Positions 1 through 64,000 of a DNA stretch of 64,000 nucleotides are shown here, piece after piece. The position numbers and the translations under genes were made by a program. Each line of letters begins with the position of its first letter. Position 1 is the first letter of the stretch. The stretch is from Alphaproteobacteria bacterium (lineage in GTDB: Bacteria > Pseudomonadota > Alphaproteobacteria > Rs-D84), in contig JAVBUT010000002.1 of the NCBI GenBank assembly GCA_031555055.1, forward strand, positions 210,165 through 274,164, read 5' to 3'. The notes below the pieces were generated by a model. That model searched no databases and had not been told where the DNA came from. It was given only the letters and a program-made list of their open reading frames with translations.

Positions 1-9
1 GTCCCATCG

Positions 10-468
10 ATGTATGGCGAATATGAAGAGATTGTTGTGGAAAATCCGGTTGCCAAGTATTCCGGAATGTACGGAAAGTATGCCACGGACAGTGATGTTG
101 AAAAAATAAAGCCCACGCCGATTCGCGCGGCTGCACCGAAACCAAAGGCCGGTGATGCCAAACATCCGGTGCTGGCAAAAAAAGTCATGAAAAAGCCGGT
201 AAAACTATCTGAAACCCCCGTAATTCAGCCGGATCAAAAACAATCGGAAATGCCGGCCCCAATAGTTGTAAAACCGACAATAAAGCCAGAGCCGCAACCA
301 GCGGAAGCCGCGCCCCAGGCAAAAGACATTGCGGATTCGTTAAATAATAAACCGTTTGATGTGGACCAGTATTGCACAAAAATCAATCCGCCGGTGCTGG
401 GGCCGTTGCCGCCGGGACTGGTATTAATGCCAGGACGTCCGGACCAGATGTCCTGTGTTAAAAATTAA
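10..468 (+). CDS. C-terminal part of a proline/lysine-rich hypothetical protein (ORF enters from upstream of the window)
   Basis: Open frame from window edge to TAA at 466-468. Low-complexity P/K-rich composition. No recognisable domain. Confidence 0.35.
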   Translation: MYGEYEEIVVENPVAKYSGMYGKYATDSDVEKIKPTPIRAAAPKPKAGDAKHPVLAKKVMKKPVKLSETPVIQPDQKQSEMPAPIVVKPTIKPEPQPAEAAPQAKDIADSLNNKPFDVDQYCTKINPPVLGPLPPGLVLMPGRPDQMSCVKN

Positions 469-560
469 ATATAATCGTATATCTAAAACCGTTTGGCTCT
501 GGTCATGTATGTCCAATACACTCCCATCGCCAAACGGCTTTAGATATACGATTATATTTA
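469..560 (+). repeat. Long hairpin element (about 29-bp arms, 28-nt loop) immediately after the stop codon; loop carries core catgtatgtccaatacactcc shared with the family-C stop-codon-adjacent elements
   Basis: Left arm atataatcgtatatctaaaaccgtttggc at 469-497 pairs with gccaaacggctttagatatacgattatat at 529-557. Loop core matches 19.7 kb, 42.4 kb and 63.8 kb copies. Confidence 0.6.
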
Positions 561-589
561 ATTTTTATAGTCCGATTTTCAAACAATTT

Positions 590-1240
590 TTATTTTGATA
601 AAACCAAGTATTTTGGTGTGGCGGTACCAGCCATATTTTTTTTCTGATACCGGGTTTTTATAATTTCTGATTCCTGATTTCTGATTCCTAGCTTACTGTT
701 TTTAACCTGATCCATGATCCAGTCATAGTATTCATGATGATCTGTGCCAATTATAATGACGCCGTCATCCGTCAGACGCGTCGCCAACAGGTTTAAAAAT
801 TCTGTATTTAACAGTCGGCGCTTTTCATGTCGTGCCTTGGGCCATGGGTCAGGGTGCAGAATCCATATTTTATCGAATCGCATATCGATAAAATCCGGCG
901 ATTCGGATTGAAGGATTTTTCGCACATCGTCCGGCCAGATATACAGGCTTTTATATTCAGGCTTAACCGTATTGTCCGATTCGTTTGTTATCGCAGACAA
1001 TAAAGATGCCACACCGTTCATAAACGGTTCGGCACCGATGATAATCGAATCGGGGTTGGACAATGCCAGGCTGCGCACATGTTCGCCCGCGCCAAAACCG
1101 ATTTCCAAAATATTTTTCCCGGCCTTTTTGATCATTTTTGGCGAAACGGCCGGTAAAATGTTATCGGTCAAAAATTGCTGACGCGCGGAAATCCGTTTTC
1201 CATGCCTCCGCCCGAAAGTTCTTATTTCTTGTTTTTGCAT
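590..1240 (-). CDS. trmB: tRNA (guanine46-N7)-methyltransferase TrmB
   Basis: Motifs GFGAGEHV (SAM binding) and ILHPDPWPK...RRL typical of TrmB. ATG at 1238-1240. The track ORF extends further upstream but the conserved N-terminus starts at MQKQEIRTFGRR. Contains an in-frame GAATCAG-type heptamer triplet at 664-690. Confidence 0.85.
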   Translation of the reverse strand: MQKQEIRTFGRRHGKRISARQQFLTDNILPAVSPKMIKKAGKNILEIGFGAGEHVRSLALSNPDSIIIGAEPFMNGVASLLSAITNESDNTVKPEYKSLYIWPDDVRKILQSESPDFIDMRFDKIWILHPDPWPKARHEKRRLLNTEFLNLLATRLTDDGVIIIGTDHHEYYDWIMDQVKNSKLGIRNQESEIIKTRYQKKNMAGTATPKYLVLSK

Positions 1241-1254
1241 AGAATTAGTATAAA

Positions 1255-1791
1255 ATGCAAAACCATAGAGGACAAGAGATATTGTGGGATACAATAGAAA
1301 AAGAGAAAATGATGTTAGTAAAAATTATTGATGTTTGCTGGGACGGATGGGAACGGATTGATACCGGTGGTTTTAGTGCGAAAACAGATATGACGATTGA
1401 ACAACTGAATCAACAGATTGGTGCAATAAAACTGGACGAAGAGCCGAAAGAATATGAAAATAGAGACATACATTTTATTCAGGTCGTGCATTCCAGCCTG
1501 TGTGTGAACGCTGCGGAATGTAAACTTAAACAATATGGCGATGATTATCAAAAAAAATTAAACGAAAGTATTCATAATGTCGCCGGGATATTTTTTCACT
1601 GTGATAAATGGTGCGAAAAGGGCGATCCAGATGCAGCAAAATATGGTGTATCTGGAATTATGGGTAACAAAAATGCGATATGTAAAAAGAATTTTGGAAC
1701 AGAGAGATGTACATCTTTGGTTGGTCGTAGAATTGCAAATATAATGAAGCCAGGTTGTGTTCCATTGATTGATAATGCAAAGGAAAGATAA
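1255..1791 (+). CDS. hypothetical Cys-rich protein, AT-rich gene (possible start at 1309)
   Basis: ORF ends 4 nt before gltX. About 35% GC versus about 50% in flanking genes. No recognisable domain. Confidence 0.4.
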   Translation: MQNHRGQEILWDTIEKEKMMLVKIIDVCWDGWERIDTGGFSAKTDMTIEQLNQQIGAIKLDEEPKEYENRDIHFIQVVHSSLCVNAAECKLKQYGDDYQKKLNESIHNVAGIFFHCDKWCEKGDPDAAKYGVSGIMGNKNAICKKNFGTERCTSLVGRRIANIMKPGCVPLIDNAKER

Positions 1792-1794
1792 AAA

Positions 1795-3411
1795 ATGCGT
1801 AATGGCTTATCATCAGATTTAATTGCGCGCATATTGGGCGTGGCGCCAAAGTACACGATTGCGGAACTGGAACAAAAATTCCCGCCGCGCAATCTGCCGG
1901 ACGGCGCCATGGTGACCCGTGCGGCGCCCAGCCCAACTGGATTTATGCATTTAGGGAATTTGTACAGCATGCTGATTGATAAAAAGCTGGCCCAGCAATC
2001 GCACGGCGTTTTTATGCTGCGTATCGAAGATACCGATACGGATCGTGAAATCCCCGGTGCGGTCGATACGATTTTGGACATTGTTGAAAAGTTTAGGCTG
2101 GATATAGACGAAGGTGTTTTAAAAACCGGATTGGAAAAAGGCGCGTATGGGCCGTACACGCAATCACAACGCAAGGAAATTTATCATTCTGTGGCCGCCG
2201 AACTGTTGGCGACAGGCCGCGCGTATCCGTGCTTTTTGACATCGGATGAAATGAATGAAATTCGTGAAACACAAACCAAGGCCGGCATGCCGACCGGAAT
2301 TTATGGCGAATTCGCACGTGACCGGGATATGATGCCGGATGAAATTATTGCAAAAATTGATGCGGGCGTGGTGCCGTCGGTTCGTCTGTATTCGACAGGT
2401 GATCCATCCAAAAAGATTTTTTGCAAGGATGTTGCGCGCGGCTCAATCGCATTCCCGGAAAACAACGACGACGTGGTTTTAATAAAATCAAATGACGGAT
2501 TGCCGACATATCATTTTGCGCACTTGGTTGATGATCATTTTATGCGTACGACGAACGTTGTTCGCGGTGGGGAATGGTTGGCCTCGCTGCCGCTGCATAT
2601 TCAGATGTTCAATATGATGGGCTGGGCCGCGCCGGCGTATTCGCATACGGCGACAATTGACAAAATAGATGATGAGACAGGCAAACAGCGCAAATTATCC
2701 AAGCGCAAAGACCCCGAATCCAGCGTCGCGAACTTTATAACCGAAGGCTGGCCGATAGAGGCCGTATTGGAATACCTGTTCAATCTGGTGGCCAGCGGGT
2801 ATGAAGAAGAAAAAGTTAAAAATCCGTTGATGACCATTTGGGATTATGATTTAAAGTTAAAAAAATTATCGACCAGCGGTGCTTTGTTTGACTGGAAAAA
2901 GCTGGAATGGTGGGGAAAAGAATTTATTGCGACACTGCCGGTGTATGATCTGGTCAATCGCGTAATGGAATGGGTGCACGAATATTCGCCCCAGTGGCAT
3001 GAACGAATCGGGGACAAGATTGATTATCTGACCAAAATTTTGGCGATCGAACGCGATAATCCGAAACGTGTCCGCAAGGACTTTGTCACATGGAAGCAGA
3101 CATTGGAAGAAGTTGCATATTTCTTTGATGATATTTTTGAAAAATCAGAAATCGGAAATCAAAAATCAGAAATTAATAAAAATGCGCTGGATGCATTCCT
3201 GCGCGGGTTTGAATGGACTGACGACAAAGACACATGGTGGAATAAAATTGTAAAAATAGCGTCCGACATTGGTACTAAAAACGGCGATGTCGCGATGAGT
3301 TTGCGCGTCGCGTTAACCGGGCGCACAAACACACCCGATCTTTATTCGATCATGCAGGTCATGGGCGGTGAAAGGGTGATAAAACGCATAGGCAAAATTA
3401 TCAATGGTTAA
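1795..3411 (+). CDS. gltX: glutamate--tRNA ligase (class I, GluRS/GlnRS family)
   Basis: HIGH-type motif PSPTGFMHLGN and KMSKS-type motif KLSKRK. RBS AAGGAAAG upstream. In-frame heptamer insert at 3141-3177 encodes EKSEIGNQKSEI. Confidence 0.85.
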   Translation: MRNGLSSDLIARILGVAPKYTIAELEQKFPPRNLPDGAMVTRAAPSPTGFMHLGNLYSMLIDKKLAQQSHGVFMLRIEDTDTDREIPGAVDTILDIVEKFRLDIDEGVLKTGLEKGAYGPYTQSQRKEIYHSVAAELLATGRAYPCFLTSDEMNEIRETQTKAGMPTGIYGEFARDRDMMPDEIIAKIDAGVVPSVRLYSTGDPSKKIFCKDVARGSIAFPENNDDVVLIKSNDGLPTYHFAHLVDDHFMRTTNVVRGGEWLASLPLHIQMFNMMGWAAPAYSHTATIDKIDDETGKQRKLSKRKDPESSVANFITEGWPIEAVLEYLFNLVASGYEEEKVKNPLMTIWDYDLKLKKLSTSGALFDWKKLEWWGKEFIATLPVYDLVNRVMEWVHEYSPQWHERIGDKIDYLTKILAIERDNPKRVRKDFVTWKQTLEEVAYFFDDIFEKSEIGNQKSEINKNALDAFLRGFEWTDDKDTWWNKIVKIASDIGTKNGDVAMSLRVALTGRTNTPDLYSIMQVMGGERVIKRIGKIING

Positions 3412-3452
3412 ATTTATACATCATGCCGGTGCAAACAAAAAGGGAAGGAGAA

Positions 3453-4205
3453 ATGGTTAAAAATAAAAAAGTCGCAAGACAAAAATTAAAAGAAGTGAAA
3501 AAAGACGATCGTGCTTGGGGCCTGTTGAAGGTTCTGCGCGCGACCGGGTTGTTCCGCTGGGAACGCGAATCGACCAAATCGGAATGGGTATTGGATGTTC
3601 TGACGCATGGGATCGGAATCGGTCTGGCGATCGCGGGTCTGACACTGTTGGTGGTGTTCGCGGTTCTAAAAGGCGATCCTTGGGCGGTGACAAGCTGTGC
3701 GATTTTTGGTCTTACCATGTTCACATTATATTTCGGATCGACGATGTGCCATGTGTCGATTGGGCAAAAATCTGAATGCTTTTTCGAAGTCTGGGATTCG
3801 GTCGCGATATATGCGCTGATCGCGGGAACATACACGCCGTTCCTGTTGGTTAATCTGCGCGGGCCGCTGGGCTGGACAGTGTTCGGCATACTGTGGGCGA
3901 TCGTGATATTCGGCGCCGTTATGAAAATAAAGTCACCACGCCGCCAGCCGAAATGGATGGTCGTGCTGTATCTGGTCATGGGCTGGACAATGGTGTTTAT
4001 TCTGCCCGCGATGATCAAATATATCCCTGTGCGCGGCATGTGGTGGATATTGGCGGGTGGCCTGTCGTATTCATTGGGTGTTATATTCTATATGTGGCGC
4101 AAGATGAAGTATTCGCACGCGATCTGGCATCTGTTTGTGATAGGTGGATCGGTATGCTTCTTTTTCGCGGTCCTGTTTGGATCAATAATTGATTATGTCG
4201 GATAA
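3453..4205 (+). CDS. hemolysin III family (HlyIII/PAQR) membrane protein
   Basis: Seven predicted TM segments. Conserved motifs EW..DVLTHGIG, CHVS, AGTYTPF and HAIWHLFV. GGAGG RBS at 3445-3449, ATG at 3453. Confidence 0.8.
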   Translation: MVKNKKVARQKLKEVKKDDRAWGLLKVLRATGLFRWERESTKSEWVLDVLTHGIGIGLAIAGLTLLVVFAVLKGDPWAVTSCAIFGLTMFTLYFGSTMCHVSIGQKSECFFEVWDSVAIYALIAGTYTPFLLVNLRGPLGWTVFGILWAIVIFGAVMKIKSPRRQPKWMVVLYLVMGWTMVFILPAMIKYIPVRGMWWILAGGLSYSLGVIFYMWRKMKYSHAIWHLFVIGGSVCFFFAVLFGSIIDYVG

Positions 4206-4210
4206 AAAAT

Positions 4211-4241
4211 AAAACCGCTGAAACAGCGGTTTTATTTTTTT
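4211..4241. terminator. bidirectional rho-independent terminator between convergent genes
   Basis: aaaaccgctgaaacagcggtttt hairpin flanked by A and T runs. Confidence 0.7.
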
Positions 4242-4246
4242 ATGTT

Positions 4247-4920
4247 TTAACGTCCTGCTTGCCCAACACGTGCGACACCAGAACCAAATTTAAAAACGTG
4301 CTTTTCCATTTGTTCTTTGAATATGGATATAACACATTGTTTGTGAATGTCTGCGCACGCTTCGGTCAAGTTTCCAATGGTTGAAAAGAAGTCGCCTTTG
4401 GTTCTAATTGGTTTTCCATGCCATTCATCGTCCAATGCGATAATTCGATTTTGATGTGTATAACAGCCTTGGTGCATGGCGTCATCGTTTTGTTCTGTCG
4501 GTACAATAATATATGGTTTTTCGTGTCTGTTTACATAGGTGGCGATTTTTGATCCCGCACCGTTCAGATATAATGGTCCCATTGGAAAGCACGGATAGTA
4601 CAGCGAATGTATCCCAAAATTATCGAACACAATGTTAAGCGTGGATTTTTCGTTAATCTTGCACAATGGCCCCAAATATGTGTCTTTCTTGTCAACAAGG
4701 ACATCAAACTTGATGGCTTGCGCGGTGTCTATTCTGTACATGAATATGGATTTGTCGGATTTTATTTTATCGAACAGAGCGTTCGCGCTCTTGAATGTTT
4801 GGTATTCGGTAAATTCGGCATCTTTTTTTTCATCGTACTTGTGAAAGACGACAGGGATATTGTGCAAATTTATCTTTGCTTCGATACTTTTGTGCCCGAT
4901 TTCTGTTAAGTGTATTTTCA
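4247..4920 (-). CDS. hypothetical protein, AT-rich orphan gene (start at MKIHLTEIG)
   Basis: About 224-aa ORF at about 36% GC. ATG at 4918-4920. No recognisable domain. Confidence 0.45.
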
Positions 4921-5216
4921 TGATTATTCTCTGTTTTTGGTTTTGGTAATATAATACATTAGTTGTATTTGTCAATAATATTATATACAGCACTTGATTT
5001 TTAAATTCATCACAGGTATAATTCGTGTGTTATGAAAAAATTGTTTGTTATCTTTACAACAACTACAACCCCTTTGGGGTGCTAGAATTCTATTGCGGTT
5101 TTTCGCATAAACTTTATAATTAATCAAAATAAAAATGAAAAAGTGTAAGTGAAAGTGCAGGTGAAGGCATCCGCCATACCAACGCGAATCACAGACACGA
5201 ACACGAAGGTTTTAAA

Positions 5217-6965
5217 ATGTCAGATAAAGATAAAAAATATCCAATCGAACTGGTGCGTCACAGTCTGGCGCACGTATTGGCGGCGGCGGTTCAGAAACTG
5301 TGGCCGGATGTAAAATTCGCGGGCGGGCCCGATATTGAAAACGGATTCTATTACGATTTTGATACCGATCATCGTTTTTCGGAAAGTGACTTTCCGGCAA
5401 TCGAAAAAGAAATGAAGGCGTTGATCAAATCGGATGGAATGTTCGTTCGCCGTGAAGTCTCGTTACAGGAAGCAAAAGAAATATTTGCGGCCCAACCGTT
5501 TAAAATGGAATGGCTGAACGAATATGACGCGGCAGGTGAAAAATTGTCGATCTATGAATTCCGTGGATTCGTGGACTTGTGCCGTGGGCCGCACGTAGAA
5601 TCATCCAAAGATTTGCCACGCGACGGATTTAAAATCCGCAGCGTTGCCGGTGCATACTGGAAAGGTGATTCCAAAAACAAAATGTTACAGCGTATCTATG
5701 TCGATGCATTTGCGTCCGCCGATGAACTGGACGCGCATCTGAAAATGATGGAAGAGGCCGCCAAGCGCGATCATCGCAAGATTGGCCGTGATATGGACTT
5801 GTTCCATTTCGAACCGGAATACGCGCCGGGCGCCGTGTTCTGGCACGATAAAGGTTATAAGATATATCGCCGTCTGATCGAATATGTGCGTATGCGCCAG
5901 GAAAAAGCCGGCTATTTGGAAATTTCAACCCCGGGGCTGATGGACCGTTCTTTGTGGGAAACGTCAGGCCACTGGGCGAAATATGGCGAACATAATTATT
6001 CCGGCAAGACCGAGGACGGTAAGCAGTTCTGTATAAAGCCGATGTCTTGTCCGGGCGGTATGCTGGTGTTTGGGCATGGTCTGACTTCTTATAAAGACCT
6101 GCCGATGTATGTCGCCGAATTCGGAAAAGTTCATCGGTACGAAGCCGCCGGTGGCTTGCACGGTATCATGCGTGTGCGCGAATTCACCCAAGATGATGCG
6201 CATATATTCTGTACGGAAAACCAGCTGGAAGATGAAGTTGTAAAGATTCTGCGCTTTATCAAAGATATTTATGGCAAATTCGGGTTCAAAAACGTCACCA
6301 TGAAACTGGCGACGCGCAAAGAATCGGAATTCCGTATCGGATCGGATGAAATATGGGATCGCGCCGAAGCCGCGCTTAGAAACGCGCTGGATAAAAACGG
6401 TATTGAATACGAAATCGCCGTTGGTGACGCCGCTTTTTATGGGCCCAAGATTGACAACTATCTGCGCGATTCGATCGGCCGCGTATGGCAGTGCGGAACA
6501 GTCCAGCTGGATATGAATCTGCCGGAACGCTTTGACTTGTCCTATATCGGCGAAGATGGTGAAAAGCACCGTCCGATTATGTTGCATCGTGCAATGCTGG
6601 GGTCGATTGAACGTTTTATGGGGATATTGCTGGAAGAGACCGGTGGAAACCTGCCGCTGTGGCTGTCGCCGGAACCGGTGGTCGTAACCCCGATTTCCGA
6701 AAAGTACAAAGACTATGCGGTCGAAGTGTACGACATGCTGCGTCATGCGGGCGTTTATGCGGGCCGCGATTTGCGCGACGAAAAAGTCAATTACAAGATT
6801 CGCGAACTGTCGCTGGCCAAGACGCCGATCATCGCAGTCGTAGGCGAGAAAGAGCAGGCGGATAAAACCGTAACTTTGCGCTGGCTGGGGTCTGATCAGC
6901 AAGACACAATGTCGCTGGATAAATTCATCGACATGATGAAGTCCGCAGTCCAAATGCCAGAATAA
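5217..6965 (+). CDS. thrS: threonine--tRNA ligase, apparently lacking the N-terminal TGS domain
   Basis: Begins at the editing-domain motif RHSLAHVLAAAVQKLWP and GFYYDFD. Class II catalytic and anticodon-binding regions follow. 582 aa versus about 640 in canonical ThrRS. Confidence 0.9.
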   Translation: MSDKDKKYPIELVRHSLAHVLAAAVQKLWPDVKFAGGPDIENGFYYDFDTDHRFSESDFPAIEKEMKALIKSDGMFVRREVSLQEAKEIFAAQPFKMEWLNEYDAAGEKLSIYEFRGFVDLCRGPHVESSKDLPRDGFKIRSVAGAYWKGDSKNKMLQRIYVDAFASADELDAHLKMMEEAAKRDHRKIGRDMDLFHFEPEYAPGAVFWHDKGYKIYRRLIEYVRMRQEKAGYLEISTPGLMDRSLWETSGHWAKYGEHNYSGKTEDGKQFCIKPMSCPGGMLVFGHGLTSYKDLPMYVAEFGKVHRYEAAGGLHGIMRVREFTQDDAHIFCTENQLEDEVVKILRFIKDIYGKFGFKNVTMKLATRKESEFRIGSDEIWDRAEAALRNALDKNGIEYEIAVGDAAFYGPKIDNYLRDSIGRVWQCGTVQLDMNLPERFDLSYIGEDGEKHRPIMLHRAMLGSIERFMGILLEETGGNLPLWLSPEPVVVTPISEKYKDYAVEVYDMLRHAGVYAGRDLRDEKVNYKIRELSLAKTPIIAVVGEKEQADKTVTLRWLGSDQQDTMSLDKFIDMMKSAVQMPE

Positions 6966-7017
6966 ATTGATTTCTGTGACACATAAATCAATTTCTTGAT
7001 CAGATAAAGAAAAGGAA

Positions 7018-7161
7018 ATGAAAATGAATAAATTAACTTTATTGTTCGCATTGTTTGCGGTATTGACTGTTGCGGGTTGCTGTAACTGTGAAAAAGAGCC
7101 GATTGTGGAACAAAATCACAAGCTGATCGTTCCGCCGAACTTTGGCAACCAACCAAAGTAA
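7018..7161 (+). CDS. small putative lipoprotein (47 aa, lipobox LTVAGC)
   Basis: Sequence MKMNKLTLLFALFAVLTVAGCCNCEK... preceded by GAAAGGAAATG. Below the ORF-track size cutoff. Confidence 0.4.
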   Translation: MKMNKLTLLFALFAVLTVAGCCNCEKEPIVEQNHKLIVPPNFGNQPK

Positions 7162-7164
7162 ATA

Positions 7165-7274
7165 CTAGCGTATAGCAAATAGCGAATAGTGTGTATCGCT
7201 TAGCTGTTTTTTTGATTGAATCTATGTGCTAATCACTATTCACTATACACTATATGCTATTTGCTATGTGCTAG
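7165..7274. repeat. family-A palindromic element (tagcNNatagc-type arms); imperfect inverted repeat
   Basis: ctagcgtatagcaaatagcgaatagtgtgtat versus the reverse complement of ctaatcactattcactatacactatatgctatttgctatgtgctag. Related copies at 13.47 kb and 45.85 kb. Confidence 0.6.
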
Positions 7275-7316
7275 TTTTTATGTTATAATTAATCCATGAA
7301 GTAATGGAGAGATGTT

Positions 7317-8027
7317 ATGAACAATAATGACGAAAGCTTGGACTTGTTGGACTTGGAAGATGACGCTGGTTTGGACAATCTGCCGGAATCCAGCCCATTT
7401 ACACAACCGCGCCCGAAAAAGCCTTGGCTGTTGCTGGGGGTTGGTTTGCTGGTCATCGCCCTGGCGACGTATATAATAATCCGTGTTGTCGGGTCTGATT
7501 CGGAATCATCGGTTGAAATCGATCTGGATGCGCCGGCTGTTGTAACAATTGACGGCGAAGCGGGAACAGTAACCGACACTATCGTCGTTCCGCCGCAACC
7601 GGTTCAGCCCCAGCCCGTGGTATCCCAGCCCCAGCCGGCACCTGTGCAGGCAACGCCTGGTGTTCCTGTGCGCGAAGTAAAAGACCGTCCGGCGACAACA
7701 TTTGACCCGGCAAAGCCTGTGGCGACCAAACCGGTCCAGACAGTAAAACCGAAACCGACTGTCAAACCAAAGGCAAGCGCGGCCGGATCATGGTATGTTC
7801 AATTCGGATCGTACAGCACGCGTGCATTGGCTGAATCCGCCCAGAAAAAGATACATGCTGGACACAGTGGCCTGTTCGCGGGCAAACAATTTGTAATTCT
7901 GGCCGCGGTTCTGCCGAATGGGACGACCACGTACAGACTGCGCATTGCGTTTGCGACATCGAATGATGCAAATGGATTCTGCCGCAATGCCAAATCCGAC
8001 GGATTGGATTGTTATGTAGCAAGATAA
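7317..8027 (+). CDS. SPOR-domain cell-division/peptidoglycan-binding protein (DedD/FtsN-like)
   Basis: N-terminal TM segment, Pro-rich linker and C-terminal SPOR signature WYVQFGSYSTRALAE...YRLRI. Confidence 0.7.
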   Translation: MNNNDESLDLLDLEDDAGLDNLPESSPFTQPRPKKPWLLLGVGLLVIALATYIIIRVVGSDSESSVEIDLDAPAVVTIDGEAGTVTDTIVVPPQPVQPQPVVSQPQPAPVQATPGVPVREVKDRPATTFDPAKPVATKPVQTVKPKPTVKPKASAAGSWYVQFGSYSTRALAESAQKKIHAGHSGLFAGKQFVILAAVLPNGTTTYRLRIAFATSNDANGFCRNAKSDGLDCYVAR

Positions 8028-8033
8028 AAAAAC

Positions 8034-8104
8034 GTGATTCGTGACTCGTGAATCGTAACTCGTCACGATAACCGCGAATCACGAATTACAAATCACGAGT
8101 TACA
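8034..8104. repeat. heptamer array: 4-5 copies of GTGAnTC followed by 4 inverted copies GAnTCAC, just upstream of tatA; four GANTC sites
   Basis: gtgattc gtgactc gtgaatc gtaactc gtcacga ... gaatcac gaattac aaatcac gagttac. 7-bp periodicity with an inverted-repeat centre. Confidence 0.6.
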
Positions 8105-8126
8105 AAGCGACCATAGGGAGCGTATT

Positions 8127-8432
8127 ATGAAAGCTGGTTTTTGGGAAATATTATTAATAGTTATCTTGGTTCTGATTCTGTTCGGACATTCGAAAATTCC
8201 GGACCTGATGAAAAATCTGGCCAATGGAATCAATATCTTTAAAAAAGAATTGAAAGGCGAAGATAAAAAAGAAGAAAAGGCCGAGAAAAAGCCAGAGGCA
8301 GAAAGGCCAATGATCGCAAAATCGACCGCTAAGACTGTTGCGGCAAAACCAACGTCGGCTAAAAAAGTCATGGTTAAAAAAGCGCCAACCAAAAAAGCTG
8401 TTGCAAAAAAGGCCACAGCAAAGAAAAAATAA
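8127..8432 (+). CDS. tatA: Sec-independent translocase protein TatA/E family with Lys/Ala-rich C-terminal tail
   Basis: N-terminus FWEILLIVILVLILFG...FKKEL matches the TatA TM plus amphipathic-helix pattern. RBS GGGAG present. Confidence 0.7.
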   Translation: MKAGFWEILLIVILVLILFGHSKIPDLMKNLANGINIFKKELKGEDKKEEKAEKKPEAERPMIAKSTAKTVAAKPTSAKKVMVKKAPTKKAVAKKATAKKK

Positions 8433-8451
8433 ATTGTGCAAAAAACAAAAA

Positions 8452-8478
8452 AATCCCGTATTCGCGGGATTTTTTATT
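8452..8478 (+). terminator. rho-independent terminator of tatA
   Basis: atcccgtattcgcgggat followed by a T run. Confidence 0.6.
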
Positions 8479-8526
8479 TATGCACTGTTTTGTCATTTAC
8501 TATCTTGTAATAGCGAATGTATATAG

Positions 8527-8612
8527 GGGCGGATCATATCCGCCCCTACGGTTTCGGTTTACGGTTCATGGCCAATGAAAAACAGGGCGCAAATATGCGC
8601 CCCTACTATAAT
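8527..8612. repeat. two taggggcg...cgcccctac palindromic hairpins (REP-like)
   Basis: Sequences taggggcggatcatatccgcccctac and cagggcgcaaatatgcgcccctac. Same motif recurs at 42.59, 53.09, 54.30 and 62.43 kb. Confidence 0.6.
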
Positions 8613-8637
8613 AAAAAAGCCGGCGATTGCCGGTTTT

Positions 8638-9069
8638 TTATTTACGCTTTTCCAATTCTTCCTGTTCTTCGACGGTCATATTGGCCAATGGTCGCGCCAG
8701 CATGCGGGCGATACCGATTTCTTCGCCGGAAATAACGCTGTAACCATATGTGCCTTTGTCCAGCTGGTCCAGTGCGAAATTAATCTTTTTCAACAAATTG
8801 TTCTGGCGTTCGGACAGTTTCAAGTTCATCTGGATTTCTGTTTCGGCCGTGGAATTATCCAAGTCATCACCAACGCCGGCAGTATCATTCTTTTCGGCCA
8901 TTTTAACCGCGTTTAAAACCGATTCTGAATCCTGGATCAGTTCTTCCTTTTGCACAGTCAACAGCTGGTAAAAATATGCTTTTTGTTCCAAAGACATATA
9001 TTTTTCGGATTTTTTTGGAACGTATTTCGGGTCCAATTCCAGATTTTTATAATTTTTGTTGCCAGTCAT
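8638..9069 (-). CDS. dksA: DksA/TraR-family RNA polymerase-binding factor, Cys-less (no C4 zinc finger)
   Basis: Matches the coiled-coil DksA pattern (YVPKK..EKYMSLEQKAYF). The C-terminal C4 positions read Y, S, M and E. Confidence 0.7.
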   Translation of the reverse strand: MTGNKNYKNLELDPKYVPKKSEKYMSLEQKAYFYQLLTVQKEELIQDSESVLNAVKMAEKNDTAGVGDDLDNSTAETEIQMNLKLSERQNNLLKKINFALDQLDKGTYGYSVISGEEIGIARMLARPLANMTVEEQEELEKRK

Positions 9070-9070
9070 T

Positions 9071-9391
9071 TTAGTTTCCTTTCAGTTCGGATACCCAGTC
9101 AATCAGGGTATCCTGGTCCATGACGCCGGTGCGCGCTTCGACCAGTTCGCCGTTTTTAAATGCCAGTACGCTGGGGATGCTGCGGATGCCATATTTGGCG
9201 GGTGTTCGTCTGTTTGCTTCATCAACTTCAAATTTAAGAAAATTTACGTCCGGGATTTTTGTCGCTGTGGCTTCGAATATTGGGCCGAACATCATGCATG
9301 GGCCGCACCAGGACGCCCAGAAATCAACCAAACTGATCCCGGTCGCGGTTTTATCGGCAAAATTCGCATCATTTATATGGTCAAGAGCCAT
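9071..9391 (-). CDS. trxA: thioredoxin
   Basis: WCGPC active site with typical 106-aa thioredoxin fold pattern. ATG at 9389-9391. Confidence 0.85.
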   Translation of the reverse strand: MALDHINDANFADKTATGISLVDFWASWCGPCMMFGPIFEATATKIPDVNFLKFEVDEANRRTPAKYGIRSIPSVLAFKNGELVEARTGVMDQDTLIDWVSELKGN

Positions 9392-9597
9392 CTTTTTCTC
9401 CTTAAAGTTAGCTGTTTCGGCAGAGTGTATTACAACCATTGCGAAATGCAAGGGAAATCACCAGAATTTATATAGGTCGAAATCAGGTTTTTGCAATGGG
9501 AAAATCGGCAAAAATTCCGATAGTTTATAACAAGATTTTCCTGGAAAATAATATATAATGTTAAATAATCTGGTGTAATTACATTTAGGTTTTAAAA

Positions 9598-10767
9598 ATG
9601 ACAAAAAACATATATATGGACGCCGCCGCCAGCAGCCTGAAACCACAGTCTGTGATTGATGCGGAAATGGATTTTTTACAAAATCGTTATGCAAACGCCG
9701 GGCGTGGAATATGCGCGCGTGCATCCGCGGTTGACAATATGGTGGCGAATACCCGTGACGCGGTCCGTGATTTTATTGGCGCGTCAAAATCCGACCAAAT
9801 TATTTTTACATCCGGCACCACGGACGGGATGAATAAAATCGCCAAAATGTTAAAAACTTCGTTATCGTTTGACGACAATTCTTTGGTTATGGTGTCCGAT
9901 CTGGATCATCACAGCGCGCGCATGCCGTTTGAAGAAATGCGCCATGGTGCCGGACGTAATTTTGCTGTATGTCCATTGGACAAAGAATTTAACATTGATA
10001 CTGAAAATATCCCGGCCGCCGACGTATTCGTTATTACCGCTATGTCAAACGTGCTGGGGGCGCCCCAGGATGTAAAAAAAATTATATCTGCGGCCCGTGC
10101 AAAAAATCCAGACGTTATAACGGTTGTCGACGCCGCACAATATGTTGCGTATTTGCCAATTGACGTTGCCGATTGGGATTGTGACTTTTTATGTTTTTCC
10201 GGGCACAAGATCGGCGCGGATACAGGTGTTGGTATAATGTATATAAAAGAGCCGAAAAAATGGTTCCCGGCGGAACTTGGTGGGGGCATGGTGTCGCGAA
10301 TAACAGGATCGGACGGATCAAACGACAGCCGATGGATTTTTATGTCCGCACCAGAAAAATTCGAAGCGGGCACATTGCCGCTGACCCAGATCGCGGGGTT
10401 GGTTTCGGCGATAAGGAATCAGGAATCAGGAATCCGCCTCCGCAGATGCTTCGGCGGACAAGTCAGGGATCAGGGATCGAGAATTGTGAGGTATCTGCAT
10501 GATGAGTTGTCAAAAATTGATCGTATAAAAATAATTACCAAACCAGATGCGGCGGTTTTGACATTCGTGGTCGACGGTATGCATGTGCTGGATTTTGGGG
10601 CTTTGGTGGGTGCGTCGGGCGTATGTATCCGCGTTGGAAACATGTGTGCGTCATGGATACATCGTTTATTGGGACAAGACGGCACGATACGGATATCTTG
10701 TGGATTCTGGAACACAATGGATGAAGCAAACGATGTTATTGATATAATAAAAAAGATATTGAAATGA
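9598..10767 (+). CDS. sufS: cysteine desulfurase, class V aminotransferase (SufS/NifS-like)
   Basis: PLP-lysine motif SGHK, TSGTT and class-V pattern. Followed by DUF59 and SufE genes. Carries a composite repeat insert at 10415-10483. Confidence 0.8.
   Translation: MTKNIYMDAAASSLKPQSVIDAEMDFLQNRYANAGRGICARASAVDNMVANTRDAVRDFIGASKSDQIIFTSGTTDGMNKIAKMLKTSLSFDDNSLVMVSDLDHHSARMPFEEMRHGAGRNFAVCPLDKEFNIDTENIPAADVFVITAMSNVLGAPQDVKKIISAARAKNPDVITVVDAAQYVAYLPIDVADWDCDFLCFSGHKIGADTGVGIMYIKEPKKWFPAELGGGMVSRITGSDGSNDSRWIFMSAPEKFEAGTLPLTQIAGLVSAIRNQESGIRLRRCFGGQVRDQGSRIVRYLHDELSKIDRIKIITKPDAAVLTFVVDGMHVLDFGALVGASGVCIRVGNMCASWIHRLLGQDGTIRISCGFWNTMDEANDVIDIIKKILK
10415..10483. repeat. composite GAATCAG-heptamer/core element inserted in-frame in sufS; same core as the miaB copy
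   Basis: ggaatcaggaatcaggaatcc-gcctccgcagatgcttcggcggacaagtcagg-gatcagggatcgag. The reverse complement occurs at 26836-26896. Confidence 0.75.
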
Positions 10768-11078
10768 GTTTTACCAAAGATCAAATCATAAATGCGATAA
10801 AGACCGTGTATGATCCGGAAATCCCTGTTAATATATGGGATTTGGGGCTGATTTATGATATCGATATCAAAAACGATATGGTTGTTATAACCATGACTTT
10901 TACCAGCCCAACATGCCCCATGATGGAAGAGCTGTTGGCAGAGGTTAAAGAGAAAGTCGAAGCGGTCGCCGGAGTTGCCCAGGTGAAAATAGAACTGGTG
11001 TGGAATCCGCCATGGGATATTTCGCGCATGTCGGACGCGGCGCGTTTGGAATTGGATTTGACCGAAGCGGGTTGGTAG
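10764..11078 (+). CDS. DUF59/MIP18-family Fe-S assembly protein (SufT-like)
   Basis: TVYDPEIPVNIWDLGLIYD...TSPTCP motif. 4-nt overlap with sufS. Confidence 0.7.
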   Translation: MSFTKDQIINAIKTVYDPEIPVNIWDLGLIYDIDIKNDMVVITMTFTSPTCPMMEELLAEVKEKVEAVAGVAQVKIELVWNPPWDISRMSDAARLELDLTEAGW

Positions 11079-11103
11079 ATCAATAATTCGTATTACGAAT
11101 TTT

Positions 11104-11133
11104 GAAATGAAAAATGAAGAATGAAAAATGAAT
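11104..11133. repeat. ATGAAAA-type heptamer tandem array overlapping the sufE start
   Basis: aaatgaaaaatgaagaatgaaaaatgaat. Confidence 0.6.
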
Positions 11134-11493
11134 AATTATTCGGAAATAAAAAAATTATTATCAAATATTGACGATCCGGTTATGAAACTGGAAGTCGTCA
11201 TGGACATGGGAGGACAATTACCGTCAATCCCATCGGATGCAGCATGCACAGAGATTTATGGTTGCGCATCGCGCGTGCAGATATGTCGTGTCGGGAATAA
11301 TTTTTACGGTGCTGCGGACTCTGCCTTGGTGCGTGGGATTGTCGCGGTGATTTTGTCCATGGTAGACGGCAAAACGCCGGATGAAATCAGAAAAATCAAT
11401 CTGCGCGCAGAGTTTTCCGGCCTGGGTCTGAACCTGGGGGCTGGGCGCTTGAACGGTGTCAATTCTATGATTAGTTTTTTAGAAAATTTATGA
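11128..11493 (+). CDS. sufE: cysteine desulfuration protein SufE
   Basis: Active-site motif YGCASRVQI (GC.S.V) and SufE length. Confidence 0.8.
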   Translation: MNNYSEIKKLLSNIDDPVMKLEVVMDMGGQLPSIPSDAACTEIYGCASRVQICRVGNNFYGAADSALVRGIVAVILSMVDGKTPDEIRKINLRAEFSGLGLNLGAGRLNGVNSMISFLENL

Positions 11494-11525
11494 TACAATT
11501 ACGTCAACGAAAATCCGGATAAATT

Positions 11526-11822
11526 ATGAACGAAGACGAAAGAATGTTTCAGTGGGGTATCGGGCTGGCGATGGCGGTGCTGATGCTGACGGCGGGTCTG
11601 CAGGTGTGCTATCGCGTCCAGGACAAGACACGCGCGCGGACCAGGGCTGAAATCGTGAAAACACAACAGGAAACTGCGATCGCTGCGTCGAATTTTGCGG
11701 CCTATGTCCGGCCGGAAATACTGCGCAATGCGGTGACCGGACTGTATCCGAACGCCGAAGTTATCAGTTTTAAAAAATCAATATCAATTGACGAATTGCC
11801 GGCGCGTGAAATAAAAGAATAG
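11526..11822 (+). CDS. ftsL: small single-TM protein upstream of ftsI, FtsL-like
   Basis: Position immediately 5 prime of PBP3 gene. One TM helix. 98 aa. Confidence 0.4.
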   Translation: MNEDERMFQWGIGLAMAVLMLTAGLQVCYRVQDKTRARTRAEIVKTQQETAIAASNFAAYVRPEILRNAVTGLYPNAEVISFKKSISIDELPAREIKE

Positions 11823-11836
11823 TCGTATAGAGAGCA

Positions 11837-13471
11837 ATGTTTGAAGTAGGAAGGGATATTTTAAAAGGTGGCTTTAAATCCGCGGGCGCGGATGTTGCGT
11901 CACGTGGTCGACTGCGCATTGTATATTCTTTGTTTGTCATCGCATTTTCCATTTTTATTGTGAAAACATTGTGGTTGGGGGTCCAGGGCACAGACCGCGC
12001 ACGCCGCGGCACCGGGGCGGGCGACTGGGTGGTTACGCGCGCCGACATCGTTGACCGAAACGGCGATATTCTGGCCAAAAACATAATGTCCGGGCATATT
12101 ACGCTACGTCCACAACTGGTCAAGGATCGCGATGCTGTCGCAAGATTGATACATCAGACTATGCCAATGGAATACAGTCTGTCGGACGCGCTGGGGATGA
12201 TGAATTCGTCCAGACGATTCATTTATGTTAAAAAGCTGGCCGATGATTCCGCACGCAACGCCGTGGCAAACGCAAAACTGGCGGGATTGGACATAGAGCA
12301 GGTTCAAATGCGTCGTTATCCAAAGCGCCGGCTGTTCTCGCACATTGTCGGATTTGTCGGAAATGACGGACATGGGTTGGAAGGCGCGGAAAGAATATAC
12401 GATAGCTATCTGTCTGAAAATAAAGACCCGTTGCGGCTGTCGCTGGATTCGCGTATACAGTCCGTGTTTTACGAACAGCTGTCCGCGGCAATGCACAAAT
12501 ACCAGGCGAATGCCGCAATGGGCATGCTGATGAACTCACGCACGGGGGAAATGTTGGCGATTGTATCTTTGCCGGACTTTGATCCGGAAAATATTGCGTC
12601 GTCGACAACAGCCAGCCGTATGTTCATGCCATTGCGCGGCGTATTCGAAATGGGGTCCATATTCAAGATATTCAACACTGCCATGGCGTTCGAAAACGGG
12701 ATAAATAAAAAATACTTTGTTGGTACGCCGTACAAGATACCGGACAAATTCGGACGCACGGCTGCGATCATCGGCGATGTCAGCAGTTTGAAAAAAGTCA
12801 CCGACGTGACACCGAATATGTCTGTTCCGGAAATTATGCTGTATTCATGCAACGCGGGGTCTGCCCAGATTGCGTTGGATTTGCCGGACGGGGCCCAGCG
12901 CGAATTCTTTTCACGAATTCATTTGGACGATGCGTTGGATTTGGAATTTGGCCGGACCGAGCGTACATTGTTGCCGATCAAATGGGGACCGGTGGAAAGG
13001 GCGACAGTATCTTTTGGTCACGGTGTATCTGTAACGCCGATGCACGTGATGCTGGGGGTGAACGCTATGACAAACGGCGGGATATTCATATATCCGACGT
13101 TGCAAAAGCGCAGCATTGGTGCCGTCCGCGGCGAACGTGTGGTGTCACCGGACATATCTGCGACATTGCGCGGGATAATGTTCCGCGTCGCAGAAGAAAC
13201 GACCGCGAAACAGGCCAGAATCGCCGGCATTAACATTGGTGGGAAAACATCGACTGCGGAAAAAAGAATAAACGGCGTGATCGATCATAAAAAGAATCTG
13301 ACAGCATTCGTTGGGGCATTTCCGATAGAGGCGCCACAATACACCATACTGATTGTTCTGGACGAACCAAAGGGAACCCAGGAATCATACGGTCTGCGCA
13401 CGGCTGCGTGGAATGCGGTTCCGACCGCCGGCAAGATACTGGACAGCGTGTTGCCAATGCTGTTTGATTAA
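11837..13471 (+). CDS. ftsI: peptidoglycan D,D-transpeptidase FtsI (PBP3)
   Basis: GSIFK (SxxK), YSCN (SxN) and KTST (KTG-like) motifs. N-terminal TM segment. Confidence 0.8.
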   Translation: MFEVGRDILKGGFKSAGADVASRGRLRIVYSLFVIAFSIFIVKTLWLGVQGTDRARRGTGAGDWVVTRADIVDRNGDILAKNIMSGHITLRPQLVKDRDAVARLIHQTMPMEYSLSDALGMMNSSRRFIYVKKLADDSARNAVANAKLAGLDIEQVQMRRYPKRRLFSHIVGFVGNDGHGLEGAERIYDSYLSENKDPLRLSLDSRIQSVFYEQLSAAMHKYQANAAMGMLMNSRTGEMLAIVSLPDFDPENIASSTTASRMFMPLRGVFEMGSIFKIFNTAMAFENGINKKYFVGTPYKIPDKFGRTAAIIGDVSSLKKVTDVTPNMSVPEIMLYSCNAGSAQIALDLPDGAQREFFSRIHLDDALDLEFGRTERTLLPIKWGPVERATVSFGHGVSVTPMHVMLGVNAMTNGGIFIYPTLQKRSIGAVRGERVVSPDISATLRGIMFRVAEETTAKQARIAGINIGGKTSTAEKRINGVIDHKKNLTAFVGAFPIEAPQYTILIVLDEPKGTQESYGLRTAAWNAVPTAGKILDSVLPMLFD

Positions 13472-13766
13472 CCATTAGCGCATAACAAATAGCGTATAGC
13501 GATTAGCAAATAGTTACAGGTGCGAACATTTTGTCGTCATACCGGCGACTTGTCCACCGAAGCCTTGGCGAAGGTCGGAGCGCCTGTATAACGACCAGTG
13601 TGAAATATTTTTATTTTTTACAAAATACCGAATTCGGGTTATTTAAAACACAAATTTTGGAACAGAATATAATAAATAGGAAACGTTTCTTTTGTAATAA
13701 AAGAGGCTTATTCCATAGAAGATGCTATGCGCTAATCGCTATACGCTATTTGCTATGCGCTAATGG
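13472..13766. mobile_element. MITE-like element: about 43-bp near-perfect terminal inverted repeats (family A, tagc-rich) flanking about 210 bp of non-coding sequence
   Basis: ccattagcgcataacaaatagcgtatagcgattagcaaatag at 13472-13514 versus the reverse complement of gctatgcgctaatcgctatacgctatttgctatgcgctaatgg at 13724-13766. The internal ORF 13531-13770 is judged spurious. Confidence 0.65.
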
Positions 13767-13840
13767 TTAATGACTATTAACTATTTGCTATTGATCATTT
13801 AATTGCTATAATAATTCCGATAAGAAAAAAAGAGATTACG

Positions 13841-15607
13841 TTGAGAAAGATAGTAGAAAGATCCATGCTGGGCAAAGCGTGGGTTTGCGCGACAGAGTAT
13901 GAAGAAAACACGCCCAGCAGTACGATTTTAAAAGAAGACTTGTTAAAGAAAATATTGGAATCGCGCGGCGTTCGTAGCGGGGTCGATACCAGCAAGTTTT
14001 TAAATCCCAGCATAAAAGAATACATGCCCGACCCCAGCGTGCTGGCCGATATGGATTCGGCGGCGCGTATAATTGTCGACAATATTGTCGCCGGGCGGAA
14101 AATTGCCATATACGGCGACTATGACGTGGACGGAATAACGTCCAGTGCGATCATGGTGAAATATCTGCGTGCGGTTGGCGCAAACGTCGTATGGCACCTG
14201 CCAACGCGCGAAGGCGAAGGGTATGGTCTGAACTGTGATGCCGTCAGTGCGATCGCCGCGGACGGGGTCAATCTGATCGTGACCGTCGATTGCGGAATCA
14301 GCGGCGTGGAAGAAATTGCGCTGGCTAAAAAACTGGGGCTGGATGTCGTTGTTACCGATCATCATTCGCCTGACGGGAATCTGCCGGCGGCCGACGCGGT
14401 CGTGAATCCCAAACGCCTGGACGATACGTCCGGGATGTCTTATCTGGCGGGTGTCGGCGTGGCTTTTATGACACTGGTCGCCGTGAATAGAGAACTGAAG
14501 TCCAGAAATGACGATAAATTCCAAATTCCGCATTCTTTATTTTTGATCGATCTGATGGATTTGGTCGCGCTGGGGACGATATGCGACACAATGCCGTTGG
14601 TGGGACTGAATCGTGCGTTTGCTGCGACCGGCCTGAAAGTTCTGGCCAAGCGAAACAATGTCGGCCTGCGCGCGTTGATGGATATTGCAGTAATTAAATA
14701 GCAGACCAAATACAGCGTGATGTTCGCGCTGGGGCCGCGGTTGAATGCGGCGGGCCGTCTGGATTCTGCGGCGCCGGCGCTGGAACTGTTGTTGACGGAC
14801 AATATACTGGTCGCGAACGATCTGGCGGCAAAATTAAACCGCATGAACCAGGAACGCATAGATGTTCAAAATGCAATCATGATAAGTGCGACCGAAATGG
14901 CCCAGAAATGTTGCGCTTTGGGAAAATGCAGCCTGTTCGTATGTGGCGATAACTGGCGCACTGGGGTTATGGGGATCATCGCCGGGCGGCTGAAAGACAA
15001 ATATAACCTGCCGACATGTGTTGCGACGAAATGCGACGGCGTGATTGACGGGTCCGGCCGTTCTATACCGGGCGTCGATCTGGGGCGCATTGTCCATGAT
15101 GCGGCGGCATTGGGAATAATCAGCGGCGGCGGCGGCCATGCGGCGGCGGCCGGGTTTACTTTGCCGGCAGAGAATGAACAGAAATTCTGCGAATTTTTGG
15201 AAAAATCCGTCTTGGCGCAGTTGGATGGGAAAATTCCGGAAAACGAAACGGTTGTTGATGCCGAAATGGATGCCGGTGGCGCAACGATGAAGCTGGTGGA
15301 ACAACTGGCGGAACTGGAACCGTTCGGCCAGGCCAATCCGGAACCGACACTGGTACTGCGTGGCGGGACATTGGCCCACGCGACGATAATGGGCAAGGGC
15401 GGAACGCACTTGCGCGGATATATCAATACAGGCAACGGATCGCGCCTGGCGTTTGTGGGATTTAATATGGTCGGGACGCCGGTCGGTGATTTTTTGCTGG
15501 ACGATGCGCATACAAATACTAAAATGATGATGTTGGGAAAGTTAAAGGAAAACGAATACCAAGGCCGCGTATCGGCACAGTTCATTTTGGAAGACTTGGC
15601 AATTTAA
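13841..15607 (+). pseudogene. recJ: recJ single-stranded-DNA exonuclease interrupted by an in-frame TAG at 14699-14701 (two ORFs 13841-14701 and 14717-15607 in the same frame)
   Basis: DHH motifs (YGDYDVDG, DHH) in the first part. Conserved FALGPRLNAAGRL and DHHA1 region in the second part. The frames are identical and separated by a single amber codon. Confidence 0.6.
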
Positions 15608-15637
15608 TGAAGAATGAAAAGTGAAAAATGAAAAATT
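15606..15637. repeat. ATGAAAA-type heptamer array immediately after the recJ stop
   Basis: aatgaagaatgaaaagtgaaaaatgaaaaatt. Confidence 0.55.
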
Positions 15638-15685
15638 AAATTCATTTTGACTTAATGGTTTTTCAAAATAAAAAAAGGAACAGAT

Positions 15686-16312
15686 ATGAAATTTTTTTTA
15701 AAGTCATTATTCATTGTTAGTTTTTCATTTTTTATTCCGACATTTGCGTATGCGTCGGTTGACAAGGCTTTGGTGGATTCGGCTGAAACTTATCTGAATT
15801 CTATCACCGGGCTGAACGGAAAATTTACACAGAATGCGAACGGCAAGAAAAGCAATGGGACATTCGACATGCTGCGCCCGGGCAAAGTTCGCCTGGATTA
15901 CAAAGACATGCCGGTACAGTTGATATCGGACGGTCAGGATTTGTATTTCTTTGACAAGTCGCTGGACCAGATCACGACCGTGCCGCTGACCAGTACGCCG
16001 GCCGGGATATTGGTACGCAAGAACATCAATTTACGCAATGCGGATATCAAGGTAACCGAAACAAAACAGAATGCCAAGACTTTCGCGCTGACCATGCATA
16101 TGCGCGATAATGAAGGTGTCGGCAAAATGACTGTCGTATTCGACAATGCGCCGATAAAGCTGAATTCATGGACGGTGTCGGACGCCACAGGGACCAAGAC
16201 GGATGTGGTATTCAACGATCTGAAAACAAAAACCGATTTTGCAAAAAACTATTTCCAGATACAGCGTCACAAGACTGCGACTACATCCGGCGGCGACAGC
16301 TATTATGATTAA
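15686..16312 (+). CDS. lolA: outer-membrane lipoprotein carrier protein LolA
   Basis: Signal peptide plus LolA pattern F.Q.......G.....RPG..R..Y......SDG..LY.FD..L.Q.T. Confidence 0.7.
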   Translation: MKFFLKSLFIVSFSFFIPTFAYASVDKALVDSAETYLNSITGLNGKFTQNANGKKSNGTFDMLRPGKVRLDYKDMPVQLISDGQDLYFFDKSLDQITTVPLTSTPAGILVRKNINLRNADIKVTETKQNAKTFALTMHMRDNEGVGKMTVVFDNAPIKLNSWTVSDATGTKTDVVFNDLKTKTDFAKNYFQIQRHKTATTSGGDSYYD

Positions 16313-17207
16313 GCGGATATCGAATTATTCCAGACATATTGTTTTCGGCATATCGCTGGCGATGTTGTTGATGTCGCCGCTGCGCGCAATCGATGACGGA
16401 AAATGCGATATTGTCGGCGTAACGCCGGCCGCGCCGACGATTTGTGGCGTTGCGGCCCAGGGCGGTATGCTGTATGGTGAAGTCCGGGGCTGGGACGTGT
16501 ATGCGGGCGATGTTAAAATTTCAAACCGCGGTGTGTTTGTGATCGGACTGGACCGTGATGCGGCGGATACTTTGAAATTAAAATTCTGCAAACAGTCCGG
16601 CGGTGCATGCCAGACTTATTCGTATCCGATAAAACAGCGTAAATATATTGAACAGCACGTAAAGGTCGCCGAAAGATTTGACGAAGACAAACAATCGCCG
16701 GAATTAAAGAAACGCATCGTGGCCGAGGCTGCGCGCGTCCAATCCGTCCGCGCCGCCGCATTGGACGATACCACACTGTATTTTATGAATATGCGCATGC
16801 CGGATGATTTAAAGAAATATAAAATGGGCAGCCTGTTCGGGTCGCGGCGCGTGTTCAACAATGTGCCGAAATCGCCGCACAAGGGTGTTGATTTTTCCAT
16901 GCCGGCCGGTGCGCCGCTGTATCCGATTGCGGACGGTGTTGTCATTATGGCCGAAGGCGAACACTTTTATAACGGCAATATCGTCATGGTGTCGCACGGA
17001 CACGGGATCGTGTCGGCTTATCTGCATATGTCCAAGATTGATGTTCATGTCGGTGACATGGTGAACGACAAAACGATCTTGGGACGCGTCGGATCAACGG
17101 GGCGTTCGTCTGGTGCGCATTTGCACCTGGGGCTGTATCATGGCCAGACCGCGATCGATCCGGCATTGTTTATTGTAAAAGGGGGCGCACAGAATGTTCG
17201 GAATTAG
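16305..17207 (+). CDS. M23-family (LytM domain) metallopeptidase
   Basis: HKGVDF...HxH-type motifs (SHGHG, AHLHLG). ATG at 16305 overlaps the lolA stop (ATGATTAA). Confidence 0.75.
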   Translation: MIKRISNYSRHIVFGISLAMLLMSPLRAIDDGKCDIVGVTPAAPTICGVAAQGGMLYGEVRGWDVYAGDVKISNRGVFVIGLDRDAADTLKLKFCKQSGGACQTYSYPIKQRKYIEQHVKVAERFDEDKQSPELKKRIVAEAARVQSVRAAALDDTTLYFMNMRMPDDLKKYKMGSLFGSRRVFNNVPKSPHKGVDFSMPAGAPLYPIADGVVIMAEGEHFYNGNIVMVSHGHGIVSAYLHMSKIDVHVGDMVNDKTILGRVGSTGRSSGAHLHLGLYHGQTAIDPALFIVKGGAQNVRN

Positions 17208-17532
17208 CTGGGCGGAATTTTTAGTGATAATGCTGGTCGGCGTTCTGGTCGTGCCGGCCAAGAACTGGCCCGATGTCGCAAAGTTTCTGGCCGGGTGCGT
17301 GAAATTTATCCGAAACCTGATTTGGAAGATATCGGATGCGACAGAAAGCATAAAAGAACAGATCGAATTGGAAAAGCCGATCAACGATCTGATCCAATCG
17401 ACGACGCGCGACGTCATGGATACTTTTTCAACAGCCATAAAACCTGTGGATAGGGCGCACAGTGGCATACAAGGGAAAAAAACAATACGTAAACCGTTAA
17501 CAGCGCCGCATAAACCGAAGGCTGTAAAATGA
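17194..17532 (+). CDS. tatB: Sec-independent translocase TatB
   Basis: MFGISWAEFLVIMLVGVLVV...P TatA/B-family N-terminus, longer than TatA. Immediately upstream of tatC. Confidence 0.7.
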   Translation: MFGISWAEFLVIMLVGVLVVPAKNWPDVAKFLAGCVKFIRNLIWKISDATESIKEQIELEKPINDLIQSTTRDVMDTFSTAIKPVDRAHSGIQGKKTIRKPLTAPHKPKAVK

Positions 17533-18278
17533 AAAAAAAGAAAACAGTTTCGAATCACGAATCGCCAACGGCGCGTATGACATTGATGCAGCATTTTGCC
17601 GAAATGCGCCGACGTGTTTTGTGGCTGTTGATAATATTCTGCGCAGCATTCGGAATCGGTTGGTTTGTTGCGCCATATCTGCAGGAGTTTTTGACAGAAC
17701 CGCTGATGTCCGTATGGCCGAACGGAACAATGCTGTATACGGGACTGGCCGACGGATTGCTGATCCAGTTTTCATTGGCGACACTGGTCGCGATACTGAT
17801 ATCGTTGCCAGCGCTGTTGTGGCATGTATGGGGATTCGTTGCGCCGGGTTTGCATAAAAACGAAAAACGATTGATCATGCCGATATTAATACTGTCGCCG
17901 GTGCTGTTTATAACCGGCGCGGCGTTCGCATTTTACATTTTGTTCCCGCTGGCGTTCAAATTCTTTGTTGAAATGAACCAGGCTTCGCCAGTTCCCAGCG
18001 TCCTGTTGCCAGCGATGAAAGATTATCTGTCGTTCGCGATCGGATTGTTAAAAGTATTCGGGATCGCGTTCCAATTGCCGTTGGTTATGGTTTTGTTGAA
18101 CCGGTTGGGCATACTGTCACGTGCGACGGTTGTAAAATCGCGCAGATATGCGATTATCGGCATATTTGTCGTGGCGGCGATTCTGACCCCACCGGATATT
18201 GTGTCGCAATGCCTGCTGGCCATACCGATGTGGGGATTGTTCGAGCTAAGCATTTTGTTTATGAAGAAAGATAATTAA
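17529..18278 (+). CDS. tatC: Sec-independent translocase TatC
   Basis: Six TM segments. TatC signature LTEPLM...FQLPL. Confidence 0.85.
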   Translation: MKKKKTVSNHESPTARMTLMQHFAEMRRRVLWLLIIFCAAFGIGWFVAPYLQEFLTEPLMSVWPNGTMLYTGLADGLLIQFSLATLVAILISLPALLWHVWGFVAPGLHKNEKRLIMPILILSPVLFITGAAFAFYILFPLAFKFFVEMNQASPVPSVLLPAMKDYLSFAIGLLKVFGIAFQLPLVMVLLNRLGILSRATVVKSRRYAIIGIFVVAAILTPPDIVSQCLLAIPMWGLFELSILFMKKDN

Positions 18279-18321
18279 TCGCGGCTTTATCCAATTTCTG
18301 TTTTGTGATATAATTACCCTT

Positions 18322-19680
18322 ATGAAAAAAAATATTCGGCGATTTTTTATTGCTGTTTCTATCTTATTAAATTTGTCCGCATGTGACCTGCAGCCAAAGA
18401 TTACCGCACTGCCGGATACGGTCGGTGACTTTATATCCACGCGGTATCCGGCATTGCTGGCGGATCCGACAACCCAGCCAGAAATATACGATTCCGCTGC
18501 GACCGATTACGGCGTTTATGCGTCTCCGGAACTGTACGGCACATCCGGTGAATCCAGCATGGATGATTATCTGATGTACGCCAGTGTGGACGATTACACA
18601 TTGCGGCCGCAACAGACCCAGGTTGTCCGGGTTCCGATTATCGAAACAAAATCCGGTCAGACGGTTATTGTCAGCACCCCCAGCCCAATGGACGATTATC
18701 TGATGGTGCCCGCGTACGAGCATGTTGTTCACGACACGGTCGAGGTAATTGTATCCAAAGGCGACACTCTGTATTCCATATCCAAGAAATATTCGACCAC
18801 GGTTGGCGAATTGGCGACGATGAATAAATTGTCCGCGCCATACGCGTTGTCGGTTGGCCAAAAGATAAAAGTTCCGGTGCTGAAGACTGTCCCGGTGATA
18901 GAGCCGGCACCGATCGTCACCGCCGCGCCGATCATGGCGACACCGGTCAAGGCAGAAGTAGTAGAAGTGACCGTTACCAAGGGCGACACATTGTATTCCA
19001 TGTCGCGCAAATATGCTTTGCCGGTCAATGATCTGGCGGTTATGAATAAATTAAAACCACCGTTTACGCTGTCTGTTGGTCAGAAATTAAAAGTGCCAAA
19101 AATAACGGATGTTGCAATGCCGGACAAGACAATCGTGCCGGTGCGAACCACGACTGTGCCGACATCGCCAATTGTCGCGGCATCGCCGACACCGGTGCCG
19201 AAAACGGTAACACCGATACCGGTCAGACCGATTGCAACGCCGGCGCCGGCAAAGGTATCCAGCGCGCCGACCGCGCCATTGCCTAAAATAACATCGCGGT
19301 CATCGTCAAAGTTTTCCTGGCCGGTGCGCGGAACGATATTGTCCGGATATGGCGCAAAATCGACAGGCTTGTTCAACGACGGAATCAATATCGCGGCCAG
19401 TGCCGGCACCAAGGTCGGTGCGGCTGAAAACGGCGTCGTCGCATATGCGGGCAATGAACTGAAAGGTATGGGTAACCTGGTAATCGTCCAGCATTCAGAC
19501 GGCTGGATGACAGTCTATGCGCATATGGACCAGATGTCCGTGCGACGCGGCGTCAAGGTTACCGTGGGTCAGAAAATCGGAACTGTCGGCAAGACCGGCA
19601 AGGTTGACCGTCCGCAACTGCACTTTGAAATCCGCAAGGGAACCAAGGCGTACGATCCGAATGCATATTTAAAGAAATAA
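18322..19680 (+). CDS. nlpD: NlpD-like lipoprotein with two LysM domains and a C-terminal M23 peptidase domain
   Basis: Lipobox LSAC. Two LysM repeats (VSKGDTLYSISKKY...GQKIKVP). C-terminal M23 fold (AYAGNELKGMGNLVIVQH...HFEIRKG). Confidence 0.8.
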   Translation: MKKNIRRFFIAVSILLNLSACDLQPKITALPDTVGDFISTRYPALLADPTTQPEIYDSAATDYGVYASPELYGTSGESSMDDYLMYASVDDYTLRPQQTQVVRVPIIETKSGQTVIVSTPSPMDDYLMVPAYEHVVHDTVEVIVSKGDTLYSISKKYSTTVGELATMNKLSAPYALSVGQKIKVPVLKTVPVIEPAPIVTAAPIMATPVKAEVVEVTVTKGDTLYSMSRKYALPVNDLAVMNKLKPPFTLSVGQKLKVPKITDVAMPDKTIVPVRTTTVPTSPIVAASPTPVPKTVTPIPVRPIATPAPAKVSSAPTAPLPKITSRSSSKFSWPVRGTILSGYGAKSTGLFNDGINIAASAGTKVGAAENGVVAYAGNELKGMGNLVIVQHSDGWMTVYAHMDQMSVRRGVKVTVGQKIGTVGKTGKVDRPQLHFEIRKGTKAYDPNAYLKK

Positions 19681-19800
19681 AATTAAAGACAATGGCACAT
19701 CTGGTGACGGGGCCGGTGGCTTATGTATGTTTAATACACAACGCCATCGGCCTCGCCATCATCTGCACCATTCTTTTTAATTTTAAACAGCAGAGTTTAA
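19681..19800 (+). repeat. family-C stop-codon-adjacent element, diverged copy, directly 3 prime of nlpD
   Basis: taaaattaaagacaatggcacatctgg...ggtggcttatgtatgtttaatacacaacgccatc...cattctttttaattttaaacagc. Homologous to 42437-42565 and 63758-63885. Confidence 0.6.
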
Positions 19801-19815
19801 ATTTTTTTTCTGTAA

Positions 19816-20349
19816 TTATTCCAATATTCCGCAGGCATACCGTCCGCCACCACCGCCCAACGGTTGTGGGGTGTCGCTGTAATTATCGCCACCGTCATGG
19901 ATTATGATCGCACGACCGCGGACTTTGTTCAGGTTGAACTTTGATACTATGAACAGCTCGTCAATATTTCCGCGTTCGTCTGCATATACCACAGGCAAAT
20001 CGCCGGCGTGTCCGCCGCCACCAGGGCCCTTGTGCGTTCCGGTATTCCTGGGGTCATAGTGTGCCCCCGCGGCCAGACCGCGGCCAATCGTGCCATCCGG
20101 CCCGTTCGGCCCACATGACGTGCCGACATGAATGTGCATCCCGTGCAACCCTGTGGGAACATCGGTCATTGAAACCGCTATTTCTATTCCGTTTGGTACA
20201 CCGCGCAAGGCAATGTCCCCCAGCGGTTCTGCCATGCCTGTATCCGACAACCGATGCATTGTAGCACGCAGGGTAGTATCCTGTTTTTCGCACCCCAGCA
20301 TAACGCCAATGCATGCGATAATTGACATGATCAAAAGTATGTTTTTCAT
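19816..20349 (-). CDS. sodC: periplasmic Cu,Zn superoxide dismutase
   Basis: HGMHIHVGTSC, GGGGHAGDLP and GGGGGRYACGIL motifs. Lipoprotein-type signal (IIACIGVMLGC). Confidence 0.85.
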   Translation of the reverse strand: MKNILLIMSIIACIGVMLGCEKQDTTLRATMHRLSDTGMAEPLGDIALRGVPNGIEIAVSMTDVPTGLHGMHIHVGTSCGPNGPDGTIGRGLAAGAHYDPRNTGTHKGPGGGGHAGDLPVVYADERGNIDELFIVSKFNLNKVRGRAIIIHDGGDNYSDTPQPLGGGGGRYACGILE

Positions 20350-20518
20350 TTGCCGGGCCTAGTCGTTATGTTTCGATTATAAAACGACAGGGCCCATTGT
20401 AATAGCGTGTATCACAAGCATTGCGGGCCCCGTCATTCCTCTCTCTCCTGCGCCGGTGTGGCGGCATGGAAAGAATAGCCCGCATATTTAAAAAAATCCA
20501 TAGGAACAAAAGCAGATA

Positions 20519-21082
20519 TCAGTTGCGAAAGTCACAGTCAATCAGATGATCATTCACATATCCGGTCGCCTGCAGGTGGGAATAGCATATGACAGTGCCA
20601 AAAAACTTAAACCCGCGCTTTTTCATGTCGTGCGCGATCGTATCTGACAATTCAGAACGTGCAGGGATGTCGGCCAGTGTCTTGATATTGTTTATAATCG
20701 GCTTTCCGTTCGGCAAAAACGATTTTATATAATTACAGAAACTGCCGAATTCTTTTTGCACTTTGATAAAGAGTTTTGCATTATTGATCGTGGCCATGAT
20801 TTTCAGACGGTTGCGAACAATGCCGTCGTCGTTCATCAGGCGCGCGACATCGGAATCAGTGAACTTGGCGACTTTGTCCACGTCAAAATTCGCGAATGCG
20901 CGCCGATAGTTTTCACGCTTGCGCAATATTGTGATCCAGGACAGTCCGGCTTGGGCCGATTCCAGTGTAAGAAATTCAAACATTGTTTTGTCGTCAGTGA
21001 CCAGTTTGCCCCATTCGGTATCGTGATATTTGATATACAGCGGATCATTCCCGCACCATCCACAGCGTTTTGTCTGTTTCAT
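20519..21082 (-). CDS. tag: DNA-3-methyladenine glycosylase I
   Basis: RCGWCGNDPLYIKYHDTEWG and ESAQAGLSWITIL signature. Zinc ligands C..C...H...C present. Confidence 0.85.
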   Translation of the reverse strand: MKQTKRCGWCGNDPLYIKYHDTEWGKLVTDDKTMFEFLTLESAQAGLSWITILRKRENYRRAFANFDVDKVAKFTDSDVARLMNDDGIVRNRLKIMATINNAKLFIKVQKEFGSFCNYIKSFLPNGKPIINNIKTLADIPARSELSDTIAHDMKKRGFKFFGTVICYSHLQATGYVNDHLIDCDFRN

Positions 21083-21145
21083 AATGATTCCTTCTTTATA
21101 ACCCCCAGTATATCAGAAATAAAATGCCCGCAAGGGGCATTTGAT

Positions 21146-21180
21146 TTATGGTGGTGGGGGATATTACACAATTATCGAAC
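21146..21180. repeat. att-like direct repeat R1 (hairpin + ttatggtgg...attatcgaac); copy of R2 at 21781
   Basis: ttatggtggtgggggatattacacaattatcgaac preceded by hairpin aaatgcccgcaaggggcat. Same architecture as the tRNA-Lys 3 prime end plus terminator at 23050-23085. Confidence 0.5.
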
Positions 21181-21269
21181 TTCGCCAAAAGGCTTCGTAC
21201 GACAAGTCGAACTAATTTCCCAAGAAAATTTCTTGGTTTGGTTCATAAAATCAGATAATTTAAAAAAAA

Positions 21270-21719
21270 TTAACCCCGCCCCATACCTTTCCACGCATCG
21301 GCATATTTTTTATTTTTCCATTCTTCAACAGTGTTTCCTGCTTCTAAAAAATTAAACATTTCATATTTTTTCTTTTCAGCCAATTCTTGACTATTTCCAC
21401 CATTATCTACGAAATGATTCAACAATATCATAACATCATTTTCTGGAACATGAAGCGCATACCAAAATACAGATGTATGTCGTTTATTGTCATAACATGG
21501 CATCTTATCACACATTTTACGCCAATTTCTGAAACAACAGGACGAGCAACTGCTAACGCCTATGTTATCATCATTGTCCCACATATTCACAGAAGCGCAA
21601 ACATTGTTTTCAATTGAACGCTCTTTTAAATAAGATGGAATATTTTTCATTTTGCACCTGTTTTTTGAATAATAGTTCGATAATTGATAAAAGACAATAT
21701 TTTTATTAAAACACATCAT
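21270..21719 (-). CDS. hypothetical Cys-rich protein, AT-rich islet gene
   Basis: 149-aa ORF at about 33% GC, between att-like repeats R1 and R2. Confidence 0.4.
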   Translation of the reverse strand: MMCFNKNIVFYQLSNYYSKNRCKMKNIPSYLKERSIENNVCASVNMWDNDDNIGVSSCSSCCFRNWRKMCDKMPCYDNKRHTSVFWYALHVPENDVMILLNHFVDNGGNSQELAEKKKYEMFNFLEAGNTVEEWKNKKYADAWKGMGRG

Positions 21720-21780
21720 CTAACCGGTCAAAGAGCGTGCGAATACAAAGAAAAACGCACCCGTAACAGGTGCGTGTGTT

Positions 21781-21821
21781 TTATGGTGGGGGATATTACA
21801 CAATTATCGAACTAATTTCCC
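21781..21821. repeat. att-like direct repeat R2
   Basis: ttatggtgggggatattacacaattatcgaactaatttccc preceded by hairpin aaacgcacccgtaacaggtgcgt. Confidence 0.5.
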
Positions 21822-21893
21822 GGGTGAGTTTGTTGAATTAGTAAGAAAGATATAAAACTTTATAAATAAAAATTAATATGTTACAATTCAATC

Positions 21894-22973
21894 ATGATTC
21901 TTCTAGACTATAATATTCTTGAACAAAAGAAAAACACTTTGGATAAAAAAGTGTTCAAAAAATTACAAAAGAAAGCGGATGAAGCACTATATGCTAAAAA
22001 TGAAACGATTTTAGATTTTCCAGGCTTTCCGAAAGATAAAAAAGATTATTATAGCCTGGCTGCGTATTATCATAAATCACCAGACGGAAAATACATTAAG
22101 CATGATGGTATATATAACCAAGAATCACGTAATGGCCCCAAGGATGTTATGTCGCGATTAACGGATGATGTATTGATTCTTGCTTTGGCTGGGTACTTTA
22201 TTGATAAAAAATATTCCGCACGTGCCGCAGAACGCCTTTCTGCTTGGTTTTTGAGCCCAAACGGCATGAATCCAAACTTAATCTATGCCCAGGCCATACC
22301 GGGCAATGATATTGGACGTCCTGCTGGAATTATTGATGCTCATCACTGGATAAATATTATAACGGCGATTGATTTAATTGAACTTGTAATAACAGATAAT
22401 AAATTTCTGACAGAAATGAAAGAGTGGTTTGGTAAATTTGCGGATTGGTTGCATACCAGTGATAATGCCAATAATGTCCGTGAAATCGGAAATAATATTA
22501 ACGCGTGGAGAAATACGGCAACGCTTGTATTTGCATTATTTGCTGGTAATCGGGATAAAATTGTTAATAAATGTTATGATGAATTTAAAGATATATTAGA
22601 ATCAAAGACTGATGAACAAGGGTGCTTTGTTAGTGAATTAGATAGAACAAGATCATTACACTATAACCTATTTTTTCTTGACGCTATGGCCGTTGCGGCC
22701 GAGGCAGCATACAATCAAGGTATTGATCTTTGGCACTATTTTTCGCCAACGAAAAAGAACATAGAAAATTCATTTGATTTTCTGGGGCAATTTTTGATGG
22801 GCAAACCATGGCCGTATCCACAAATGACGGAAGAGTTTAAGAAACGAAATTCTTTTTATATTGCTGCGGTTCGCTTGAATCGACCCGATTTTATAGATAT
22901 TAATCAAGGGCTTGTGGATAATACTTGGCACGCGCACCTTGGTCCAGCTTGGCTATGGCATGGCGAACATTAG
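21894..22973 (+). CDS. polysaccharide-lyase-like protein (alginate lyase / heparinase II/III-like fold), AT-rich islet gene
   Basis: 359 aa. Motif region RSLHYNLFFLDAMAVAAEAAYNQGIDLW resembles the alginate-lyase NNHSYW core. About 34% GC. Adjacent to tRNA-Lys. Confidence 0.4.
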   Translation: MILLDYNILEQKKNTLDKKVFKKLQKKADEALYAKNETILDFPGFPKDKKDYYSLAAYYHKSPDGKYIKHDGIYNQESRNGPKDVMSRLTDDVLILALAGYFIDKKYSARAAERLSAWFLSPNGMNPNLIYAQAIPGNDIGRPAGIIDAHHWINIITAIDLIELVITDNKFLTEMKEWFGKFADWLHTSDNANNVREIGNNINAWRNTATLVFALFAGNRDKIVNKCYDEFKDILESKTDEQGCFVSELDRTRSLHYNLFFLDAMAVAAEAAYNQGIDLWHYFSPTKKNIENSFDFLGQFLMGKPWPYPQMTEEFKKRNSFYIAAVRLNRPDFIDINQGLVDNTWHAHLGPAWLWHGEH

Positions 22974-23080
22974 TTCGATAATGGATGATTTTTGGTGTTT
23001 TTGGAAAAACACATAATCGAACTCACCCAAGAGCATGTAAATCCAAAGAAAACCGCCCTTTGCGGGCGGTCAGTGTTTCA

Positions 23081-23156
23081 TGGTGGACGAGCAGGGACTC
23101 GAACCCTGGACCCACTGATTAAGAGTCAGTTGCTCTACCAACTGAGCTACTCATCC
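23081..23156 (-). tRNA. tRNA-Lys (anticodon CUU)
   Basis: Cloverleaf read from the reverse complement: GGATGAG/CTCGTCC acceptor stem, D-loop AGTTGGTA, anticodon loop CTCTTAA, T-loop GGTTCGAGTCC, CCA encoded. Terminator hairpin at 23052-23070. Confidence 0.9.
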
Positions 23157-23440
23157 ACAAACTAAAAACGTCTTTTCTGAAAATCACGTCCGCTGGACGG
23201 GGTGACAAAAGACCAGCAGATTATATATAGTTTTCCGCCAAATGCAAGTATTTTTGCCATACTGGGCGGGGACGCCGGATGATCGGACAGGCGCCCTCGG
23301 CCCCAGCGCGAATTTAATGTATGTCAAAAACAGCCGTATGTGCACTGTTTGACGGGATTCCTGGGGATTGATACCTGACGAGAAACTATGGAATATATGG
23401 TATTCTGTTCGTTGTAACAAAAGGAACAAAGGAGAACCTG

Positions 23441-23968
23441 ATGAAACAACTATTAAGAAACTTATGTATGTTTGCGTCCGTACTGGGCGTTGTCGCGATT
23501 ATGGGTGGGTGCTCGTCATCTGACACATCCAAAGATGTAGAATACACCCAGACACACCAGAATGACGATGTAACAAATATCAAGGCCAAGATGTACCAAA
23601 AGTACGGCAACAAAGATAGAATGGGCGAGATCAAATTTGCCGAGACCGACAGCGGGCTGAAAATGACAGTCGATCTGAAAGACGTCAGACCGAACACGGA
23701 ATACAATGTTTACGTGTATGAACTGAAAGGCTGCGACATGAAAAAGGAAAAGAAAGACATGCGCGGTATGTGCGAAAAAACAAAGCAGGATATTGATCTG
23801 CCTATGCTGAAAGGTGACATGAATGGAAAGATTGCCACCACATACATGATTCGCGGTATAACTGCGGCTGATCTGGATAACAAGAAAATCGTGTTGAGCC
23901 GTGAAAACGACAGCGGCGAAGAGGTTCACGTCGGCTGGGGGATGTTGAAAGAAGGAATGATGTTCTAA
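23441..23968 (+). CDS. lipoprotein with a degenerate Cu,Zn-SOD-like fold (metal-binding His replaced: YNVYVY instead of HGFHIH)
   Basis: Lipobox IMGGCSS. GEIKFAETDSGLKMTVDLK and LPML..G....KIVLSREN align to SodC strands. Copper/zinc ligand positions are not His. Confidence 0.45.
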   Translation: MKQLLRNLCMFASVLGVVAIMGGCSSSDTSKDVEYTQTHQNDDVTNIKAKMYQKYGNKDRMGEIKFAETDSGLKMTVDLKDVRPNTEYNVYVYELKGCDMKKEKKDMRGMCEKTKQDIDLPMLKGDMNGKIATTYMIRGITAADLDNKKIVLSRENDSGEEVHVGWGMLKEGMMF

Positions 23969-23978
23969 AGCAAAATAA

Positions 23979-24004
23979 AAAACCGGCCGTTCGGCCGGTT
24001 TTTA
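23979..24004. terminator. bidirectional terminator
   Basis: aaaaaaccggccgttcggccggttttt. Confidence 0.7.
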
Positions 24005-24448
24005 TCTGATTTGTTTTTCGCGCAATTTATACGCCTTGATTTGTTCCGAATACAGTGTGTTGAAACGTCGCGCCGCGTTTTTTAACATGGTTCGTTCGTC
24101 CTTGGTCAGTTCCCGGTTTAATCCGGCTTTTTTAATATCCTTGATTGCGTCCATGTCGATTTGATAAATTTCATCCGCGGTCAGTGTCGCATTTTTCATT
24201 TTTCTGGACTGGGTTTTCAACTGTTCGGTGCGTTTGTTTATCTCGGCAAAATCAAGTATTACGTCGCCGATTAAACGTTGGGCGCCGGATAAAACAGGGT
24301 CGCTGCCAAGATTGATTTGCGCGCCTGTGGTCTGGGTGTGTCTGGCGCTGTCCAGCTTGGTTTTAAGATCCGCCCGGATATATGATATTACCAAATTCAT
24401 ATCCTTGCCTGCGGCCATTTTTCTGCCGGCTTTTTTCAAAAAATTCAT
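24002..24448 (-). CDS. hypothetical basic protein (start at MNFLKKAGRK)
   Basis: RBS AAGGAGAAAAATATG at 24446-24462 (minus strand). 148 aa, coiled-coil-like, no known domain. Confidence 0.45.
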   Translation of the reverse strand: MNFLKKAGRKMAAGKDMNLVISYIRADLKTKLDSARHTQTTGAQINLGSDPVLSGAQRLIGDVILDFAEINKRTEQLKTQSRKMKNATLTADEIYQIDMDAIKDIKKAGLNRELTKDERTMLKNAARRFNTLYSEQIKAYKLREKQIR

Positions 24449-24600
24449 ATTTTTCTCCTTGCTTTTGTGATCCGATACCAATGTAAGGCATACAGTTTCT
24501 TTTTCAAGAAGCCAGACTTGTATATACATTATCTCACTGAAATATCTTTAAAATTTAATTTGAGAATTAATTCCCATTTGCTAACCTGTTATCCGGAGAG

Positions 24601-26163
24601 ATGAGAAATTTAGTCGTATTTTTATTAATGATGACCGTGGGCTTTGGCGCGCCGGCCAATCAGCCGGTTTATATCGATTCGATTATCGTCGGAAAAAATC
24701 TGGATATATTCGATAACACCGTTATAACAAAACAATCAATAGTTGATGTGGATCGTGTAAATATTATAGACACCGTATATTTGGATAACCGTGGCAATAT
24801 TTATGGCGATATTTTTATCCGGGACGGATATATGCTGACACTGCGCAACAGCGGTATGATTTCCGGGGCTGTGCATACCGGTGAAAATTCGCATCTGGTC
24901 CAGGTGATAAAAACACAGAACGACATTACACAGCTTAATGCGCCTGATTCCGGTTTTTCAATATTGGTGCAGAATAAAGAGCCGCTAAAACTGTCCGACA
25001 TTATCGGGATATCTGTCGGTGCGGATCGGATAGTCTTGGACGGTGCATCCATATTTATTTCGCCGGCGCCGATCGCCAAGACATTGCGCGCAACGGCGGA
25101 ACCGAATATAGAACTGGTCGGCGAAACAATTGTTAAAATCCCAAATGCCAAAAACATGGATGGCAAAATGATCCTGTCAAATGTATCCGGCGATGGCGTG
25201 ATTCTGGTACAGGATACAGGCCTGGGGCCTTTGTACGCGGCGACGGCGGTTCGTCGTGAAGACGGGATATATCTGCATGTTGCGCGCGAAACAGATTATG
25301 GCAAAATACTGGGCGCGGGGCGTGGCGCATTTATAGATAAATTGCGTAATATTGATCCGGAAAATAAAACGATATTGGCGCTGGATCGTGCGGCCGATAT
25401 GAATGAATTTCAAAGATTCGCCGCGTCATCCGCCTTGCTGAATCCGATAAATTTGATACGTCCGGTGAAAATATTTAACAAGTTCGAAACATCCGGATTT
25501 TTATCCATGGACGAAGTATCCGGATTGGAACCAATTTGTATAACATCCGACTGGTTGGATTTGTACGCCGCGAAATTACGCGCAGCTTTTAATATCGATA
25601 ATTTCAATATCGCTGTGAACGCCTATGCCGGCGGTTTTGATTCCAATACCGATCTGGATAGTTTTTCAGGTAATTTTTACGGTGGAAATATTGATTTTAT
25701 ATTTTCATACAAATCCTTGTGGATAGACTCTGGTCTGGGGTTCACGGTATCAAGATTTGAAACTGGCGCAATATTTGACGGTAATGATTTCGTATATGAT
25801 CCCAGCGGGATTTCAATTTACGGCGTGGCGGATATCGGGTACAGGTTTGATTTAAATAATGATTTTTATGTATCGCCGTTTGTCGGTTTTGGCGCGGAAT
25901 ATGATTCTGTTTTGTATCAAGACGACACATCGGTATTTGCGCGCGCGGGCGCATATGCCGGATACTCATTCAATGAAATCGGAATCAAATACGATTATCA
26001 TATTTTTGCAATGGCGCAAACGGACGAAACGGTCATGACCGGAATTAGAATGAGTTTCTGGTCTGTCGTCGACCGCATGGGCGGCGATATTTCGTATGCA
26101 ATATCAGATGACGAAGTTGGGATTTCGCATAAATTTTCTGCCGGAATCAGATTTATGTTTTAA
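24601..26163 (+). CDS. outer-membrane protein with autotransporter-like C-terminal beta-barrel domain
   Basis: Signal peptide. C-terminal about 250 aa show alternating aromatic/hydrophobic beta-strand pattern ending in the terminal F (SAGIRFMF). Confidence 0.5.
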   Translation: MRNLVVFLLMMTVGFGAPANQPVYIDSIIVGKNLDIFDNTVITKQSIVDVDRVNIIDTVYLDNRGNIYGDIFIRDGYMLTLRNSGMISGAVHTGENSHLVQVIKTQNDITQLNAPDSGFSILVQNKEPLKLSDIIGISVGADRIVLDGASIFISPAPIAKTLRATAEPNIELVGETIVKIPNAKNMDGKMILSNVSGDGVILVQDTGLGPLYAATAVRREDGIYLHVARETDYGKILGAGRGAFIDKLRNIDPENKTILALDRAADMNEFQRFAASSALLNPINLIRPVKIFNKFETSGFLSMDEVSGLEPICITSDWLDLYAAKLRAAFNIDNFNIAVNAYAGGFDSNTDLDSFSGNFYGGNIDFIFSYKSLWIDSGLGFTVSRFETGAIFDGNDFVYDPSGISIYGVADIGYRFDLNNDFYVSPFVGFGAEYDSVLYQDDTSVFARAGAYAGYSFNEIGIKYDYHIFAMAQTDETVMTGIRMSFWSVVDRMGGDISYAISDDEVGISHKFSAGIRFMF

Positions 26164-27575
26164 ACAATCTCCCCGCGCAGTGACGATTTATTAGCAGCAG
26201 TGATTTTAATGTTTTGCAGGGGCGAATCATTAGTGTCGCAACACGCGCTTACGACCACCTGCTGCATATACGGGGTACGAAATATCAGATTATTTCCGGT
26301 TTTGTCGGGTCCTTCGGTCAGACATTCAAAAGTTTTTCCAACGCATGATTCGTTAAATTCGCGCTGCAGATCGTTCAGGTATCCGTCCAGAATTTTCAGA
26401 CGTTCGCGTTTTTCCGGTTCAGAAATCTGATCCTTCATCAGTGCCGCCGCGGTATGGGGGCGGGGCGAATATTTGAACGAATAAGAATTTATATAACGAA
26501 CGCGTTTTGCGATTTCCATGGTTTTTGCGAAATCCGCGTCCGTCTCGCCAGGGAATCCGACGATAAAGTCCGACGATATTTGGATGTCCGGCCGCGCCGC
26601 GCGCAAACGGTCCACAATATCAATATACAGTTCCAAAGAATAAGGCCTGTTCATGCGGGTCAGAACATTCTGTGATCCGCTTTGGATCGGCAGGTTTAAA
26701 AACGGCAGTAATTTTGGTTCCGTCCGGAACAGGTCGATCAGATCATCTGTCATCTCGGTCGGATAGCTGGAAGTGAATCTTATGCGCTGTATCTGGGGCA
26801 GGGTGGCGGTTTCTTTGATAAGATCGGATAATGTACTGATTTCTGATTCCTGACTTGTCCGCCGAAGCATCTGCGGAGGTGGATTCCTAATTCCTTTATA
26901 CCCGTTCACATTTTGCCCCAGGAAACAAATTTCGATCGCGCCGGTTTCGGCGGCATGGCGGACATCGCGCATAACGCCATCGAATGGTCGCGACAGTTCT
27001 GGTCCGCGCGTGTATGGCACGATACAGTACGTGCAGACGTGGTTACAGCCTTCTTGGATCGGGATATATGCGATGGCCGGCGATGATGACATTTGGGGCA
27101 ACTCGTCGAATTTTTCAAGCCCACCAAGATCGACGTTTAATAAACGTGTGTCCGGATTGTCGATAATTTCCGGCAATTTGTGATAACTCTGTGGTCCCAA
27201 GACAAAATTTAATTCTGGTATTCTGCGGAATGCGTCGGCGCCGCTTTCGCGTGCGACACATCCGACAATGCCAAACAGCGCGTCCGGCTTTTTTGCCAAA
27301 CGGATTCGCCCCAGTGCACTGAACACTTTATTGGTCGCTTTTTCGCGCACGGAACAAGTGTTCAGAATAATCAGATCGGCATTCACGATTTCTGATGTTT
27401 CCGTCCAGCCGCGTTGTATTAACATGCTTGCGATACGCTGGCCGTCATAGACGTTCATCGCACAACCAAAGGTTTGGATGTGGAACAAATTCCCCGCCTG
27501 GGGCGGGGTGCCGTCGCCGTTATGCGTGGCGGGGTGGGTTAAAGAATTCGAAATATCCAATTTGTTTTTTTTCAT
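26160..27575 (-). CDS. miaB: tRNA-2-methylthio-N6-dimethylallyladenosine synthase MiaB (radical SAM)
   Basis: MTTase N-domain FHIQTFGCAMN, radical-SAM CNHVCTYC and TRAM domain. In-frame composite repeat at 26836-26896 encodes GIRNPPPQMLRRTSQESEI. Confidence 0.85.
   Translation of the reverse strand: MKKNKLDISNSLTHPATHNGDGTPPQAGNLFHIQTFGCAMNVYDGQRIASMLIQRGWTETSEIVNADLIILNTCSVREKATNKVFSALGRIRLAKKPDALFGIVGCVARESGADAFRRIPELNFVLGPQSYHKLPEIIDNPDTRLLNVDLGGLEKFDELPQMSSSPAIAYIPIQEGCNHVCTYCIVPYTRGPELSRPFDGVMRDVRHAAETGAIEICFLGQNVNGYKGIRNPPPQMLRRTSQESEISTLSDLIKETATLPQIQRIRFTSSYPTEMTDDLIDLFRTEPKLLPFLNLPIQSGSQNVLTRMNRPYSLELYIDIVDRLRAARPDIQISSDFIVGFPGETDADFAKTMEIAKRVRYINSYSFKYSPRPHTAAALMKDQISEPEKRERLKILDGYLNDLQREFNESCVGKTFECLTEGPDKTGNNLIFRTPYMQQVVVSACCDTNDSPLQNIKITAANKSSLRGEIV
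26836..26896. repeat. composite GAATCAG-heptamer/core element inserted in-frame in miaB (reverse orientation of the sufS copy)
   Basis: ctgatttctgattcctgacttgtccgccgaagcatctgcggaggtggattcctaattcc. The core matches 10426-10462 with 1 mismatch. Confidence 0.75.
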
Positions 27576-27766
27576 TATTTTTTCTTGGTTTTTTCGCCAC
27601 GTGTTTTTTTGCCGATTACGTTTTTCTTGGCGCCAAAGGCCGCAGCGGCTGCAGCCTGTTCATTGGTCGCGGTGCCGATCAAGGGCGACGAAAAATCAAA
27701 ATATTGTATCCCGGTGACTGCATAATCCGGATTTTTGATAACCTTGATTTCGTTTTTATTTGACAT
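27575..27766 (-). CDS. small hypothetical protein (63 aa, Ala-rich centre, Lys-rich tail)
   Basis: AAGGA RBS. Stop overlaps the miaB start. No known family. Confidence 0.3.
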   Translation of the reverse strand: MSNKNEIKVIKNPDYAVTGIQYFDFSSPLIGTATNEQAAAAAAFGAKKNVIGKKTRGEKTKKK

Positions 27767-27779
27767 GTTCCTTCCTTTT

Positions 27780-28637
27780 TTACTTTATTTTTACGATATT
27801 TAATAGCAATTGTGTGTGACCGATATCGTCGGTTGCTTGTTTGAATTTTTCAGCGTGCACGCCGAATTTATTCAATCGTTTGTTCATATACGCCAGTGGG
27901 AAATAATCTTCGGAAATCATAAGCATCAGTTTTCCATTCGGCTTTAAAAATTTAAGTCCATGCGTCACGTAATTTTCATGCGCCTTGTAATTCGGATCCG
28001 ATACCATGTAATTCATCAGTTCAGACCTGTTAGTATGCGCATGATCCAAATATGGCGAGTTCCAAAATATCAGGTCGAATTTCTGACCGATTTTTATGCA
28101 TCCGAACACATCGCTTTGGACACATGATATTTTTTTATCCAATCCGTGTATGTGCACGTTTTCGGCGCAATTTTTAACAGCCGGCATTGATATATCAGCA
28201 CACAGTACGCGCGATAAATCGTATTCCAAACATGCCGATATTCCCATAACTCCGGTGCCGCATCCCATATCTAGCATAGCCTGGCCAGGCTTTAAGGGTA
28301 ATGCCGGCACAATCGCCGTCGCGCAACGCCAAGTCAATGGTGAAAACACATTTTTATGCAGGACAAATTCCCGTCCTAGGGTATTAAACTTTTTTGGAAA
28401 ATCGCCATCTTGGGATTCGACGAACATCTGCTCGCACAGGCCAAAGTTTTTATTGGTTAATTTTTCTTCCCGAATGGACTGTTGGATTTTTCGCAACGGC
28501 GCTGTTTCTTCGTGTAATTCTTGGGTATCCCAATCCTGTGGTGCACTGGATGCATAAGAATGCTGGTTGCGTAATGGGGTGGTGCTGCATTGTTCCTGAA
28601 GTCTTTGTGATGCGATTAAGTCTTTTGCTGATAACAT
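27780..28637 (-). CDS. class I SAM-dependent methyltransferase, small-domain (RsmC/PrmC-like, NPPY-type motif NSPY)
   Basis: Motif I LDMGCGTGVMGI. Motif IV DLIFWNSPY. AGGAGA RBS. Start chosen at MLSAKDL. Confidence 0.55.
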   Translation of the reverse strand: MLSAKDLIASQRLQEQCSTTPLRNQHSYASSAPQDWDTQELHEETAPLRKIQQSIREEKLTNKNFGLCEQMFVESQDGDFPKKFNTLGREFVLHKNVFSPLTWRCATAIVPALPLKPGQAMLDMGCGTGVMGISACLEYDLSRVLCADISMPAVKNCAENVHIHGLDKKISCVQSDVFGCIKIGQKFDLIFWNSPYLDHAHTNRSELMNYMVSDPNYKAHENYVTHGLKFLKPNGKLMLMISEDYFPLAYMNKRLNKFGVHAEKFKQATDDIGHTQLLLNIVKIK

Positions 28638-28650
28638 AACTTCTCCTGTT

Positions 28651-29016
28651 TTATTTCCCGTTGCGCATATTTTCGGTACATATTTTTTCAGCGGTCTTGT
28701 GATATGATAATATTTTTTCGCGCGCGGCAAACGCGTTTTCTTTTGTCATTTCTATTTTTTTGCTTTTAATATTATACACGGTTTCATCGTTCAGCAGACT
28801 GTTGTAAAAATGGTATTTGCTAACCAGTAAATCACGCACGCTGGTCCAGCATATGGCGGATTCATCGTTTGGATTGCAGTCACTGCATAATTTGGTGTTG
28901 AAGAATTCTGACAGCGCCGGTTCGCCGAATTCGCTGCGTGGGCAGTTGATTTCTGTGTATGGCGGTTTATTGTACATTCTGCGTGTCATGCGTACAAAAT
29001 TTTCTGGGCTTAACAT
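28651..29016 (-). CDS. hypothetical protein with C-x16-C-x2-C-x10-C spacing
   Basis: ORF begins 4 nt after the gatB stop. No recognisable domain. Confidence 0.3.
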   Translation of the reverse strand: MLSPENFVRMTRRMYNKPPYTEINCPRSEFGEPALSEFFNTKLCSDCNPNDESAICWTSVRDLLVSKYHFYNSLLNDETVYNIKSKKIEMTKENAFAAREKILSYHKTAEKICTENMRNGK

Positions 29017-29019
29017 TTT

Positions 29020-30558
29020 TTATCCATTTAGTTTTTTGGTTAGTATTTCAGATACGATCGCCGGGTTTGCTGAACCGCCGGTGGCCTTCATAACATTGCC
29101 GACAAAGAATCCCATCAGGCCCGTCTTGCCGGCGCGGTATTGTTCAACCTGACCGGCATTGGCGGCGATGACATCATCGATCGCTTTTTCAATCGCGCCG
29201 GTATCGGTGATCTGCTTCATGCCGAATTTATCGGCGATCTGTTTCGGTGTTCCCGGTTCGTTATCCAGCATTTTGATAAAGATTTCTTTGGCCTGTTTAC
29301 CATTGATTTCGGATGCCGCGATCATATCGACCAGTTCGGCCAGATCGGATGGTTGAATTATACGAGGATAATTACTCCCCCCAAGGGGGGAGTAATTTGC
29401 CTGGTTGCCAAGCACAAAATGTTCCGGATGCGCGAACAGTTCAGAAATCATCCAGTTTGCGATCGGTTTTGCGCGGGCGGGTTTATCACCCACAGCCGCG
29501 TCGAACCATTTTGAAATATCGACAGTCTCGGTCAGGCGCGTTGCGTCATATTCAGATAAACCCCAGGCAGAGATGTATCGAGCGCGTGTCGCCGCCGGCA
29601 ATTCCGGCAGTGTTTCGCGTATGCGTTCAATGGTCTCTTCGCTGATGATCAGCGGTAATAAATCCGGGTCCGGAAAGTGACGGTAATCCAACGCGTCTTC
29701 TTTGGATCGCATTACGGATGTTGTGCCTGTGTCCTGATTATATCGCATTGTATCTTGGGAAACGGTACCGCCGGATTCCAAGATTTCGATTTGGCGGCGT
29801 GCCTCAAATTCAATTGCGGTTTTAATAAATTTACACGACACCATGTTTTTGGTTTCCGTGCGGGTGCCAAATTTTGTGTCGCCGACACGACGGACCGATA
29901 CATTGACGTCGGCACGCATGGAACCTTCTTCCATGTTGGCGTGGCTGACACCCAATGCGCGTGCGATTTCGCGAATCTGGCGCAGGTATCTTTCTGCTTC
30001 GTCCGGTGATGTTATGTATGAATTTTCTTGCGCGTTTTTAACGTCCAAAAATGTCACGATTTCCAACAGCGCGACCCCGGTGCGGTTATAATCTGCAAAA
30101 GATTTTGTCGGATGCGCGTCATGTTTCAGTTTTCCCGCGTCCTGTTCCAAGTGTGCGCGTTCGATCAGAATTTTTTTAGGTTTACCGTCGTCGCCCAAGA
30201 TTTCGACATGGCCACGGCCAACGATTGGCGGTGCGTCTGCGGGTTGCGTGATTTGGTAACCCTGGGGCAGGTCGGGGTAAAAGTATTGCTTGCGCGTGAA
30301 TATCGACCGGCGCGTGATGTCGGCATTTATCCCCAGTCCGAATCGAATTGCCTGTTCAACACAGAATTCGTTCAACACGGGCAGCATGCCAGGCATTGCA
30401 ACGTCAACCATGGAAACTTGGGTATTTGGTGCAATGGTTGGGTTATAGTCCGCGCTGGCCCCGCTGAATACTTTGGCATTGGACAATACTTCGATATGCG
30501 TTTCCAGCCCGATTACCAATTCCCAATCGCCCGTTTTCCCCGTAATTATGTATGTCAT
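29020..30558 (-). CDS. gatB: Asp-tRNA(Asn)/Glu-tRNA(Gln) amidotransferase subunit B
   Basis: N-terminus W.LVIGLETHIEV and GatB/YqeY C-terminal region. Contains an in-frame 29-bp perfect palindrome at 29369-29397. Confidence 0.9.
   Translation of the reverse strand: MTYIITGKTGDWELVIGLETHIEVLSNAKVFSGASADYNPTIAPNTQVSMVDVAMPGMLPVLNEFCVEQAIRFGLGINADITRRSIFTRKQYFYPDLPQGYQITQPADAPPIVGRGHVEILGDDGKPKKILIERAHLEQDAGKLKHDAHPTKSFADYNRTGVALLEIVTFLDVKNAQENSYITSPDEAERYLRQIREIARALGVSHANMEEGSMRADVNVSVRRVGDTKFGTRTETKNMVSCKFIKTAIEFEARRQIEILESGGTVSQDTMRYNQDTGTTSVMRSKEDALDYRHFPDPDLLPLIISEETIERIRETLPELPAATRARYISAWGLSEYDATRLTETVDISKWFDAAVGDKPARAKPIANWMISELFAHPEHFVLGNQANYSPLGGSNYPRIIQPSDLAELVDMIAASEINGKQAKEIFIKMLDNEPGTPKQIADKFGMKQITDTGAIEKAIDDVIAANAGQVEQYRAGKTGLMGFFVGNVMKATGGSANPAIVSEILTKKLNG
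29369..29397. repeat. perfect 29-bp palindrome inserted in-frame in gatB (encodes NYSPLGGSNY)
   Basis: taattactccccccaaggggggagtaatt. Confidence 0.7.
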
Positions 30559-30613
30559 GACTATTTTCTCTTGCTTTTTTGTTTTTCGTACCTTATTATT
30601 CGTCCACTGTTTC

Positions 30614-30689
30614 GGCTGGGTAGCTCAGTTGGTAGAGCAAGGGACTGAAAATCCCTGTGTCGGCGGTTCGATTCCGTCCCCAGCCACCA
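30614..30689 (+). tRNA. tRNA-Phe (anticodon GAA)
   Basis: GGCTGGG acceptor, TAGCTCAGTTGGTAGAGC D-arm, anticodon loop CTGAAAA, GGTTCGATTCC T-arm, CCA encoded. Confidence 0.9.
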
Positions 30690-30892
30690 GATTATAACAA
30701 AATGTTCCGTAAGGGACATTTTTTTATAATCTTTGTTGTTTTGTACCATTAAACCGCCCACAGGGATTTGAAGGTACTGAATCCGAGCGTATAAGCACAC
30801 AAAAATTTTCGTTGTTAGAAAATTTTTGATGTGCGCATAGTCGAGGATACGCGGCTCACTTGATAAATATTTACACTTGGGACCAAGCGAGC

Positions 30893-30935
30893 GAAAATCC
30901 CTGTGTCGGCGGTTCGATTCCGTCCCCAGCCACCA
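30893..30935 (+). repeat. direct duplicate of the 3 prime 43 nt of tRNA-Phe (anticodon loop to CCA); att-site remnant
   Basis: gaaaatccctgtgtcggcggttcgattccgtccccagccacca is identical to 30647-30689. Confidence 0.8.
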
Positions 30936-31019
30936 CAAATTTTCGTTATATTTTTGCAAGGCAAAAATTTTAAGAAAATTTAGTGCCCCACGAAGCCTTG
31001 GCGAAGTGGGGCTTTTTGT

Positions 31020-32504
31020 TTATTCTCCTATCACCTTCGTTGGTCTGTTATCCAGGTTTGCAAATGATTCGATATTCTTGGCCAATTGCAATACGCGTAC
31101 ATCGTCAAAGCGACGGCCCACTATATGGATACCCAATGGTAATCCATCGGCGTTACGACCGCCCGGTACAGATATAGCGGGCAGGCCGGACATGTTTGCC
31201 GATACCAGCATTGCGGATGATATTTCATCCTGGTCATCGTTCAAACTGTCGCTTAATGGATATGCCGCGCATGGTGCGCCCGCCGTCAGTATCAGATCAC
31301 ACTGTTCGAACGCCGCGATAAATTCATTGTCGATCATGCGACGGATTTTTGCCGCCTGAACAAAACATGGTTCATAAAAGTTATGCGTCAGCATTGTCGA
31401 TCCCGTGACCAGGCGGAACTTTACATTATCGCCGAATCCAGCCGCGCGGGTCTTCATATATGTGTCGTTTAAATCTTTGCCTTCGACACGCAATCCGTAA
31501 CGCATACCGTCATATCGGGCAAGATTAGACGATGCCTCGGCACGGGCGATAACGCGGTACAATGTCGCGGTCAGCATGATGTGCGGTATTGAAACCGTCA
31601 CAATTTCCGCGCCATTCGCGCGCAGGTTTTCGATGTGCTTATCAACAACAGATTTCATGTCGTCGCTGATGCCGGGGGCGTCATTAATTTCGCGAATGAC
31701 GCCGATACGCAGGCCTTTTAATTCAATTGGGCCCAGTGCAGATTTAAGATTGTTAACAATTTCATCGGCGTTTGGGGCGGATGTAGAATCGTTCTTATCG
31801 TGGCCGGCCATTGCACTTAACATCAATGCGCAATCATCAACAGTGCGTGCGATCGGGCCCGGATGATCCAGACTGGACGCGAATGCGATACAGCCAAAGC
31901 GGGAACACAGACCGTATGTCGGCTTGAACCCGACCAGGCCAGTAAAACTGGCCGGGATACGGATCGAATCCCCTGTGTCCGAACCGGTTGCGCACAATGC
32001 CATACCGCTGGCCACGGCGGTGACCGCGCCACTGGACGATCCACCAGGGGTCAATTTTTTATCCGCATTATATGGATTGATCGCCGCGCCAAAGTACGAT
32101 GTCTTGCCCGTGCCCGCCATTGCGAATTCGTCCATATTCGATTTGCCCAGCAAGACACATCCGGCGTCGATCAGTTTTTGTGATACGGTCGATTCATATT
32201 CTGGGATAAAATTTTCCAGCATGTACGAACCGGCCGTGGTGCGGATTCCGCGTGTGCAGAAATTATCCTTCATAACCATCGGAATGCCTTCCAGTTCGCG
32301 CGCCGTGCCATTCGCATAGCGTTTGTCTGATTCCGCCGCGTCCGCCAAAGCGCGTTCGCGTGTGACGGTAATATAGGCATTTAATTCTGGATTTAGTTTT
32401 TCAATACGATCCATGTATGCCACAGTCAGCGACGTACAGGTGATTTCACCAGATTTTAATTTGCTTAGCGCTGTGGTTAATGTCAGGTCAATAAGGTGCG
32501 TCAT
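31020..32504 (-). CDS. gatA: Glu-tRNA(Gln) amidotransferase subunit A (amidase signature family)
   Basis: Amidase signature GGSSSGAVTAVASG with Ser-cisSer-Lys triad context. 494 aa. Confidence 0.9.
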   Translation of the reverse strand: MTHLIDLTLTTALSKLKSGEITCTSLTVAYMDRIEKLNPELNAYITVTRERALADAAESDKRYANGTARELEGIPMVMKDNFCTRGIRTTAGSYMLENFIPEYESTVSQKLIDAGCVLLGKSNMDEFAMAGTGKTSYFGAAINPYNADKKLTPGGSSSGAVTAVASGMALCATGSDTGDSIRIPASFTGLVGFKPTYGLCSRFGCIAFASSLDHPGPIARTVDDCALMLSAMAGHDKNDSTSAPNADEIVNNLKSALGPIELKGLRIGVIREINDAPGISDDMKSVVDKHIENLRANGAEIVTVSIPHIMLTATLYRVIARAEASSNLARYDGMRYGLRVEGKDLNDTYMKTRAAGFGDNVKFRLVTGSTMLTHNFYEPCFVQAAKIRRMIDNEFIAAFEQCDLILTAGAPCAAYPLSDSLNDDQDEISSAMLVSANMSGLPAISVPGGRNADGLPLGIHIVGRRFDDVRVLQLAKNIESFANLDNRPTKVIGE

Positions 32505-32521
32505 TTTATATTACTTTTTTG

Positions 32522-32815
32522 TTATTCATCCATTACCTTGGGCACGGCGAAGTATCCGCGGGATGTGCCGGCGTTGTCCGGCGTGCTTTTTAAAACCGCG
32601 TCGCGGATATTGCCGTCGGTGACGATATCGGCGCGGGTCGGTGCGGCGTGTTGGGCCGGGGTGAACATGGGTTCAATACCAGTTGTATCGATTTTTTTCA
32701 ACATGTCCATCCAGCCGAAAACTTGATCAATGTTCATCTCGGCCAATTTATCATCCGGGATTTCAATCCGGATCAGCGATGTGAATTTTTGCAATTGCTC
32801 TTTGGTGAATGCCAT
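32522..32815 (-). CDS. gatC: Asp/Glu-tRNA amidotransferase subunit C
   Basis: 97 aa, begins MAFTKEQLQKF. Immediately upstream of gatA. Confidence 0.75.
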   Translation of the reverse strand: MAFTKEQLQKFTSLIRIEIPDDKLAEMNIDQVFGWMDMLKKIDTTGIEPMFTPAQHAAPTRADIVTDGNIRDAVLKSTPDNAGTSRGYFAVPKVMDE

Positions 32816-32865
32816 TTTTATTACTCTGTATTTGCTATTTGGTAAAATTGTCATATAATGATACT

Positions 32866-33345
32866 ATGATTTTGGCAGATTTCAAGGATTTTCCCCGACA
32901 GGGTCGGGTTATTGGAATAGACTGGGGCGCGCGACGTATCGGCGTCGCGGTGTCTGACGAATCTCGCGAATTTGTGTTCACGCGGGACGTGATAACAATC
33001 AGGAATCGGGAATCCACCGTTGCCAAGGCTTTGGCGGACAAGCCAGGAATCGGTGAAATTATAAAATTGGTAAAATCCGAAAAAATCGTCGGGATAATAA
33101 TCGGCTTGCCGGTGCATGCCGACGGGACGGACTCGGCGACGACAAAAATGGTTCGCGAATTCGCGGACGAATTGTCCGGTCAGACGGATTTGCCGGTCGT
33201 ATTTATCGAAGAGAATTTAACATCGGTCGCCGCAGCGGAGAGGAGTCAGGAGTCAGGAATCAGGAACAAGAATTTTTCGATTGATTCAGAGTCTGCGAAA
33301 ATAATACTGGAAAACGCAATCGCGATGATACGACGAATGGGATAG
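32866..33345 (+). CDS. ruvX: YqgF/RuvC-like Holliday-junction resolvase / pre-16S rRNA nuclease
   Basis: Motifs GIDWGARRIGVAVSD and IIGLP. Two in-frame heptamer triplet inserts at 32996-33017 and 33239-33267. Confidence 0.75.
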   Translation: MILADFKDFPRQGRVIGIDWGARRIGVAVSDESREFVFTRDVITIRNRESTVAKALADKPGIGEIIKLVKSEKIVGIIIGLPVHADGTDSATTKMVREFADELSGQTDLPVVFIEENLTSVAAAERSQESGIRNKNFSIDSESAKIILENAIAMIRRMG

Positions 33346-33391
33346 GGCCAGGCGATACAAAAAATACGAAACCACGGAAAAGGCAGAAACA

Positions 33392-34348
33392 ATGCACATA
33401 GAGCAGATCAAGACATTGGCGAAAAAAATACAGGATGCAAAAAGCATCCTGGTTTTCGGACATAAAAATCCGGACGGGGATTCGCTGGGGTCGGTGCTGG
33501 GGCTGTATCATTTGATCGCGGATAATTTTGGCAAAACACCGGATGTTACTTATGATGGAAACATGCCGGCTGTTTATGATTTTATGCCAGGCCGTGACAA
33601 AATTATATATGTAGAGAAATTGCCGGCAAAAAAATATGACCTGGTGATTTGTCTGGATGTGGCGGCATTAAAACAACTGGGGGACGCGCAAATCGAATTT
33701 TTTAAAAACGCGGTCCAGACCATAAAAATTGATCACCATAAAACATGTGAAGCGTTTGGTGATATAGACATATGCAAGAATGATTTTGTTGCAACGGCAG
33801 AGATTGTCTATGAAATCGCGCGCGAATTGAACTGGAAAATCGGCACGGATGCAGCAATGTGTCTGTATGTCGGGATATATACGGATACTGGTGAGTTTTC
33901 GTACATTGATAACGGCAATGCATTTCGCGTGGCGGCAGAGCTGGTCGATCTGGGGGTGGACGCGCGCAGTGTAAAACCAAATCTGGACGTGTTGTCACGC
34001 AACGACATAATCGCCCAGGCGACTGTGCTGGCGGCGACGGAATTTTTCTATGGCGGTAAATTGGCGGTGGCGGTGGTGCCGAACAAATTGTATAAAAAAT
34101 TGGATTCGGGAGAGGTCACGATATTAATGCGTCTGCGCAGTGTCAAAGGTGTTCGGGTTGTGGTTGTTTTAAAAGAAACAAAGTCTGATCGTATAACCGC
34201 GTCGTTTAGAAGCGAGGCAACGCCAGTGCGCGCCGTTGCAGAAAGCCTGGGCGGCGGTGGGCACGACCTGGCGGCGGCGGCGATTTTGAACGCGTCATTG
34301 AATGATGCGAAAAAGACAGTCGTCGCAGCGTTTAAAAATATTTTGTAA
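33392..34348 (+). CDS. nrnA: DHH-family oligoribonuclease/pAp phosphatase NrnA
   Basis: GHKNPDGDSLGS DHH motif, DHH, and DHHA1 GGGH motif near the C-terminus. Confidence 0.8.
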   Translation: MHIEQIKTLAKKIQDAKSILVFGHKNPDGDSLGSVLGLYHLIADNFGKTPDVTYDGNMPAVYDFMPGRDKIIYVEKLPAKKYDLVICLDVAALKQLGDAQIEFFKNAVQTIKIDHHKTCEAFGDIDICKNDFVATAEIVYEIARELNWKIGTDAAMCLYVGIYTDTGEFSYIDNGNAFRVAAELVDLGVDARSVKPNLDVLSRNDIIAQATVLAATEFFYGGKLAVAVVPNKLYKKLDSGEVTILMRLRSVKGVRVVVVLKETKSDRITASFRSEATPVRAVAESLGGGGHDLAAAAILNASLNDAKKTVVAAFKNIL

Positions 34349-34405
34349 AAAACACACAGCCGACAATTGCAAAATTCGGTTTCTTGAAAATTTTCAGTGC
34401 AAATT

Positions 34406-34990
34406 TTACTGCACAGGTATCAATATCTTTTGGCCCGGTATAATCAGGTCCGGATTGGTAATGCTGTTGTATTCGGCCAATACGGTGTATTTATACGGGT
34501 TGCCCATTATGTTGCCTGCGATATTCCACAAACAATCGCCGGGTTCGACGATATATTCCGAAGGATTATCCACACGCGCCGGTTGTGCAACTGGCACAGG
34601 TTCGGTCACAGCCGTTTCATCGGTCGCGGTCGCCTGTGTTTCGTCTGTCGCGGTAACGACAGTCGCTTCGTCCGGTTGATCCGTGCGCTCGCACCCGGGC
34701 AGATTGAACAAAACCCACACTGCGCCGACAGTGATCGCCAGTACCAAAAACACAGACAGCAAGTACGCCCATTTTTTGCCATAGCTTTGACGGGATACTT
34801 CATTGTCCTGTATTTTGTTAACGATCGGGGTGACAGCAACCAATGTTTGGATGGTTTTGACCGTGTGCCGTGCCAGGTATTTCGCCAGTTTTTGGCCACG
34901 TTCGCGCATTTTCGACATCCACAGTTTCTGACGTTCAACAGCTTCGTTGATCATTTCGCTGGTGGATCTCTTTACTACACCAAGTTTCAT
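34406..34990 (-). CDS. membrane-anchored LysM-domain protein
   Basis: TM helix. Thr/Glu-rich linker. C-terminal LysM (YIVEPGDCLWNIAG...GQKILIP). Confidence 0.6.
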   Translation of the reverse strand: MKLGVVKRSTSEMINEAVERQKLWMSKMRERGQKLAKYLARHTVKTIQTLVAVTPIVNKIQDNEVSRQSYGKKWAYLLSVFLVLAITVGAVWVLFNLPGCERTDQPDEATVVTATDETQATATDETAVTEPVPVAQPARVDNPSEYIVEPGDCLWNIAGNIMGNPYKYTVLAEYNSITNPDLIIPGQKILIPVQ

Positions 34991-35054
34991 TACTTACTCC
35001 TTTGGTTATAGTTTTATCTTAACGAATCAAAAACAAGTTGCGCAAGGAAAAAAA

Positions 35055-36107
35055 TCAGTCTTCGTCGCGTTTGTCGGGAATTTCACCATTGGCGGACAGT
35101 AGTACCGCGATCCAGCGTGTCGAATCAAATTGGGCCGTGATGATGAATGTCGCCACCAATAATGGCACAGAAAAGAACATTCCGCCGATACCCCACAGCA
35201 TTCCCCAGAAAACCAAGTTGATCAAAATCGCCAATGTCGACAGGTTCAATGTCTTGCCGGTCAGCTTTGGTTCCAAGATATTTCCAAATACAATTTGGAT
35301 TCCGATGACGCCGATCGCAACCAAAATCGGAATATGCATTGTGTCGGATGTGATCAACGAATACAGTATCGGTAGCGAGCATGCGATAATTGCGCCGAAT
35401 GTCGGTATGTAATTCATCATGCCGACGATAAACGCCCAGACACCTGCGAACTCGACACCCAAGTGGGCCAGCCAGAAGTACGTCGCCAACGCCGATATGA
35501 CGGAAACAAATGTTTTCATAAACATGTATTTCTTCATGTTTTCGTCGATACTCTGCAAAATGTATCTAGTTTTTTTTGACCGTGTTTTGTTCGGGAACAG
35601 TGCGTCCAATTTTTTTGAAAACGTGCTTTGTTCAATGAACATAAAGAATATGTAAACCAAAACCATTCCGGCGGTCGCGACATATCCGGCCGCAGATGTG
35701 CCGATGTTTGCCGCCAGCTTTGGCAGGTCTGCGATCGTCCCAGGCGAAAAAGATACGCCGAAATATCCGGTCAGATAGCTGCCCAGTGTGCCCAGTTTTT
35801 GCTGAATCTCGGGCAGGGCCGACATCAGTTCTGTAAACATAGGTTGAATCTGGGTAATAAACAAATACATCAGTCCGCCGAATGTCGCCAATGACAGAAC
35901 GCCAGACAAAATATCAAACACGTGTGATACGAATTTATGCTTTTTTGTTTTGTCGGTACGCGTGCGGTATGGCATAACCTTGCGATAATATGACGCGATC
36001 GCGTTCATCAGATACCACAGGAACGCCGCGACCAGCAAAGGAATGAAAATAGAGCGTCCCACGGACAGGATAAAAATTATTCCGATAAATAAAATCAGTC
36101 CATTCAT
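35055..36107 (-). CDS. AI-2E family (PerM/TqsA-like) transporter
   Basis: 350 aa, 8 predicted TM segments and AI-2E-family topology. Acidic C-terminal tail. Confidence 0.6.
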   Translation of the reverse strand: MNGLILFIGIIFILSVGRSIFIPLLVAAFLWYLMNAIASYYRKVMPYRTRTDKTKKHKFVSHVFDILSGVLSLATFGGLMYLFITQIQPMFTELMSALPEIQQKLGTLGSYLTGYFGVSFSPGTIADLPKLAANIGTSAAGYVATAGMVLVYIFFMFIEQSTFSKKLDALFPNKTRSKKTRYILQSIDENMKKYMFMKTFVSVISALATYFWLAHLGVEFAGVWAFIVGMMNYIPTFGAIIACSLPILYSLITSDTMHIPILVAIGVIGIQIVFGNILEPKLTGKTLNLSTLAILINLVFWGMLWGIGGMFFSVPLLVATFIITAQFDSTRWIAVLLSANGEIPDKRDED

Positions 36108-36127
36108 GGGGCGCCCCCTTTGTTATA

Positions 36128-37084
36128 TTATTCTGTTATGACGGTTTCGCTGGTTTCGATTATTTCAACCTGGACATCATTGACGTTCGACAGGTTGTTC
36201 GCAGCATACCATGCAAATCCGATCGTGCCGACAATCAGCAGAACGTTCAATATCACGGCAACGGTTGCAAACGCGCCACCGACATTCTTGCGCAGCTTTG
36301 CCGCACCGGTGATCGATACCCATACGCCGAATATCGCCACAAAGCCGGCCACCAAGAACAAGGTATTAAGGTCCATAATCGGTAATGCTATTGCAAACAT
36401 GGCAAAAAATGCCAAGACCGTGTTGATCGGTTTGGCCACAATCCAATCGGTCAGCGTCGCGAACCACTTTGATTTGATCGGTGTTGTTGGTGTTGTCTTT
36501 TTATCGTCGCTTAACATATATCCCGGGAACCATATCAGCGACAGCCCCAGCGGCACGGACAAGACCGCCTTCCATTTTGGAATGCCCATTGCGATCGCGC
36601 GCTTGTACATAGAATATATCATTGCGATCAACAGACCGAACACGTATAAATAGACCAATGATCCGACCGTTGACAGAACCAGGAATAACCCCATGGAATA
36701 GCTTTGTAGCCACATTACATAAAATAATATCTGCATACTGTTACCACCGAATATCGATATGGCCAATATCACAGACGCCAGCATGAATCCGGTGTACAAA
36801 AGCCCCAGCCCGTTATCGATGGCGACAAAGCTGCGCCGATCCAGATCGTTTTTCGGCAGCCACCCCACCAGCTTGCAGATCGAGAATATAACAGCAGCCA
36901 GCAACAGTATCGCGATTGGTTCCGCGGCAATCTGTGTGGTGCCAAATATCGCCGCATATATTAATGAATACGCCAGCGCAATGCCCAGCATCAACCCAAA
37001 AGACAACAGTGCAAATTTTGCAGGTTGTTTGAAAAACCAGGACGCCAGTATCGATTTTTTTTCATTGGTTGTTTTTTTTGCCAT
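36128..37084 (-). CDS. hypothetical polytopic membrane protein
   Basis: 318 aa, about 9 TM segments, no recognisable family. Lies between sufC and the AI-2E transporter. Confidence 0.45.
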   Translation of the reverse strand: MAKKTTNEKKSILASWFFKQPAKFALLSFGLMLGIALAYSLIYAAIFGTTQIAAEPIAILLLAAVIFSICKLVGWLPKNDLDRRSFVAIDNGLGLLYTGFMLASVILAISIFGGNSMQILFYVMWLQSYSMGLFLVLSTVGSLVYLYVFGLLIAMIYSMYKRAIAMGIPKWKAVLSVPLGLSLIWFPGYMLSDDKKTTPTTPIKSKWFATLTDWIVAKPINTVLAFFAMFAIALPIMDLNTLFLVAGFVAIFGVWVSITGAAKLRKNVGGAFATVAVILNVLLIVGTIGFAWYAANNLSNVNDVQVEIIETSETVITE

Positions 37085-37114
37085 TGTGGCTCTCCTTTTT
37101 TATTTACCGGTCCA

Positions 37115-37798
37115 TTATATCACAATGTGGCCGGCGGACAAAGACGTTGTTTCGGTGGGTGCAATCATCTCTGTGAATTTTGCCTGATGACTGATGATCA
37201 GAAAACTTGTTGCTTTCATTTCATCAATGACGTCTGCGATTAATTTTTGGGTCGTGGCGTCGGCACCGGAATCCGGTTCGTCCAGAATCGCCAGCTTTGG
37301 TTTTGTTAACACCAGGCGTAATAACATCAGTCGTTTTCGCTCGCCCCCGGAAAAGCCGACATTGATACTGCGGTTCAGCCAATCTTTTGGAATATTCAAA
37401 CGTTCGCGCGCGGTTTCCAGATTGGCCAAGAATTCCCCCATGGACAAGTCCTTGCCGGTATTAAAGTGCGTATGTGCGGCGCACGAATGTTTCAAAAAGC
37501 TGATCACGGTCAGGCCCGGTATTTCCGGAACATTTTGCGCACCGATAAATATTCCGCGCAGCGCCCGCGTCGTCGCATTTTCATTTGTGATATCCGTCCC
37601 GTCAAATATTATTTTGCCAGAATCGATTTTAAAATCAGAATTACCTGCAATGGTTTGCGCCAATGTGGATTTGCCAGAACCATTATGGCCGGATAATAAA
37701 TGCCGTGCGCCGGATTTGACGGACATGTTAATATCGTTCAGCAATGTCTTGTCGCCAAGTTGCACGGATAAATTTTTTATGTCTAGTAAAGCACCCAT
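37115..37798 (-). CDS. sufC: Fe-S cluster assembly ATPase SufC
   Basis: Walker A GHNGSGKST, ABC signature and Walker B LAILDEPDSG. 227 aa. Confidence 0.85.
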   Translation of the reverse strand: MGALLDIKNLSVQLGDKTLLNDINMSVKSGARHLLSGHNGSGKSTLAQTIAGNSDFKIDSGKIIFDGTDITNENATTRALRGIFIGAQNVPEIPGLTVISFLKHSCAAHTHFNTGKDLSMGEFLANLETARERLNIPKDWLNRSINVGFSGGERKRLMLLRLVLTKPKLAILDEPDSGADATTQKLIADVIDEMKATSFLIISHQAKFTEMIAPTETTSLSAGHIVI

Positions 37799-37809
37799 AG
37801 CTGATTCCT

Positions 37810-39150
37810 TTAAACTGATTCCTGGTTACTTAATGCCATTTTTATAAGTTGTTTGGATTCCACCAAAAATTCCATCGGCAGGCGCGATATGATCGGCGCC
37901 GCCAGGCCGCCTATGATCAGTGCGGTCGCTTCGTCTTCGGGAATGCCACCCTGTGCCAGATAGAGCAGGGCCGCCGCGTCGATCGCGCCGGTCTTGGCTT
38001 CGTGGCTTTGATCGTTTTCGCCATTGTTGTGAACGATTGTCGGCAGTGTGTTCGCAACCGCCGTATCGCCGATAATTCGGCTGTCGCACTTTGACGCGTT
38101 CATGCCGCGAATGCCATTAAACTGAACACGTGATCGGAATGTCTGGACTGATTCTTCCAGTGCGACACCGTATGACACGATATTCGATACTGTGTCGTCG
38201 CCGATATGAATCATTTTTGTGCCGGTATCGGCCTGTTGATTTCCGCGCGTTATTGTTAGTGAGTAAAAGTCGCTATGTGCATGGTTTCCGCGCAAAATTG
38301 TGGATGGATATTTCCATGTCATGGCACTGCCAACTTCTACCTGGGTCCAATATACTTTTGCATTTTCATGTGCGATTGCGCGCTTGGTGACAAAGTTCAG
38401 GATACCGCCACGCTGCGCGCCGTGATTCGAATATTCTCCGGCGTACCAATTCTGAACTGTGGCGTATTTTACGATTGCGTTGTCCAGTGCGATGACTTCG
38501 ACGACGCCACTGTGCAGCTGGTGGTTTGGTCTGCGCGGTGCGCTGCACCCTTCGAGATAAGATAATTCCGCGCCGGTGTCTGCCACGATCAATGTGCGTT
38601 CAAATTGTCCGATCTTGGCGGTTTCGATTCTGAAATAGCTGGCCAGATCAATCGGGCATTTTGTGTTTTTCGGAATATAAACAAATGTGCCGTCGGAAAA
38701 CACCGCCGCGTTCAGTGCTGCGAAAAAGTTATCAGAGGCCCCCACAACAGTGCCCAGATATTTTTTTACCATGTCGGGATGCTTTTCGACCGCTTCGGAA
38801 AAAGGCAGAAAAATTATCCCCAACTTTTCCAATTCCGCAGTGTACGACGTATGTACGGATCGGCTGTCGATCACGGTGTCTGTCGCCATTCCCATCAGTG
38901 CGCGCTGTTCGCTTTCGGGCAGACCCATTTTTTCGTATGTTTTTTTCAGATCGGAATTGTCGATCAGTGCGGGCTCTTTATAATAATTCAAAGAATCATA
39001 ATCGATCGGATCGTAATTTATTTTTGCCCAATGTGGCTCTTTCATTTTTGACCAGGCGTCAAACGCGGCCAGACGCCATTCGGTCAGCCACGATGGCTCT
39101 TTACGTTTTTTAGAAATATCACGAATAAGATCAGCGTTTAGCTTTTTCAT
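37810..39150 (-). CDS. sufB: Fe-S cluster assembly protein SufB
   Basis: SufB/SufD beta-helix family with SufB-specific LEGCSAP motif. 446 aa. No sufD follows. Confidence 0.8.
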   Translation of the reverse strand: MKKLNADLIRDISKKRKEPSWLTEWRLAAFDAWSKMKEPHWAKINYDPIDYDSLNYYKEPALIDNSDLKKTYEKMGLPESEQRALMGMATDTVIDSRSVHTSYTAELEKLGIIFLPFSEAVEKHPDMVKKYLGTVVGASDNFFAALNAAVFSDGTFVYIPKNTKCPIDLASYFRIETAKIGQFERTLIVADTGAELSYLEGCSAPRRPNHQLHSGVVEVIALDNAIVKYATVQNWYAGEYSNHGAQRGGILNFVTKRAIAHENAKVYWTQVEVGSAMTWKYPSTILRGNHAHSDFYSLTITRGNQQADTGTKMIHIGDDTVSNIVSYGVALEESVQTFRSRVQFNGIRGMNASKCDSRIIGDTAVANTLPTIVHNNGENDQSHEAKTGAIDAAALLYLAQGGIPEDEATALIIGGLAAPIISRLPMEFLVESKQLIKMALSNQESV

Positions 39151-39683
39151 TCCTGGTTCGCTAATAGTTTCGCCTGTTCAAAGAATGTCAATGATTGCCC
39201 CAGCAGACCGTCGGTAAATGTCGCACCCAAAATTCCGTCAGGTTCGTTAATTGTAATATGATGTAAAAATCCGTCCGCCCGACGCAGATAGTTTTCGACG
39301 CTGCGTGCGACTTCGGGGTCCAGCTTGATCGCGCGGCGCAGTTTCTCCAGCGCAAAGGGATTCTTGGCGTATTCGTCCATGATCCCGCCCAGCGCCCGCC
39401 ACAGCGGATGTTCGGCCGTGTTGCGCGGCATGATGTCGATCGCCGCCATGACCGGAATCAGATTCTGCAACAGGTCCTGATAGATCATCTCTGCGTTTTC
39501 AGTGACAACATTCGTTGCGTGTTTGTTTTTTAAAACGGTTTGCATTTTCACCATCAGTGCGTACTGGTGCGACAGTGTTTTCGATATTTCCTTGGTCTTG
39601 GAATACATGACGAACATAAAATACGCCATGACAATCAGAGACAATGCGAAAACAATAAAAAAAGAAAAAGTTAGACTGAACAT
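39147..39683 (-). CDS. hypothetical membrane-anchored protein upstream of sufB
   Basis: N-terminal TM helix. 178 aa. Start overlaps the sufB operon start region. Confidence 0.4.
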   Translation of the reverse strand: MFSLTFSFFIVFALSLIVMAYFMFVMYSKTKEISKTLSHQYALMVKMQTVLKNKHATNVVTENAEMIYQDLLQNLIPVMAAIDIMPRNTAEHPLWRALGGIMDEYAKNPFALEKLRRAIKLDPEVARSVENYLRRADGFLHHITINEPDGILGATFTDGLLGQSLTFFEQAKLLANQE

Positions 39684-39839
39684 ATTAAATACTCCCGCTG
39701 GTTATAAGTCACTGATCACTATAACATCTTTTTTTCCGATTCGCGATGCTTGGGTTTGGTGTTTTTAGCCCTTGCACAGATTCGGTCAACTTGTTATAAT
39801 ATTTCCATAATAAGAGAAAAAACAGTAAAGGAAGCCCCT

Positions 39840-40739
39840 ATGTTTCGTAAAATTTTGATGGCCGCAATGTTCGCAACAGCCGCAGGATACTGCTTTGCGG
39901 CGGATACCGGACTGCCCCAGGTCGTCACATCCGAAGTGTTTTATACCCAAGAAAAATCCGTAAACGAAAACACAGATTATAACACCTATGAAACAAACTA
40001 TGTCGCGCCGGCACCACACGCAGTGCCGACATGGCCGATCGTTGGCACGGACGCGGACACCGCTGTTTCTTGCGGTGCGGGCGGAAATACGGGCGGATGC
40101 GCTGATGACAATATAAAAATAGTTTCTAAAATCGGCGCCGATCTGGTTGTTGAAAATAATTTTAACTTGGGCGGTCACCGCGGTAATGGTGATGGCTGGT
40201 CTGGCGGGGCGAACATGCTGCACGGATTACAAGTGCCGGCCGGATTCGACGACGAATGCAATTCCAGATCGGAAATGCCGCTGATGGGTCGTGAAATGCT
40301 GGAAGACGACGGTGGTGAAGTTCTTGCCGTATCGCGCAGTGCACGCAAAAAATGCGGCAATGCTGGTTCCAATGGGGGTGGCATGACGGGCAAAATGATA
40401 ATCGAAGAAGAAAAAGTAACGGATTACATGGAAATTGCGGTTGATCAGTCCGCCGACGCCGAAGCGCCAAAAGCAATGCAGGACCAGGTTCGTTCATGGG
40501 TTGTGGCATCTGGTCAGACGTTGCGCGAAGTTTTGCAAAACTGGTGCGACAAAGAAGGTTGGGACCTGGTTTGGGCGACACCGCGCGAATACCCGATAGA
40601 GGCCAGCGCCGTATTCAAAGGACGTTTTGTTGATGTGTCCAGTGCACTGGTTCGCAACTTTGGTCGCGCAACACCGGTGCCGTATGCGAAATTCTATAAG
40701 GGAAACCGCGTGCTGGTCGTGTCTACAACCGAAGAATAA
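39840..40739 (+). CDS. TcpQ/PilL-like (type IVb pilus secretin partner) exported protein
   Basis: Signal peptide. C-terminal GQTLREVLQNWCDKEGWDLVW...KFYKGNRVLVVS matches the TcpQ/PilL C-domain pattern (…TLR..L..W...AGW…FY.NRVL.V). Confidence 0.5.
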   Translation: MFRKILMAAMFATAAGYCFAADTGLPQVVTSEVFYTQEKSVNENTDYNTYETNYVAPAPHAVPTWPIVGTDADTAVSCGAGGNTGGCADDNIKIVSKIGADLVVENNFNLGGHRGNGDGWSGGANMLHGLQVPAGFDDECNSRSEMPLMGREMLEDDGGEVLAVSRSARKKCGNAGSNGGGMTGKMIIEEEKVTDYMEIAVDQSADAEAPKAMQDQVRSWVVASGQTLREVLQNWCDKEGWDLVWATPREYPIEASAVFKGRFVDVSSALVRNFGRATPVPYAKFYKGNRVLVVSTTEE

Positions 40740-40743
40740 ATTA

Positions 40744-40773
40744 AATGAAAAATGAAAAATGAAAAGTGAAAAA
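40744..40773. repeat. ATGAAAA-type heptamer array between the TcpQ-like gene and the secretin gene
   Basis: aatgaaaaatgaaaaatgaaaagtgaaaaa. Confidence 0.55.
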
Positions 40774-40828
40774 TAATTCCTTGGTCATTGCATTTTTCCA
40801 AAGACTTGAAACACATAGGTGAGAGAAT

Positions 40829-42436
40829 ATGTACAAGATATTAAAAGTACTTTTCATTTTTAATTTTTCCTTTTTCATTTTGACTGGGTGCGTAAAGAAG
40901 GAATCCGCCCAGGTGGCGTCCGCCGTCGACCAGGACTTTGTCAATGCGCACGATGCGTTCGAAATGGCGAAAAATCCGCGCGCCAAGGTTACCAGCACCG
41001 ATACCGTGTCAATGTCCGAAGGTGTTTGGCTGGGGGCGAAATCCACTTTGCTGGAACATAAAAACAATTTGCCGGGCACATACGAAAATGACACAGGTGT
41101 GACAATCCTGTTGAATGAGCCCGTATCGTTACAGGTTTTGGCCAACAATATTTCATCCATAACGAATATTCCTGTCAAAATCGACAGCCAGGTAAATACT
41201 GAAAAATTAAAAAAGACCATGAATATTGCCTATACCGGCAAGTTGTCTGGTTTGCTGTCCCAGGTTTCGACAGATCTGGATTTGTTGTGGTATTACGACA
41301 AAAGCTCTATCGTGTTTTATGAAACGGAAACAAAAACATTCACACTGTATGCGCTGGGGACGGATGTCGCGTACCAGTCTGTAATCCGTACGGATGACGG
41401 CAACGGCGTTTCATTGGAATCTAATTTAAAAGAATGGGAAGAAGTCGAACGCACGATCGGATCGATTGTCGGCAAAACAGCGAATGCAAACTTTACCGTA
41501 TCTAAAAGCTTGGGCACGATCACGGTTACCGCGCCGCCTTCGATCCAGCACCGCGTCAGCGAATACATCGCACGCCAGAACAAGCGTTTGTCCCAGCTGG
41601 TGACGATCGACGTAAAGGTTCTGCAGGTGTCCATGAACAACAACACCGCGTTTGGCCTGAACTTGGCGATGGCGATTAATTCTGCGGCGGGTCTGAATAT
41701 CGTTGCGAATCCGAAAAACAATCTGCAAACCACCGAAGCCAGCACAATGAATGTCGCGGTGCTGTCGGGATTGTCATTTGCGGACGCTGCAGGCAAGGTT
41801 CCGGCAGGCGCTACACCGGACCAGATCAATTCGGGCAGTCTGAAAAATATCGCAGGAACTGATGCGCTGATCAGTGCGCTGGCCAAGCAAGGCAAAATAT
41901 CGCTGGTGACGAACGTTGGGGTTACGACACGCAACAACCGCGTCGCCCCGGTCAGCAACACCCGCACAACCGGATATATCAAACGTTTTGAATCACGCAA
42001 TTTTACAACTGTCGAATCCAGCACTGTGGACCAGGATGATTTGGAAACAGGATTCAGCATGCAGCTGTTGCCTAATGTTCTGGAAAATGGAAAAATCTTG
42101 TTACTGTTCAAAATGTCGATTCGTGAACTGTTGCAGATGCAGACGCAGAAAATCGGCGAAGTGACATTGCAGTTGCCAGACGTAGAAGAGCGCAGCTTTA
42201 TGCAGGAAGTAATTATGGAATCCGGCCAAATGCTGGTTCTGTCGGGATTTGAACGTCAGACGAACAATGATACGCGTTATGGCTTGGGCGATCCGGACTT
42301 TATGGCGCTGTCGGGTTCGCGCGAATCCCAATCGACCAAGGACGTTTTGGTTGTCATCCTGACACCGCAAGTACTGGTCAGCCCGATGGATGCAGAGCGG
42401 TCTATCCAGCAAAACTGGGGCGCACCACTAAATTAA
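40829..42436 (+). CDS. lipoprotein secretin (type IVb pilus TcpC/BfpB-like, GspD/PilQ superfamily)
   Basis: Lipobox ILTGC. C-terminal secretin domain with conserved ending ...STKDVLVVILTPQVL. Confidence 0.65.
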   Translation: MYKILKVLFIFNFSFFILTGCVKKESAQVASAVDQDFVNAHDAFEMAKNPRAKVTSTDTVSMSEGVWLGAKSTLLEHKNNLPGTYENDTGVTILLNEPVSLQVLANNISSITNIPVKIDSQVNTEKLKKTMNIAYTGKLSGLLSQVSTDLDLLWYYDKSSIVFYETETKTFTLYALGTDVAYQSVIRTDDGNGVSLESNLKEWEEVERTIGSIVGKTANANFTVSKSLGTITVTAPPSIQHRVSEYIARQNKRLSQLVTIDVKVLQVSMNNNTAFGLNLAMAINSAAGLNIVANPKNNLQTTEASTMNVAVLSGLSFADAAGKVPAGATPDQINSGSLKNIAGTDALISALAKQGKISLVTNVGVTTRNNRVAPVSNTRTTGYIKRFESRNFTTVESSTVDQDDLETGFSMQLLPNVLENGKILLLFKMSIRELLQMQTQKIGEVTLQLPDVEERSFMQEVIMESGQMLVLSGFERQTNNDTRYGLGDPDFMALSGSRESQSTKDVLVVILTPQVLVSPMDAERSIQQNWGAPLN

Positions 42437-42565
42437 AATTAAATACAACAACGCATTTGGCGCGATTTGGGGTGGCTTATGTATGTTCAATACACTACGC
42501 CACCCCAAATCACACCAACTACATCATTCTCTTTAATTTTAACAGCCCGGTTTTGGGCCGTTTTT
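42437..42565 (+). repeat. family-C stop-codon-adjacent element directly 3 prime of the secretin gene
   Basis: taaaattaaatacaacaacgcatttggcgcgatttggggtggcttatgtatgttcaatacactacgccaccccaaatcac...cattctctttaattttaacagcccgg. 93% identical to 63758-63885. Confidence 0.75.
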
Positions 42566-42570
42566 AATTT

Positions 42571-42620
42571 AGTCAATAGTCTTTAGTCACTAGTAGGGGC
42601 GCATATTTGCGCCCGTATGT
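42571..42620. repeat. family-B half element (tagtca repeats + taggggcgcatatttgcgccc hairpin)
   Basis: agtcaatagtctttagtcactagtaggggcgcatatttgcgcccgtatg. Compare 62397-62544. Confidence 0.6.
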
Positions 42621-42635
42621 TTTTATAGTCTGGTT

Positions 42636-42935
42636 CTAACGTTTGTTTGAATGATAATCCATAACTTTTAATAAACGTCGTTTATCTTTTTTGTTCTCTA
42701 TATTATCTCTAATATAATCAATAGCATCATAGAGTGATTTTCCAGATATGATCAGCTTAAGTAAAAATCTGATAGTAACATCATTGATTTCTAAAGAATC
42801 AGACGTCTTTTGTACTGCAAACATTACAGCTAGGAAAATAATGGACATTCCGGCAATTTTCCAATTGGTATTACGAATTTCTGTATTTAAATAGTCCAAT
42901 GTTTTTTGAAAATCTTTTTTTCTTATTATTTCCAT
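42636..42935 (-). CDS. hypothetical small membrane protein, AT-rich
   Basis: 99-aa ORF with one TM segment, about 30% GC. Confidence 0.3.
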   Translation of the reverse strand: MEIIRKKDFQKTLDYLNTEIRNTNWKIAGMSIIFLAVMFAVQKTSDSLEINDVTIRFLLKLIISGKSLYDAIDYIRDNIENKKDKRRLLKVMDYHSNKR

Positions 42936-43079
42936 TTGGTAAATCCTTTTATAAGACCTGTTGATTAATCCATTTTATGTGCAAAAAAGTTATTTGTCCA
43001 TATAAAAATAATTAAGTAAATTATGGTGAATTTTTTTTATGTGTGATAGGATTGCTATGTAGAAAGAAAGGAGAAAACT

Positions 43080-43547
43080 ATGTTCTATAAAATTGGATTT
43101 TGGGTTTTGCTGGCGATTGTGCTGGCGTGCGTCGGGCTGTTTATGTTCACAAACCCTATGAAAAATAATGGTGCAATGTCTTGGGTTGATGTTTATTCCA
43201 ACGATCCGACCGCGACATTAAAATTTATGAACGATACTTTTGATATACGGGTTACCGAAACATCCGTGGTGCCGGACGGCGGTGGCGACTATAATGTAAT
43301 CAAGTCCAAGGGATCATTGTGGCCGTTCGCGGGCGTTATGAAGGCGCCGGAAATGCACGGACATAAAGTTCCGGCCGGAACCATGATATATCTGACGGTT
43401 ACGGATTATGCGATGATGTCGGCCAAAATGGTCGCCAATGGCGCCAAACCAATAGAGGAAGATATCGTTGCCGCCGGTATGCGTTTCGGCGTGTATGAAA
43501 TTCCTGGTGGGCTGACCATCGGCATCGCACAGTATGGTGTGAAATAA
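43080..43547 (+). CDS. hypothetical protein with N-terminal TM helix; weak glyoxalase/VOC-like resemblance
   Basis: AGGAGAAAACTATG RBS. 155 aa. Confidence 0.35.
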   Translation: MFYKIGFWVLLAIVLACVGLFMFTNPMKNNGAMSWVDVYSNDPTATLKFMNDTFDIRVTETSVVPDGGGDYNVIKSKGSLWPFAGVMKAPEMHGHKVPAGTMIYLTVTDYAMMSAKMVANGAKPIEEDIVAAGMRFGVYEIPGGLTIGIAQYGVK

Positions 43548-43695
43548 ATTTCTATGGATGCTTTCGCGTGTTCACAGACCCTCGTGTACGTTTTGTACAT
43601 GTCAGGTCTGCGAACCCACGCAATCATATCATATAAATTTATTTCAAATACTAAGGGCGGGCGGATGAGAACCGTACCCACGTTTTTTGGTTTAT

Positions 43696-43730
43696 GAAAA
43701 AAACGGCCCGTTGGGCCGTTTTTTATTTTA
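43696..43730 (-). terminator. rho-independent terminator of rpsT
   Basis: aaaaaaacggcccgttgggccgtttttt. Confidence 0.7.
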
Positions 43731-43741
43731 CCAGATGTAGA

Positions 43742-44002
43742 CTATTTCATAGAATTGACTTTCTTGGTCAAGCGCGATACCTTGCGGGCGGCGCGTTTTT
43801 TCGGCATGGTTTTGCCGGCGGCCTTCATGATTTTGCTTTCTGCGTTGCGCATTGCAGTAGTTGCGGCGGCCTTGTCCCCGGACGCAATCGCGGTCACGGC
43901 TTTTTTTGTTGCGGTCTTAACCGATGAACGGCGCGCAGTGTTCACAGCGTTCTTTTTCGCAGTTACTAAAATTCTTTTTTTTGCAGATTTGTGATTTGCC
44001 AT
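43742..44002 (-). CDS. rpsT: 30S ribosomal protein S20
   Basis: MANHKSAKKR start. 86 aa, Lys/Ala-rich. Confidence 0.9.
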   Translation of the reverse strand: MANHKSAKKRILVTAKKNAVNTARRSSVKTATKKAVTAIASGDKAAATTAMRNAESKIMKAAGKTMPKKRAARKVSRLTKKVNSMK

Positions 44003-44279
44003 GTTTTTATCCTGTGGTTTTATATTGTTACAGAAGCGAACACCAGGAAATCATTTATATATATGTATGGGAAAGGCCAGGGTGCCAAACGGCATATCAT
44101 CATTTATCTGGTGACAAACTTGCCCCAAATAAACAGCCCGAAATTGCAAATATACAATCCGTAACCCACACAAGGCGCAATCGAAATTAATCAATCGCAA
44201 AATGACGTCATAGTTGTTTACATCATCTGTGTTCTGTGTTATTTTATAGGAAACAAACACAAAATCAAGGAAAAACACA

Positions 44280-44867
44280 ATGACATATATATTGGCGATA
44301 TTGGTCGCGTATTTACTGGGCAGCATTCCATTCGGATACTTGGCGGCGAAATATGCCGGGCACGGTGACCTGCGCAATGTTGGATCAGGCGGCACAGGTG
44401 CGACAAACGTTATGCGTGTCGGCGGGTTAAAGCTGGCCGGGCTGGTTTGGATTCTGGATATGGCAAAATCTATCGCGGCGGCGGCGTTGGGGATATGGCT
44501 GATCGGCGAAGGTTTTGGCGCATGGTGCGGATTCGTATCGATTATCGGACATTGCTATCCGGTATGGTTAAAGTTCCGTGGCGGCAAGGGCATATCATCC
44601 ATGCTGGGGGTAACATTGGCGATCAGTCCGATTGCATTTATCGTATGCGCGATCGAATGGCTGTTGGTCGCGCTGACCACGGGATATTCATCGCTGGGGT
44701 CGATTGTCGGCTTTGCTGTTCTGCCGTTTATGGGATTTGCGATCAGCACATCGGTCGGCTGGGCATTTATCGCGATCGCGTTGCTGTGCATGTGGCGCCA
44801 CCGCGAAAATATAAAGCGTCTGGTCACCGGGACGGAATCCAAAATACATTGGAAGTGGAAAAAATAA
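44280..44867 (+). CDS. plsY: glycerol-3-phosphate acyltransferase PlsY
   Basis: GSIPFGYL, GSGGTGATN and GGKG motifs. 5 TM segments. Confidence 0.85.
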   Translation: MTYILAILVAYLLGSIPFGYLAAKYAGHGDLRNVGSGGTGATNVMRVGGLKLAGLVWILDMAKSIAAAALGIWLIGEGFGAWCGFVSIIGHCYPVWLKFRGGKGISSMLGVTLAISPIAFIVCAIEWLLVALTTGYSSLGSIVGFAVLPFMGFAISTSVGWAFIAIALLCMWRHRENIKRLVTGTESKIHWKWKK

Positions 44868-44979
44868 AACGCCCAACGGGCGTTCTTTATTTTAATATTC
44901 AAAGTGCAATTGAACTTTGCACTTTGAACTTTGTACATTTTATGATATGATACAGCCATAACATAGGTGGGGAAATTTC

Positions 44980-45816
44980 ATGAAAAAGATAGTTTCTTTC
45001 TTTGCTGTGCTGCTTGTATGCGGGTCTGCGGTCGCGGCGGTCGCGCCCGGCCGTACAGGCATCGTGTCACAATACGTCGGCCCGGGTCAGCGCACGCCCA
45101 GCATGAAGGCAATCTTGCCTGCGGGATCAAGTCTGGCCGCGAACAAGTCCAGCATACATGCCGAAACGCCGTCTGCGGCGGTGCCTGTGGATAAACGCGA
45201 TACAGAAAGAAAAGCGTGCATTAATAACAATATCGGTATCGGTAATACTTTCGTTTGGGCGTCAAAGTTCAGCAATACGAACAACTATTCCTCCATGGTC
45301 GAAGATACAGAAAATCCGGATAACAACGTTTGCTTTGTAAAAGTCGAACTGAAATCAGACGATCCGAAAATCAACGTGTCAGACATAGCGCCGGTATATT
45401 ATGAAATGGGACGCGACATTACATGCGGGTCATGGGCGAACGAAGATATGATTAAATCACGCATTCTGGACGCGAAGAAAGGCGCGCGTACATGGGGCAC
45501 GGTCGCGGGTGCGGTCGGTGGCGCTGGCGTCGGTGTCGGTGCGATGGAATTGTTTGGCAACCGCCTGATCGGTGGCGCGGTCGAAGGTCAGCGTCATCTT
45601 GAAAGAAATGACAAGGCGGGCCTGTTGCGTTCACAGCTGTTGGTTTTAAAAGACAAGAATCTGAATGAATACAACGCGTTTGTTGATAATCTGGCCAAGC
45701 TGAAAAATCAATGCGAAACAAAAGACTTTGCATGGGGCGAAAACGGCGCGCCGGCAAAGCCGCAAGCATGCACGGACTATGAATACGCATTCGGTGTGTT
45801 GCAGACATTAAAATAA
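44980..45816 (+). CDS. secreted hypothetical protein (signal peptide, Gly-rich segment)
   Basis: Cleavable signal MKKIVSFFAVLLVCGSAVAA. No known domain. Terminator at 45815-45841. Confidence 0.45.
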   Translation: MKKIVSFFAVLLVCGSAVAAVAPGRTGIVSQYVGPGQRTPSMKAILPAGSSLAANKSSIHAETPSAAVPVDKRDTERKACINNNIGIGNTFVWASKFSNTNNYSSMVEDTENPDNNVCFVKVELKSDDPKINVSDIAPVYYEMGRDITCGSWANEDMIKSRILDAKKGARTWGTVAGAVGGAGVGVGAMELFGNRLIGGAVEGQRHLERNDKAGLLRSQLLVLKDKNLNEYNAFVDNLAKLKNQCETKDFAWGENGAPAKPQACTDYEYAFGVLQTLK

Positions 45817-45845
45817 AAAATCCCGCGATGCGGGATTTTTTAACA

Positions 45846-45931
45846 ATTAGCTCATAGCAAATAACATATAGTGTTTAGCGTATAGTATATTGTTAATCGC
45901 TATGCGCTATATGCTATGGACTATGCGCTAG
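45846..45931. repeat. family-A palindromic element (tagc-rich inverted repeat)
   Basis: ttagctcatagcaaataacatatagtgtttagcgtatag ... ctatgcgctatatgctatggactatgcgctag. Confidence 0.55.
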
Positions 45932-45953
45932 TTATTATTCTATACTCACCCTT

Positions 45954-46973
45954 ATGAATGACCTGTTGAATAAATTATTGATACTGCGGACGCCAGGTAT
46001 CGGGCCGGTAAAATATGCCGAGATGATCTGTAAATTTGGCTCTGTGGGTGCGGCGGTCGAATCGCTGGGCGTGACTGACACATATCGTGACGCCGTTTTG
46101 CGCGAAATGGAAAGCGCCGCGCGGTTAAATATACAATATATATCTGATGATGATCCACGGTATCCGGTGTCGCTAAAGGCAATTAAAAATCATCCGCCGA
46201 TAATATCTGTGCGCGGAAATTTGGAAACTTTGTCGCGCCCAACAGTCGGCATGGTCGGAACGCGCCATGCGACCGGGGCAGGCATGAAATTCATATCCGA
46301 TCTGGCGACGGAATTCGCGGCGCGCGGATATGCCGTTGTATCCGGCATGGCAATGGGAACGGACGCTGCGGCGCATATGGGCGCGTTGCGCGCGGACGGT
46401 GACGCGGTCACTATTGCGGTCTTGGCGGGCGGGGCGGATTATATATGGCCGCTGGAAAACGAATCGCTGTATCATAAAATTTTGGAACGCGGCGCAATCG
46501 TCAGCGAAATGCCAGTCGGATTTGTGCCGGTTGCAACCAATTTTGTCCAGCGAAACCGCTGGATTGCCGGCCTGTCCAACATATTGATACTGGGGGAAGC
46601 TGATATAAAATCCGGCAGTGTGCATACCGCACGATTCGCAATCGAATACAAAAAAGAAGTGTTTGCAATACCTTCGCATCCGTCTGACGCGCGTTCGCTG
46701 GGGCCGAACAGTCTGATCAAGGAAGGTCTTGCGACATTATGCATGGGTGCGGATGATTTTTTTGGTGGTACAAAAACCGAATCCCGCAACATAAAACAGA
46801 AAAAATCAGACCCCGAAAATGCACTGATTGACCTGTTGGGAATCAATCCCTTGTCAGAATCTGTATTGGCAGAACTTGCCAAAAAAAGTATTATGGAAAT
46901 AAAACGTGATTTGGTTGTCTTGGAATTGCAAGGTTTGGTTGCAAAACAAGGTGGCGGCTATGTAAAAGTATAG
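45954..46973 (+). CDS. dprA: DNA-processing protein DprA (Smf)
   Basis: Rossmann-like DprA core GMVGTRHATGAGMKF...VVSGMAMGTDAAAH. C-terminal wHTH-like tail. Confidence 0.85.
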   Translation: MNDLLNKLLILRTPGIGPVKYAEMICKFGSVGAAVESLGVTDTYRDAVLREMESAARLNIQYISDDDPRYPVSLKAIKNHPPIISVRGNLETLSRPTVGMVGTRHATGAGMKFISDLATEFAARGYAVVSGMAMGTDAAAHMGALRADGDAVTIAVLAGGADYIWPLENESLYHKILERGAIVSEMPVGFVPVATNFVQRNRWIAGLSNILILGEADIKSGSVHTARFAIEYKKEVFAIPSHPSDARSLGPNSLIKEGLATLCMGADDFFGGTKTESRNIKQKKSDPENALIDLLGINPLSESVLAELAKKSIMEIKRDLVVLELQGLVAKQGGGYVKV

Positions 46974-47315
46974 ACATCGTAATGTCAATACAGTGTCTAT
47001 ACACGTGGCGGAAATCCGGTAAAAAACCGAATCGGTGTCAAAAAATAAATCTGAAATTTTTCGACCAGAAAAACTTGCAAATCAAAAATAATCTTATAAC
47101 TTAACTGACGTATCCAAACGATTGAGAAATCAATCAGAATATGAACGATAAAGGTTGTAAGAAAAAACAATTTTTTTAATGGCTAAATAAAACCGCCGGT
47201 AAAAAAATTGTTTTTTTCTTAGGTGGTTTTTACAGCCTTGATCAGGATGCGGCAGGAAACTCTGGGGTTGGGCGATATCTGTTGTCGCCATTGGGAACAG
47301 GAAAGGAGAAACAGC

Positions 47316-48590
47316 ATGCAGGCAGCAGCAAAACAAACGGTTACAAATGTGGAATCAATAATGGCGGCAATTGCCGCAAAGATTGATCCCGCGGCGTTTA
47401 AATCCTGGATCGCCCCATGCAAATTATCTGTTCAAAACAATACCCTGTTCATTCATTCTAACAATCAATTTTCCGCCGACTTTATCAAATCCGTTTATTC
47501 CAACACTTTGGGCGACGTCGCCGACGAATTCGGATTGGGTCTGTTCATATGCGTTAACGGCGCATGCGCCCCGGCCGCACGCACGGCAAACGACAATACC
47601 GTAAAAACATTCGTGCCGGCTGCACCGGTTGCCACGACCACAACATTCGATAACTTTATCATATCTGATGAAAACGCATTCGTTGTTTCCGCATGCAAGA
47701 AAATGGCGTCTGGCGCGGCGACTTTTTCACCGCTGTTTATATATGGCGCGGCGGGATGCGGGAAATCATTGCTGGTCGATTGCATTAATTCCGAATCAGC
47801 TGGCCGCACACTGGTCATGACCGGAAACCAGTTTGTTTCCGAATTCCTGCGTGCGATGCGCGAACATTCCGTCTTTGCGTTCAAGGATTTCTGCCGAAAG
47901 TGCGACACATTCATCATGGACGATGTTCATACGCTGGCCGGCAAACGCGCGTCGCTGGACGAATTTATGAATCTGGTTATGGATTTGCGCGCTGCAAATA
48001 AAAATATTGTTCTGACATCGAATGTTGCGCCTGGCGATCTGTCCGGGTTTGACCGCCGTCTGCAATCATTGCTGGCGTCGGGATTGGTCGCAGATGTCGC
48101 GACACCGTCTAAAAATGTTGCGCGCACGATTATGGCGCGTGCCGGCGTTGCGGCGAACGTTGCCGAATATCTAGCGGGCCGCATAAACGGTGACGGTCAC
48201 TTGATTGCGGGCGTTGCCAAAAAAATCAACACGTATGCCGAACTGATGAATTCTTTGGTCACATGCGACGTCGCCGAAAGATTATTGTCTGACACATTGG
48301 TAAAATCCAAGACTCCGCTGGCCATGGTAAAATCCATGTGCGCCAGACTGGGGGTATCGTATGACGCGGTATGCGGAACATCGCGCGTGCGCAATGTCGT
48401 CCGTGCGCGCCAGATTATGATGACCGCGCTGAAGTCTGCGACTTCGCTATCGCTGGCGGAAATCGGACGTCTGGTCGGCGACCGTGATCACGCGACGGTT
48501 CTGTATGCGATTTCGACAACCGCAAAATTAAAATCATCCGATCTGATTCTGGGCGCAGAAATCGACCAGATGATTGCCGAATGCAGATAA
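47316..48590 (+). CDS. dnaA: chromosomal replication initiator DnaA (divergent)
   Basis: TFDNFIISDEN...PLFIYGAAGCGKSLL (Walker A), FIMDDVH (Walker B), arginine finger, and domain IV SRVRNVVRARQIMM...GDRDHATVLYA. RBS GAAAGGAGAAAC. 424 aa. Confidence 0.8.
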   Translation: MQAAAKQTVTNVESIMAAIAAKIDPAAFKSWIAPCKLSVQNNTLFIHSNNQFSADFIKSVYSNTLGDVADEFGLGLFICVNGACAPAARTANDNTVKTFVPAAPVATTTTFDNFIISDENAFVVSACKKMASGAATFSPLFIYGAAGCGKSLLVDCINSESAGRTLVMTGNQFVSEFLRAMREHSVFAFKDFCRKCDTFIMDDVHTLAGKRASLDEFMNLVMDLRAANKNIVLTSNVAPGDLSGFDRRLQSLLASGLVADVATPSKNVARTIMARAGVAANVAEYLAGRINGDGHLIAGVAKKINTYAELMNSLVTCDVAERLLSDTLVKSKTPLAMVKSMCARLGVSYDAVCGTSRVRNVVRARQIMMTALKSATSLSLAEIGRLVGDRDHATVLYAISTTAKLKSSDLILGAEIDQMIAECR

Positions 48591-48598
48591 TTCCGAAT

Positions 48599-49227
48599 TG
48601 GGTAGCGCGACCTTGTCCCAAGGTCGCACGTGACAACCTTGGGACAAGGTTGTCCTACCATTTTCAAGTTAAATGAAAAAATGCAAAACGATGATATATT
48701 TTTCAGAAAGAAATTAGATCATGAAATTCCATATTGGGTTAAGTCGGATTCAATATTTTTTATAACAATAAATACATTGCCACGTGGAAAAAATAATCTT
48801 GCGACTTTTAATATTTCGAAAATAATTAGAGATAGTCTGCGATTTTATCAATCAAAAGGTTTGATATATGTTGAATATTTACTGCTGATGCCGGATCATT
48901 TGCATATGCTGGTCGCATTTAATGATATCCCTATGGAAAAATTTATACAACAATGGAAAAAATATATTTCCAGAAATACAAAGGTTGAATGGCAGCGTGA
49001 TTTTTTTGATCATCGGATACGAAATGGCGAATCTTTGCAAGAAAAAATAGATTATATATCAAATAATCCAGTTCGTAAAAATTTTGTGGTTAATTCGTTT
49101 GATTGGAAGTATCAGTGGTTGAGAGGGATGCATGAATTATCAGATTTTGATTTAGGATCATAATTAGGCATGACCGGTTTGTCCCAAACTGGTCATGTGC
49201 GACCTTGGGGACAAGGTCGCGCTACCC
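48599..49227 (+). mobile_element. REP-RAYT-REP unit: IS200/IS605-like HUH tyrosine transposase (RAYT) flanked by inverted pairs of REP hairpins
   Basis: Left gggtagcgcgaccttgtcccaaggtcgc + gacaaccttgggacaaggttgtc. Right catgaccggtttgtcccaaactggtcatg + gcgaccttggggacaaggtcgcgctaccc. The outermost arms are mutually inverted. Confidence 0.7.
48681..49163 (+). CDS. REP-associated tyrosine transposase (RAYT, IS200-like TnpA)
   Basis: HUH motif MPDHLHMLV. RAYT-type motif WQRDFFDHRIRN with downstream catalytic Tyr region (EKIDYISNNP). About 30% GC. Confidence 0.7.
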   Translation: MQNDDIFFRKKLDHEIPYWVKSDSIFFITINTLPRGKNNLATFNISKIIRDSLRFYQSKGLIYVEYLLLMPDHLHMLVAFNDIPMEKFIQQWKKYISRNTKVEWQRDFFDHRIRNGESLQEKIDYISNNPVRKNFVVNSFDWKYQWLRGMHELSDFDLGS

Positions 49228-49303
49228 GAGAGCGCTTCACTAAAGGACTTTTATTATACGGTTTTTTCTGATATAATGTCAGCATCAAATAGGGAGTTTT
49301 AGG

Positions 49304-50731
49304 ATGAAGAAATTAGCTGTTTTTTCAGTTTTCTTAGGCGTATTGGGTGTGTTTGGTGCCGGACATGCGAAGTCTTGTACTCTGCAGTCTTGTGATACAA
49401 GTAGCCTTACAGCCGGATGGTTGCGCGCGCAATATCCGGATGGGACCCAGTGTTATTGGTGCGGTGGAGTTTCTTCAAATAATTGTGAAAACGGAACAAA
49501 CGTTGCGGTTATAAATGGTTTGGGCAACATTACCAATATTTACGAATGTGATACAGGTTGGACAAATGGCTGGAGAGAAAATAATCCCGGCAAATTTTGT
49601 AATAATTCGGACTTAAAAGGCGAAAGTTTAAGTTCAATAAAATTAAATAATACGGACATGTATTATAGCTTGGATGGCGGGATAAAAACAACAGGTTATA
49701 TTTCTGGTGATGCGACAGTTCTTAAAGCCGGTAACATAGCTTGCATTGTGGTGAAATGTAAATCAGGATACGAACCGAATGTAGCAAAAACAGCCTGTGT
49801 AGAAGTTGGCCGCGGCAGTTGCGAAGCCAGAACACATATGAAATGGGATGCAGGAAAATGCATTTGTAAAACGCTGGGAGAGGTGGAAACATCCGATAAA
49901 GCAAGATGTGTTGATCCAAAAAAGTTAGCTAAAGAGGAAGAATGCAGAAAGGGTGGCGCAACATTTGATGGCCTAGATGGATGTGTTTGCAAAGACCGTG
50001 CTTTTGGGACAGGACAAGTATGGAACGATACGCAAAAAAAATGCGTATTGTCTGATGAAGAATTAAAAGCACAAAAGGACAAAGCAACAGAAGAACTGGA
50101 AAAGCGCCGCAAAAACTGTACAACAGACAAAGCAAAAGCGTCCGGTGCGTCATGGAATGGGAGAACGTGTCAGTGCGGCGCCACCAAGGGGTGGGTTGAA
50201 TCGCGCGGAGAATGTGTATTGAATGCAAAAGTTGTTGCGTGTAACGCCCTGCGCGATCGTGGTATCAAGGTGGATTGGAGCGAATTGCAGAACGACTGTG
50301 TATGTACAGAAAACGGCTATCGGATGAATGATGCTAAGACGGATTGTATAGAAAGTTCCGACGCAAGACAAGCGCGCGAAGATAAGCAAAAACAAGAAGA
50401 AGCAGACAAGGCGGAAAAGGCACGCTTGGAAATAGAAAGGAGAAGCAAGACAACGATAACAGTTATTACGGATACTTCGAAAAAGTTGACCGATATCGGC
50501 AGTGCCCACTTTGACGTCAGCGCATGGAAAACAGCCGAAGGTACATTTAATACTTCGCGTTTGATTTCGGATTCTGTTGCGGGTGTCGTGCTGGGGACGG
50601 CCGGTGGATTAATCACCAGTAACGTTATCAAAAACAATCAGGTCGACAGCGGATTTGATGATATATCATGTACCGTCGGCGGCCAGGTCGTCGCCGGATG
50701 GGGCGATCAGTTCAGGGTTGGAATAAGATAA
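49304..50731 (+). CDS. secreted Cys-rich repeat protein with central Lys/Glu coiled-coil segment
   Basis: Signal peptide. More than 40 Cys in recurrent C-x-C, W.G..C and G.C.C patterns. No confident family. Confidence 0.45.
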   Translation: MKKLAVFSVFLGVLGVFGAGHAKSCTLQSCDTSSLTAGWLRAQYPDGTQCYWCGGVSSNNCENGTNVAVINGLGNITNIYECDTGWTNGWRENNPGKFCNNSDLKGESLSSIKLNNTDMYYSLDGGIKTTGYISGDATVLKAGNIACIVVKCKSGYEPNVAKTACVEVGRGSCEARTHMKWDAGKCICKTLGEVETSDKARCVDPKKLAKEEECRKGGATFDGLDGCVCKDRAFGTGQVWNDTQKKCVLSDEELKAQKDKATEELEKRRKNCTTDKAKASGASWNGRTCQCGATKGWVESRGECVLNAKVVACNALRDRGIKVDWSELQNDCVCTENGYRMNDAKTDCIESSDARQAREDKQKQEEADKAEKARLEIERRSKTTITVITDTSKKLTDIGSAHFDVSAWKTAEGTFNTSRLISDSVAGVVLGTAGGLITSNVIKNNQVDSGFDDISCTVGGQVVAGWGDQFRVGIR

Positions 50732-50759
50732 AAAAATCCGGCGGATGCCGGATTTTTTT
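50731..50759 (+). terminator. rho-independent terminator
   Basis: aaaaaatccggcggatgccggattttttt. Confidence 0.7.
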
Positions 50760-50761
50760 AA

Positions 50762-50985
50762 ATGAAAAATGAAGAATGAAAAATGAAAAATGAAAAATGA
50801 AGAATGAAGAATGAAAAATGAAGAATGAAAAATGAAAAGTGAGGAACAAAATAGAATATAAAAGTTATAAAAGTACAGAGTAAAGATATTATGAATCACT
50901 CTGTACTTTTGTAACTATTAAATAATAACTGTTGTGCGTAAAATCACTGATTACTTTTCATTTTTCATTCTTCATTTTTCATTTA
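50762..50985. repeat. composite palindromic heptamer element: 12 tandem ATGAA(A/G)A units, a central 13-bp-stem hairpin, then 4 inverted TTTTCAT units
   Basis: atgaaaa atgaaga ... x12 at 50762-50845. Hairpin aaaagtacagagt...actctgtactttt at about 50870-50912. ttttcatttttcattcttcatttttcattt at 50955-50984. Confidence 0.7.
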
Positions 50986-51013
50986 AAAACCGCGCCATTG
51001 GCGCGGTTTTTAA
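50986..51013 (-). terminator. rho-independent terminator of parE
   Basis: aaaaaccgcgccattggcgcggttttt. Confidence 0.7.
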
Positions 51014-51092
51014 ATATCCAAATCGCGGACGATCCCGTACTCGCCCTATGACTGCCGGCGATGCGGCGCATACGGGCTCTACGGGATGACAA

Positions 51093-53069
51093 TTAAATGT
51101 CAAGATCTCTTACAAATTTTGCGTGTTCTGTGATAAAGCGGAATCGGAATTCCGGTTTCTTGCCCATTAATTCGGACACCACGGTTTTGGTGCGTTCTGC
51201 GTCTTCGGCGCCTTCTTCGGTGCGTGGCGGCAGTTCGACGCGGATCAACCGGCGTGTTTTCGGGTTCATTGTCGTTTCTTTCAACTGGTTCGGCATCATT
51301 TCGCCAAGCCCTTTGAATCGCGATATTTCAATTTTTTTGTTTTTATATTTTCCTGCCTTTAATTCTTCCAATTCTTCATCCGTATCGACATATATCGATT
51401 CGGTGCCATGCGTCAATTTATACAGCGGCGGGCATGACAGATACAAGTGTCCGCCATGTATCAGGCCCGGCATGTCGCGATAGAAAAACGTCATCAGCAG
51501 TGCCGCGATATGCGATCCATCGACGTCCGCGTCGGTCATGATTATTATTTTTTCATAACGTAATTTTGATTCGTCCCAATCGCGCGCCGTGCCGGCGCCG
51601 ATGATGTCGATCAATTCGTTCAGTTCTTTGTTCGCGCCGAACTTTTCATCAGAGTTAGAGAACACATTCAAAACTTTTCCGCGCAAAGGCATGATTGCCT
51701 GGGTCGCGCGGTCGCGCGCCTGTTTTGCGGTGCCGCCCGCCGATTCGCCTTCGACGATAAACAGTTCTGTGCCCGCGATTCCATGTTTGGCACAATCGGC
51801 CAGTTTGGCCGGCATGCGTGCGCGTTTGGTCGGCGTCTTGCGCGCGATGTCTTTGACAGCCTTGGTCTTGATACGTGCGTTCGCCAGATTGATCACAAAG
51901 TCCAGCAATGCGTTCGCAGTTTTCGGATCAGACGCCAAGAACATTTCCCATGGATCGCGCAGCGCGTTTTCAGTGTATCGCGCGATTTCCGGGTTGGACA
52001 GTTTTTCCTTGGTCTGGCCCAGGAACTGTGGCGATTTATAGAATACGGAAACAATTGATGCGACCGAATCAAAAACGTCTTCGCTGATGATGTTTGCGGC
52101 GGCCTTGTTATTTATTTTTTCGCCATAGTTTTTAATGCCGCGCGTGATCGCGGATTTAAATCCGCTTTCGTGTGTGCCGCCGTCGATTGTCGCGATCGTG
52201 TTACAGTACGACGCGAAAAAGCCATCGTCGGATGCCGCGCCGTTTTCATCGGTTAAAAATGTCAGTGCCCATTCCACACGGCCAGCATCGTCCGGAAAAT
52301 CAACCATGCCGGAAAATATTTTCGGCAGAATGCGCGGCTTGTCGTTTGTGCGTTCCGCCAAAAAGTCCGCGACGCCATTGGGATAATAAAACTCTGTCTT
52401 GGCCGGGATATTCATATCTTCGGTAATTAATTCCGGATTACAGTTCCATTCGATTTTTACGCCGCGCGACAAGAAAGCCTTGGCCCGCGCCATGCGATAG
52501 ATTTTCACCGGCTTGAACGTTGCATTCGCGCCGAAAATATCGTCGTCCAAAGTAAAGCGGATCGCGGTGCCGTGTCCACGTGTCGCGTCGCCCCGGCTTA
52601 CCGGGCTGGTGGTTTTGCCGCGCGCGAATGTTTGGGTCCAGATGTATCCGTCCTTGGACACTTTGACGGTCATTTCAGACGACAAGGCATTTACGACCGC
52701 GCCGCCGACCCCGTGCAGACCGCCGGATGTTTTATATACGTTATTGTTGAACTTGCCACCCGAATGCAGTGTGGTAAAGATGATCTCCAGCGCGGATTTG
52801 CCAGGATATTTCGGGTGTTCGTCGACCGGGATTCCGCGGCCGTCGTCGATGATTTCAATTGTCTTGGCGTCGATCATGTTTACGACGATTTTCTTGGCAA
52901 AGCCGGCGACGGCTTCATCAATAGAATTGTCCATGATTTCCACAGGCAGGTGGTGCCAAGCCTTTTCATCCGTGCCGCCGATGTACATTCCGGGGCGCAG
53001 ACGCACTGGTTCAAGACCCTCCAAAACTTGGATATCCGATGCAGAATAGTTGTTGTTAGTTTCAGCCAT
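51093..53069 (-). CDS. parE: DNA topoisomerase IV subunit B (GyrB/ParE family; length fits ParE)
   Basis: GHKL ATPase motifs (LEGLEPVRLRPGMYIGGT, GLHGVG), Toprim EGESAGG and PLRGKVLN. 658 aa from ATG at 53067-53069. Confidence 0.75.
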   Translation of the reverse strand: MAETNNNYSASDIQVLEGLEPVRLRPGMYIGGTDEKAWHHLPVEIMDNSIDEAVAGFAKKIVVNMIDAKTIEIIDDGRGIPVDEHPKYPGKSALEIIFTTLHSGGKFNNNVYKTSGGLHGVGGAVVNALSSEMTVKVSKDGYIWTQTFARGKTTSPVSRGDATRGHGTAIRFTLDDDIFGANATFKPVKIYRMARAKAFLSRGVKIEWNCNPELITEDMNIPAKTEFYYPNGVADFLAERTNDKPRILPKIFSGMVDFPDDAGRVEWALTFLTDENGAASDDGFFASYCNTIATIDGGTHESGFKSAITRGIKNYGEKINNKAAANIISEDVFDSVASIVSVFYKSPQFLGQTKEKLSNPEIARYTENALRDPWEMFLASDPKTANALLDFVINLANARIKTKAVKDIARKTPTKRARMPAKLADCAKHGIAGTELFIVEGESAGGTAKQARDRATQAIMPLRGKVLNVFSNSDEKFGANKELNELIDIIGAGTARDWDESKLRYEKIIIMTDADVDGSHIAALLMTFFYRDMPGLIHGGHLYLSCPPLYKLTHGTESIYVDTDEELEELKAGKYKNKKIEISRFKGLGEMMPNQLKETTMNPKTRRLIRVELPPRTEEGAEDAERTKTVVSELMGKKPEFRFRFITEHAKFVRDLDI

Positions 53070-53083
53070 GTTTTTATTCCCGT

Positions 53084-53132
53084 AGGGGCGGCTGGAAAGC
53101 CGCCCAGGGCGCGTTTCCACGCGCCCCTACAA
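53084..53132. repeat. nested taggggcg...cgcccctac palindromic element in the parE 5 prime leader
   Basis: gtaggggcggctggaaagccgcccagggcgcgtttccacgcgcccctac. Confidence 0.6.
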
Positions 53133-53256
53133 ATTCAATCTAAACGGCAGAATAATCAATTTTCGCGCGGGGTGCAAGCCAGATTTTGACAATTTTTAAT
53201 TTTTGTCTTGACATTTTTTTTTTTGGTCCAGAATATAGAAAACAAAAGGATGCTTT

Positions 53257-53826
53257 ATGTTTCTTATTAATAAATTAAAAAACAAAAAACAGCAATTGAT
53301 TCTAAATCAATTTTCAGAATATTTAATTTCTCATAGTCCAGTTTCTGAAAATTACCAAGGATTTATGGAAGAAGAGGATATTAAAAAATTTTTGCAATCA
53401 TTGGGAATGGTTGAAAAGATTAGACATTCTGAAACCTATGCGTATTCTGAAACTTATGAAGTAAACACTAAATTGGATACATACACTGTTGATCATAATG
53501 GGATTTATATTTGTGCCGGATCAAGTTGGATTTATGATGAAGAAGAACCAAACGCGCGCGTGCACATAAAGATAAGCCGGGGTGGTAAAAAAGTATTTGA
53601 ATCAGAATATTACGAACAAATGGGCTATGTTTATGCTACTCATGGTGTAATGAGCGAATTGTACAACGGTTTAAAGCAAACAAGGCCTTATTTTGATAAT
53701 TCCTTGGAAACATTAAAAGAAAAGCTTTCTAGGGCTGAAAAAGAAAAAGCCCTGATGGATATGAAGCTTATCAAACGGGAAATGAAAATTAAAAATCGCG
53801 AAATTATAAAAAAAATTCGTGGATAA
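53257..53826 (+). CDS. hypothetical protein, AT-rich orphan gene
   Basis: 189 aa, about 30% GC. Terminator hairpin at 53838-53872. No domain recognised. Confidence 0.4.
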   Translation: MFLINKLKNKKQQLILNQFSEYLISHSPVSENYQGFMEEEDIKKFLQSLGMVEKIRHSETYAYSETYEVNTKLDTYTVDHNGIYICAGSSWIYDEEEPNARVHIKISRGGKKVFESEYYEQMGYVYATHGVMSELYNGLKQTRPYFDNSLETLKEKLSRAEKEKALMDMKLIKREMKIKNREIIKKIRG

Positions 53827-53934
53827 AATAAAAACCAAAAAACAGGCGGTCGGATGACCGCCTGGTTTTATTTGCATTGACTTGAATTTTCGTTTGGTCA
53901 ACAATACGGTCAGGATATACGAAAGGAGTTTGCT

Positions 53935-54222
53935 ATGGCAGAAATGAAAATGTCAGACAAAAATGCACCACAAGATATCATGGCGGTTGCGACAAGAAAG
54001 CAAAAAAATTCAAAAAACATTACGGTCGGGTCGGTTAGTACGCTGGTATTGCTGGCTGGGGTTGCGTTGTTTTTAGAATCCAAAGGAAAATCAGCCGCCA
54101 GCAGCATTGCGACGGGCACCGCAATATTAAACTTTTTTGCCGCGGTATATTCTTATCTGAATTATAAAGCCAATGCAGAACGAGTTCTGAAAATCAATCA
54201 AATGTGCAGGGGTGCCAGATAA
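53935..54222 (+). CDS. small hypothetical membrane protein
   Basis: RBS GAAAGGAG. Two predicted TM helices. 95 aa. Confidence 0.4.
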   Translation: MAEMKMSDKNAPQDIMAVATRKQKNSKNITVGSVSTLVLLAGVALFLESKGKSAASSIATGTAILNFFAAVYSYLNYKANAERVLKINQMCRGAR

Positions 54223-54304
54223 TATATCGCCCAGTGCCGATTAAAAACATCCGCCACTTGATTATTTATCCGTAATTTATTATATAAAGTGCAACATGAA
54301 TAAT

Positions 54305-54330
54305 GTAGGGGCGCATATTTGCGCCCCGGG
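54305..54330. repeat. taggggcgcatatttgcgcccc palindromic hairpin upstream of dnaJ
   Basis: gtaggggcgcatatttgcgccccggggc. Same core as 42.59 and 62.43 kb. Confidence 0.6.
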
Positions 54331-54369
54331 GCACAAGAATATGCCACTACAAAGGTTTGGTCAAAAAAT

Positions 54370-55497
54370 ATGAACAAAAATCCATATGAAGTCTTGGGTG
54401 TGGCGCGCGACGCGTCGGACGCGGATATTAAAAAAGCGTATCATAAACTGGTTATGAAACATCATCCTGATAAAAATCAGGGCGATAAGGCATCCGAAGA
54501 AAAATTCAAAGAAATCAACAACGCATTCGATATTCTGAAAGACCCGCAAAAACGCGCGGCATACGATCGCTTTGGCGACGCGGCTTTTGCCGGCGGAAAT
54601 GGCGCGTCCGCCGGTATGGGGGGCAATCCGTTCGGCGGCGCCGGCGGTTTCCATTTCGATATGGGCGGCGGCATGGGTGGCATGGAAGATATTATCAGGG
54701 AAGCCATGCGCGGTTTCGGATTTGCCGGGGATATGGGCGGCGGTCAGACGCGTGAAATGCGCGGACGGGATTTACTGGACGAAGTTGTAATTGATTTGCG
54801 TGATGCATATTTCGGAAAAACGCACACTGTGAAATTTTCATCCAATGTGAAATGCGAAAAGTGCGACGGTCACGGTACTGACGACGGAAAGTCCGCGCCA
54901 AAATGCGAACGCTGTCATGGTGCCGGCACCATTCACCAAAGCCGTGGATTTTTCGCAGTAGAGACGCCTTGCCCGGAATGCCAGGGTCTGGGGCGTAAAA
55001 TCAAAAAGAAATGTTCGTCGTGCGAAGGCACCGGAACCGTTCACAAACAAAGAACACTGGAAGTAAAAATACCGGCCGGCGTCGCGGACGGAACACGGTT
55101 GCGTCTGGCGGGCCAGGGCGAAGCCGGTCAAAACGGCGCGCCGGCCGGTGATTTCTATGTCGATATCCGCGTGCGCCCCAATGCAAAGTTCGACCGTGTC
55201 GGCAACGACTTGTTAATGCGCGAAAACGTTCCGTTTACGACATTGGCGTTGGGTGGCGAAATCGAAATCGAAACGATTGATGATAAAAAACTGTCGGTCA
55301 AGGTTCCGGCGGGTACCCAAATCGGTGAAAAACTGCGCGTGCGTGGCCACGGAATGCCAACAGGGCGCGGCGATCACTTTGGCGATTTGTATATTGATGT
55401 CGCAATGATTGTTCCGACCAAGTTAAACGAAAAGCAAAAGAAAGCATTGAACGAATTCTCGGCGAACACTAAATCCGATAAAAAGGGTTGGTTTTAA
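54370..55497 (+). CDS. dnaJ: molecular chaperone DnaJ
   Basis: J domain with HPD (YHKLVMKHHPDKN), Gly-rich region, four CxxCxGxG zinc-finger repeats and C-terminal domain. No dnaK immediately upstream. Confidence 0.9.
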   Translation: MNKNPYEVLGVARDASDADIKKAYHKLVMKHHPDKNQGDKASEEKFKEINNAFDILKDPQKRAAYDRFGDAAFAGGNGASAGMGGNPFGGAGGFHFDMGGGMGGMEDIIREAMRGFGFAGDMGGGQTREMRGRDLLDEVVIDLRDAYFGKTHTVKFSSNVKCEKCDGHGTDDGKSAPKCERCHGAGTIHQSRGFFAVETPCPECQGLGRKIKKKCSSCEGTGTVHKQRTLEVKIPAGVADGTRLRLAGQGEAGQNGAPAGDFYVDIRVRPNAKFDRVGNDLLMRENVPFTTLALGGEIEIETIDDKKLSVKVPAGTQIGEKLRVRGHGMPTGRGDHFGDLYIDVAMIVPTKLNEKQKKALNEFSANTKSDKKGWF

Positions 55498-55556
55498 ATC
55501 ACCCGCCCCAAAGGGGCGGGTGATTTAAAAAAAATCCCGCGGCGCGGGATTTTTTA
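55497..55556 (+). terminator. tandem rho-independent terminator hairpins after dnaJ
   Basis: aaatcacccgccccaaaggggcgggtgattt and aaatcccgcggcgcgggatttttt. Confidence 0.7.
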
Positions 55557-55872
55557 TAATTTTACATTGATTTTAACGCGGTGATTTGGTGGCGCGCGTG
55601 TTCCATGGCAATCTGATTCTTTGCAAACGTGTCCAAGGCCGCCGTTCGTGATATCGGCAATGGTTTTATTCCAGGGTTCTTTTTGTTGGTGATAGATATT
55701 TGGATTTTATATGCCATATTTTCCACCTTTGGTTATTTTGAATTTTGCTTGGTCTTTGTCGCAACTTCCTTGCCTGGGTGCGGCAAAGGTTTGATTTTTG
55801 GCGGATGTCCGACTTTTACTTTACCAGTGCCAAATATTTTTTTCAGGAGTGACATGTCTGTCCCCTTTGGTT

Positions 55873-56478
55873 TTATTTGTTTTTTATCTTTTTAAATTTC
55901 TTTGCAAAGTCGATCGTGTATTCAACCGCAGACCACAAAGACGCAACAACCCCCAGCCACAATCCCCAAATTCCAATCTGGGGCAGGGCATAGATCACGA
56001 ACATAAATATTCTGCTCGTCATATCCGGGGTGATCAATGTGCCGACCGCAAACATCAGCATAAATGCGCCGACTGCGACCATCTGGATTGTGTTTTTAAC
56101 CTTGCCCATGGAAAAGCGCCATGCGGGTACAGGCATTTCCATTTTCTGGGTGCCCATGAATTCGCGCAGGCCCGAAACGTACAATTCGCGCGCGATCATG
56201 ATAATAATTGGTATTACGATAAACCACACCGGCATCATCGCAGCCAGCATGACCATGGTGTTAACCACTAACAGCTTGTCCCCGATATGATCCAGCACAC
56301 CGCCGATCTTGGATGTAACGTTATATTTTTTCGCCAGTATCCCGTCAAACAGATCGGTAAATCCGGCAATGGTAAACAGTGCGAACGACACCCAGTACCA
56401 TTGGTACATTAGTGTCGGGATAATCGCGAACGACGCGGCGATACGAAAGCATGTCAGAAAATTTACAAAAAACTTCAT
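55873..56478 (-). CDS. pgsA: CDP-diacylglycerol--glycerol-3-phosphate 3-phosphatidyltransferase
   Basis: CDP-alcohol phosphatidyltransferase motif D.FDG..AR/K......G...D...D (DLFDGILAKKYNVTSKIGGVLDHIGDKL). Confidence 0.85.
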   Translation of the reverse strand: MKFFVNFLTCFRIAASFAIIPTLMYQWYWVSFALFTIAGFTDLFDGILAKKYNVTSKIGGVLDHIGDKLLVVNTMVMLAAMMPVWFIVIPIIIMIARELYVSGLREFMGTQKMEMPVPAWRFSMGKVKNTIQMVAVGAFMLMFAVGTLITPDMTSRIFMFVIYALPQIGIWGLWLGVVASLWSAVEYTIDFAKKFKKIKNK

Positions 56479-56561
56479 TTGGTTTTCTCCTTTGGGATAT
56501 TTATATGTGCGTATTATATCATTTTTTAAATTAAAACCAGATTATATTTTTTAACCAATAA

Positions 56562-57983
56562 TCAAGAATGAAAATAAGAATATATTTTCATCGCGGCGGA
56601 TTTTCCAAGTCCGGGTACTTTTAACAATGCGGACAATTCGGCATTCGCGATTTCGCGCACCGATCCGAAATGATGCAGAACGCTGCGCTTGCGCGCGGGG
56701 CCGATCCCTTCGATTTCATCCAATCGCGACGCGGTGACCTGTTTTGCGCGGATCGTGCGGTGGAATGAAATCGCGAAACGGTGCGCTTCGTCGCGGACCG
56801 CGCGCAGCAATAAAAACAGTTTCGAATTTTTGGGCAAATCCGTGCTGATCGATCCGTCTGGCAAAATAAAATGTTCGTCGCCGTCGCGAACCTGGCCCTT
56901 GGTGACGCCCAGGATTGGTATGTTCATCGCCGTCGTATGCGCGATGTTCCACTGGGCCGGACCGCCGTCAACGATAATAAGGGATAAGGTTTGAGGTTCG
57001 AGGTTCGAGGGATTAATCGCCCTGGCGACAAATTCTTGCATCATGGCGATGTCGTTTCCGGCCGCGGCCATGTTTTTCAATTTAAAATGCCGATAGTCTG
57101 ATTTTATAAATCCGTCATGTCCGAATACGATCATGGCGCCGACGGGACTGCGCCCGAACAGGTGCGAATTGTCGAATACCGCCACGCGATCAATTTTTAT
57201 CCCCAGCCATTTTTCCAATTCTGCGACGGAATCACGCCAGCTGATTCCGGATTCTTTTTTCTGTTTTATTCCGCGGACGGATGTATGCGTCAGCGCAGCG
57301 ATACGATCGCGGGCGTTCGCCGCTGATTCAAAATCCATGTTGTCGGAAAATTTTTTCATTTGCGCCGACAGTTCCGCAATAACAGGCGCGCTGTCGCCAG
57401 TCAATATGCGACGGGCCAAGCGAACGTTATCGTTGTATTCGGTTTGTTGGATGCAACACGGTGCGCTGCACCGGCCGATCTGGTGCAATAAACACGGACG
57501 AGTACGGTTTTTCATAAACGTGTCGTTGCATGTGCGCAGCCGGCATACTTTTTGAATTGTCTTGATCGTTTCGTTCAGGCTGGATACGGAAGGATACGGG
57601 CCAAACACGTCGCGTTTTTGCGAAATCTTGCCACGGAATTTCATCAGACGCGGAAATTCATGATTGGTCAACGCCAACATCGGATACATTTTCCCGTCGG
57701 TCAGCATTATGTTGTAACGTGGCTTTTCTGTTTTGATCAGTTTTTCTTCCAGAATCAATGCCGCCGATTCGTCCGCGGTGGTATCCCATTCGACACGCGT
57801 TACCAAAGACCGCATTACCTGCTTGTGCGTTTCCAGTTTTGAAATGTCCACATATTGCCGCAAACGCGCGGAAATATCGCGCGCTTTGCCCACGTACAAC
57901 AGGGTGCCATCCGCGTCGTACATCTTGTAGATACCTGGCGCTTTAGGACTTCCTTCAATCAAATCAGAAAATTGAATATTCAT
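56562..57983 (-). CDS. uvrC: excinuclease ABC subunit C (compact form)
   Basis: GIY-YIG N-terminus (GIYKMYDADGTLLYVGKA), Cys cluster, RNase-H-like endonuclease domain and C-terminal HhH. Heptamer triplet insert at 56988-57010. Confidence 0.75.
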   Translation of the reverse strand: MNIQFSDLIEGSPKAPGIYKMYDADGTLLYVGKARDISARLRQYVDISKLETHKQVMRSLVTRVEWDTTADESAALILEEKLIKTEKPRYNIMLTDGKMYPMLALTNHEFPRLMKFRGKISQKRDVFGPYPSVSSLNETIKTIQKVCRLRTCNDTFMKNRTRPCLLHQIGRCSAPCCIQQTEYNDNVRLARRILTGDSAPVIAELSAQMKKFSDNMDFESAANARDRIAALTHTSVRGIKQKKESGISWRDSVAELEKWLGIKIDRVAVFDNSHLFGRSPVGAMIVFGHDGFIKSDYRHFKLKNMAAAGNDIAMMQEFVARAINPSNLEPQTLSLIIVDGGPAQWNIAHTTAMNIPILGVTKGQVRDGDEHFILPDGSISTDLPKNSKLFLLLRAVRDEAHRFAISFHRTIRAKQVTASRLDEIEGIGPARKRSVLHHFGSVREIANAELSALLKVPGLGKSAAMKIYSYFHS

Positions 57984-58040
57984 AAGTTGTATGTTATAAT
58001 ATAATGGTATAAATATCAAATTTCAAAAAAGGAAGGAAAT

Positions 58041-58505
58041 ATGAAACAAGAGTCCGGAAGATCAATGATCGAAATGCTGGGGGTATTGGCGATTATGGGT
58101 ATCATAACCGTCGGTGCGATCACAATGATTTCATATGCTATGAAAAGCCAGAAACGAACCGCCGTCAACGACGAAGTCACCCAGATGGTGACCGGTGTCC
58201 GCCAATTGCTGGGTGAATATGATGACTTTTCAAACATAAATAATTCTACGATTTTTGGTGCGATCGGGATGTCGCCCAAGAATCCGTATGGCGGAAATTA
58301 CGAGCTGGCGGTGAATCCGTCCAACCCGCGCCAGTTTATCGTTTCTATCAACGGGCTGTCAAAATCCGATTGTGAGTACTTTTTAACCAAAGCGTGGTCC
58401 GATTCTGTCGAATTTCAAATGTCCAGCGGCCAGCGCGGTGGCGCGATCGGGGCCTGTACGGATGAAGCCGGCAGGAACGTGGTCAGAATAATTTACGGGG
58501 AATAG
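58041..58505 (+). CDS. type IV pilin-like protein (short leader, Gly-1, Glu+5, hydrophobic helix, C-terminal disulfide pair)
   Basis: MKQESG|RSMIEMLGVLAIMGIITVGAI resembles the TcpA-type N-terminal helix. Cys pair CEYF...GACTDE. RBS AAGGAAGGAAATATG. Confidence 0.5.
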   Translation: MKQESGRSMIEMLGVLAIMGIITVGAITMISYAMKSQKRTAVNDEVTQMVTGVRQLLGEYDDFSNINNSTIFGAIGMSPKNPYGGNYELAVNPSNPRQFIVSINGLSKSDCEYFLTKAWSDSVEFQMSSGQRGGAIGACTDEAGRNVVRIIYGE

Positions 58506-58514
58506 CGACTGGTT

Positions 58515-59483
58515 ATGGCCGGATCAGTCGAGATTTCAAAGACCGAAGATGGAACAAGACTGTTGCGCTGGTTTTTGCGCGTATACCCGGGAATGCCACA
58601 GCGTGAATTTTACAAGCTGTGTCGCGGCGGACAGATACGGGTTAATTCCAGGCGGTGTCGCGGCCAGGAAATATTGCGCGCCGGCGACGTTGTTCGCGTT
58701 CCGCCGACAGTCGCAAAGTATCAGCAGATAAATATAAAAAAGACCGAGGCCGGCGATCGGTTTTCGCTGGCGGACTTGGAAGAGTTGCGCAGGTGCATAA
58801 TTCACAATGACGATGATATCGTCGCGTTTAACAAGCCGGCCGGAATGGCCGTCCAGGGCGGAACAGGGATCAGAAAGTCCGTCGATAAAATGGCGGCTGC
58901 GCTGTTTCCGTACGACAAGGTATCGTTGGTTCATCGTTTGGACCGCGAAACCAGCGGTGTTTTGGTTGTCGCTAAAAACCATAACGCGGCGCAGGTTTTG
59001 ACCAAAGAGTTTCAGGATAAAACCGCGCACAAGGAATATTTGGCATTGTTAATGGGCGATGTGTCACCAGAATCCGGCGTCATTGATAACTTTATGATCA
59101 AGGGACGGATTATGGCAGAAGGGGATACAAACCCGACCGGCCCGCGGCCCCAGCGCGCAGTCACCGAATACACGGTTATATCGAAACTGTCGGGGATCGT
59201 GTCTTGGGTTTTATTTATGCCAAAGACGGGTCGTACGCACCAGTTGCGCATGCACAGCGCTTTTTCGTTGGGGGCGCCGATTGTCGGTGATACGCTGTAC
59301 GGTGGCGAAAAGAAATTTGACGGGGCTTTGGATTCGATGCTGTCCACGAAAAACTTGTTTTTATTCGCAAGACAGTTATCATTCCGTCATCCGCGCACGG
59401 GAAAAATAATGACGCTGCGGGCGCAAATGCCGGACTATATGCAGTCGGTGATAGAATTTTTGGAATTTAAAATACCGGAATAA
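58515..59483 (+). CDS. RluA-family 23S rRNA pseudouridine synthase (RluC/RluD-like) with N-terminal S4 domain
   Basis: Catalytic motif HRLDRETSGVLVVAKN. S4-like N-terminus. Confidence 0.8.
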   Translation: MAGSVEISKTEDGTRLLRWFLRVYPGMPQREFYKLCRGGQIRVNSRRCRGQEILRAGDVVRVPPTVAKYQQINIKKTEAGDRFSLADLEELRRCIIHNDDDIVAFNKPAGMAVQGGTGIRKSVDKMAAALFPYDKVSLVHRLDRETSGVLVVAKNHNAAQVLTKEFQDKTAHKEYLALLMGDVSPESGVIDNFMIKGRIMAEGDTNPTGPRPQRAVTEYTVISKLSGIVSWVLFMPKTGRTHQLRMHSAFSLGAPIVGDTLYGGEKKFDGALDSMLSTKNLFLFARQLSFRHPRTGKIMTLRAQMPDYMQSVIEFLEFKIPE

Positions 59484-59484
59484 A

Positions 59485-61575
59485 ATGAGAATTTACAAGC
59501 GCAGAGTTTTTTATCGCATTGCCAGAATTGCCGCGATGTTCTTGATCGGGCTGGTCGTTGCCGCGATAATCGCGCTGTCCCAGGTTAATTTGGAAACACT
59601 GCGCGAAGATCTGTTGCACACGATGCGCGACGCAACCGGACTGCCGATCGAAATCGATGGCGAAATTTCATGGAAGTTTTCACTGCGCCCAAAGGTAGAG
59701 CTGAACAATATCAGAATCCCAAACGCCGACTGGGCGAAAAACAAAAACGCCGTCACCGCAAAGAAAGTCGATGTGACGCTGAACCTGATGTCGCTGTTGC
59801 GGGATCGTCCGACAATACAAAGCGTCAAGATTTACGACGTGGATATATCCGTCGAAGAAAATACCAGTGGCGAATACTCGATCAAACAACTGACGGATGA
59901 AGAAAGGCACATGGACGCTTCGGATCGCGACAAAAGATATCCGTTCGGGGACCTGGGGATGGGGGTCATAGAGATTCGTGATCTGATCGCGCACGTAAAC
60001 GGATCAACATATGCGTTCTCGGGATTCCAAATATCATACAAGTCTGGCAAAAATTCGCGTGAGTACAGCGGATGGCTGAAATCCGACGGCAGTGTTTATC
60101 CATTCATAATATCGCTGTCGGAATATAATGAAGAACGCAAGGTTTATCCAGTGCGTGTCGCATTGTCCACAGGGGGCGAAGCGCTGGTCGCGAACATCGC
60201 GCTAGAAGGCACCAGCCTGATGCCAATAGACTTTATATTAAAGGGAAATATTCCGGATATTGCGCCACTGGGGCGGGCTGTTGATATAGATATCCCGGAA
60301 CTGCCCAGAATCAAAGTGAACATGTCGGGTGGATTTGGGCATAAAAAAATAACTTTGCGAAAATCATCTGTCACGATCGGTGGCACCGATATGACAATAT
60401 CCGGCGATTTAGACTGGGGCGCAGAAGTTCCAAAGATGAACTTGAAAATCAAGGCAAATAAAATTGATATCGTCGAATTGTTTCCGGATTTGTACGCGTC
60501 CGGCACAGAATGGATTCGACCAAACCGGCCATTGAATGTATTCAAGGATACACCGTTGTATGGCACAGAATTGCTTAACAAAAATATAAGTCTGGATTTG
60601 GATGTTGGTACTTTGCGCGTTTACCGCGATATGGAGATTAAAAACTTAAAACTGACCGCAAAGCTGAAAGAGGCACGTACCAAGGGTTATGAATCTCATC
60701 TGTCAGCCAGTGCCAGTGCGCGCTTTGCCGAAGGCGATGTACGTGCGGGTCTGGATGTGGAAGTCGACGCGAATGGAAAACTGAACGTGCGTGGCGCCGG
60801 AATCGGCGAACGGATTTATATAGGCGAGTTTATGAAAGAACTGCGCGAATACGATTATATTTCCGAGCTGCCGGTTAATTTTGAATTTTATCTTATGGGG
60901 ACAGGCGGGAATCTGTCAGAGCTGATGTCAACAGTCACGGGCCCGTTGTATATTTATTCTGTCGCGCCGGGATACGCTCATTCGGAACTTGTATCGTTTG
61001 TGTACGGCACAGACTTTTTGACGGACTTGCGACACAATATCCAGGACTTGTTCAGATCGGAAAAGAAACATAACCAGATTACGATATCGTGCGCAGCCAT
61101 AAAATTAAAACTTCGTAACGGCAAGGTCGAAACAACCAACGGTGTCGCGATCGAAACCAACGCGATAAACATACGGTTGGCCGGCATGGTGGACTTGGCG
61201 AATGAAACGCTAAAGGCGTCATTGATAACAGTGCCGTCACGCGGATTGAAAATAACCCTGACGGGCGGACTGGTCAATTCGATGGAGTTTACAGGAAACC
61301 TGGCCGAGCCTGATGTGAAAATCAGCGGATCGGCCGTTGTCAGCAAGGTCGCCAGCGCCACCGGCATAGGCTTGCTGTTGGCACCATTTACGGGCGGTCT
61401 GTCGATTGTCGCAGGCGCCGGGATCGGCCTGGTCGCGGGCGACTTTTTGGAAAACTGGCTGTCGGATCCGCATCCGTGCAGAACCGCGCTGGATCATGGT
61501 GCGGCCCCGCGTGAAGGTGATCCGGAATGGCTGAGCCAGCCTATGTCCCAGCTGGTCGGCGAATTGATAAAATAA
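59485..61575 (+). CDS. AsmA-family outer-membrane assembly protein
   Basis: N-terminal TM anchor followed by long beta-rich periplasmic region with AsmA-like N-domain pattern. 696 aa. Confidence 0.55.
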   Translation: MRIYKRRVFYRIARIAAMFLIGLVVAAIIALSQVNLETLREDLLHTMRDATGLPIEIDGEISWKFSLRPKVELNNIRIPNADWAKNKNAVTAKKVDVTLNLMSLLRDRPTIQSVKIYDVDISVEENTSGEYSIKQLTDEERHMDASDRDKRYPFGDLGMGVIEIRDLIAHVNGSTYAFSGFQISYKSGKNSREYSGWLKSDGSVYPFIISLSEYNEERKVYPVRVALSTGGEALVANIALEGTSLMPIDFILKGNIPDIAPLGRAVDIDIPELPRIKVNMSGGFGHKKITLRKSSVTIGGTDMTISGDLDWGAEVPKMNLKIKANKIDIVELFPDLYASGTEWIRPNRPLNVFKDTPLYGTELLNKNISLDLDVGTLRVYRDMEIKNLKLTAKLKEARTKGYESHLSASASARFAEGDVRAGLDVEVDANGKLNVRGAGIGERIYIGEFMKELREYDYISELPVNFEFYLMGTGGNLSELMSTVTGPLYIYSVAPGYAHSELVSFVYGTDFLTDLRHNIQDLFRSEKKHNQITISCAAIKLKLRNGKVETTNGVAIETNAINIRLAGMVDLANETLKASLITVPSRGLKITLTGGLVNSMEFTGNLAEPDVKISGSAVVSKVASATGIGLLLAPFTGGLSIVAGAGIGLVAGDFLENWLSDPHPCRTALDHGAAPREGDPEWLSQPMSQLVGELIK

Positions 61576-61601
61576 AGTATAAAGCAAGGAGAAAAGAAAA
61601 A

Positions 61602-62375
61602 ATGTTTAGTTGGATTGGTTTAGTTCAGGTTCTGATCATCGCGGCCATAATATGGTTTTTTTACAGGTCTTTTATAAGAAACACTGCGTCGGAAAAACTG
61701 GTGCACGGATTGTTCGGTTTGGGATTTTTATGGGTGCTCAGCTTTGTCATGAATTGGGCTAATCTGGATTTGCTGGCGGGCTTTTTGCATTGGACGGCAT
61801 TATTTCTGTCTGTCGGTCTGGTTGTTATATTTCAACCGGAGCTGCGTAAATTTCTGGCGCTGATGGGAAATGTAAAATTGTTGCGCAGTTTGTTCAAGCC
61901 GTCGTCGCTGCGCGGAATCACGGATAAAGAGCGCGTCGGGAAAATCGTGGACGAAATAGTCGTCGCCGTCGAATACATGTCCAGTAAACGCACCGGCGCA
62001 CTGATCGTGTTCCAGGATAAACTGGACGATTCCGGTATCGAAAAAAAAGGCGTCAAAATCGACGCGGTAATTTCCAGCGAACTGATGCTGACAATATTCT
62101 TTAACAAAACACCACTGCACGACGGCGCGATGATAATCGACAACAACCGCATAATGTATGCCGGCGCGATACTGCCGCTGTCCCAGAATAATCTGAACTG
62201 GAAATACGGAACGCGCCACCGTGCCGCGCTGGGACTTAGCGAGACTTCTAAATCGGTGGTCCTGGTTGTCAGCGAGGAAAGTGGTGACATATCAATCGCC
62301 GAAAAAGGCGTGTTTAAAAAATACGACGATATGAAAAAGTTAAAATCGCGATTGGAAAAACTGATGATCAAATAA
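61602..62375 (+). CDS. cdaA: diadenylate cyclase CdaA/DacA (DisA_N domain) with N-terminal TM helices
   Basis: DAC-domain motifs GALIVF, DGA (PLHDGAMII) and RHRAA (GTRHRAALG). RBS AAGGAGAAAAG. Confidence 0.8.
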   Translation: MFSWIGLVQVLIIAAIIWFFYRSFIRNTASEKLVHGLFGLGFLWVLSFVMNWANLDLLAGFLHWTALFLSVGLVVIFQPELRKFLALMGNVKLLRSLFKPSSLRGITDKERVGKIVDEIVVAVEYMSSKRTGALIVFQDKLDDSGIEKKGVKIDAVISSELMLTIFFNKTPLHDGAMIIDNNRIMYAGAILPLSQNNLNWKYGTRHRAALGLSETSKSVVLVVSEESGDISIAEKGVFKKYDDMKKLKSRLEKLMIK

Positions 62376-62396
62376 AATGCCCGTTCGGGCATTTTT

Positions 62397-62544
62397 TAGT
62401 CATTAGTCTTTGGTCAATAGTCATTAGTAGGGGCGCATATTTGCGCCCATATGATTTCATATCATGGTTTACAAAACATGGCGAATTTACATTCGCCCCT
62501 ACTAATGACTATTGACTAATGACTATTGACTAACGACTATTGAC
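62397..62544. repeat. family-B composite palindromic element: tagtca-rich inverted arms around a taggggcgcatatttgcgccc hairpin
   Basis: Left arm gtcattagtctttggtcaatagtcattagtaggggcg versus right arm cgcccctactaatgactattgactaatgactattgac. Confidence 0.65.
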
Positions 62545-62638
62545 AGATGTCTCCTTTTTGCTCTTGCGCCGAATCGGCATTTTTTGCTAAACTGAACCGT
62601 AAGAATGTAGAAAGAAGTCATACTACAGGAGTTAAGTT

Positions 62639-63757
62639 ATGGAATTTTCAGTCTTTCGCCAGGTTTTGATCCGTGCGCTGGGGCATATGCAGTCTATCGT
62701 TGAAAAACGCGCGACTCTGCCGATCTTGATGAACGTCAAGATAGAGGTTGCAGACGATATGGTGTTAAGTGCAACCAATGTCGACTTGGAATTGGTCGAA
62801 CATGTCGCTGCGGACATCACATTGCCGGGCAAGACGACCGTTCCGGTTCAAATGCTGTACGATATTGTGCGCAAGCTGCCTGATGACGCTGAAATCAACT
62901 TTAAACAATCCGGCGACCAGCTGGTTGTGTCCAGCGGTCGCGCGATATTCCGTCTGCCGACATTGCCTGCGGAAAATTTCCCGGCGATGGCGGGCGCAAA
63001 CCTGACCACTAAATTCCAAATGACAACCGGCGATCTGGGGCACCTGATCAACAAGACAAAATTTGCGATTCCGGTTGACGATGTCCGCTATCACTTGGGC
63101 GGGATATATTTCCATATCACCGAAGAAGGCAAAAGCAAAATGCTGACCGCGGTTGCGACCGACGCCCAGCGTATGGCGCTGTGCGAAATGCCGGTACCCA
63201 GCGGCGCGACCGACATGCCGTCCGTAATTTTGCCGCGTCGTGTTATCGGGGAACTGTCAAAGTTGCTGGAAGATGCGACTGTTGATGATGTTATGGTCGA
63301 ACTGTCCGATACCAAGGCCCGCTTTACCGTCGGCAGTGCCATACTGACATCCAAACTGGTTGATGCCCAATATCCAAATTATCGCGTCGTTATTCCAAAG
63401 GGCAACGACAAGATCGCAACATTGGACCGTAAATCGTTCGTCAATGCCGTTGACTTGGTTTCCGTGGCGTCCCAGGATAAAACAAAATCAGTGCAATTGA
63501 CATTCAGCATGAACAAGCTGGTTATTAACGCATCCAGTCCGGAAAACGGAACCGCAACCCAGGAATTGGATGTGGAATACAACGGTGACAATTCCTTTAC
63601 GATTTTGTTCAGTGTTAAATTCTTGCTGGACATCACATCTCAGGTCGAAGGAAACAAGTTCCAGATGGAAATGCAGGACCCGATGTCTCCGACAATTCTG
63701 AAATCTACAGAAAAAAAGACGGATGCGTTGTTTGTCCTAATGCCGTTAAAGATGTAA
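62639..63757 (+). CDS. dnaN: DNA polymerase III beta sliding clamp
   Basis: Three-domain beta-clamp pattern. N-terminus MEFSVFRQVL...ILMNVKIEV. C-terminal MPLKM. Confidence 0.9.
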   Translation: MEFSVFRQVLIRALGHMQSIVEKRATLPILMNVKIEVADDMVLSATNVDLELVEHVAADITLPGKTTVPVQMLYDIVRKLPDDAEINFKQSGDQLVVSSGRAIFRLPTLPAENFPAMAGANLTTKFQMTTGDLGHLINKTKFAIPVDDVRYHLGGIYFHITEEGKSKMLTAVATDAQRMALCEMPVPSGATDMPSVILPRRVIGELSKLLEDATVDDVMVELSDTKARFTVGSAILTSKLVDAQYPNYRVVIPKGNDKIATLDRKSFVNAVDLVSVASQDKTKSVQLTFSMNKLVINASSPENGTATQELDVEYNGDNSFTILFSVKFLLDITSQVEGNKFQMEMQDPMSPTILKSTEKKTDALFVLMPLKM

Positions 63758-63885
63758 ATAAATTAAATATAACAGCGCATTTGGCGCGATTTGGGGTGGC
63801 TTATGTATGTTCAATACACTACGCCACCCCAAATCACGCTAACTACGCCATTCTTTTTAATTTATTACAGCCCGGTTTCGGGCAA
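63758..63885 (+). repeat. family-C stop-codon-adjacent element directly 3 prime of dnaN
   Basis: taaataaattaaatataacagcgcatttggcgcgatttggggtggcttatgtatgttcaatacactacgccaccccaaatcac...cattctttttaatttattacagcccggtttcggg. Followed by terminator at 63903-63930. Confidence 0.75.
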
Positions 63886-63902
63886 TTTTATTTTCATCAT
63901 AT

Positions 63903-63930
63903 AAAAAAACCGGCATACGCCGGTTTTTAT
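63903..63930 (+). terminator. rho-independent terminator
   Basis: aaaaaaaccggcatacgccggttttt. Confidence 0.7.
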
Positions 63931-64000
63931 CGAATTTTTATCACCAATCCGCATGTACCATAAGGTGTCAATTTGCTGGCGCCGTCTTTGCGGGTTACGT

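Follow-up and report, generated by a model that had tools for sequence, protein, structure and literature searches.

Outer-membrane genes of a probable type IVb pilus, dispersed on the chromosome, in Rs-D84 Alphaproteobacteria

Does a secretin gene that stands beside a tcpQ-like gene, with no pilus motor genes around it, still belong to a pilus machine? The question is raised by a 64-kb stretch of alphaproteobacterial DNA (the window, by which we mean the whole stretch analyzed), for which a preliminary description had proposed an orphan outer-membrane module, either with a scattered or degenerate machinery or with a secretin co-opted for another use such as DNA uptake. The window's clade is probably the Candidatus Enterousia/Rs-D84 group. 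Bacteria of this type occur widely in the guts of humans, livestock, rodents and termites, have genomes of less than 1 Mb and have been proposed to live off other cells, and we know of no contact or uptake apparatus described for them. In PMC12306168, type IV pili are mentioned for a different lineage only. As set out below, we consider it very probable that the tcpQ-like and secretin genes specify the outer-membrane portion of a type IVb pilus machine encoded at dispersed loci on the chromosome.

The tcpQ-like gene (39840..40739, + strand) encodes 299 amino acids, which scored 64 bits against the Pfam TcpQ family (PF10671; cutoff 27; E 1.3e-17; residues 218-295) and also match BfpG (PDB 9u5s chain R, E 2.1e-14). 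This N0-like TcpQ domain occupies residues 211-297. It follows a predicted signal peptide, MFRKILMAAMFATAAGYCFA, ending before AD and lacking a canonical lipobox, and a Gly-rich extension of about 190 residues that contains no known domain. The TcpQ/PilL-type C-domain claimed for this gene is thus confirmed at the sequence level, and its product would be a periplasmic secretin partner of the TcpQ/BfpG/PilL type. As the start codon, ATG 39840 seems better than the upstream TTG 39750, because it is preceded by AAGGAAG, a putative ribosome-binding site read from the sequence (approximately 39829-39835, + strand), and by a promoter-like TGCACA-16-TATAAT, and because it agrees with the 302-aa product called in relatives. 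The latter element, a candidate sigma-70-like promoter with a TG-extended TATAAT found by consensus scan (39773..39800, + strand, about 40 nt 5' of the start), was called by its position, since promoter-like sites are no more frequent in this region than shuffling would predict. The same holds for two terminator-like hairpins, each followed by a T-run, 110 to 180 nt past the secretin stop (42545..42614, + strand; consensus scan), whose counts are not above chance. Only 89 nt separate the end of the tcpQ-like gene from the start of the secretin gene, so that the TcpQ-domain protein is encoded beside the secretin; judging by the hairpins, the two look like a self-contained two-gene unit. A 178-aa membrane protein encoded divergently upstream (39147-39683) was considered as a pilus component and rejected, because its gene overlaps the sufB start by 4 nt and is part of the suf transcription unit.

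The second gene (40829..42436, + strand) encodes a 535-aa protein that can be classified as a type IVb lipoprotein secretin of the PilN/BfpB kind. Its residues 350-516 matched the Pfam Secretin family (PF00263; 53.3 bits against a gathering threshold of 27.5; E 3.2e-14). The top NCBIfam model was TIGR02520 (PilN, type IVB) at 232.3 bits, which is below the equivalog cutoff of 287.65, with MshL as the runner-up at 98 bits. Among solved structures, the best relative was BfpB (9u5s_A, E 2.1e-35, residues 129-516), followed at a distance by InvG (E 0.0019). The lipobox, FILTG-C21, has a cysteine that is invariant in 41 aligned homologues, and lipobox-like motifs occur also in the secretins of three relatives' loci (L001, L006 and L008). 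The preliminary description of a lipoprotein with a C-terminal secretin domain therefore stands. The layout comprises a linker region (about residues 22-128), N0- and N3-like periplasmic domains and the secretin domain. An AlphaFold2 model built with 41 close homologues had a pLDDT of 43, reaching about 70 to 80 in the N0- and N3-like parts only, and was too poor to test this architecture. An exact-product look-up returned no record of an identical copy, and more than 800 homologues share 76 to 86% identity with the protein. Strain-variable Cys-rich surface proteins are encoded beside the secretin.

The third gene in question, lying between uvrC and a pseudouridine synthase gene (58041..58505, + strand), encodes a type IV pilin of 154 aa, recognized by its N-terminal motif, its Cys pair and its homologues. 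The N terminus, consisting of the leader MKQESG followed by RSMIEMLGVLAIMG, is nearly invariant, as Cys111 and Cys139 are entirely, among 113 homologues; 831 homologues were found in all. N_methyl profiles stayed below threshold (PF07963, 17.3 bits against 21.2; TIGR02532, 10.6 against 16.3), and elsewhere in the 64-kb window there was no second prepilin-like N terminus. Gly-1, Glu+5, a hydrophobic alpha-1 helix and the C-terminal Cys111-Cys139 pair agree with the first reading of this gene as a pilin, but its designation as TcpA-like is too specific, because the leader has 6 aa and position +1 is Arg. Pilins of the type IVb subclass have leaders of 15 to 30 aa and a non-aromatic hydrophobic residue at +1, and the window pilin, as read from its sequence, falls outside that description. 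In relatives with full operons of the L019 type, pilin genes lie 0.6 to 0.9 kb downstream of the platform gene, and their products are 30 to 35% identical to the window pilin and share its SGRSM(V/I)EMLGVLAI N terminus. This suggests, with high probability as part of the dispersed-pilus explanation, that the 58041-58505 pilin belongs to the same system as the tcpQ-secretin pair.

As the preliminary description had stated, no assembly ATPase, platform protein or prepilin peptidase is nearby: tblastn with the relatives' PilO, PilP, ATPase and platform proteins gave no match in the 64-kb window, and no prepilin peptidase (Peptidase A24, GxGDxK motif) was found in the window or in 149 loci from relatives. 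By comparing the genomic context in relatives, we found a contiguous operon outside the clade and split loci within it. TcpQ, secretin, PilO, PilP, ATPase and platform genes are contiguous in L005, L006/L007, L008-L011 and L019/L020, and likewise in L012/L013 except for an inverted platform segment; in the nearest outside lineages, at 37 to 43% identity, this R64-like operon is headed by the TcpQ-secretin pair. Two termite-gut MAGs (L033 and L051) carry a window-type secretin (62 to 71% identity) directly upstream of PilO and an Enterousia-type ATPase. Loci of the L019 type with PilO in the block have an adjacent secretin in 35 of 41 cases, and the remaining 6 hold less than 1.5 kb upstream. 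In the window's clade, the PilO-PilP-ATPase-platform block adjoins lpxK-lpxC and has no secretin; 20 of the 39 Enterousia-type ATPase loci (GTDB species) have at least 1.5 kb upstream of PilO, and the secretin is absent there.

The two loci could be placed together in a relative whose secretin is 79% identical to that of the window, with the same synteny. On scaffold_6 of the human-gut assembly ERZ28614413 (471,205 bp), the ATPase (P0519) lies at about 240.8 kb and the secretin (P0018) at about 355 kb. Because the motor locus and the window-type pair are thus about 114 kb apart on one contig, the scattered option was the right one, and the word orphan fits the locus but not the genome. The longest contig for both ATPase P0531 and secretin P0103 is 286,837 bp, which agrees with placement on the same chromosome. 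The motor locus was seen in close relatives rather than in the window's own assembly, and we infer that the window's genome carries it as well. It is therefore very likely, as part of the same explanation and judging from gene order, that an ancestral contiguous operon was split in the window's clade into at least three loci. The clade's ATPase group was identified by a motif scan of the genome collection and a cluster look-up; amino acid composition, tried as a proxy for GC content, was only roughly useful. The top 120 ATPase matches were tried as a source of the clade's motor genes and rejected, groups 1 and 2 being other genera with 31 to 59% GC and full operons. The idea of two paralogous secretin pairs in one genome was also rejected, because the full-operon loci come from organisms of 33% GC, compared with 45 to 46% here.

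The motor genes bear as well on the automatic annotations (CpaC, TadA, GspH and PulG), which would make the system a Tad/Flp pilus or a type II secretion system. The ATPase does match the GspE and PilB models, at sub-threshold scores. However, the best matches among models and structures are to PilN/BfpB with TcpQ/BfpG partners; R64-type PilO (PF06864) and PilP serve as accessory genes, and PilP passes TIGR03021 in relatives; the platform is a single 357-aa gene (T2SSF) rather than a TadB/TadC pair; the pilin has 154 aa and a predicted disulfide-bonded globular domain and is not Flp-sized; and GspC, GspL, GspM and the five-pseudopilin set are absent from every operon copy. We regard such an assignment as hardly credible, and the names CpaC, TadA and GspH on these genes indicate the wrong machine.

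Could the pair be a remnant in decay, or has the secretin been put to new use as a general outer-membrane pore free of any pilus machine? The lack of motor genes within 64 kb and the reported lack of standard transporters in Rs-D84 bacteria (PMC12306168) would be in favor of this. Between the window and L001, the secretin shares 79% amino acid identity, next to 79% for GatB, 78% for SufB, 79% for RpsT, 58% for DnaA, 64% for DprA and 63% for PlsY; the TcpQ-like protein shares 67 to 69% with its orthologues in L001-L004. The dN and dS values were 0.157 and 2.20 for the secretin, 0.174 and 2.23 for SufB, and 0.23 and 2.29 for the tcpQ-like gene, giving dN/dS of about 0.07 for the secretin and about 0.07 to 0.10 for the pair. 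In more than 800 homologues, the two frames are uninterrupted. By these substitution rates, the pair is under purifying selection at housekeeping level, and the module is therefore not degenerate, contrary to one of the options first offered. The window secretin is conserved over its whole length, the linker, N0 and N3, which would dock to the periplasmic machine, as much as the pore domain, and the motor locus and pilin, both found in this clade, show an equal degree of conservation. The conservation data effectively refute the remnant reading, and to this and the pore reading together we assign only a trace of probability. An orphan secretin here means operon fission and not loss, which calls for caution in annotation.

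For a dispersed type IVb pilus, the order of events may be proposed by analogy with BfpB-BfpG. The TcpQ-type protein would be exported to the periplasm, where it would bind the N-terminal linker of the secretin, form a ring around the N3 domains and be required for the channel to assemble; in stoichiometry and mode of binding, the pair would likewise follow that complex. The 58041-58505 pilin would be polymerized at the inner membrane by the PilO-PilP-ATPase-platform complex encoded elsewhere on the chromosome, and the fibre would leave the cell through the window secretin. Most likely, we infer, such a pilus would let the cells of an organism described as partner-dependent attach to a partner, to the surface of a host or to one another.

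Another use would be DNA uptake, with a competence pseudopilus as the main role, the secretin as the outer-membrane entry port, and DNA serving as a source of nucleotides and for recombination. In favor of this, a lack of nucleotide biosynthesis is reported for Rs-D84 bacteria (PMC12306168), the window has dprA 3.5 kb downstream, and the pilus operon of one relative, L005, is immediately followed by comEC. However, dprA is part of a conserved housekeeping block (rpsT-plsY-x-dprA-dnaA) and is common in non-competent bacteria, so that the co-option suggested on its account lacks specific support; the comEC adjacency was seen in a single lineage, and neither comEA nor comEC was seen for the window's lineage in the window or in the flanks of the relatives' loci. 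Known competence pili are moreover type IVa or Com pili, and their secretins are of the PilQ type rather than of the BfpB/PilN type with TcpQ partners. A competence role thus seems unlikely.

We hold it equally doubtful that the pilus serves a type IV secretion (conjugation-like) system in mating or contact, as the R64 thin pilus does, bringing the cell up to a partner so that DNA or effectors can be transferred. Both in content and in order, the genes correspond to pilL-N-O-P-Q-R-S of IncI/R64, and the nearest plasmid matches of the secretin are PilN genes of conjugative plasmids. In L141 and L017, VirB4/TrbE is encoded about 8 kb upstream of PilO; in L019 it comes immediately after the operon, and in L005 the operon has VirD4/TraG-like and TrbC genes on its flanks. 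However, IncI plasmid PilN is just 24 to 28% identical to the window secretin, and the pilus genes stand among core chromosomal genes (lpxK, lpxC, accA, accD, rpsD, sufBC and dnaA) at positions conserved in many species, with no recognizable mobile element carrying them. This proposal also concerns the downstream use of the pilus and not the role of the tcpQ-like and secretin genes.

A complete but dispersed type IVb pilus with a secretin evolving as slowly as GatB and SufB would be a candidate contact or uptake apparatus; the point of interest here is that gut bacteria dependent on partners would have such a pilus in their core, housekeeping-level equipment. With a low probability, these transporter-poor gut Alphaproteobacteria, with genomes of less than 1 Mb and crippled biosynthesis, may use it as the organelle for attaching to a partner cell and exploiting it, maybe together with the neighboring type IV secretion genes and the Cys-rich surface proteins. 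If so, Proteobacteria would have a counterpart of the episymbiosis of Saccharibacteria, which depends on pili, and the conservation of the secretin would reflect an essential role in this lifestyle. The pilin and secretin offer experimental handles for antibodies, FISH-guided cryo-ET and enrichment.

Among known systems, the toxin-coregulated pilus of Vibrio cholerae likewise has a lipoprotein secretin, TcpC, with a TcpQ partner that it needs for stability, and this pair is the founding member of PF10671. It differs in that TcpA has a leader of 25 aa and is hydrophobic at +1, and in that tcp is a pathogenicity-island operon with the TcpJ peptidase. The bundle-forming pilus of EPEC, too, has a secretin that is a lipoprotein and a small N0-like partner in the periplasm; the BfpB-BfpG complex (PDB 9u5s) is 17:17 (PMC12531336). 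Its two chains are matched by the two window proteins (E 2.1e-35 and 2.1e-14), and a separate pilotin and an S-domain match are absent. Unlike the window genes, bfp is a plasmid-borne 14-gene operon that includes its own dedicated peptidase (BfpP) as well as an ATPase for retraction (BfpF); BfpG has 114 aa, compared with 299 aa and the N-terminal extension here, and the BfpB match begins at residue 129 of the window secretin, the partner-binding linker not being alignable.

The R64 thin pilus (IncI1, pilK-pilV) and the pilL-pilV clusters of integrative elements have the same families in the same order as the relatives' operons, namely PilL/TcpQ, PilN secretin, PilO, PilP, ATPase (R64 PilQ), platform (R64 PilR) and pilin, in keeping with PilN as the best NCBIfam secretin model and with the relatives' PilP. 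In the window's clade, by contrast, the genes are chromosomal and core, in at least three loci, and distant from plasmid PilN; a PilU peptidase, a PilV adhesin and a shufflon were not seen here, and the pilin leader is short. The closest comparison is with other uncultured gut Alphaproteobacteria (CAG:495 and CAG:977 assemblies; L035, L049 and L019), which have homologous TcpQ, secretin, PilO, PilP, ATPase, platform and pilin genes, the last with the GRSM(V/I)EMLGVLAI N terminus of the window pilin. Their genes are contiguous, with secretins 34 to 42% identical to that of the window, whereas the window's clade keeps the outer-membrane pair and the pilin apart from the motor genes.

The TcpQ-like gene and the secretin gene form a real, predicted functional type IVb outer-membrane module, which is part of a split, complete-looking pilus system. 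The first gene (39840-40739, + strand) encodes a 299-aa protein with a signal peptide, a Gly-rich part of about 190 aa without a recognizable domain and, at its C-terminus, a TcpQ domain (PF10671, E 1.3e-17), and the second (40829-42436, + strand), which starts after a spacing of 89 nt, encodes a 535-aa lipoprotein with a lipobox (LTG-C21), whose C-terminal part is a secretin domain (PF00263, E 3.2e-14). The top NCBIfam model for the secretin is the PilN type IVb secretin, which at 232 bits lies far over all others and below its equivalog cutoff of 287.65. A search against solved structures revealed that the pair matches both chains of one entry, 9u5s, with the secretin aligning to BfpB (E 2.1e-35), its top structural relative, and the TcpQ-like C-domain to BfpG (E 2.1e-14). 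In this entry, from the bundle-forming pilus of E. coli, BfpB and BfpG make up a 17:17 secretin complex; BfpG, which has an N0-like fold and is homologous to TcpQ, is essential for assembly and binds the lipoprotein secretin at the linker that joins its lipidated N-terminus to its N0 domain (PMC12531336). Both assignments made in the preliminary description, a secretin and a TcpQ/PilL-type C-domain, are thus borne out. AlphaFold gave no usable model of the secretin. The pair looks like a self-standing two-gene unit, given a promoter-like site and a ribosome-binding site upstream of the ATG at 39840 and two terminator-like hairpins after the secretin gene; such promoter and terminator consensus matches are no more numerous than expected by chance.

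The third gene (58041-58505) encodes a 154-aa type IV pilin whose N-terminus, MKQESG followed by RSMIEMLGVLAIMG, differs from those of classical type IVb pilins in its 6-aa leader and Arg+1. Among 113 homologues the N-terminal motif is nearly invariant and Cys111 and Cys139 are invariant, so the motif and the Cys pair described earlier stand, with profile scores narrowly under the thresholds. In the window clade the gene, 69 to 86% conserved, is flanked by uvrC and a pseudouridine synthase gene and lies 16 kb away from the secretin. Given the related pilin genes next to the operon in full-operon relatives (see below), this pilin belongs to the same system as the secretin pair. With the three genes as described, and with no PilO, PilP, ATPase or platform gene and no second pilin-like N-terminus in the whole 64 kb, the initial observation is confirmed, including its statement that no ATPase, platform or prepilin peptidase is nearby. 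A prepilin peptidase motif was found neither in the window nor in any of 149 fetched loci, and since even the full operons of relatives have no peptidase gene, the enzyme must be encoded elsewhere or be of an unusual kind.

The neighbors of these genes are housekeeping genes (gatCAB, ruvX, sufBC, rpsT, plsY, dprA, dnaA, gyrB, dnaJ, uvrC, dnaN). More than 800 secretin homologues with 76 to 86% identity, all belonging to uncultured "Alphaproteobacteria" or "Rickettsiales" from the guts of humans, mice, ruminants and termites, fall into a single cluster at 50% clustering, and some sit on contigs of 0.85 to 0.93 Mb. The relatives supplying motor genes are assemblies named Candidatus Enterousia and MAG 82_22-119 of the Rs-D84 study, which assigns the window to the Enterousia/Rs-D84 group or to a neighboring lineage; we infer an Enterousia-type genus (GC of 46% in the window, 33 to 47% in named Enterousia-type loci). 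These gut bacteria have genomes below 1 Mb, no respiration and hardly any amino-acid, nucleotide or lipid synthesis, and are thought to be partner-dependent (PMC12306168).

Comparison with human-gut relatives (L001-L004) shows shared synteny (sufCB-hyp, then tcpQ-secretin-variable gene-rpsT-plsY-x-dprA-dnaA). The secretin is 79% identical to theirs and the TcpQ-like protein 67 to 69%, alongside GatB and RpsT (79% each), SufB (78%), SufC (71%), DprA (64%), PlsY (63%), GatA (60%) and DnaA (58%). The dN/dS values of the secretin (0.157/2.20) and its partner (0.232/2.29) compare with 0.174/2.23 for SufB and 0.163/2.62 for GatB, and conservation is even over the full secretin, pre-N0 linker included. 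It is notable that an outer-membrane protein evolves at the rate of a core enzyme, which excludes a remnant; the suggestion of a degenerate module must therefore be dropped.

Beyond the clade, the nearest secretins (37 to 43% identity) lie in operons that unite TcpQ, secretin, PilO (PF06864), PilP-like, GspE/PilB-family ATPase and T2SSF platform genes without interruption; those of L005 and L006/L007 follow the pilL-N-O-P-Q-R order of R64 and are embedded among chromosomal core genes. Searching with these ATPases gave three large groups: groups 1 and 2 (L008-L016, L019-L020) have full operons in organisms with 33 to 59% GC, and group 3 (L017/L018) has lpxK-lpxC-small ORF-PilO-PilP-ATPase-platform without TcpQ or secretin. 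When a collection of species-representative genomes was scanned for an ATPase motif specific to the clade, at least 120 loci were found. The group-3 ATPase occurs in at least 39, Candidatus Enterousia assemblies included, and 20 of the 39 listed have at least 1.5 kb visible upstream of PilO and no secretin there. The L019-type ATPase occurs in at least 74; among the matches listed, 41 of 74 have PilO in the block, 35 of these with an adjacent secretin and the other 6 with less than 1.5 kb upstream, so that none of the 41 combines 1.5 kb or more upstream with a missing secretin. L019-type full-operon genomes also carry one or two pilin genes 0.6 to 0.9 kb downstream of the platform gene, with the same SGRSM(V/I)EMLGVLAI N-terminus and 30 to 35% overall identity to the window pilin. 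In two termite-gut MAGs, L033 and L051, the next gene upstream of PilO, PilP, the group-3 ATPase and platform encodes a secretin of the window type (identity 62% and 71%), indicating that window-type secretin and group-3 motor are partners, that contiguity is ancestral and that the split of the operon took place in the Enterousia-type clade. Secretin and PilO are contiguous in L033; in L051 about 1.6 kb without a long ORF (~5490-7104) separates them, a gap that may mark a half-way step of the split or be an artefact of assembly.

Co-occurrence with the motor locus was seen directly in a close relative. The longest contig of ATPase variant P0519 (471,205 bp) is the record carrying secretin P0018 in L002, confirmed as ERZ28614413 MERR22-1_SAMEA4766018 scaffold_6, with PilO-PilP-ATPase-platform at ~238.8-243.5 kb (its PilP passes TIGR03021) and TcpQ-secretin at ~354-356.7 kb, about 114 kb apart. 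A second, indirect match comes from wild mice, where the longest contig of ATPase P0531 and that of secretin P0103 both measure 286,837 bp in one species. The option of scattered machinery is thereby upheld, as 20 Enterousia-type motor loci have no secretin upstream of PilO and both parts share one contig in a relative; with the pilin relocated and the secretin pair and motor separated, the system spans at least three loci.

Other genes nearby deserve mention. Signal-peptide proteins with 27 to 36 cysteines and a conserved C-terminal module of ~80 aa, without a Pfam match, occur in the window (49304-50731), L001 (11685-13463, 18570-19451), L002 (12060-13364) and L004 (11854-13362). One copy in the human-gut relative is directly downstream of the secretin, and its length differs (434, 502 and 592 aa) among strains with identical secretin; in the window two small ORFs take its place and the family member sits after dnaA. 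These proteins might be secreted or exposed on the surface and variable; TcpF is an example of a factor that type IVb systems are known to export. Another protein without a family match (39147-39683, - strand; 178 aa, single-pass membrane protein), whose gene overlaps the sufB start codon by 4 nt, is 66% conserved and heads the sufBC unit in relatives, and may be a lineage-specific Suf accessory protein. The recJ gene (13841-15607) has an in-frame TAG at 14699-14701, with the same frame resuming from 14717, which could reflect sequencing error, a pseudogene or read-through. At ~20500-23000 the GC is 36 to 42%, against ~47% elsewhere, and an alginate-lyase family gene there (21894-22973; PF05426, E 3.5e-50), unexpected with almost no carbohydrate metabolism, may be horizontally acquired. 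A 520-aa protein (24601-26163) matches the PF03797 autotransporter beta-domain weakly (22 bits, below cutoff) and may be another surface protein. Just downstream of the motor locus, L141 (13491-15890) and L017 (13729-16128) carry a second, 799-aa GyrB-family gene, the L017 copy sharing only ~40% identity with the gyrB of the window (675 aa, 51093-53120); this second gene presumably encodes the ParE subunit of topoisomerase IV or a paralogue.

The pilus system thus seems to belong to the core, slowly evolving traits of this abundant gut lineage, which is uncultured and partner-dependent and for which the searched literature reports no such apparatus. Adhesion or aggregation, the default role of Bfp/Tcp/R64-type pili, would by analogy be the default here as well, with DNA uptake and T4SS-associated contact as live alternatives. 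Several lineages have T4SS genes (VirB4/TrbE, VirD4/TraG-like, TrbC-like) no more than a few kb away from those of the pilus motor (L141 1-1787; L017 1-1426; L019 13712-16147; L005 6612-9215). Relative to known systems, the secretin is 24 to 28% identical to PilN of IncI-type conjugative plasmids and its TcpQ-like partner is two to three times as long as BfpG or TcpQ, while the T4SS genes beside the motor recall the IncI plasmids, on which a thin pilus is paired with a conjugation system.

Follow-up and report, generated by a model that had tools for sequence, protein, structure and literature searches.

The window, by which the whole 64-kb stretch of DNA analysed here is meant, carries a repeat that forms one long hairpin at the stop codons of genes and that behaves as mobile DNA, gained and lost at orthologous sites. 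A strand test, in which G.U pairs are set against A.C mismatches, points to the strand opposite the mRNA as the one on which pairing is preserved. The best explanation, held with about as much confidence as doubt, is that the element is a small non-coding, non-autonomous palindromic repeat of the REP/REPIN/MITE class with a long hairpin and a partly resolved mechanism. REP-like repeats have been known for forty years, and there is debate over the level at which selection maintains their hairpins, which may be the DNA in transposition or the RNA in host gene expression; the reason that these repeats crowd the 3' ends of genes is also debated. The family described here is an unusually clean test case, as it consists of a single long hairpin in a single orientation at a single position, the stop codon, and its value also comes from deep covariation between species and from natural filled and empty sites in close relatives. 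The strand asymmetry gives opposite predictions for a DNA model and for an RNA model. There are practical consequences as well, as the repeats break assemblies of abundant uncultured gut Alphaproteobacteria, produce spurious ORF calls and change the C-termini of real proteins, for example that of tolB at locus L045.

The hairpin and its copies in the window

An earlier note on this DNA had reported four copies of a structured repeat, and hairpins were found at all four places (copies 1 to 4 in the table); the window total, however, is five, and a diverged copy (copy 5) had been overlooked. The note had placed the copies at or near the TAA of the host gene and on the strand of that gene, and both statements hold: the four copies lie at the TAA codons of + strand ORFs, and all five copies are on the + strand. 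The shared loop core that it described was recovered as the tip core ATGTATGTnnAATACAC, which has four exact occurrences in the window, all on the + strand; the chance expectation for this core with up to two mismatches is 0.23 matches. The overlap of two spurious ORFs (19692..19907 and 63781..63963) with elements was likewise confirmed. Copies 1 to 4 each form a hairpin of about 50 bp, with z-scores of -8.8 to -15.8 relative to shuffled sequences. Copies 3 and 4 are 93% identical, and the gene upstream of copy 3 has a Pfam Secretin match. The covariance model scores copy 3 at 111 bits and copy 5 at 62.5 bits, and the tip helix of the latter is compensated, with TGTAC...GTACA in place of TGTAT...ATACA and the loop TGTAC-GTTTT-GTACA. 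About 20 nt beyond the hairpin are common to copies 3 and 4, and more loosely to copies 1 and 2 (ACAGCCCGGTTTyGGGC, then a T run). In copies 3 and 4 this tail is a small terminator-like hairpin in the sense direction, which is also found in the tolB copy of L045. A canonical terminator is located 3' of the copy 4 tail, at 63903-63933.

Table 1. Element copies, their tails, and the RAYT gene with its REP doublets, in window coordinates
Feature	Position	Strand	Remarks
Copy 1	459..567	+	Nearly perfect palindrome; stop of ORF 10..468 is a TAA (466-468) within the element's own AAATTAAAT left end
Copy 2	19679..19785	+	Adjoins TAA 19678-19680 of LysM/M23 peptidase (NlpD-like) gene 18322..19680
Copy 3	42433..42543	+	Starts on TAA 42434-42436 of secretin gene 40829..42436
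Tail of copy 3	42545..42565	+	Small hairpin GCCCGGTTTTGGGC, then T run; sense-direction terminator-like
Copy 5	43542..43645	+	Diverged; on TAA 43545-43547 of ORF 43080..43547, this TAA being within the element's left end
REP doublet upstream of RAYT	48601..48659		GTAG-tagged; GGTAGCGCGACCTTGTCCCAAGGTCGCAC and inverted partner; family distinct from the element
RAYT (REP-associated tyrosine transposase) gene	48681..49163	+	Just after dnaA; candidate trans-acting enzyme
REP doublet downstream of RAYT	49169..49226		Forms a 'REPtron' with the upstream doublet and the gene
Copy 4	63757..63866	+	First base is the last base of the TAA 63755-63757 of dnaN (62639..63757)
Tail of copy 4	63870..63895	+	GCCCGGTTTCGGGC, then T-rich run

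The repeated unit of 105-115 bp features mutually pairing A/T-rich ends (AAATTAAAT...ATTTAATTT), a complementary stem that varies between lineages, and a conserved apical module. Terminal inverted repeats are present, in which AAATTAAAT(A)TAAT is paired with ATTcTaTTTAATTT. Covariation among the copies found is very strong, which bears out the earlier note's description of a conserved hairpin with compensatory changes. Double changes were seen in 28 of 46 pairs in a first alignment and in 35 of 45 pairs in a larger one, and in each case none of 500 shuffles matched the count. Sliding the pairing partners lowered pairing from 81-86% to 33-49%. The basal stem, which is formed by the terminal ends, covaries in L018, and the tip helix does so in copy 5, L004b, L020B and L045/L050. 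Compensatory change in a DNA palindrome could instead reflect template-switch repair and not selection.

Several other identities were considered for the hairpin. A kink-turn in the internal loop of the tip was set aside, as the register appears not to fit and a tandem G.A or GUA/GA loop would fit better. Compared by eye with the consensus sequences, the tip fits none of a LexA box, an IHF site, a dif/XerCD site, a CtrA box or a tRNA T-loop. Two of the three sense frames are open over most of the length of the element, and the conserved ATGs of the tip start ORFs that continue across the variable arm; a consistent ribosome-binding site does not accompany them, and the element was judged from its sequence to be probably non-coding. 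The element was also rejected as an intrinsic terminator, as it sits inside an operon (between rpsM and rpsK, and after rpsK) and a separate canonical terminator is located 3' of about half of the copies.

Placement at stop codons and turnover among relatives

About 30 further copies were found in about 25 uncultured Alphaproteobacteria (Ca. Enterousia and relatives). The family occurs in gut Alphaproteobacteria with tiny genomes and persists in genomes of about 0.7 Mb. The host genes are mostly housekeeping genes and include dnaN, efp, rpoA, rpsM, rpsK, rpsR, rho, fabF, ftsK, tolB and pilQ. Over the window no Rfam family other than two tRNAs passes the gathering threshold, and at E<=10 the region around copy 3 gave only sub-threshold matches to microRNA-precursor hairpins, the best of which is on the - strand. 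Searches of PLSDB plasmids and of viral contigs gave no match. Two loci from the genome scan (L012 and L016) and the metagenome loci without a model match were taken as chance pattern matches. Two others, L013 and L044, are weak and doubtful relatives; the former is a weak 36-bit covariance-model match in a Rickettsia MAG. One public contig breaks off inside a copy of the element, which is expected at a repeat.

Anchoring at the stop codon and the orientation of the upstream gene, both claimed for the window by the earlier note, hold for every convincing copy in the window and in the roughly 25 genomes, and for each an ORF on the same strand has its stop at -11 to +8 nt relative to the first base of the element. 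The host stop is TAA in all but one copy, as compared with 69% of the window ORFs. In about a quarter of the copies there is no flanking TAA and the gene ends at a TAA internal to the element; at L045, element sequence replaces the last three codons of tolB. Extension of an ORF by the element never exceeds about 3 codons, and no copy lies deeper inside an ORF. The flanks of the copies feature no fixed target motif, only A-richness. The element precedes the terminator of the gene itself or separates two cistrons, as in L020 (rpsM-element-rpsK-element), so that its ~110 nt must be the first to be transcribed 3' of the ORF. In 23 of 24 loci the strand that bears the element is the G-rich one.

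Comparisons of orthologous sites revealed gain and loss. At dnaN, the window and L004 carry a copy and L005, L006, L047/L049 and L050 do not; the DnaN proteins of these empty-site loci are 81-93% identical to that of the window. At efp, a copy is present in L004-L006, L045 and L050 and absent from L047/L048, and between rpsM and rpsK one is present in L020 and absent from L015, L027 and L033. In the L047 lineage, 20 kb contained no copy. Within a single genome, identity between copies reaches 93%. A MITE that targets TAA and duplicates it, as the earlier note had suggested, does not agree with these data: filled and empty sites at dnaN, efp, rpsM and rpsK showed no TAA or TA target-site duplication, a consistent duplication was not found, and the quarter of copies without a flanking TAA also speaks against it. 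TA is found on both sides of all four canonical window copies and of about half of the others. No autonomous IS with the ends of the element was found, as the 464 kb of fetched loci contain no pair of left and right ends separated by more than 115 nt.

Strand asymmetry and competing explanations

The antisense strand folds better than the sense strand in 27 of 27 copies, by a mean of 10.3 kcal/mol, and DNA parameters agree with this result. The fold energies of copy 3 are -40.4 kcal/mol for the sense and -58.9 kcal/mol for the antisense strand. G.U pairs number 68 in the antisense strand versus 27 in the sense strand, and in the lower stem the counts are 30 and 0, respectively. The sense (mRNA) hairpin is weak and features A.C and U.C/C.U mismatches, whereas the hairpin of the complementary strand is strong and features G.U/G.T pairs, tandem G.A and a GNAG tetranucleotide just 5' of the tip hairpin. 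On the antisense strand, the GNAG next to the tip hairpin, which is 5 bp long, reads GTAG in 10 of 27 copies and GGAG in 9 of 27, and it is internal, not terminal. Mutation bias was rejected as the source of the asymmetry: deamination of the exposed leading-sequence strand predicts the reverse, and the sense strand of the element, with more C than G, opposes a host strand that has more G than C.

The preferred explanation combines a DNA step with constraints on the transcript. The element would be copied by way of folded single-stranded DNA of the bottom strand, and a HUH/Y1 tyrosine transposase encoded in trans, of the RAYT or IS200 type, would recognise this folded form in a strand-specific way. 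Copies would survive only at the 3' ends of ORFs and in the orientation that gives a weak transcribed hairpin. The AU-only basal stem would let the ribosome reach the stop, and the GC-rich upper stem might serve as a 3' hairpin that buffers the end of the mRNA, by stabilisation or processing. This explanation gives no mechanism for the absence of copies elsewhere in intergenic DNA or in the reverse orientation. A more specific reading, which is rather improbable, places selection at two levels, with the bottom-strand DNA hairpin as copying substrate and the top-strand RNA as a deliberately weakened hairpin that is tolerated or exploited at the stop, and with insertion possibly coupled to the end of translation. 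Insertion could then occur, for example, into single-stranded DNA that becomes exposed on leading-strand, highly expressed genes as RNA polymerase continues with no ribosome behind it. If true, the element would be a 'stop-codon-homing' portable 3'-end module that consists of a stop codon, a hairpin and sometimes a terminator.

The RAYT encoded in the window scores 87 bits against NCBIfam NF047646.1 (cutoff 80) and 24.8 bits against Pfam Y1_Tnp (cutoff 23), and a 100% identical 160-aa protein is on record (P0121). The doublets that flank the gene are GTAG-CGCGACCTTGTCCCAAGGTCGC and not the stop-codon element, and RAYT homologues in four other contigs (among L052-L056) have the same classical REP flanks, GTAG/GTGG-GCGACCTTGTCCCAAGGTCGC. 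The REPtron flanks do not support this RAYT as the cognate enzyme of the element. The covariance model found no element copy in L052/L053, which cover 20 kb around one RAYT homologue, and no close RAYT homologue was found for the element-bearing Enterousia genomes among the best 120 of 550 matches, which is weak evidence. In the IS200/IS605 paradigm the active strand is expected on the lagging-strand template; here this template is the sense strand and the better fold is on the other strand, which counts against a scheme of the IS200/IS605 type.

A 3'-UTR RNA element, one of the suggestions of the earlier note, is plausible, since gene and element must share a transcript. In its fuller form, which is possible rather than probable, the host selects a cis-acting sense RNA, that is, a hairpin close to the stop, in the 3' UTR or between cistrons, through which the upstream mRNA is stabilised or processed, for example as an exonuclease block, a phage T7-type RNase III site or a protein-binding tip. 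The internal loops (U.C/C.U, A.C) would then be functional, the stability of the antisense strand would be a by-product, and the element would spread by rare recombination or horizontal exchange. This agrees with an element that is always in the sense direction between the stop and the terminator or the cistrons of highly expressed operons, and that is kept after efp, rpoA, fabF, pilQ and dnaN in several species while its stems covary. Reduced genomes are expected to lose useless DNA fast, and persistence in genomes as small as those of this family fits a useful RNA; in tandem arrangements, moreover, the stop-proximal hairpin is intact and the distal one is variable or decayed, and the first ~13 nt 3' of the stop are A/U only and could be opened by a terminating ribosome. 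The non-Watson-Crick positions of the lower stem are, however, nearly all A.C in the sense strand, the opposite of what a selected sense RNA predicts. Clear gain and loss and copies that are 93% identical indicate active copying, the repeated unit in the window and in L045 includes its own terminator, and there is no Rfam match. A functional RNA from the antisense strand, either a terminator or insulator against convergent transcription or an independent small RNA gene that ends at the stop, would explain the better hairpin, the G.U pairs and tandem G.A on that strand, a subsequent U-rich run overlapping the stop-codon complement, and the finding that copies 1 and 2 are the sole hairpins between convergent genes (trmB-like and sodC). 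It is nonetheless very unlikely, as many copies are located within operons of co-directional genes (rpsM-rpsK-rpoA) or 5' of a canonical terminator that is bidirectional, so that antisense transcription is not expected there. Additionally, conservation does not extend past the hairpin, which leaves no conserved promoter, and the U-rich tail belongs to the stem itself. Near copy 3 the lone promoter-like site is that of a possible 99-aa ORF, and an antisense promoter was rejected.

Two readings of the element as recombining DNA were weighed as well. Integron attC sites are imperfect palindromes of ~60-140 bp that lie right after ORFs in one orientation and are recombined as the folded bottom strand. 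The element mimics attC, including VCRs, in its position directly after the stop, its uniform orientation, its imperfect palindrome and its better fold on the bottom strand, which in attC is the active one. The upstream genes, however, are dispersed core genes in conserved synteny (dnaN, rpoA, rpsM, efp, rho) and not cassette arrays, the R and L core sites are lacking, the ends, AAATTAAAT/ATTTAATTT, are not RYYYAAC/GTTRRRY, and no integrase was found among the ~50 window ORFs scanned. The attC reading can hardly be correct and is effectively refuted by gene context. An ordinary MITE of a DDE transposase (IS630/Tc1 type, TA-targeting, kin of Correia, ERIC and RUP), selfish and with a hairpin that is simply its long terminal inverted repeats, would account for the A/T-rich inverted-repeat ends and for the TA at both ends of the canonical window copies and about half of the others, and its size, copy number and long stem-loop match the description of bacterial MITEs (PMC2229807). 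This origin is unlikely for several reasons. There is no TA or TAA duplication, and excision of the efp copy with one TA would remove the stop of the gene; the internal stem covaries widely, as do the terminal repeats in L018, which is unexpected for ends that bind a transposase. An IS with the element's ends is lacking in the 464 kb of loci, the strict orientation and stop-codon rule are foreign to MITEs, and the repeated unit runs beyond the right inverted repeat.

Comparison with known repeat families

REP elements are defined as palindromes of 20-40 nt, one end of which is tagged by an unpaired GTAG (or CGTC) (PMC3733652, PMC8266576). REPs are located mostly downstream of ORFs, at <=20 bp from the end of the upstream ORF, and their termini often give the stop codon (PMC3733652); this known placement and the RAYT in the window were both omitted from the earlier note. 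TnpA_REP is strand-specific on single-stranded REP hairpins and depends on a 5' GTAG as well as on conserved mismatches (PMC8266576). REPINs are hairpins of ~90-110 nt in which compensatory changes are common, and they are randomly distributed in extragenic space (PMC3116915). The element is also a non-coding extragenic palindrome that is copied within genomes, it is a long hairpin with compensatory changes and five copies in 64 kb, it lies next to the stop with its own TAA serving as stop in about a quarter of copies, and a RAYT is encoded in the same window. It differs from REPs and REPINs in being a single hairpin of 105-115 nt and not a doublet of 20-40-nt REPs, and it features no terminal GTAG/CGTC tag, only the internal antisense GNAG beside the tip. 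The tip and the ends are conserved and the stem varies, which is the reverse of REPINs, and the element is strictly stop-anchored and locked in orientation, whereas REPINs are randomly placed. Furthermore, the local RAYT is flanked by another REP and not by the element.

MITEs such as Correia/NEMIS, ERIC/IRU, RUP and YPAL resemble the element in their length of 100-170 bp, their A/T-richness, their TA-bearing inverted ends and the long stem-loops that they form when co-transcribed, and MITEs can change how stable an mRNA is, as when RNase III processes Correia transcripts (PMC2229807). In contrast to these, no target-site duplication or cognate IS was found for the element, its stem covaries deeply across species, and it has one orientation and a fixed position at the stop codon. 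The Rickettsia palindromic elements (RPEs) are palindromic repeats of ~100-150 bp in genome-reduced Alphaproteobacteria, and the open sense frames of the element and its weak relative in the Rickettsia MAG are further points of likeness. RPEs are known for in-frame insertion within ORFs, whereas the element never reaches beyond the last ~3 codons; this distinction is drawn from the description of RPEs. RPE-4 and RPE-6 end in CGTC (PMC3733652).

Liang, Rudd and Deutscher reportedly found in 2015 that REP elements within 15 nt of stop codons stall ribosomes in E. coli, and mycobacterial MIRUs are said to have been described by Supply et al. in 1997. By analogy, the element may share with these repeats a position relative to the stop that matters for translation, or an overlap of stop and start codons along the direction of the gene. 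The ribosome-stalling REPs differ from it in being short and GC-rich, and MIRUs are not palindromic. The proximity of REPs to stop codons was already known, and the element is a new and unusually well-defined long-hairpin variant of the REP/REPIN/MITE kind.

Copies of the element and their place at stop codons

The four copies of the stop-codon-anchored hairpin recognized in the earlier note are all present, each starts at the TAA of a + strand ORF or directly next to it, and each forms a hairpin of ~50 bp with a z of -8.8 to -15.8 relative to shuffled sequence. The two overlapping reading frames that had been called spurious, 19692..19907 and 63781..63963, are real mechanical ORFs overlying elements. 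A diverged fifth copy, which features an altered tip helix with compensation, was found by a covariance model (R1) built from 16 element copies. The 17-nt tip core ATGTATGTnnAATACAC has four exact occurrences in the window, all on the + strand, and 0.23 matches are expected by chance with up to two mismatches allowed. With filters off, the window was scanned exhaustively, which gave no sixth copy and no element in reverse orientation.

Positions of the element copies and other features in the window
Feature	Positions	Strand	Context
Copy 1, hairpin	459-567	+	upstream gene: 152-aa ORF
Copy 2, hairpin	19679-19785	+	upstream gene: LysM/M23 peptidase (NlpD-like)
Copy 3, hairpin	42433-42543	+	upstream gene: secretin
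Copy 4, hairpin	63757-63866	+	upstream gene: dnaN
Copy 5, diverged	43542-43645	+	on TAA of ORF 43080..43547
RAYT gene	48681..49163		directly after dnaA; NCBIfam NF047646.1, 87 bits (cutoff 80); Pfam Y1_Tnp, 24.8 bits (cutoff 23)
REPtron	48601-49226		begins 11 nt past dnaA stop; RAYT between GTAG-tagged REP doublets
Heptamer-repeat regions, part 1	50760-50842, 50955-50984, 40743-40774, 11105-11136, 62396-62544, 42569-42635
Heptamer-repeat regions, part 2	7159-7287, 13467-13794, 45840-45944, 10417-10478, 26838-26895, 32997-33056, 3142-3173
GTAG-tagged REPs in heptamer blocks, e.g. GTAGGGGCGCATATTTGCGCCC	42593-42614, 62423-62444
recJ	13841-15607		in-frame TAG at 14699-14701
tRNA-Phe	30614-30689
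tRNA-Phe, partial 3' copy	30881-30935		55 nt, 93% identical, 190 nt downstream of gene

The anchoring at stops of same-strand genes holds in every convincing copy, in the window and in other genomes, with a long same-strand ORF ending -11 to +8 nt from the first A of AAATTAAAT. The stop at the element is TAA in all cases but one, versus 69% TAA among the 64 window ORFs. In about a quarter of copies there is no preceding TAA and the gene terminates at the TAA inside AAATTAAAT; in the case of tolB at L045 (L numbers denote loci fetched from other genomes or metagenomes), the final three codons RLP* are exchanged for element-encoded KLN*. The upstream genes, identified from translations and in several cases confirmed by Pfam or called-gene tables, are rho, yebC, ftsK, efp, dnaN, rpsR, rpoA, ybaB, rpsM, rpsK, fabF, and tolB, as well as genes for a pilus secretin and an NlpD-like peptidase and a few unknowns. 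At L020 one element lies between rpsM and rpsK and another after rpsK, and these copies rule out a sense-direction terminator. About half of the copies have a separate canonical terminator within ~100 nt downstream which, together with the intercistronic sites, necessarily places the element within the transcript of the upstream gene.

In 23 of 24 loci the element reads in the sense direction on the G-rich, presumably leading, strand, also where the greater part of the ORF length belongs to the opposite strand, and the GC skew of the window + strand is positive throughout. A link to replication and a gene-class effect are inseparable here, since housekeeping genes usually lie on the leading strand. 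The tolB copy (L045 19285-19620) coincides with a synteny break, tolB being followed by an ABC transporter in L045 versus a 137-aa gene in L047 and L050, so that the element may mediate rearrangements.

Hairpin structure, covariation, and strand asymmetry

Every copy consists of a basal stem, a lower stem, and an upper stem with an apical module. The basal stem is A/T-only, with AAATTAAAT(A)TAAT pairing with ATTcTaTTTAATTT, and the lower stem features CATCTG on both arms. The upper stem is GC-richer, its sequence is quite unlike between lineages, and it is capped by the conserved module uCATGTATGTyyAATACACTmC, in which a 5-bp helix of TGTAT and ATACA closes a 5-nt loop. The compensatory arm changes claimed in the earlier note are borne out by two alignments, in which both-side changes were found in 28 of 46 pairs (A3, 16 sequences) and 35 of 45 pairs (A4, 27 sequences), values reached by 0 of 500 shuffles in each case. 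The paired cells amount to 86% in A3 and 81% in A4, and to 33-48% and 34-49%, respectively, with partners slid. At L018, where the stop codon is TAG, the basal stem too is exchanged with compensation, AAATGTGATTAGAAT pairing with ATTCTAATCACATTT. The conserved entity is the hairpin, not merely its ends.

The antisense strand, opposite to that of the upstream gene, folds into the more stable hairpin in all 27 aligned copies, with a mean advantage of 10.3 kcal/mol (Wilcoxon p = 1.5e-8) that persists under DNA parameters. Where pairs depart from Watson-Crick, the sense strand has A.C and tandem U.C/C.U and the antisense strand has G.U and tandem G.A. Across 22 copies the antisense strand has 68 G.U pairs versus 27 on the sense strand, and in six consecutive lower-stem columns the counts are 30 versus 0. 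Mutation bias was rejected as the cause because it predicts the opposite, the sense strand of the element having C>G (491 versus 321) whereas the host strand has G>C. By the usual criterion, the asymmetry would mean either that the antisense strand is the one whose pairing has been kept or that the sense hairpin is deliberately weakened.

Distribution, gain, and loss of copies

Pattern scans with the left end plus tip, genes unconstrained, yielded 16 loci in species-representative genomes and 27 in metagenomes, ~25 of them full-length copies by the covariance model, and further copies were gained from syntenic loci fetched via DnaN homologues. The hosts are uncultured MAGs from animal and termite guts labelled Ca. 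Enterousia, 'Rickettsiales bacterium', or 'Alphaproteobacteria bacterium', with DnaN 85-93% identical to that of the window. One host genome is a complete chromosome of only 716 kb, so host genomes are strongly reduced. That 716-kb genome, the MAG OZ246409.1 (L015/L051), is labelled 'uncultured Muribaculaceae', a label that is probably wrong given a DnaN with 90% identity to that of the window and an identical gene order of alphaproteobacterial type. The element has no match in viral contigs, plasmids, or Rfam.

Insertion is polymorphic at orthologous sites; in the empty ones the stop adjoins a canonical terminator or spacer. The dnaN stop is filled in the window and L004 and empty in L005, L006, L047/L049, and L050, while the efp stop is filled in L004, L005, L006, L045, and L050 and empty in L047/L048. 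The rpsM-rpsK spacer is filled in L020 and empty in L015, L027, and L033; L020 also has an insertion past rpsK, where L015 and L033 have none. The filled dnaN sites of the window and L004 differ in stems and tips. Copies within a genome are alike, with 93% identity between copies 3 and 4 of the window, ~20 nt past the hairpin included, and identical stems in the three JAZTYU01 copies. Tandem arrangements are common, with an intact stop-proximal hairpin followed by a more variable second hairpin that lacks the left end.

The window's exact dnaN occurs on a 1.2-kb public contig (L017, Logan SRR23967709) that ends inside the element, as is expected at a repeat. The same run also contains, on a 17-kb contig (L046), a dnaN of 92% identity whose site lacks the element, so two related strains, with and without the dnaN insertion, seem to coexist in this sample. 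At L045 11125-11250, 6 nt after the dnaN stop, an unrelated GC-rich palindrome of ~125 nt (ATTCCCCGCTTGGGCGGGGTG...) occupies the place of window copy 4; the stop-proximal site thus attracts more than one hairpin family.

Proposed copying and persistence, and relation to known repeats

About 50 of the 64 predicted window ORFs were annotated, among them a REP-associated tyrosine transposase (RAYT), so the right kind of enzyme is in the genome. Classical GTAG-tagged REP doublets flank it on both sides, which makes it a REPtron; this defining association is with those REPs, not with the element. The closest RAYT homologues (58-65% identity, among the best 120 of 550 matches listed) are on termite-gut contigs, where the REPtrons are located after groEL and their flanking repeats are again of this REP type and not the stop-codon element, which is absent from the 20 kb around one homologue. 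The antisense strand of the element carries a GNAG tetranucleotide immediately 5' of the tip hairpin.

Many intergenic regions of the window feature heptamer tandem repeats (AAATGAA, ACTAATG/TAGTCAT, GCTATnC, AATCAGG) as inverted blocks around GC-rich hairpins, some of which are GTAG-tagged REPs. They resemble cyanobacterial STRR repeats. A further likeness is to the TAACTGA repeats of Beggiatoaceae (PMC4679880). In recJ the conserved sequence continues in frame past the TAG (...AVIK*QTKYSVMFALGPRLNAAGRL), which may reflect a pseudogene, an error of sequencing, or read-through of the stop codon; TAG is the stop of 12 of the 64 predicted ORFs. The partial tRNA-Phe copy looks like an integration (att) site remnant.

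The element is a mobile, structured, co-transcribed palindrome that is stop-codon-anchored and strand-asymmetric. An even chance is given to a model in which the bottom-strand DNA hairpin would be copied by a trans-acting Y1 transposase and would persist only where its transcribed, weakened form does no harm or some good; with its AU-only base the transcribed form would allow the ribosome to terminate, and with its upper stem it would serve as a 3' hairpin. Instead of an antisense RNA, the strand asymmetry can be read as strand-specific recognition of single-stranded DNA in folded form, as described for integron attC sites, IS200/IS605 ends, and REPs (PMC8266576). An attC-like site for the element itself is less likely. 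In the main rival, which is possible but rather doubtful, the selected entity is the sense RNA and the asymmetry arises as a side effect of functional internal loops rich in pyrimidines. Covariation alone is no proof of RNA-level selection, because template-switch repair in a DNA palindrome can likewise transfer arm changes to the opposite arm. An antisense terminator or sRNA would lie on the better-paired strand and is also less likely; the flanks of the copies examined hold no conserved promoter for an antisense transcript, and antisense RNA is unlikely at operon-internal copies. A classical TA-targeting MITE is less likely as well. No consistent target-site duplication, for which the earlier note proposed checking TAA, was seen at filled and empty sites or copy flanks.

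REP families lie mostly 3' of ORFs, no more than 20 bp from where the upstream ORF ends (PMC3733652), so the seemingly exceptional feature of the element has precedent, and REPINs maintain a long hairpin through compensatory changes (PMC3116915). The element is filed with the REP/REPIN/MITE kind, outside any named family. It differs from what is known in being one hairpin of ~110 nt, conserved at the tip and the ends but free-running in the stem, in lacking a GTAG or CGTC end tag, and in its absolute rule of orientation and position. It is further distinguished by deep cross-species covariation, by systematic strand asymmetry, and by its hosts, which are genome-reduced gut Alphaproteobacteria.

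Follow-up and report, generated by a model that had tools for sequence, protein, structure and literature searches.

A single RAYT gene between inverted REP doublets downstream of dnaA: a probable REPtron in an uncultured alphaproteobacterial lineage

Our study describes a 628-bp cassette found directly 3′ of dnaA in a 64,000-nucleotide stretch of alphaproteobacterial DNA (the window), in which a 160-residue open reading frame is framed by a REP doublet on either side (window positions 48600–49227). We interpret this locus as a standard REPtron, consisting of a single RAYT gene with an inverted pair of REP hairpins (a REPIN) at each end, and place the probability of this interpretation at roughly 0.88. 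The locus is a new example of a REPtron; the system itself is well known. An earlier note, made from the sequence of the window, had recognized the canonical REP-RAYT-REP arrangement inserted after dnaA, and the open reading frame, the family profile and the flanking hairpins all bear this out.

The dnaA gene lies on the forward strand at 47247–48590, with its start placed as in the 447-residue database protein P0122; the mechanical open reading frame begins further upstream, at a GTG codon at 47223. The dnaA product carries the Pfam domains DnaA_N, Bac_DnaA and Bac_DnaA_C and scores 248.8 bits against TIGR00362, which is under the cut-off of that model, and homologues with 65–71% identity share the dprA-dnaA synteny. 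The TAA stop codon occupies 48588–48590 and is followed by nine nucleotides (ttccgaatt), the gap given in the earlier note, after which the cassette starts at 48600. REP L1, on the forward strand at 48600–48627, reads GGGTAGC-GCGACCTTG-TCC-CAAGGTCGC and presents a GTAG head (48602–48605), a perfect stem of 9 bp (48607–48615 paired with 48619–48627) and a TCC loop. REP L2 (48630–48659) is inverted relative to L1 and belongs to the reverse strand; on the forward strand it reads GACAACCTTG-GGA-CAAGGTTGTC-CTACC, with a 10-bp stem (48632–48641 paired with 48645–48654) and its head visible as CTAC at 48655–48658. The RAYT (tnpA_REP) gene follows on the forward strand at 48681–49163, encoding the expected 160 residues in AT-rich DNA of 29.6% GC, and is the single RAYT copy within the 64-kb window.

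On the far side of the gene, REP R1 (forward strand, 49169–49197) is degenerate: its sequence, CATGACCGGTTTG-TCC-CAAACTGGTCATG, forms a 13-bp stem that includes one G-T pair and retains the TCC loop and the apical TTG-TCC-CAA, and it has TTAGGC at the head position in place of the GTAG found on L1, L2 and R2. REP R2 (reverse strand, 49199–49227) is again inverted and reads GCGACCTTG-GGGA-CAAGGTCGC-GCTACCC on the forward strand, with a 9-bp stem (49199–49207 paired with 49212–49220), a 4-nt loop and its head as CTAC at 49222–49225; it is approximately the reverse complement of L1 with one extra base in the loop. The outermost arms of the cassette, 48600–48619 and 49208–49227, thus form a perfect 20-nt inverted repeat, in keeping with the inverted orientation that had been noted for them. 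The doublet of hairpins described on each side is likewise present, and the description can be refined in that either doublet is an inverted REP pair, with R1 of the right doublet degenerate. Across 48019–50784 the window is matched at 100% identity by the Logan assembly of run SRR23967709, and all junctions of the cassette are therefore reproduced.

The four hairpins are more than a product of chance, since no occurrence of the 21-mer hairpin is expected in the window (0.00 over 100 shuffles) and the single-strand DNA folds of L1, L2, R1 and R2 give z-scores of −5.9 to −7.0, with none of 200 shuffles folding as well. The left doublet has the properties of a REPIN: its two arms of 24 nt show 88% complementarity and stand 11 nt apart, and its centroid fold is one long hairpin. 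The right doublet conforms to this description in part, R1 having diverged. When 14 distinct REP units from four genomes are aligned, the nine apical bases (TTG-TCC-CAA) are without variation and six of the ten stem pairs contain compensatory changes. The fraction of stem cells that are paired in this alignment, 97.9%, is inflated because the units were preselected for the tip motif and for no more than two stem mismatches; the compensatory changes are informative despite this preselection.

The product of the open reading frame belongs to the RAYT/TnpA_REP family by both sequence and fold. The mechanical open reading frame starts at a GTG codon at 48630 and is 177 residues long; the orthologues start at the position of the sequence MQ, and this gives the 160-residue form. 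In an exact look-up the 177-residue form led to a contig of 2.8 kb (L005) and the 160-residue form (P0001, the translation from the window) to no contig. A search with family profiles, which the earlier note had suggested as a check, gave a score of 87.5 bits for the curated NCBIfam model NF047646 (REP_Tyr_transpos), above its cut-off of 80, and 25.1 bits for Pfam Y1_Tnp (PF01797), just above its cut-off of 23. Among all PDB sequences, the E. coli TnpArep (PDB ID: 4ER8) is the sole significant phmmer match (E = 5e-8). The HUH motif PDHLHMLV is encoded at 48891–48914, and its histidine-flanked core (H73-L74-H75; codons at 48897–48905) aligns with the HMH of 4ER8; the RAYT-specific motif WQRDFFDHRIRN, encoded at 48990–49025, lies in register with WQPRFWEHAIRN of the same structure. 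The catalytic tyrosine, whose absence would have spoken against the assignment, is present as Tyr125 (codon at 49053–49055) and aligns with Tyr115 in the DYI motif of 4ER8. His73, His75, Tyr125 and the RAYT motif are invariant in an alignment of the protein with ten homologues of 47–68% identity (11 sequences), and many of the 651 homologues carry the source name RayT. An AlphaFold2 model (pLDDT 83.9) places Tyr125 within a predicted helix (residues 119–127); a Foldseek search with this model returns 4ER8 as the top match (TMq 0.66, at approximately 21% identity in the fold alignment), and comparison with the TnpA proteins of IS200, IS608 and ISDra2 gives TMq values of about 0.41–0.49. By the curated profile and by fold, the RAYT protein is nearer to TnpA_REP than to the IS200/IS605 TnpA proteins.

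The hairpin type is repeated outside the cassette, as the identification of these elements as REPs had required: it flanks RAYT orthologues in other metagenome-assembled genomes (MAGs) and is present in 11 copies in one genome. A scan for GCGACYTTGTCCCAARGTCGC covered one genome per species in a collection to which the window's own genome does not belong, and returned 11 exact copies on 10 contigs of the related MAG 'Rickettsiales bacterium Gsp477_bin73'. These copies are mostly arranged as inverted doublets, and the surrounding DNA that was retrieved contains no RAYT gene. The same scan matched the two RAYT-flanking copies in the genome of L001 and one doublet in the MAG Nt197P3bin125 (L009), which combines a GTAG with a GTGG head. 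The nearest homologues for which contigs could be used, L001 and L003, derive from MAGs labelled Proteobacteria bacterium and encode RAYT orthologues of 63–65% identity. Both genes have inverted doublets on either side with the same TTG-TCC-CAA tip; these REPs carry a GGTGG head instead of GGTAG, their stems differ, and the left and right REPINs of L001 look identical. A metagenome scan with the RAYT alignment yielded one close relative (L024, which is the same as L001) and 79 distant loci of 38–53% identity, mostly from soil and freshwater metagenomes. Where the flanks are complete in this wider clade, GTAG-headed hairpins are found on both sides of the gene in 44 of 56 loci and on at least one side in 54 of 56; these hairpins are perfect, about 9 bp long and have TCC or GCC loops.

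Within the 64-kb window there are no further copies of the cassette REP type (GGTAG-N7-TTGTCCCAA). This absence says little, because the density in Gsp477_bin73, about 11 copies per genome, predicts no more than approximately one copy per 64 kb. A second REP family, GTAG-GGGCGCA-TATT-TGCGCCC and its variants, is dispersed through the window, where eight exact GTAGGGGCG heads are found against about 0.5 expected. When terminator A/T runs are set aside, the only heads that recur among the window's 56 perfect, GC-rich hairpins are GTAG (5) and GTAG+C (2). This second family has the GTAG head in common with the cassette REPs and differs from them in its shorter stems and in its loops; it also occurs in L001, so that two REP families with different heads, GTGG and GTAG, are found in that genome. 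The dispersed REPs of the window are thus a hairpin family other than that of the cassette, a fact that counts against the REPtron reading.

Comparison of the dnaA 3′ flank across relatives makes it reasonable to speak of an insertion. Relatives with DnaA proteins 65–71% identical to that of the window keep the order plsY-x-dprA-dnaA-[slot]-Cys-rich ORF-gyrB(−), so that dnaA and the Cys-rich reading frame remain neighbours with a different gene, or none, between them. The slot holds the REPtron here, a DUF559 reading frame between other repeats in L019, a 311-residue reading frame in L021 and L022, and a 211-nt spacer with no gene in L023. To its right lies an extended −10 element, TGaTATAAT (forward strand, 49269–49277), which belongs to the downstream Cys-rich reading frame (49304–50731). 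As this element is conserved in cassette-free relatives (L019 and L023 were compared), it sets the right-hand boundary of the variable slot. A replication origin near dnaA was considered as a reason for the location and rejected; GC skew is positive throughout the window, and dnaA is therefore not at a skew switch. The only Rfam matches in the window are two tRNAs.

The variable occupation of this slot bears on the alternative that survives best, namely that the whole REPIN-RAYT-REPIN cassette is itself mobile, as an autonomous IS200-like unit or 'mobile REPtron', and has inserted after the stop codons of conserved genes; we consider this unlikely, while giving it more weight than the other alternatives. 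The cassette lies 3′ of dnaA here and 3′ of groEL in L001 and L003, and the groEL flank, like the dnaA slot, is free of it in relatives: in all four genomes compared (L104–L107), whose GroEL proteins are 74–88% identical to that of L001, there is no RAYT cassette at the groEL 3′ flank, the closest of them (88%) included, and groEL is followed directly by an A-run/stem/T-run terminator. In L003 the distance from the groEL stop codon to the cassette is 9 nt, as it is from the dnaA stop codon here, and about 30 nt separate the right REPIN from a terminator of this kind, an arrangement which indicates that the cassette was inserted between the stop codon and the terminator and which gives it sharp boundaries. 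In the window, L001 and L003 alike, the cassette starts 9–10 nt after a stop codon, and its flanks are near-identical, as seen in the 20-nt inverted repeat and in the REPINs of L001. Base composition points the same way. The gene is far poorer in GC than the rest of the window (46.5%), in which only 0.5% of 483-nt windows have a GC content of 30% or less, and the RAYT genes of this group have 30–33% GC in hosts of 46–51%, an offset of −16 to −20 points compared with a mean of −4.8 points for the wider clade. The patchy sites, the low GC content and the restriction of the REPs, within the window, to the vicinity of the gene are a hint that the cassette may have moved as a whole.

This evidence is offset by several observations. 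Only one copy is present in the window, and the groEL site is common to L001 and L003 even though their RAYT proteins are 72% and their GroEL proteins 79% identical, a degree of divergence consistent with prolonged vertical inheritance at this site and subsequent losses. The Gsp477_bin73 genome has dispersed REPs with no RAYT gene in the DNA around them, as is expected of a classical RAYT, and the low GC content is a general, if milder, trait of the clade. In the published work, no evidence of tnpA_REP mobility is reported (PMC8266576) and inheritance is mostly vertical (PMC5581495). In its fullest form the proposal would be that of a termite-gut-type alphaproteobacterial REPtron that is still mobile as a unit, possibly between genomes, landing 9–10 nt after the stop codons of well-expressed genes (dnaA, groEL) and ahead of their terminators, where it would be expressed by read-through; this we regard as doubtful. 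If true, it would represent a present-day transitional form between insertion sequences of the IS200 type and RAYTs that have become domesticated.

It is somewhat less probable again that the locus is an inactive relic, in which the RAYT gene and its flanking REPs persist and mobilize nothing in this genome now. The lack of further cassette-type REPs in 64 kb, the headless R1 and the absence of a recognizable ribosome-binding site upstream of the RAYT reading frame are all consistent with a relic, and the same three observations are to be counted against the REPtron reading. A simple promoter scan adds weak matches only, one of them just upstream of the ATG codon with 9 of 12 positions matched. 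Against a relic stand the intact reading frame, in which every residue invariant in the alignment is kept, the perfect and nearly identical hairpins of L1 and R2, and the low number of copies to be expected in a stretch of this length.

It is very improbable that the hairpins are host regulatory elements, serving as a dnaA terminator or mRNA stabilizer and lying beside the gene by coincidence: they do sit directly 3′ of dnaA with no canonical terminator before the next gene, and effects of REPs on transcription and on the stability of mRNA are known (PMC8266576), but they have no T-run, unlike the ordinary A-run/stem/T-run terminators of the window, three genomes have these hairpins on both sides of the gene at loci that are unrelated, and GTAG-headed hairpins flank it on both sides in most of the wider clade. 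A regulatory side effect is possible, but it leaves the arrangement unexplained. The narrower proposal that the hairpins terminate dnaA transcription was rejected, as none of them is followed by a T-run and a scan of the region between dnaA, the RAYT gene and the next promoter found no terminator-like sites. Because no terminator separates the two genes, it is plausible that the RAYT gene is expressed by read-through from dnaA.

The REPtron reading suggests a model for the activity of the locus. In the description of REPtrons that we follow, which also explains what GTAG does and places cleavage at CT, the GTAG head is needed for binding and/or cleavage and is akin to the guide tetranucleotide of IS608 (PMC8266576). 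By analogy with the enzymes of E. coli, Stenotrophomonas and Marinomonas, the RAYT protein would be an HUH/Y1 single-strand DNA nuclease-transferase. The family of the protein, its catalytic residues, the hairpins with their covariation and the conserved architecture are shown by the analysis, whereas catalysis, cleavage site, substrates in its own genome and expression are inferred. We propose that the enzyme binds single-stranded DNA in which a REP has folded into a hairpin, as may happen at a replication fork, and that it reads the GTAG at the 5′ base of this structure, with the invariant TTG-TCC-CAA tip probably read as well. His73 and His75 would hold a divalent metal, and Tyr125 would cut a dinucleotide beside the REP and form a covalent link to the 5′ phosphate. 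Rejoining of the free 3′-OH elsewhere could then lead to the spread or the removal of REP and REPIN copies.

The locus has some value for annotation, as the database proteins concerned are unnamed or 'hypothetical' and the lineage is uncultured. The orthologous REPtrons, taken as a set, are of greater use than this one locus, since they offer natural covariation of the stem with an invariant TTG-TCC-CAA tip. With their sharp boundaries, the sites that hold the cassette and those that lack it could be used to test whether tnpA_REP moves with its REPs.

Among characterized systems, the REPtron Ec of E. coli K-12 (TnpA_REP, RayT/YafM, 4ER8, with REP/BIME elements; 'group 2') likewise has an HUH-Y1 enzyme of about 160 residues, which is the best fold match and has its HUH motif, its catalytic tyrosine and WQxxFxxHxIRN in register with the RAYT protein, at an identity of only about 21% in the fold alignment. 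E. coli harbours hundreds of dispersed REPs, whereas here there are none beyond the flanks within 64 kb. The REPs of E. coli are imperfect palindromes with an obligatory bulge, in contrast to the perfect 9–10 bp stems and 3-nt loop seen here. The E. coli REPs flank the gene with a 5′ GTAG head, as do those of the cassette (PMC8266576).

In the form of its REPs the cassette resembles the 'group 3' systems, REPtron Sm of S. maltophilia and Mb of Marinomonas, a likeness that is based on the published description of REPs (PMC8266576). The REPs of these systems are perfect palindromes with a loop of 3–4 nt and a GTAG either directly before the stem or 1–2 nt away (PMC8266576); in the cassette the gap between head and stem is 1 nt, and the stems are 9–10 bp long compared with 8 or 5 in Sm and Mb. 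In Sm and Mb certain loop positions are essential (PMC8266576), and the invariant TTG-TCC-CAA tip seen here is a parallel to this. The Marinomonas REPs are concentrated beside tnpA_REP, which was read by the authors as a recent arrival (PMC8266576). A change of GTAG to GTGG in Mb shifts cleavage to CC (PMC8266576), and GTAG- and GTGG-headed REPs occur naturally among the orthologous REPtrons described here, with both in the single doublet of L009; these variants are relevant to the model in which a guide tetranucleotide determines the choice of cleavage site.

The REPIN-RAYT systems of Pseudomonas fluorescens and others (Bertels & Rainey 2011; PMC3116915, PMC5581495) have inverted doublets that flank a single RAYT and are also dispersed, like the left doublet of the cassette and the doublets of Gsp477_bin73. 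They comprise tens to hundreds of REPINs, with the RAYT at a fixed site in vertical descent, whereas the site described here differs between lineages and is patchily occupied among relatives. The IS200/IS605 TnpA proteins (IS200, IS608, ISDra2) share with the RAYT protein the HUH-Y1 fold and a gene bordered by hairpins, but they are a weaker match in fold and sequence than TnpA_REP. Their elements have distinct left-end and right-end hairpins, whereas the RAYT is flanked by GTAG-headed REP doublets that are also found alone; the single copy in the window and the perfect inverted repeat at the cassette ends likewise set the locus apart from an autonomous IS200/IS605 element. The unusual points of the locus, namely REPs seen in the window beside the gene only, a variable site, AT-richness and the GTAG/GTGG heads, leave its classification as a REPtron unchanged.

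The RAYT genes of the subclade are conspicuously poor in GC: the gene 3' of dnaA (window 48681-49163) and its orthologues in two related contigs (L001 10001-10480 and L003 1774-2253) have 30-33% GC, 16-20 points below the 46-51% of their hosts. Since all three genomes share this deficit, and the GroEL proteins of L001 and L003 are only 79% identical, the low GC content is a long-held trait of the element and no one-off mark of recent transfer into one host. Across the wider RAYT clade the mean GC offset is just -4.8 points.

In L003, the REPIN-RAYT-REPIN cassette is placed between the groEL stop codon, which lies 9 nt away, and a terminator of the form aaaaaaatccgg-cgtg-ccggatttttt. Comparison of this groEL flank (L003 1673-1684 and 2350-2420) with those of RAYT-less relatives (L104 2973-3010, L105 4635-4680 and L107 4614-4645) shows that in the latter a terminator of the same type immediately follows groEL. 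L003 and its RAYT-less relatives thus form a clean pair of occupied and empty sites.

The closest relative by DnaA, L019 (GCA_031554955.1, 71% identity), has a 135-residue DUF559 ORF in its post-dnaA slot (L019 5427-6173), with a direct repeat of ~80-nt units (ggggtggactcgttaactgcggtttgagatttgttctg...) upstream and G-rich repeats downstream. In the window, the Cys-rich ORF bounding the slot (49304-50731) encodes 475 residues with a signal-peptide-like start and has no match in Pfam; its syntenic counterparts in L019 and in L023, another relative without the cassette, are conserved with it only over the C-terminal 70-110 residues (64-78% identity), and the N-terminal part is variable. GC skew is positive over the entire window, which therefore contains no replication origin or terminus switch, the presence of dnaA notwithstanding.

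The majority of intergenic hairpins in the window are bidirectional terminators in which a GC stem separates an A-run from a T-run (for example, 4204-4240, 43698-43724, 50729-50760 and 55492-55555). The likely start codon of gyrB (ATG 53069, minus strand) is preceded, at a distance of 13 nt, by a doublet of the second GTAG-headed hairpin family described below (53082-53130), with two 8-bp hairpins 1 nt apart bounded by GTAG and CTAC; the mechanically called gyrB ORF (GTG at 53120) passes through this doublet. Additional tagtcaatagtcattag-like repeats (42560-42592 and 62400-62530) flank the members of this family at 42.6 kb and 62.4 kb, and at the latter they form longer inverted arms on either side of the two REPs, so that the element is MITE-like in shape.

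A doublet of the RAYT-flanking type in L009 (1392-1449) combines one GTAG and one GTGG head, so both variants coexist in one genome of the lineage. The GTAG head also marks a second dispersed hairpin family, GTAG-GGGCGCA-TATT-TGCGCCC with variant loops GGAA, CAT or GTAA, whose members lie at window 8523-8549, 8583-8606, 42593-42614, 53082-53130, 54305-54352 and 62427-62502 and at L001 18319-18502, several of them as inverted doublets. Exact GTAGGGGCG heads occur eight times in the window, where ~0.5 are expected. No RAYT serving this family was found in the 64-kb window, and the family differs from the RAYT-flanking REPs in both its stems and its loops.
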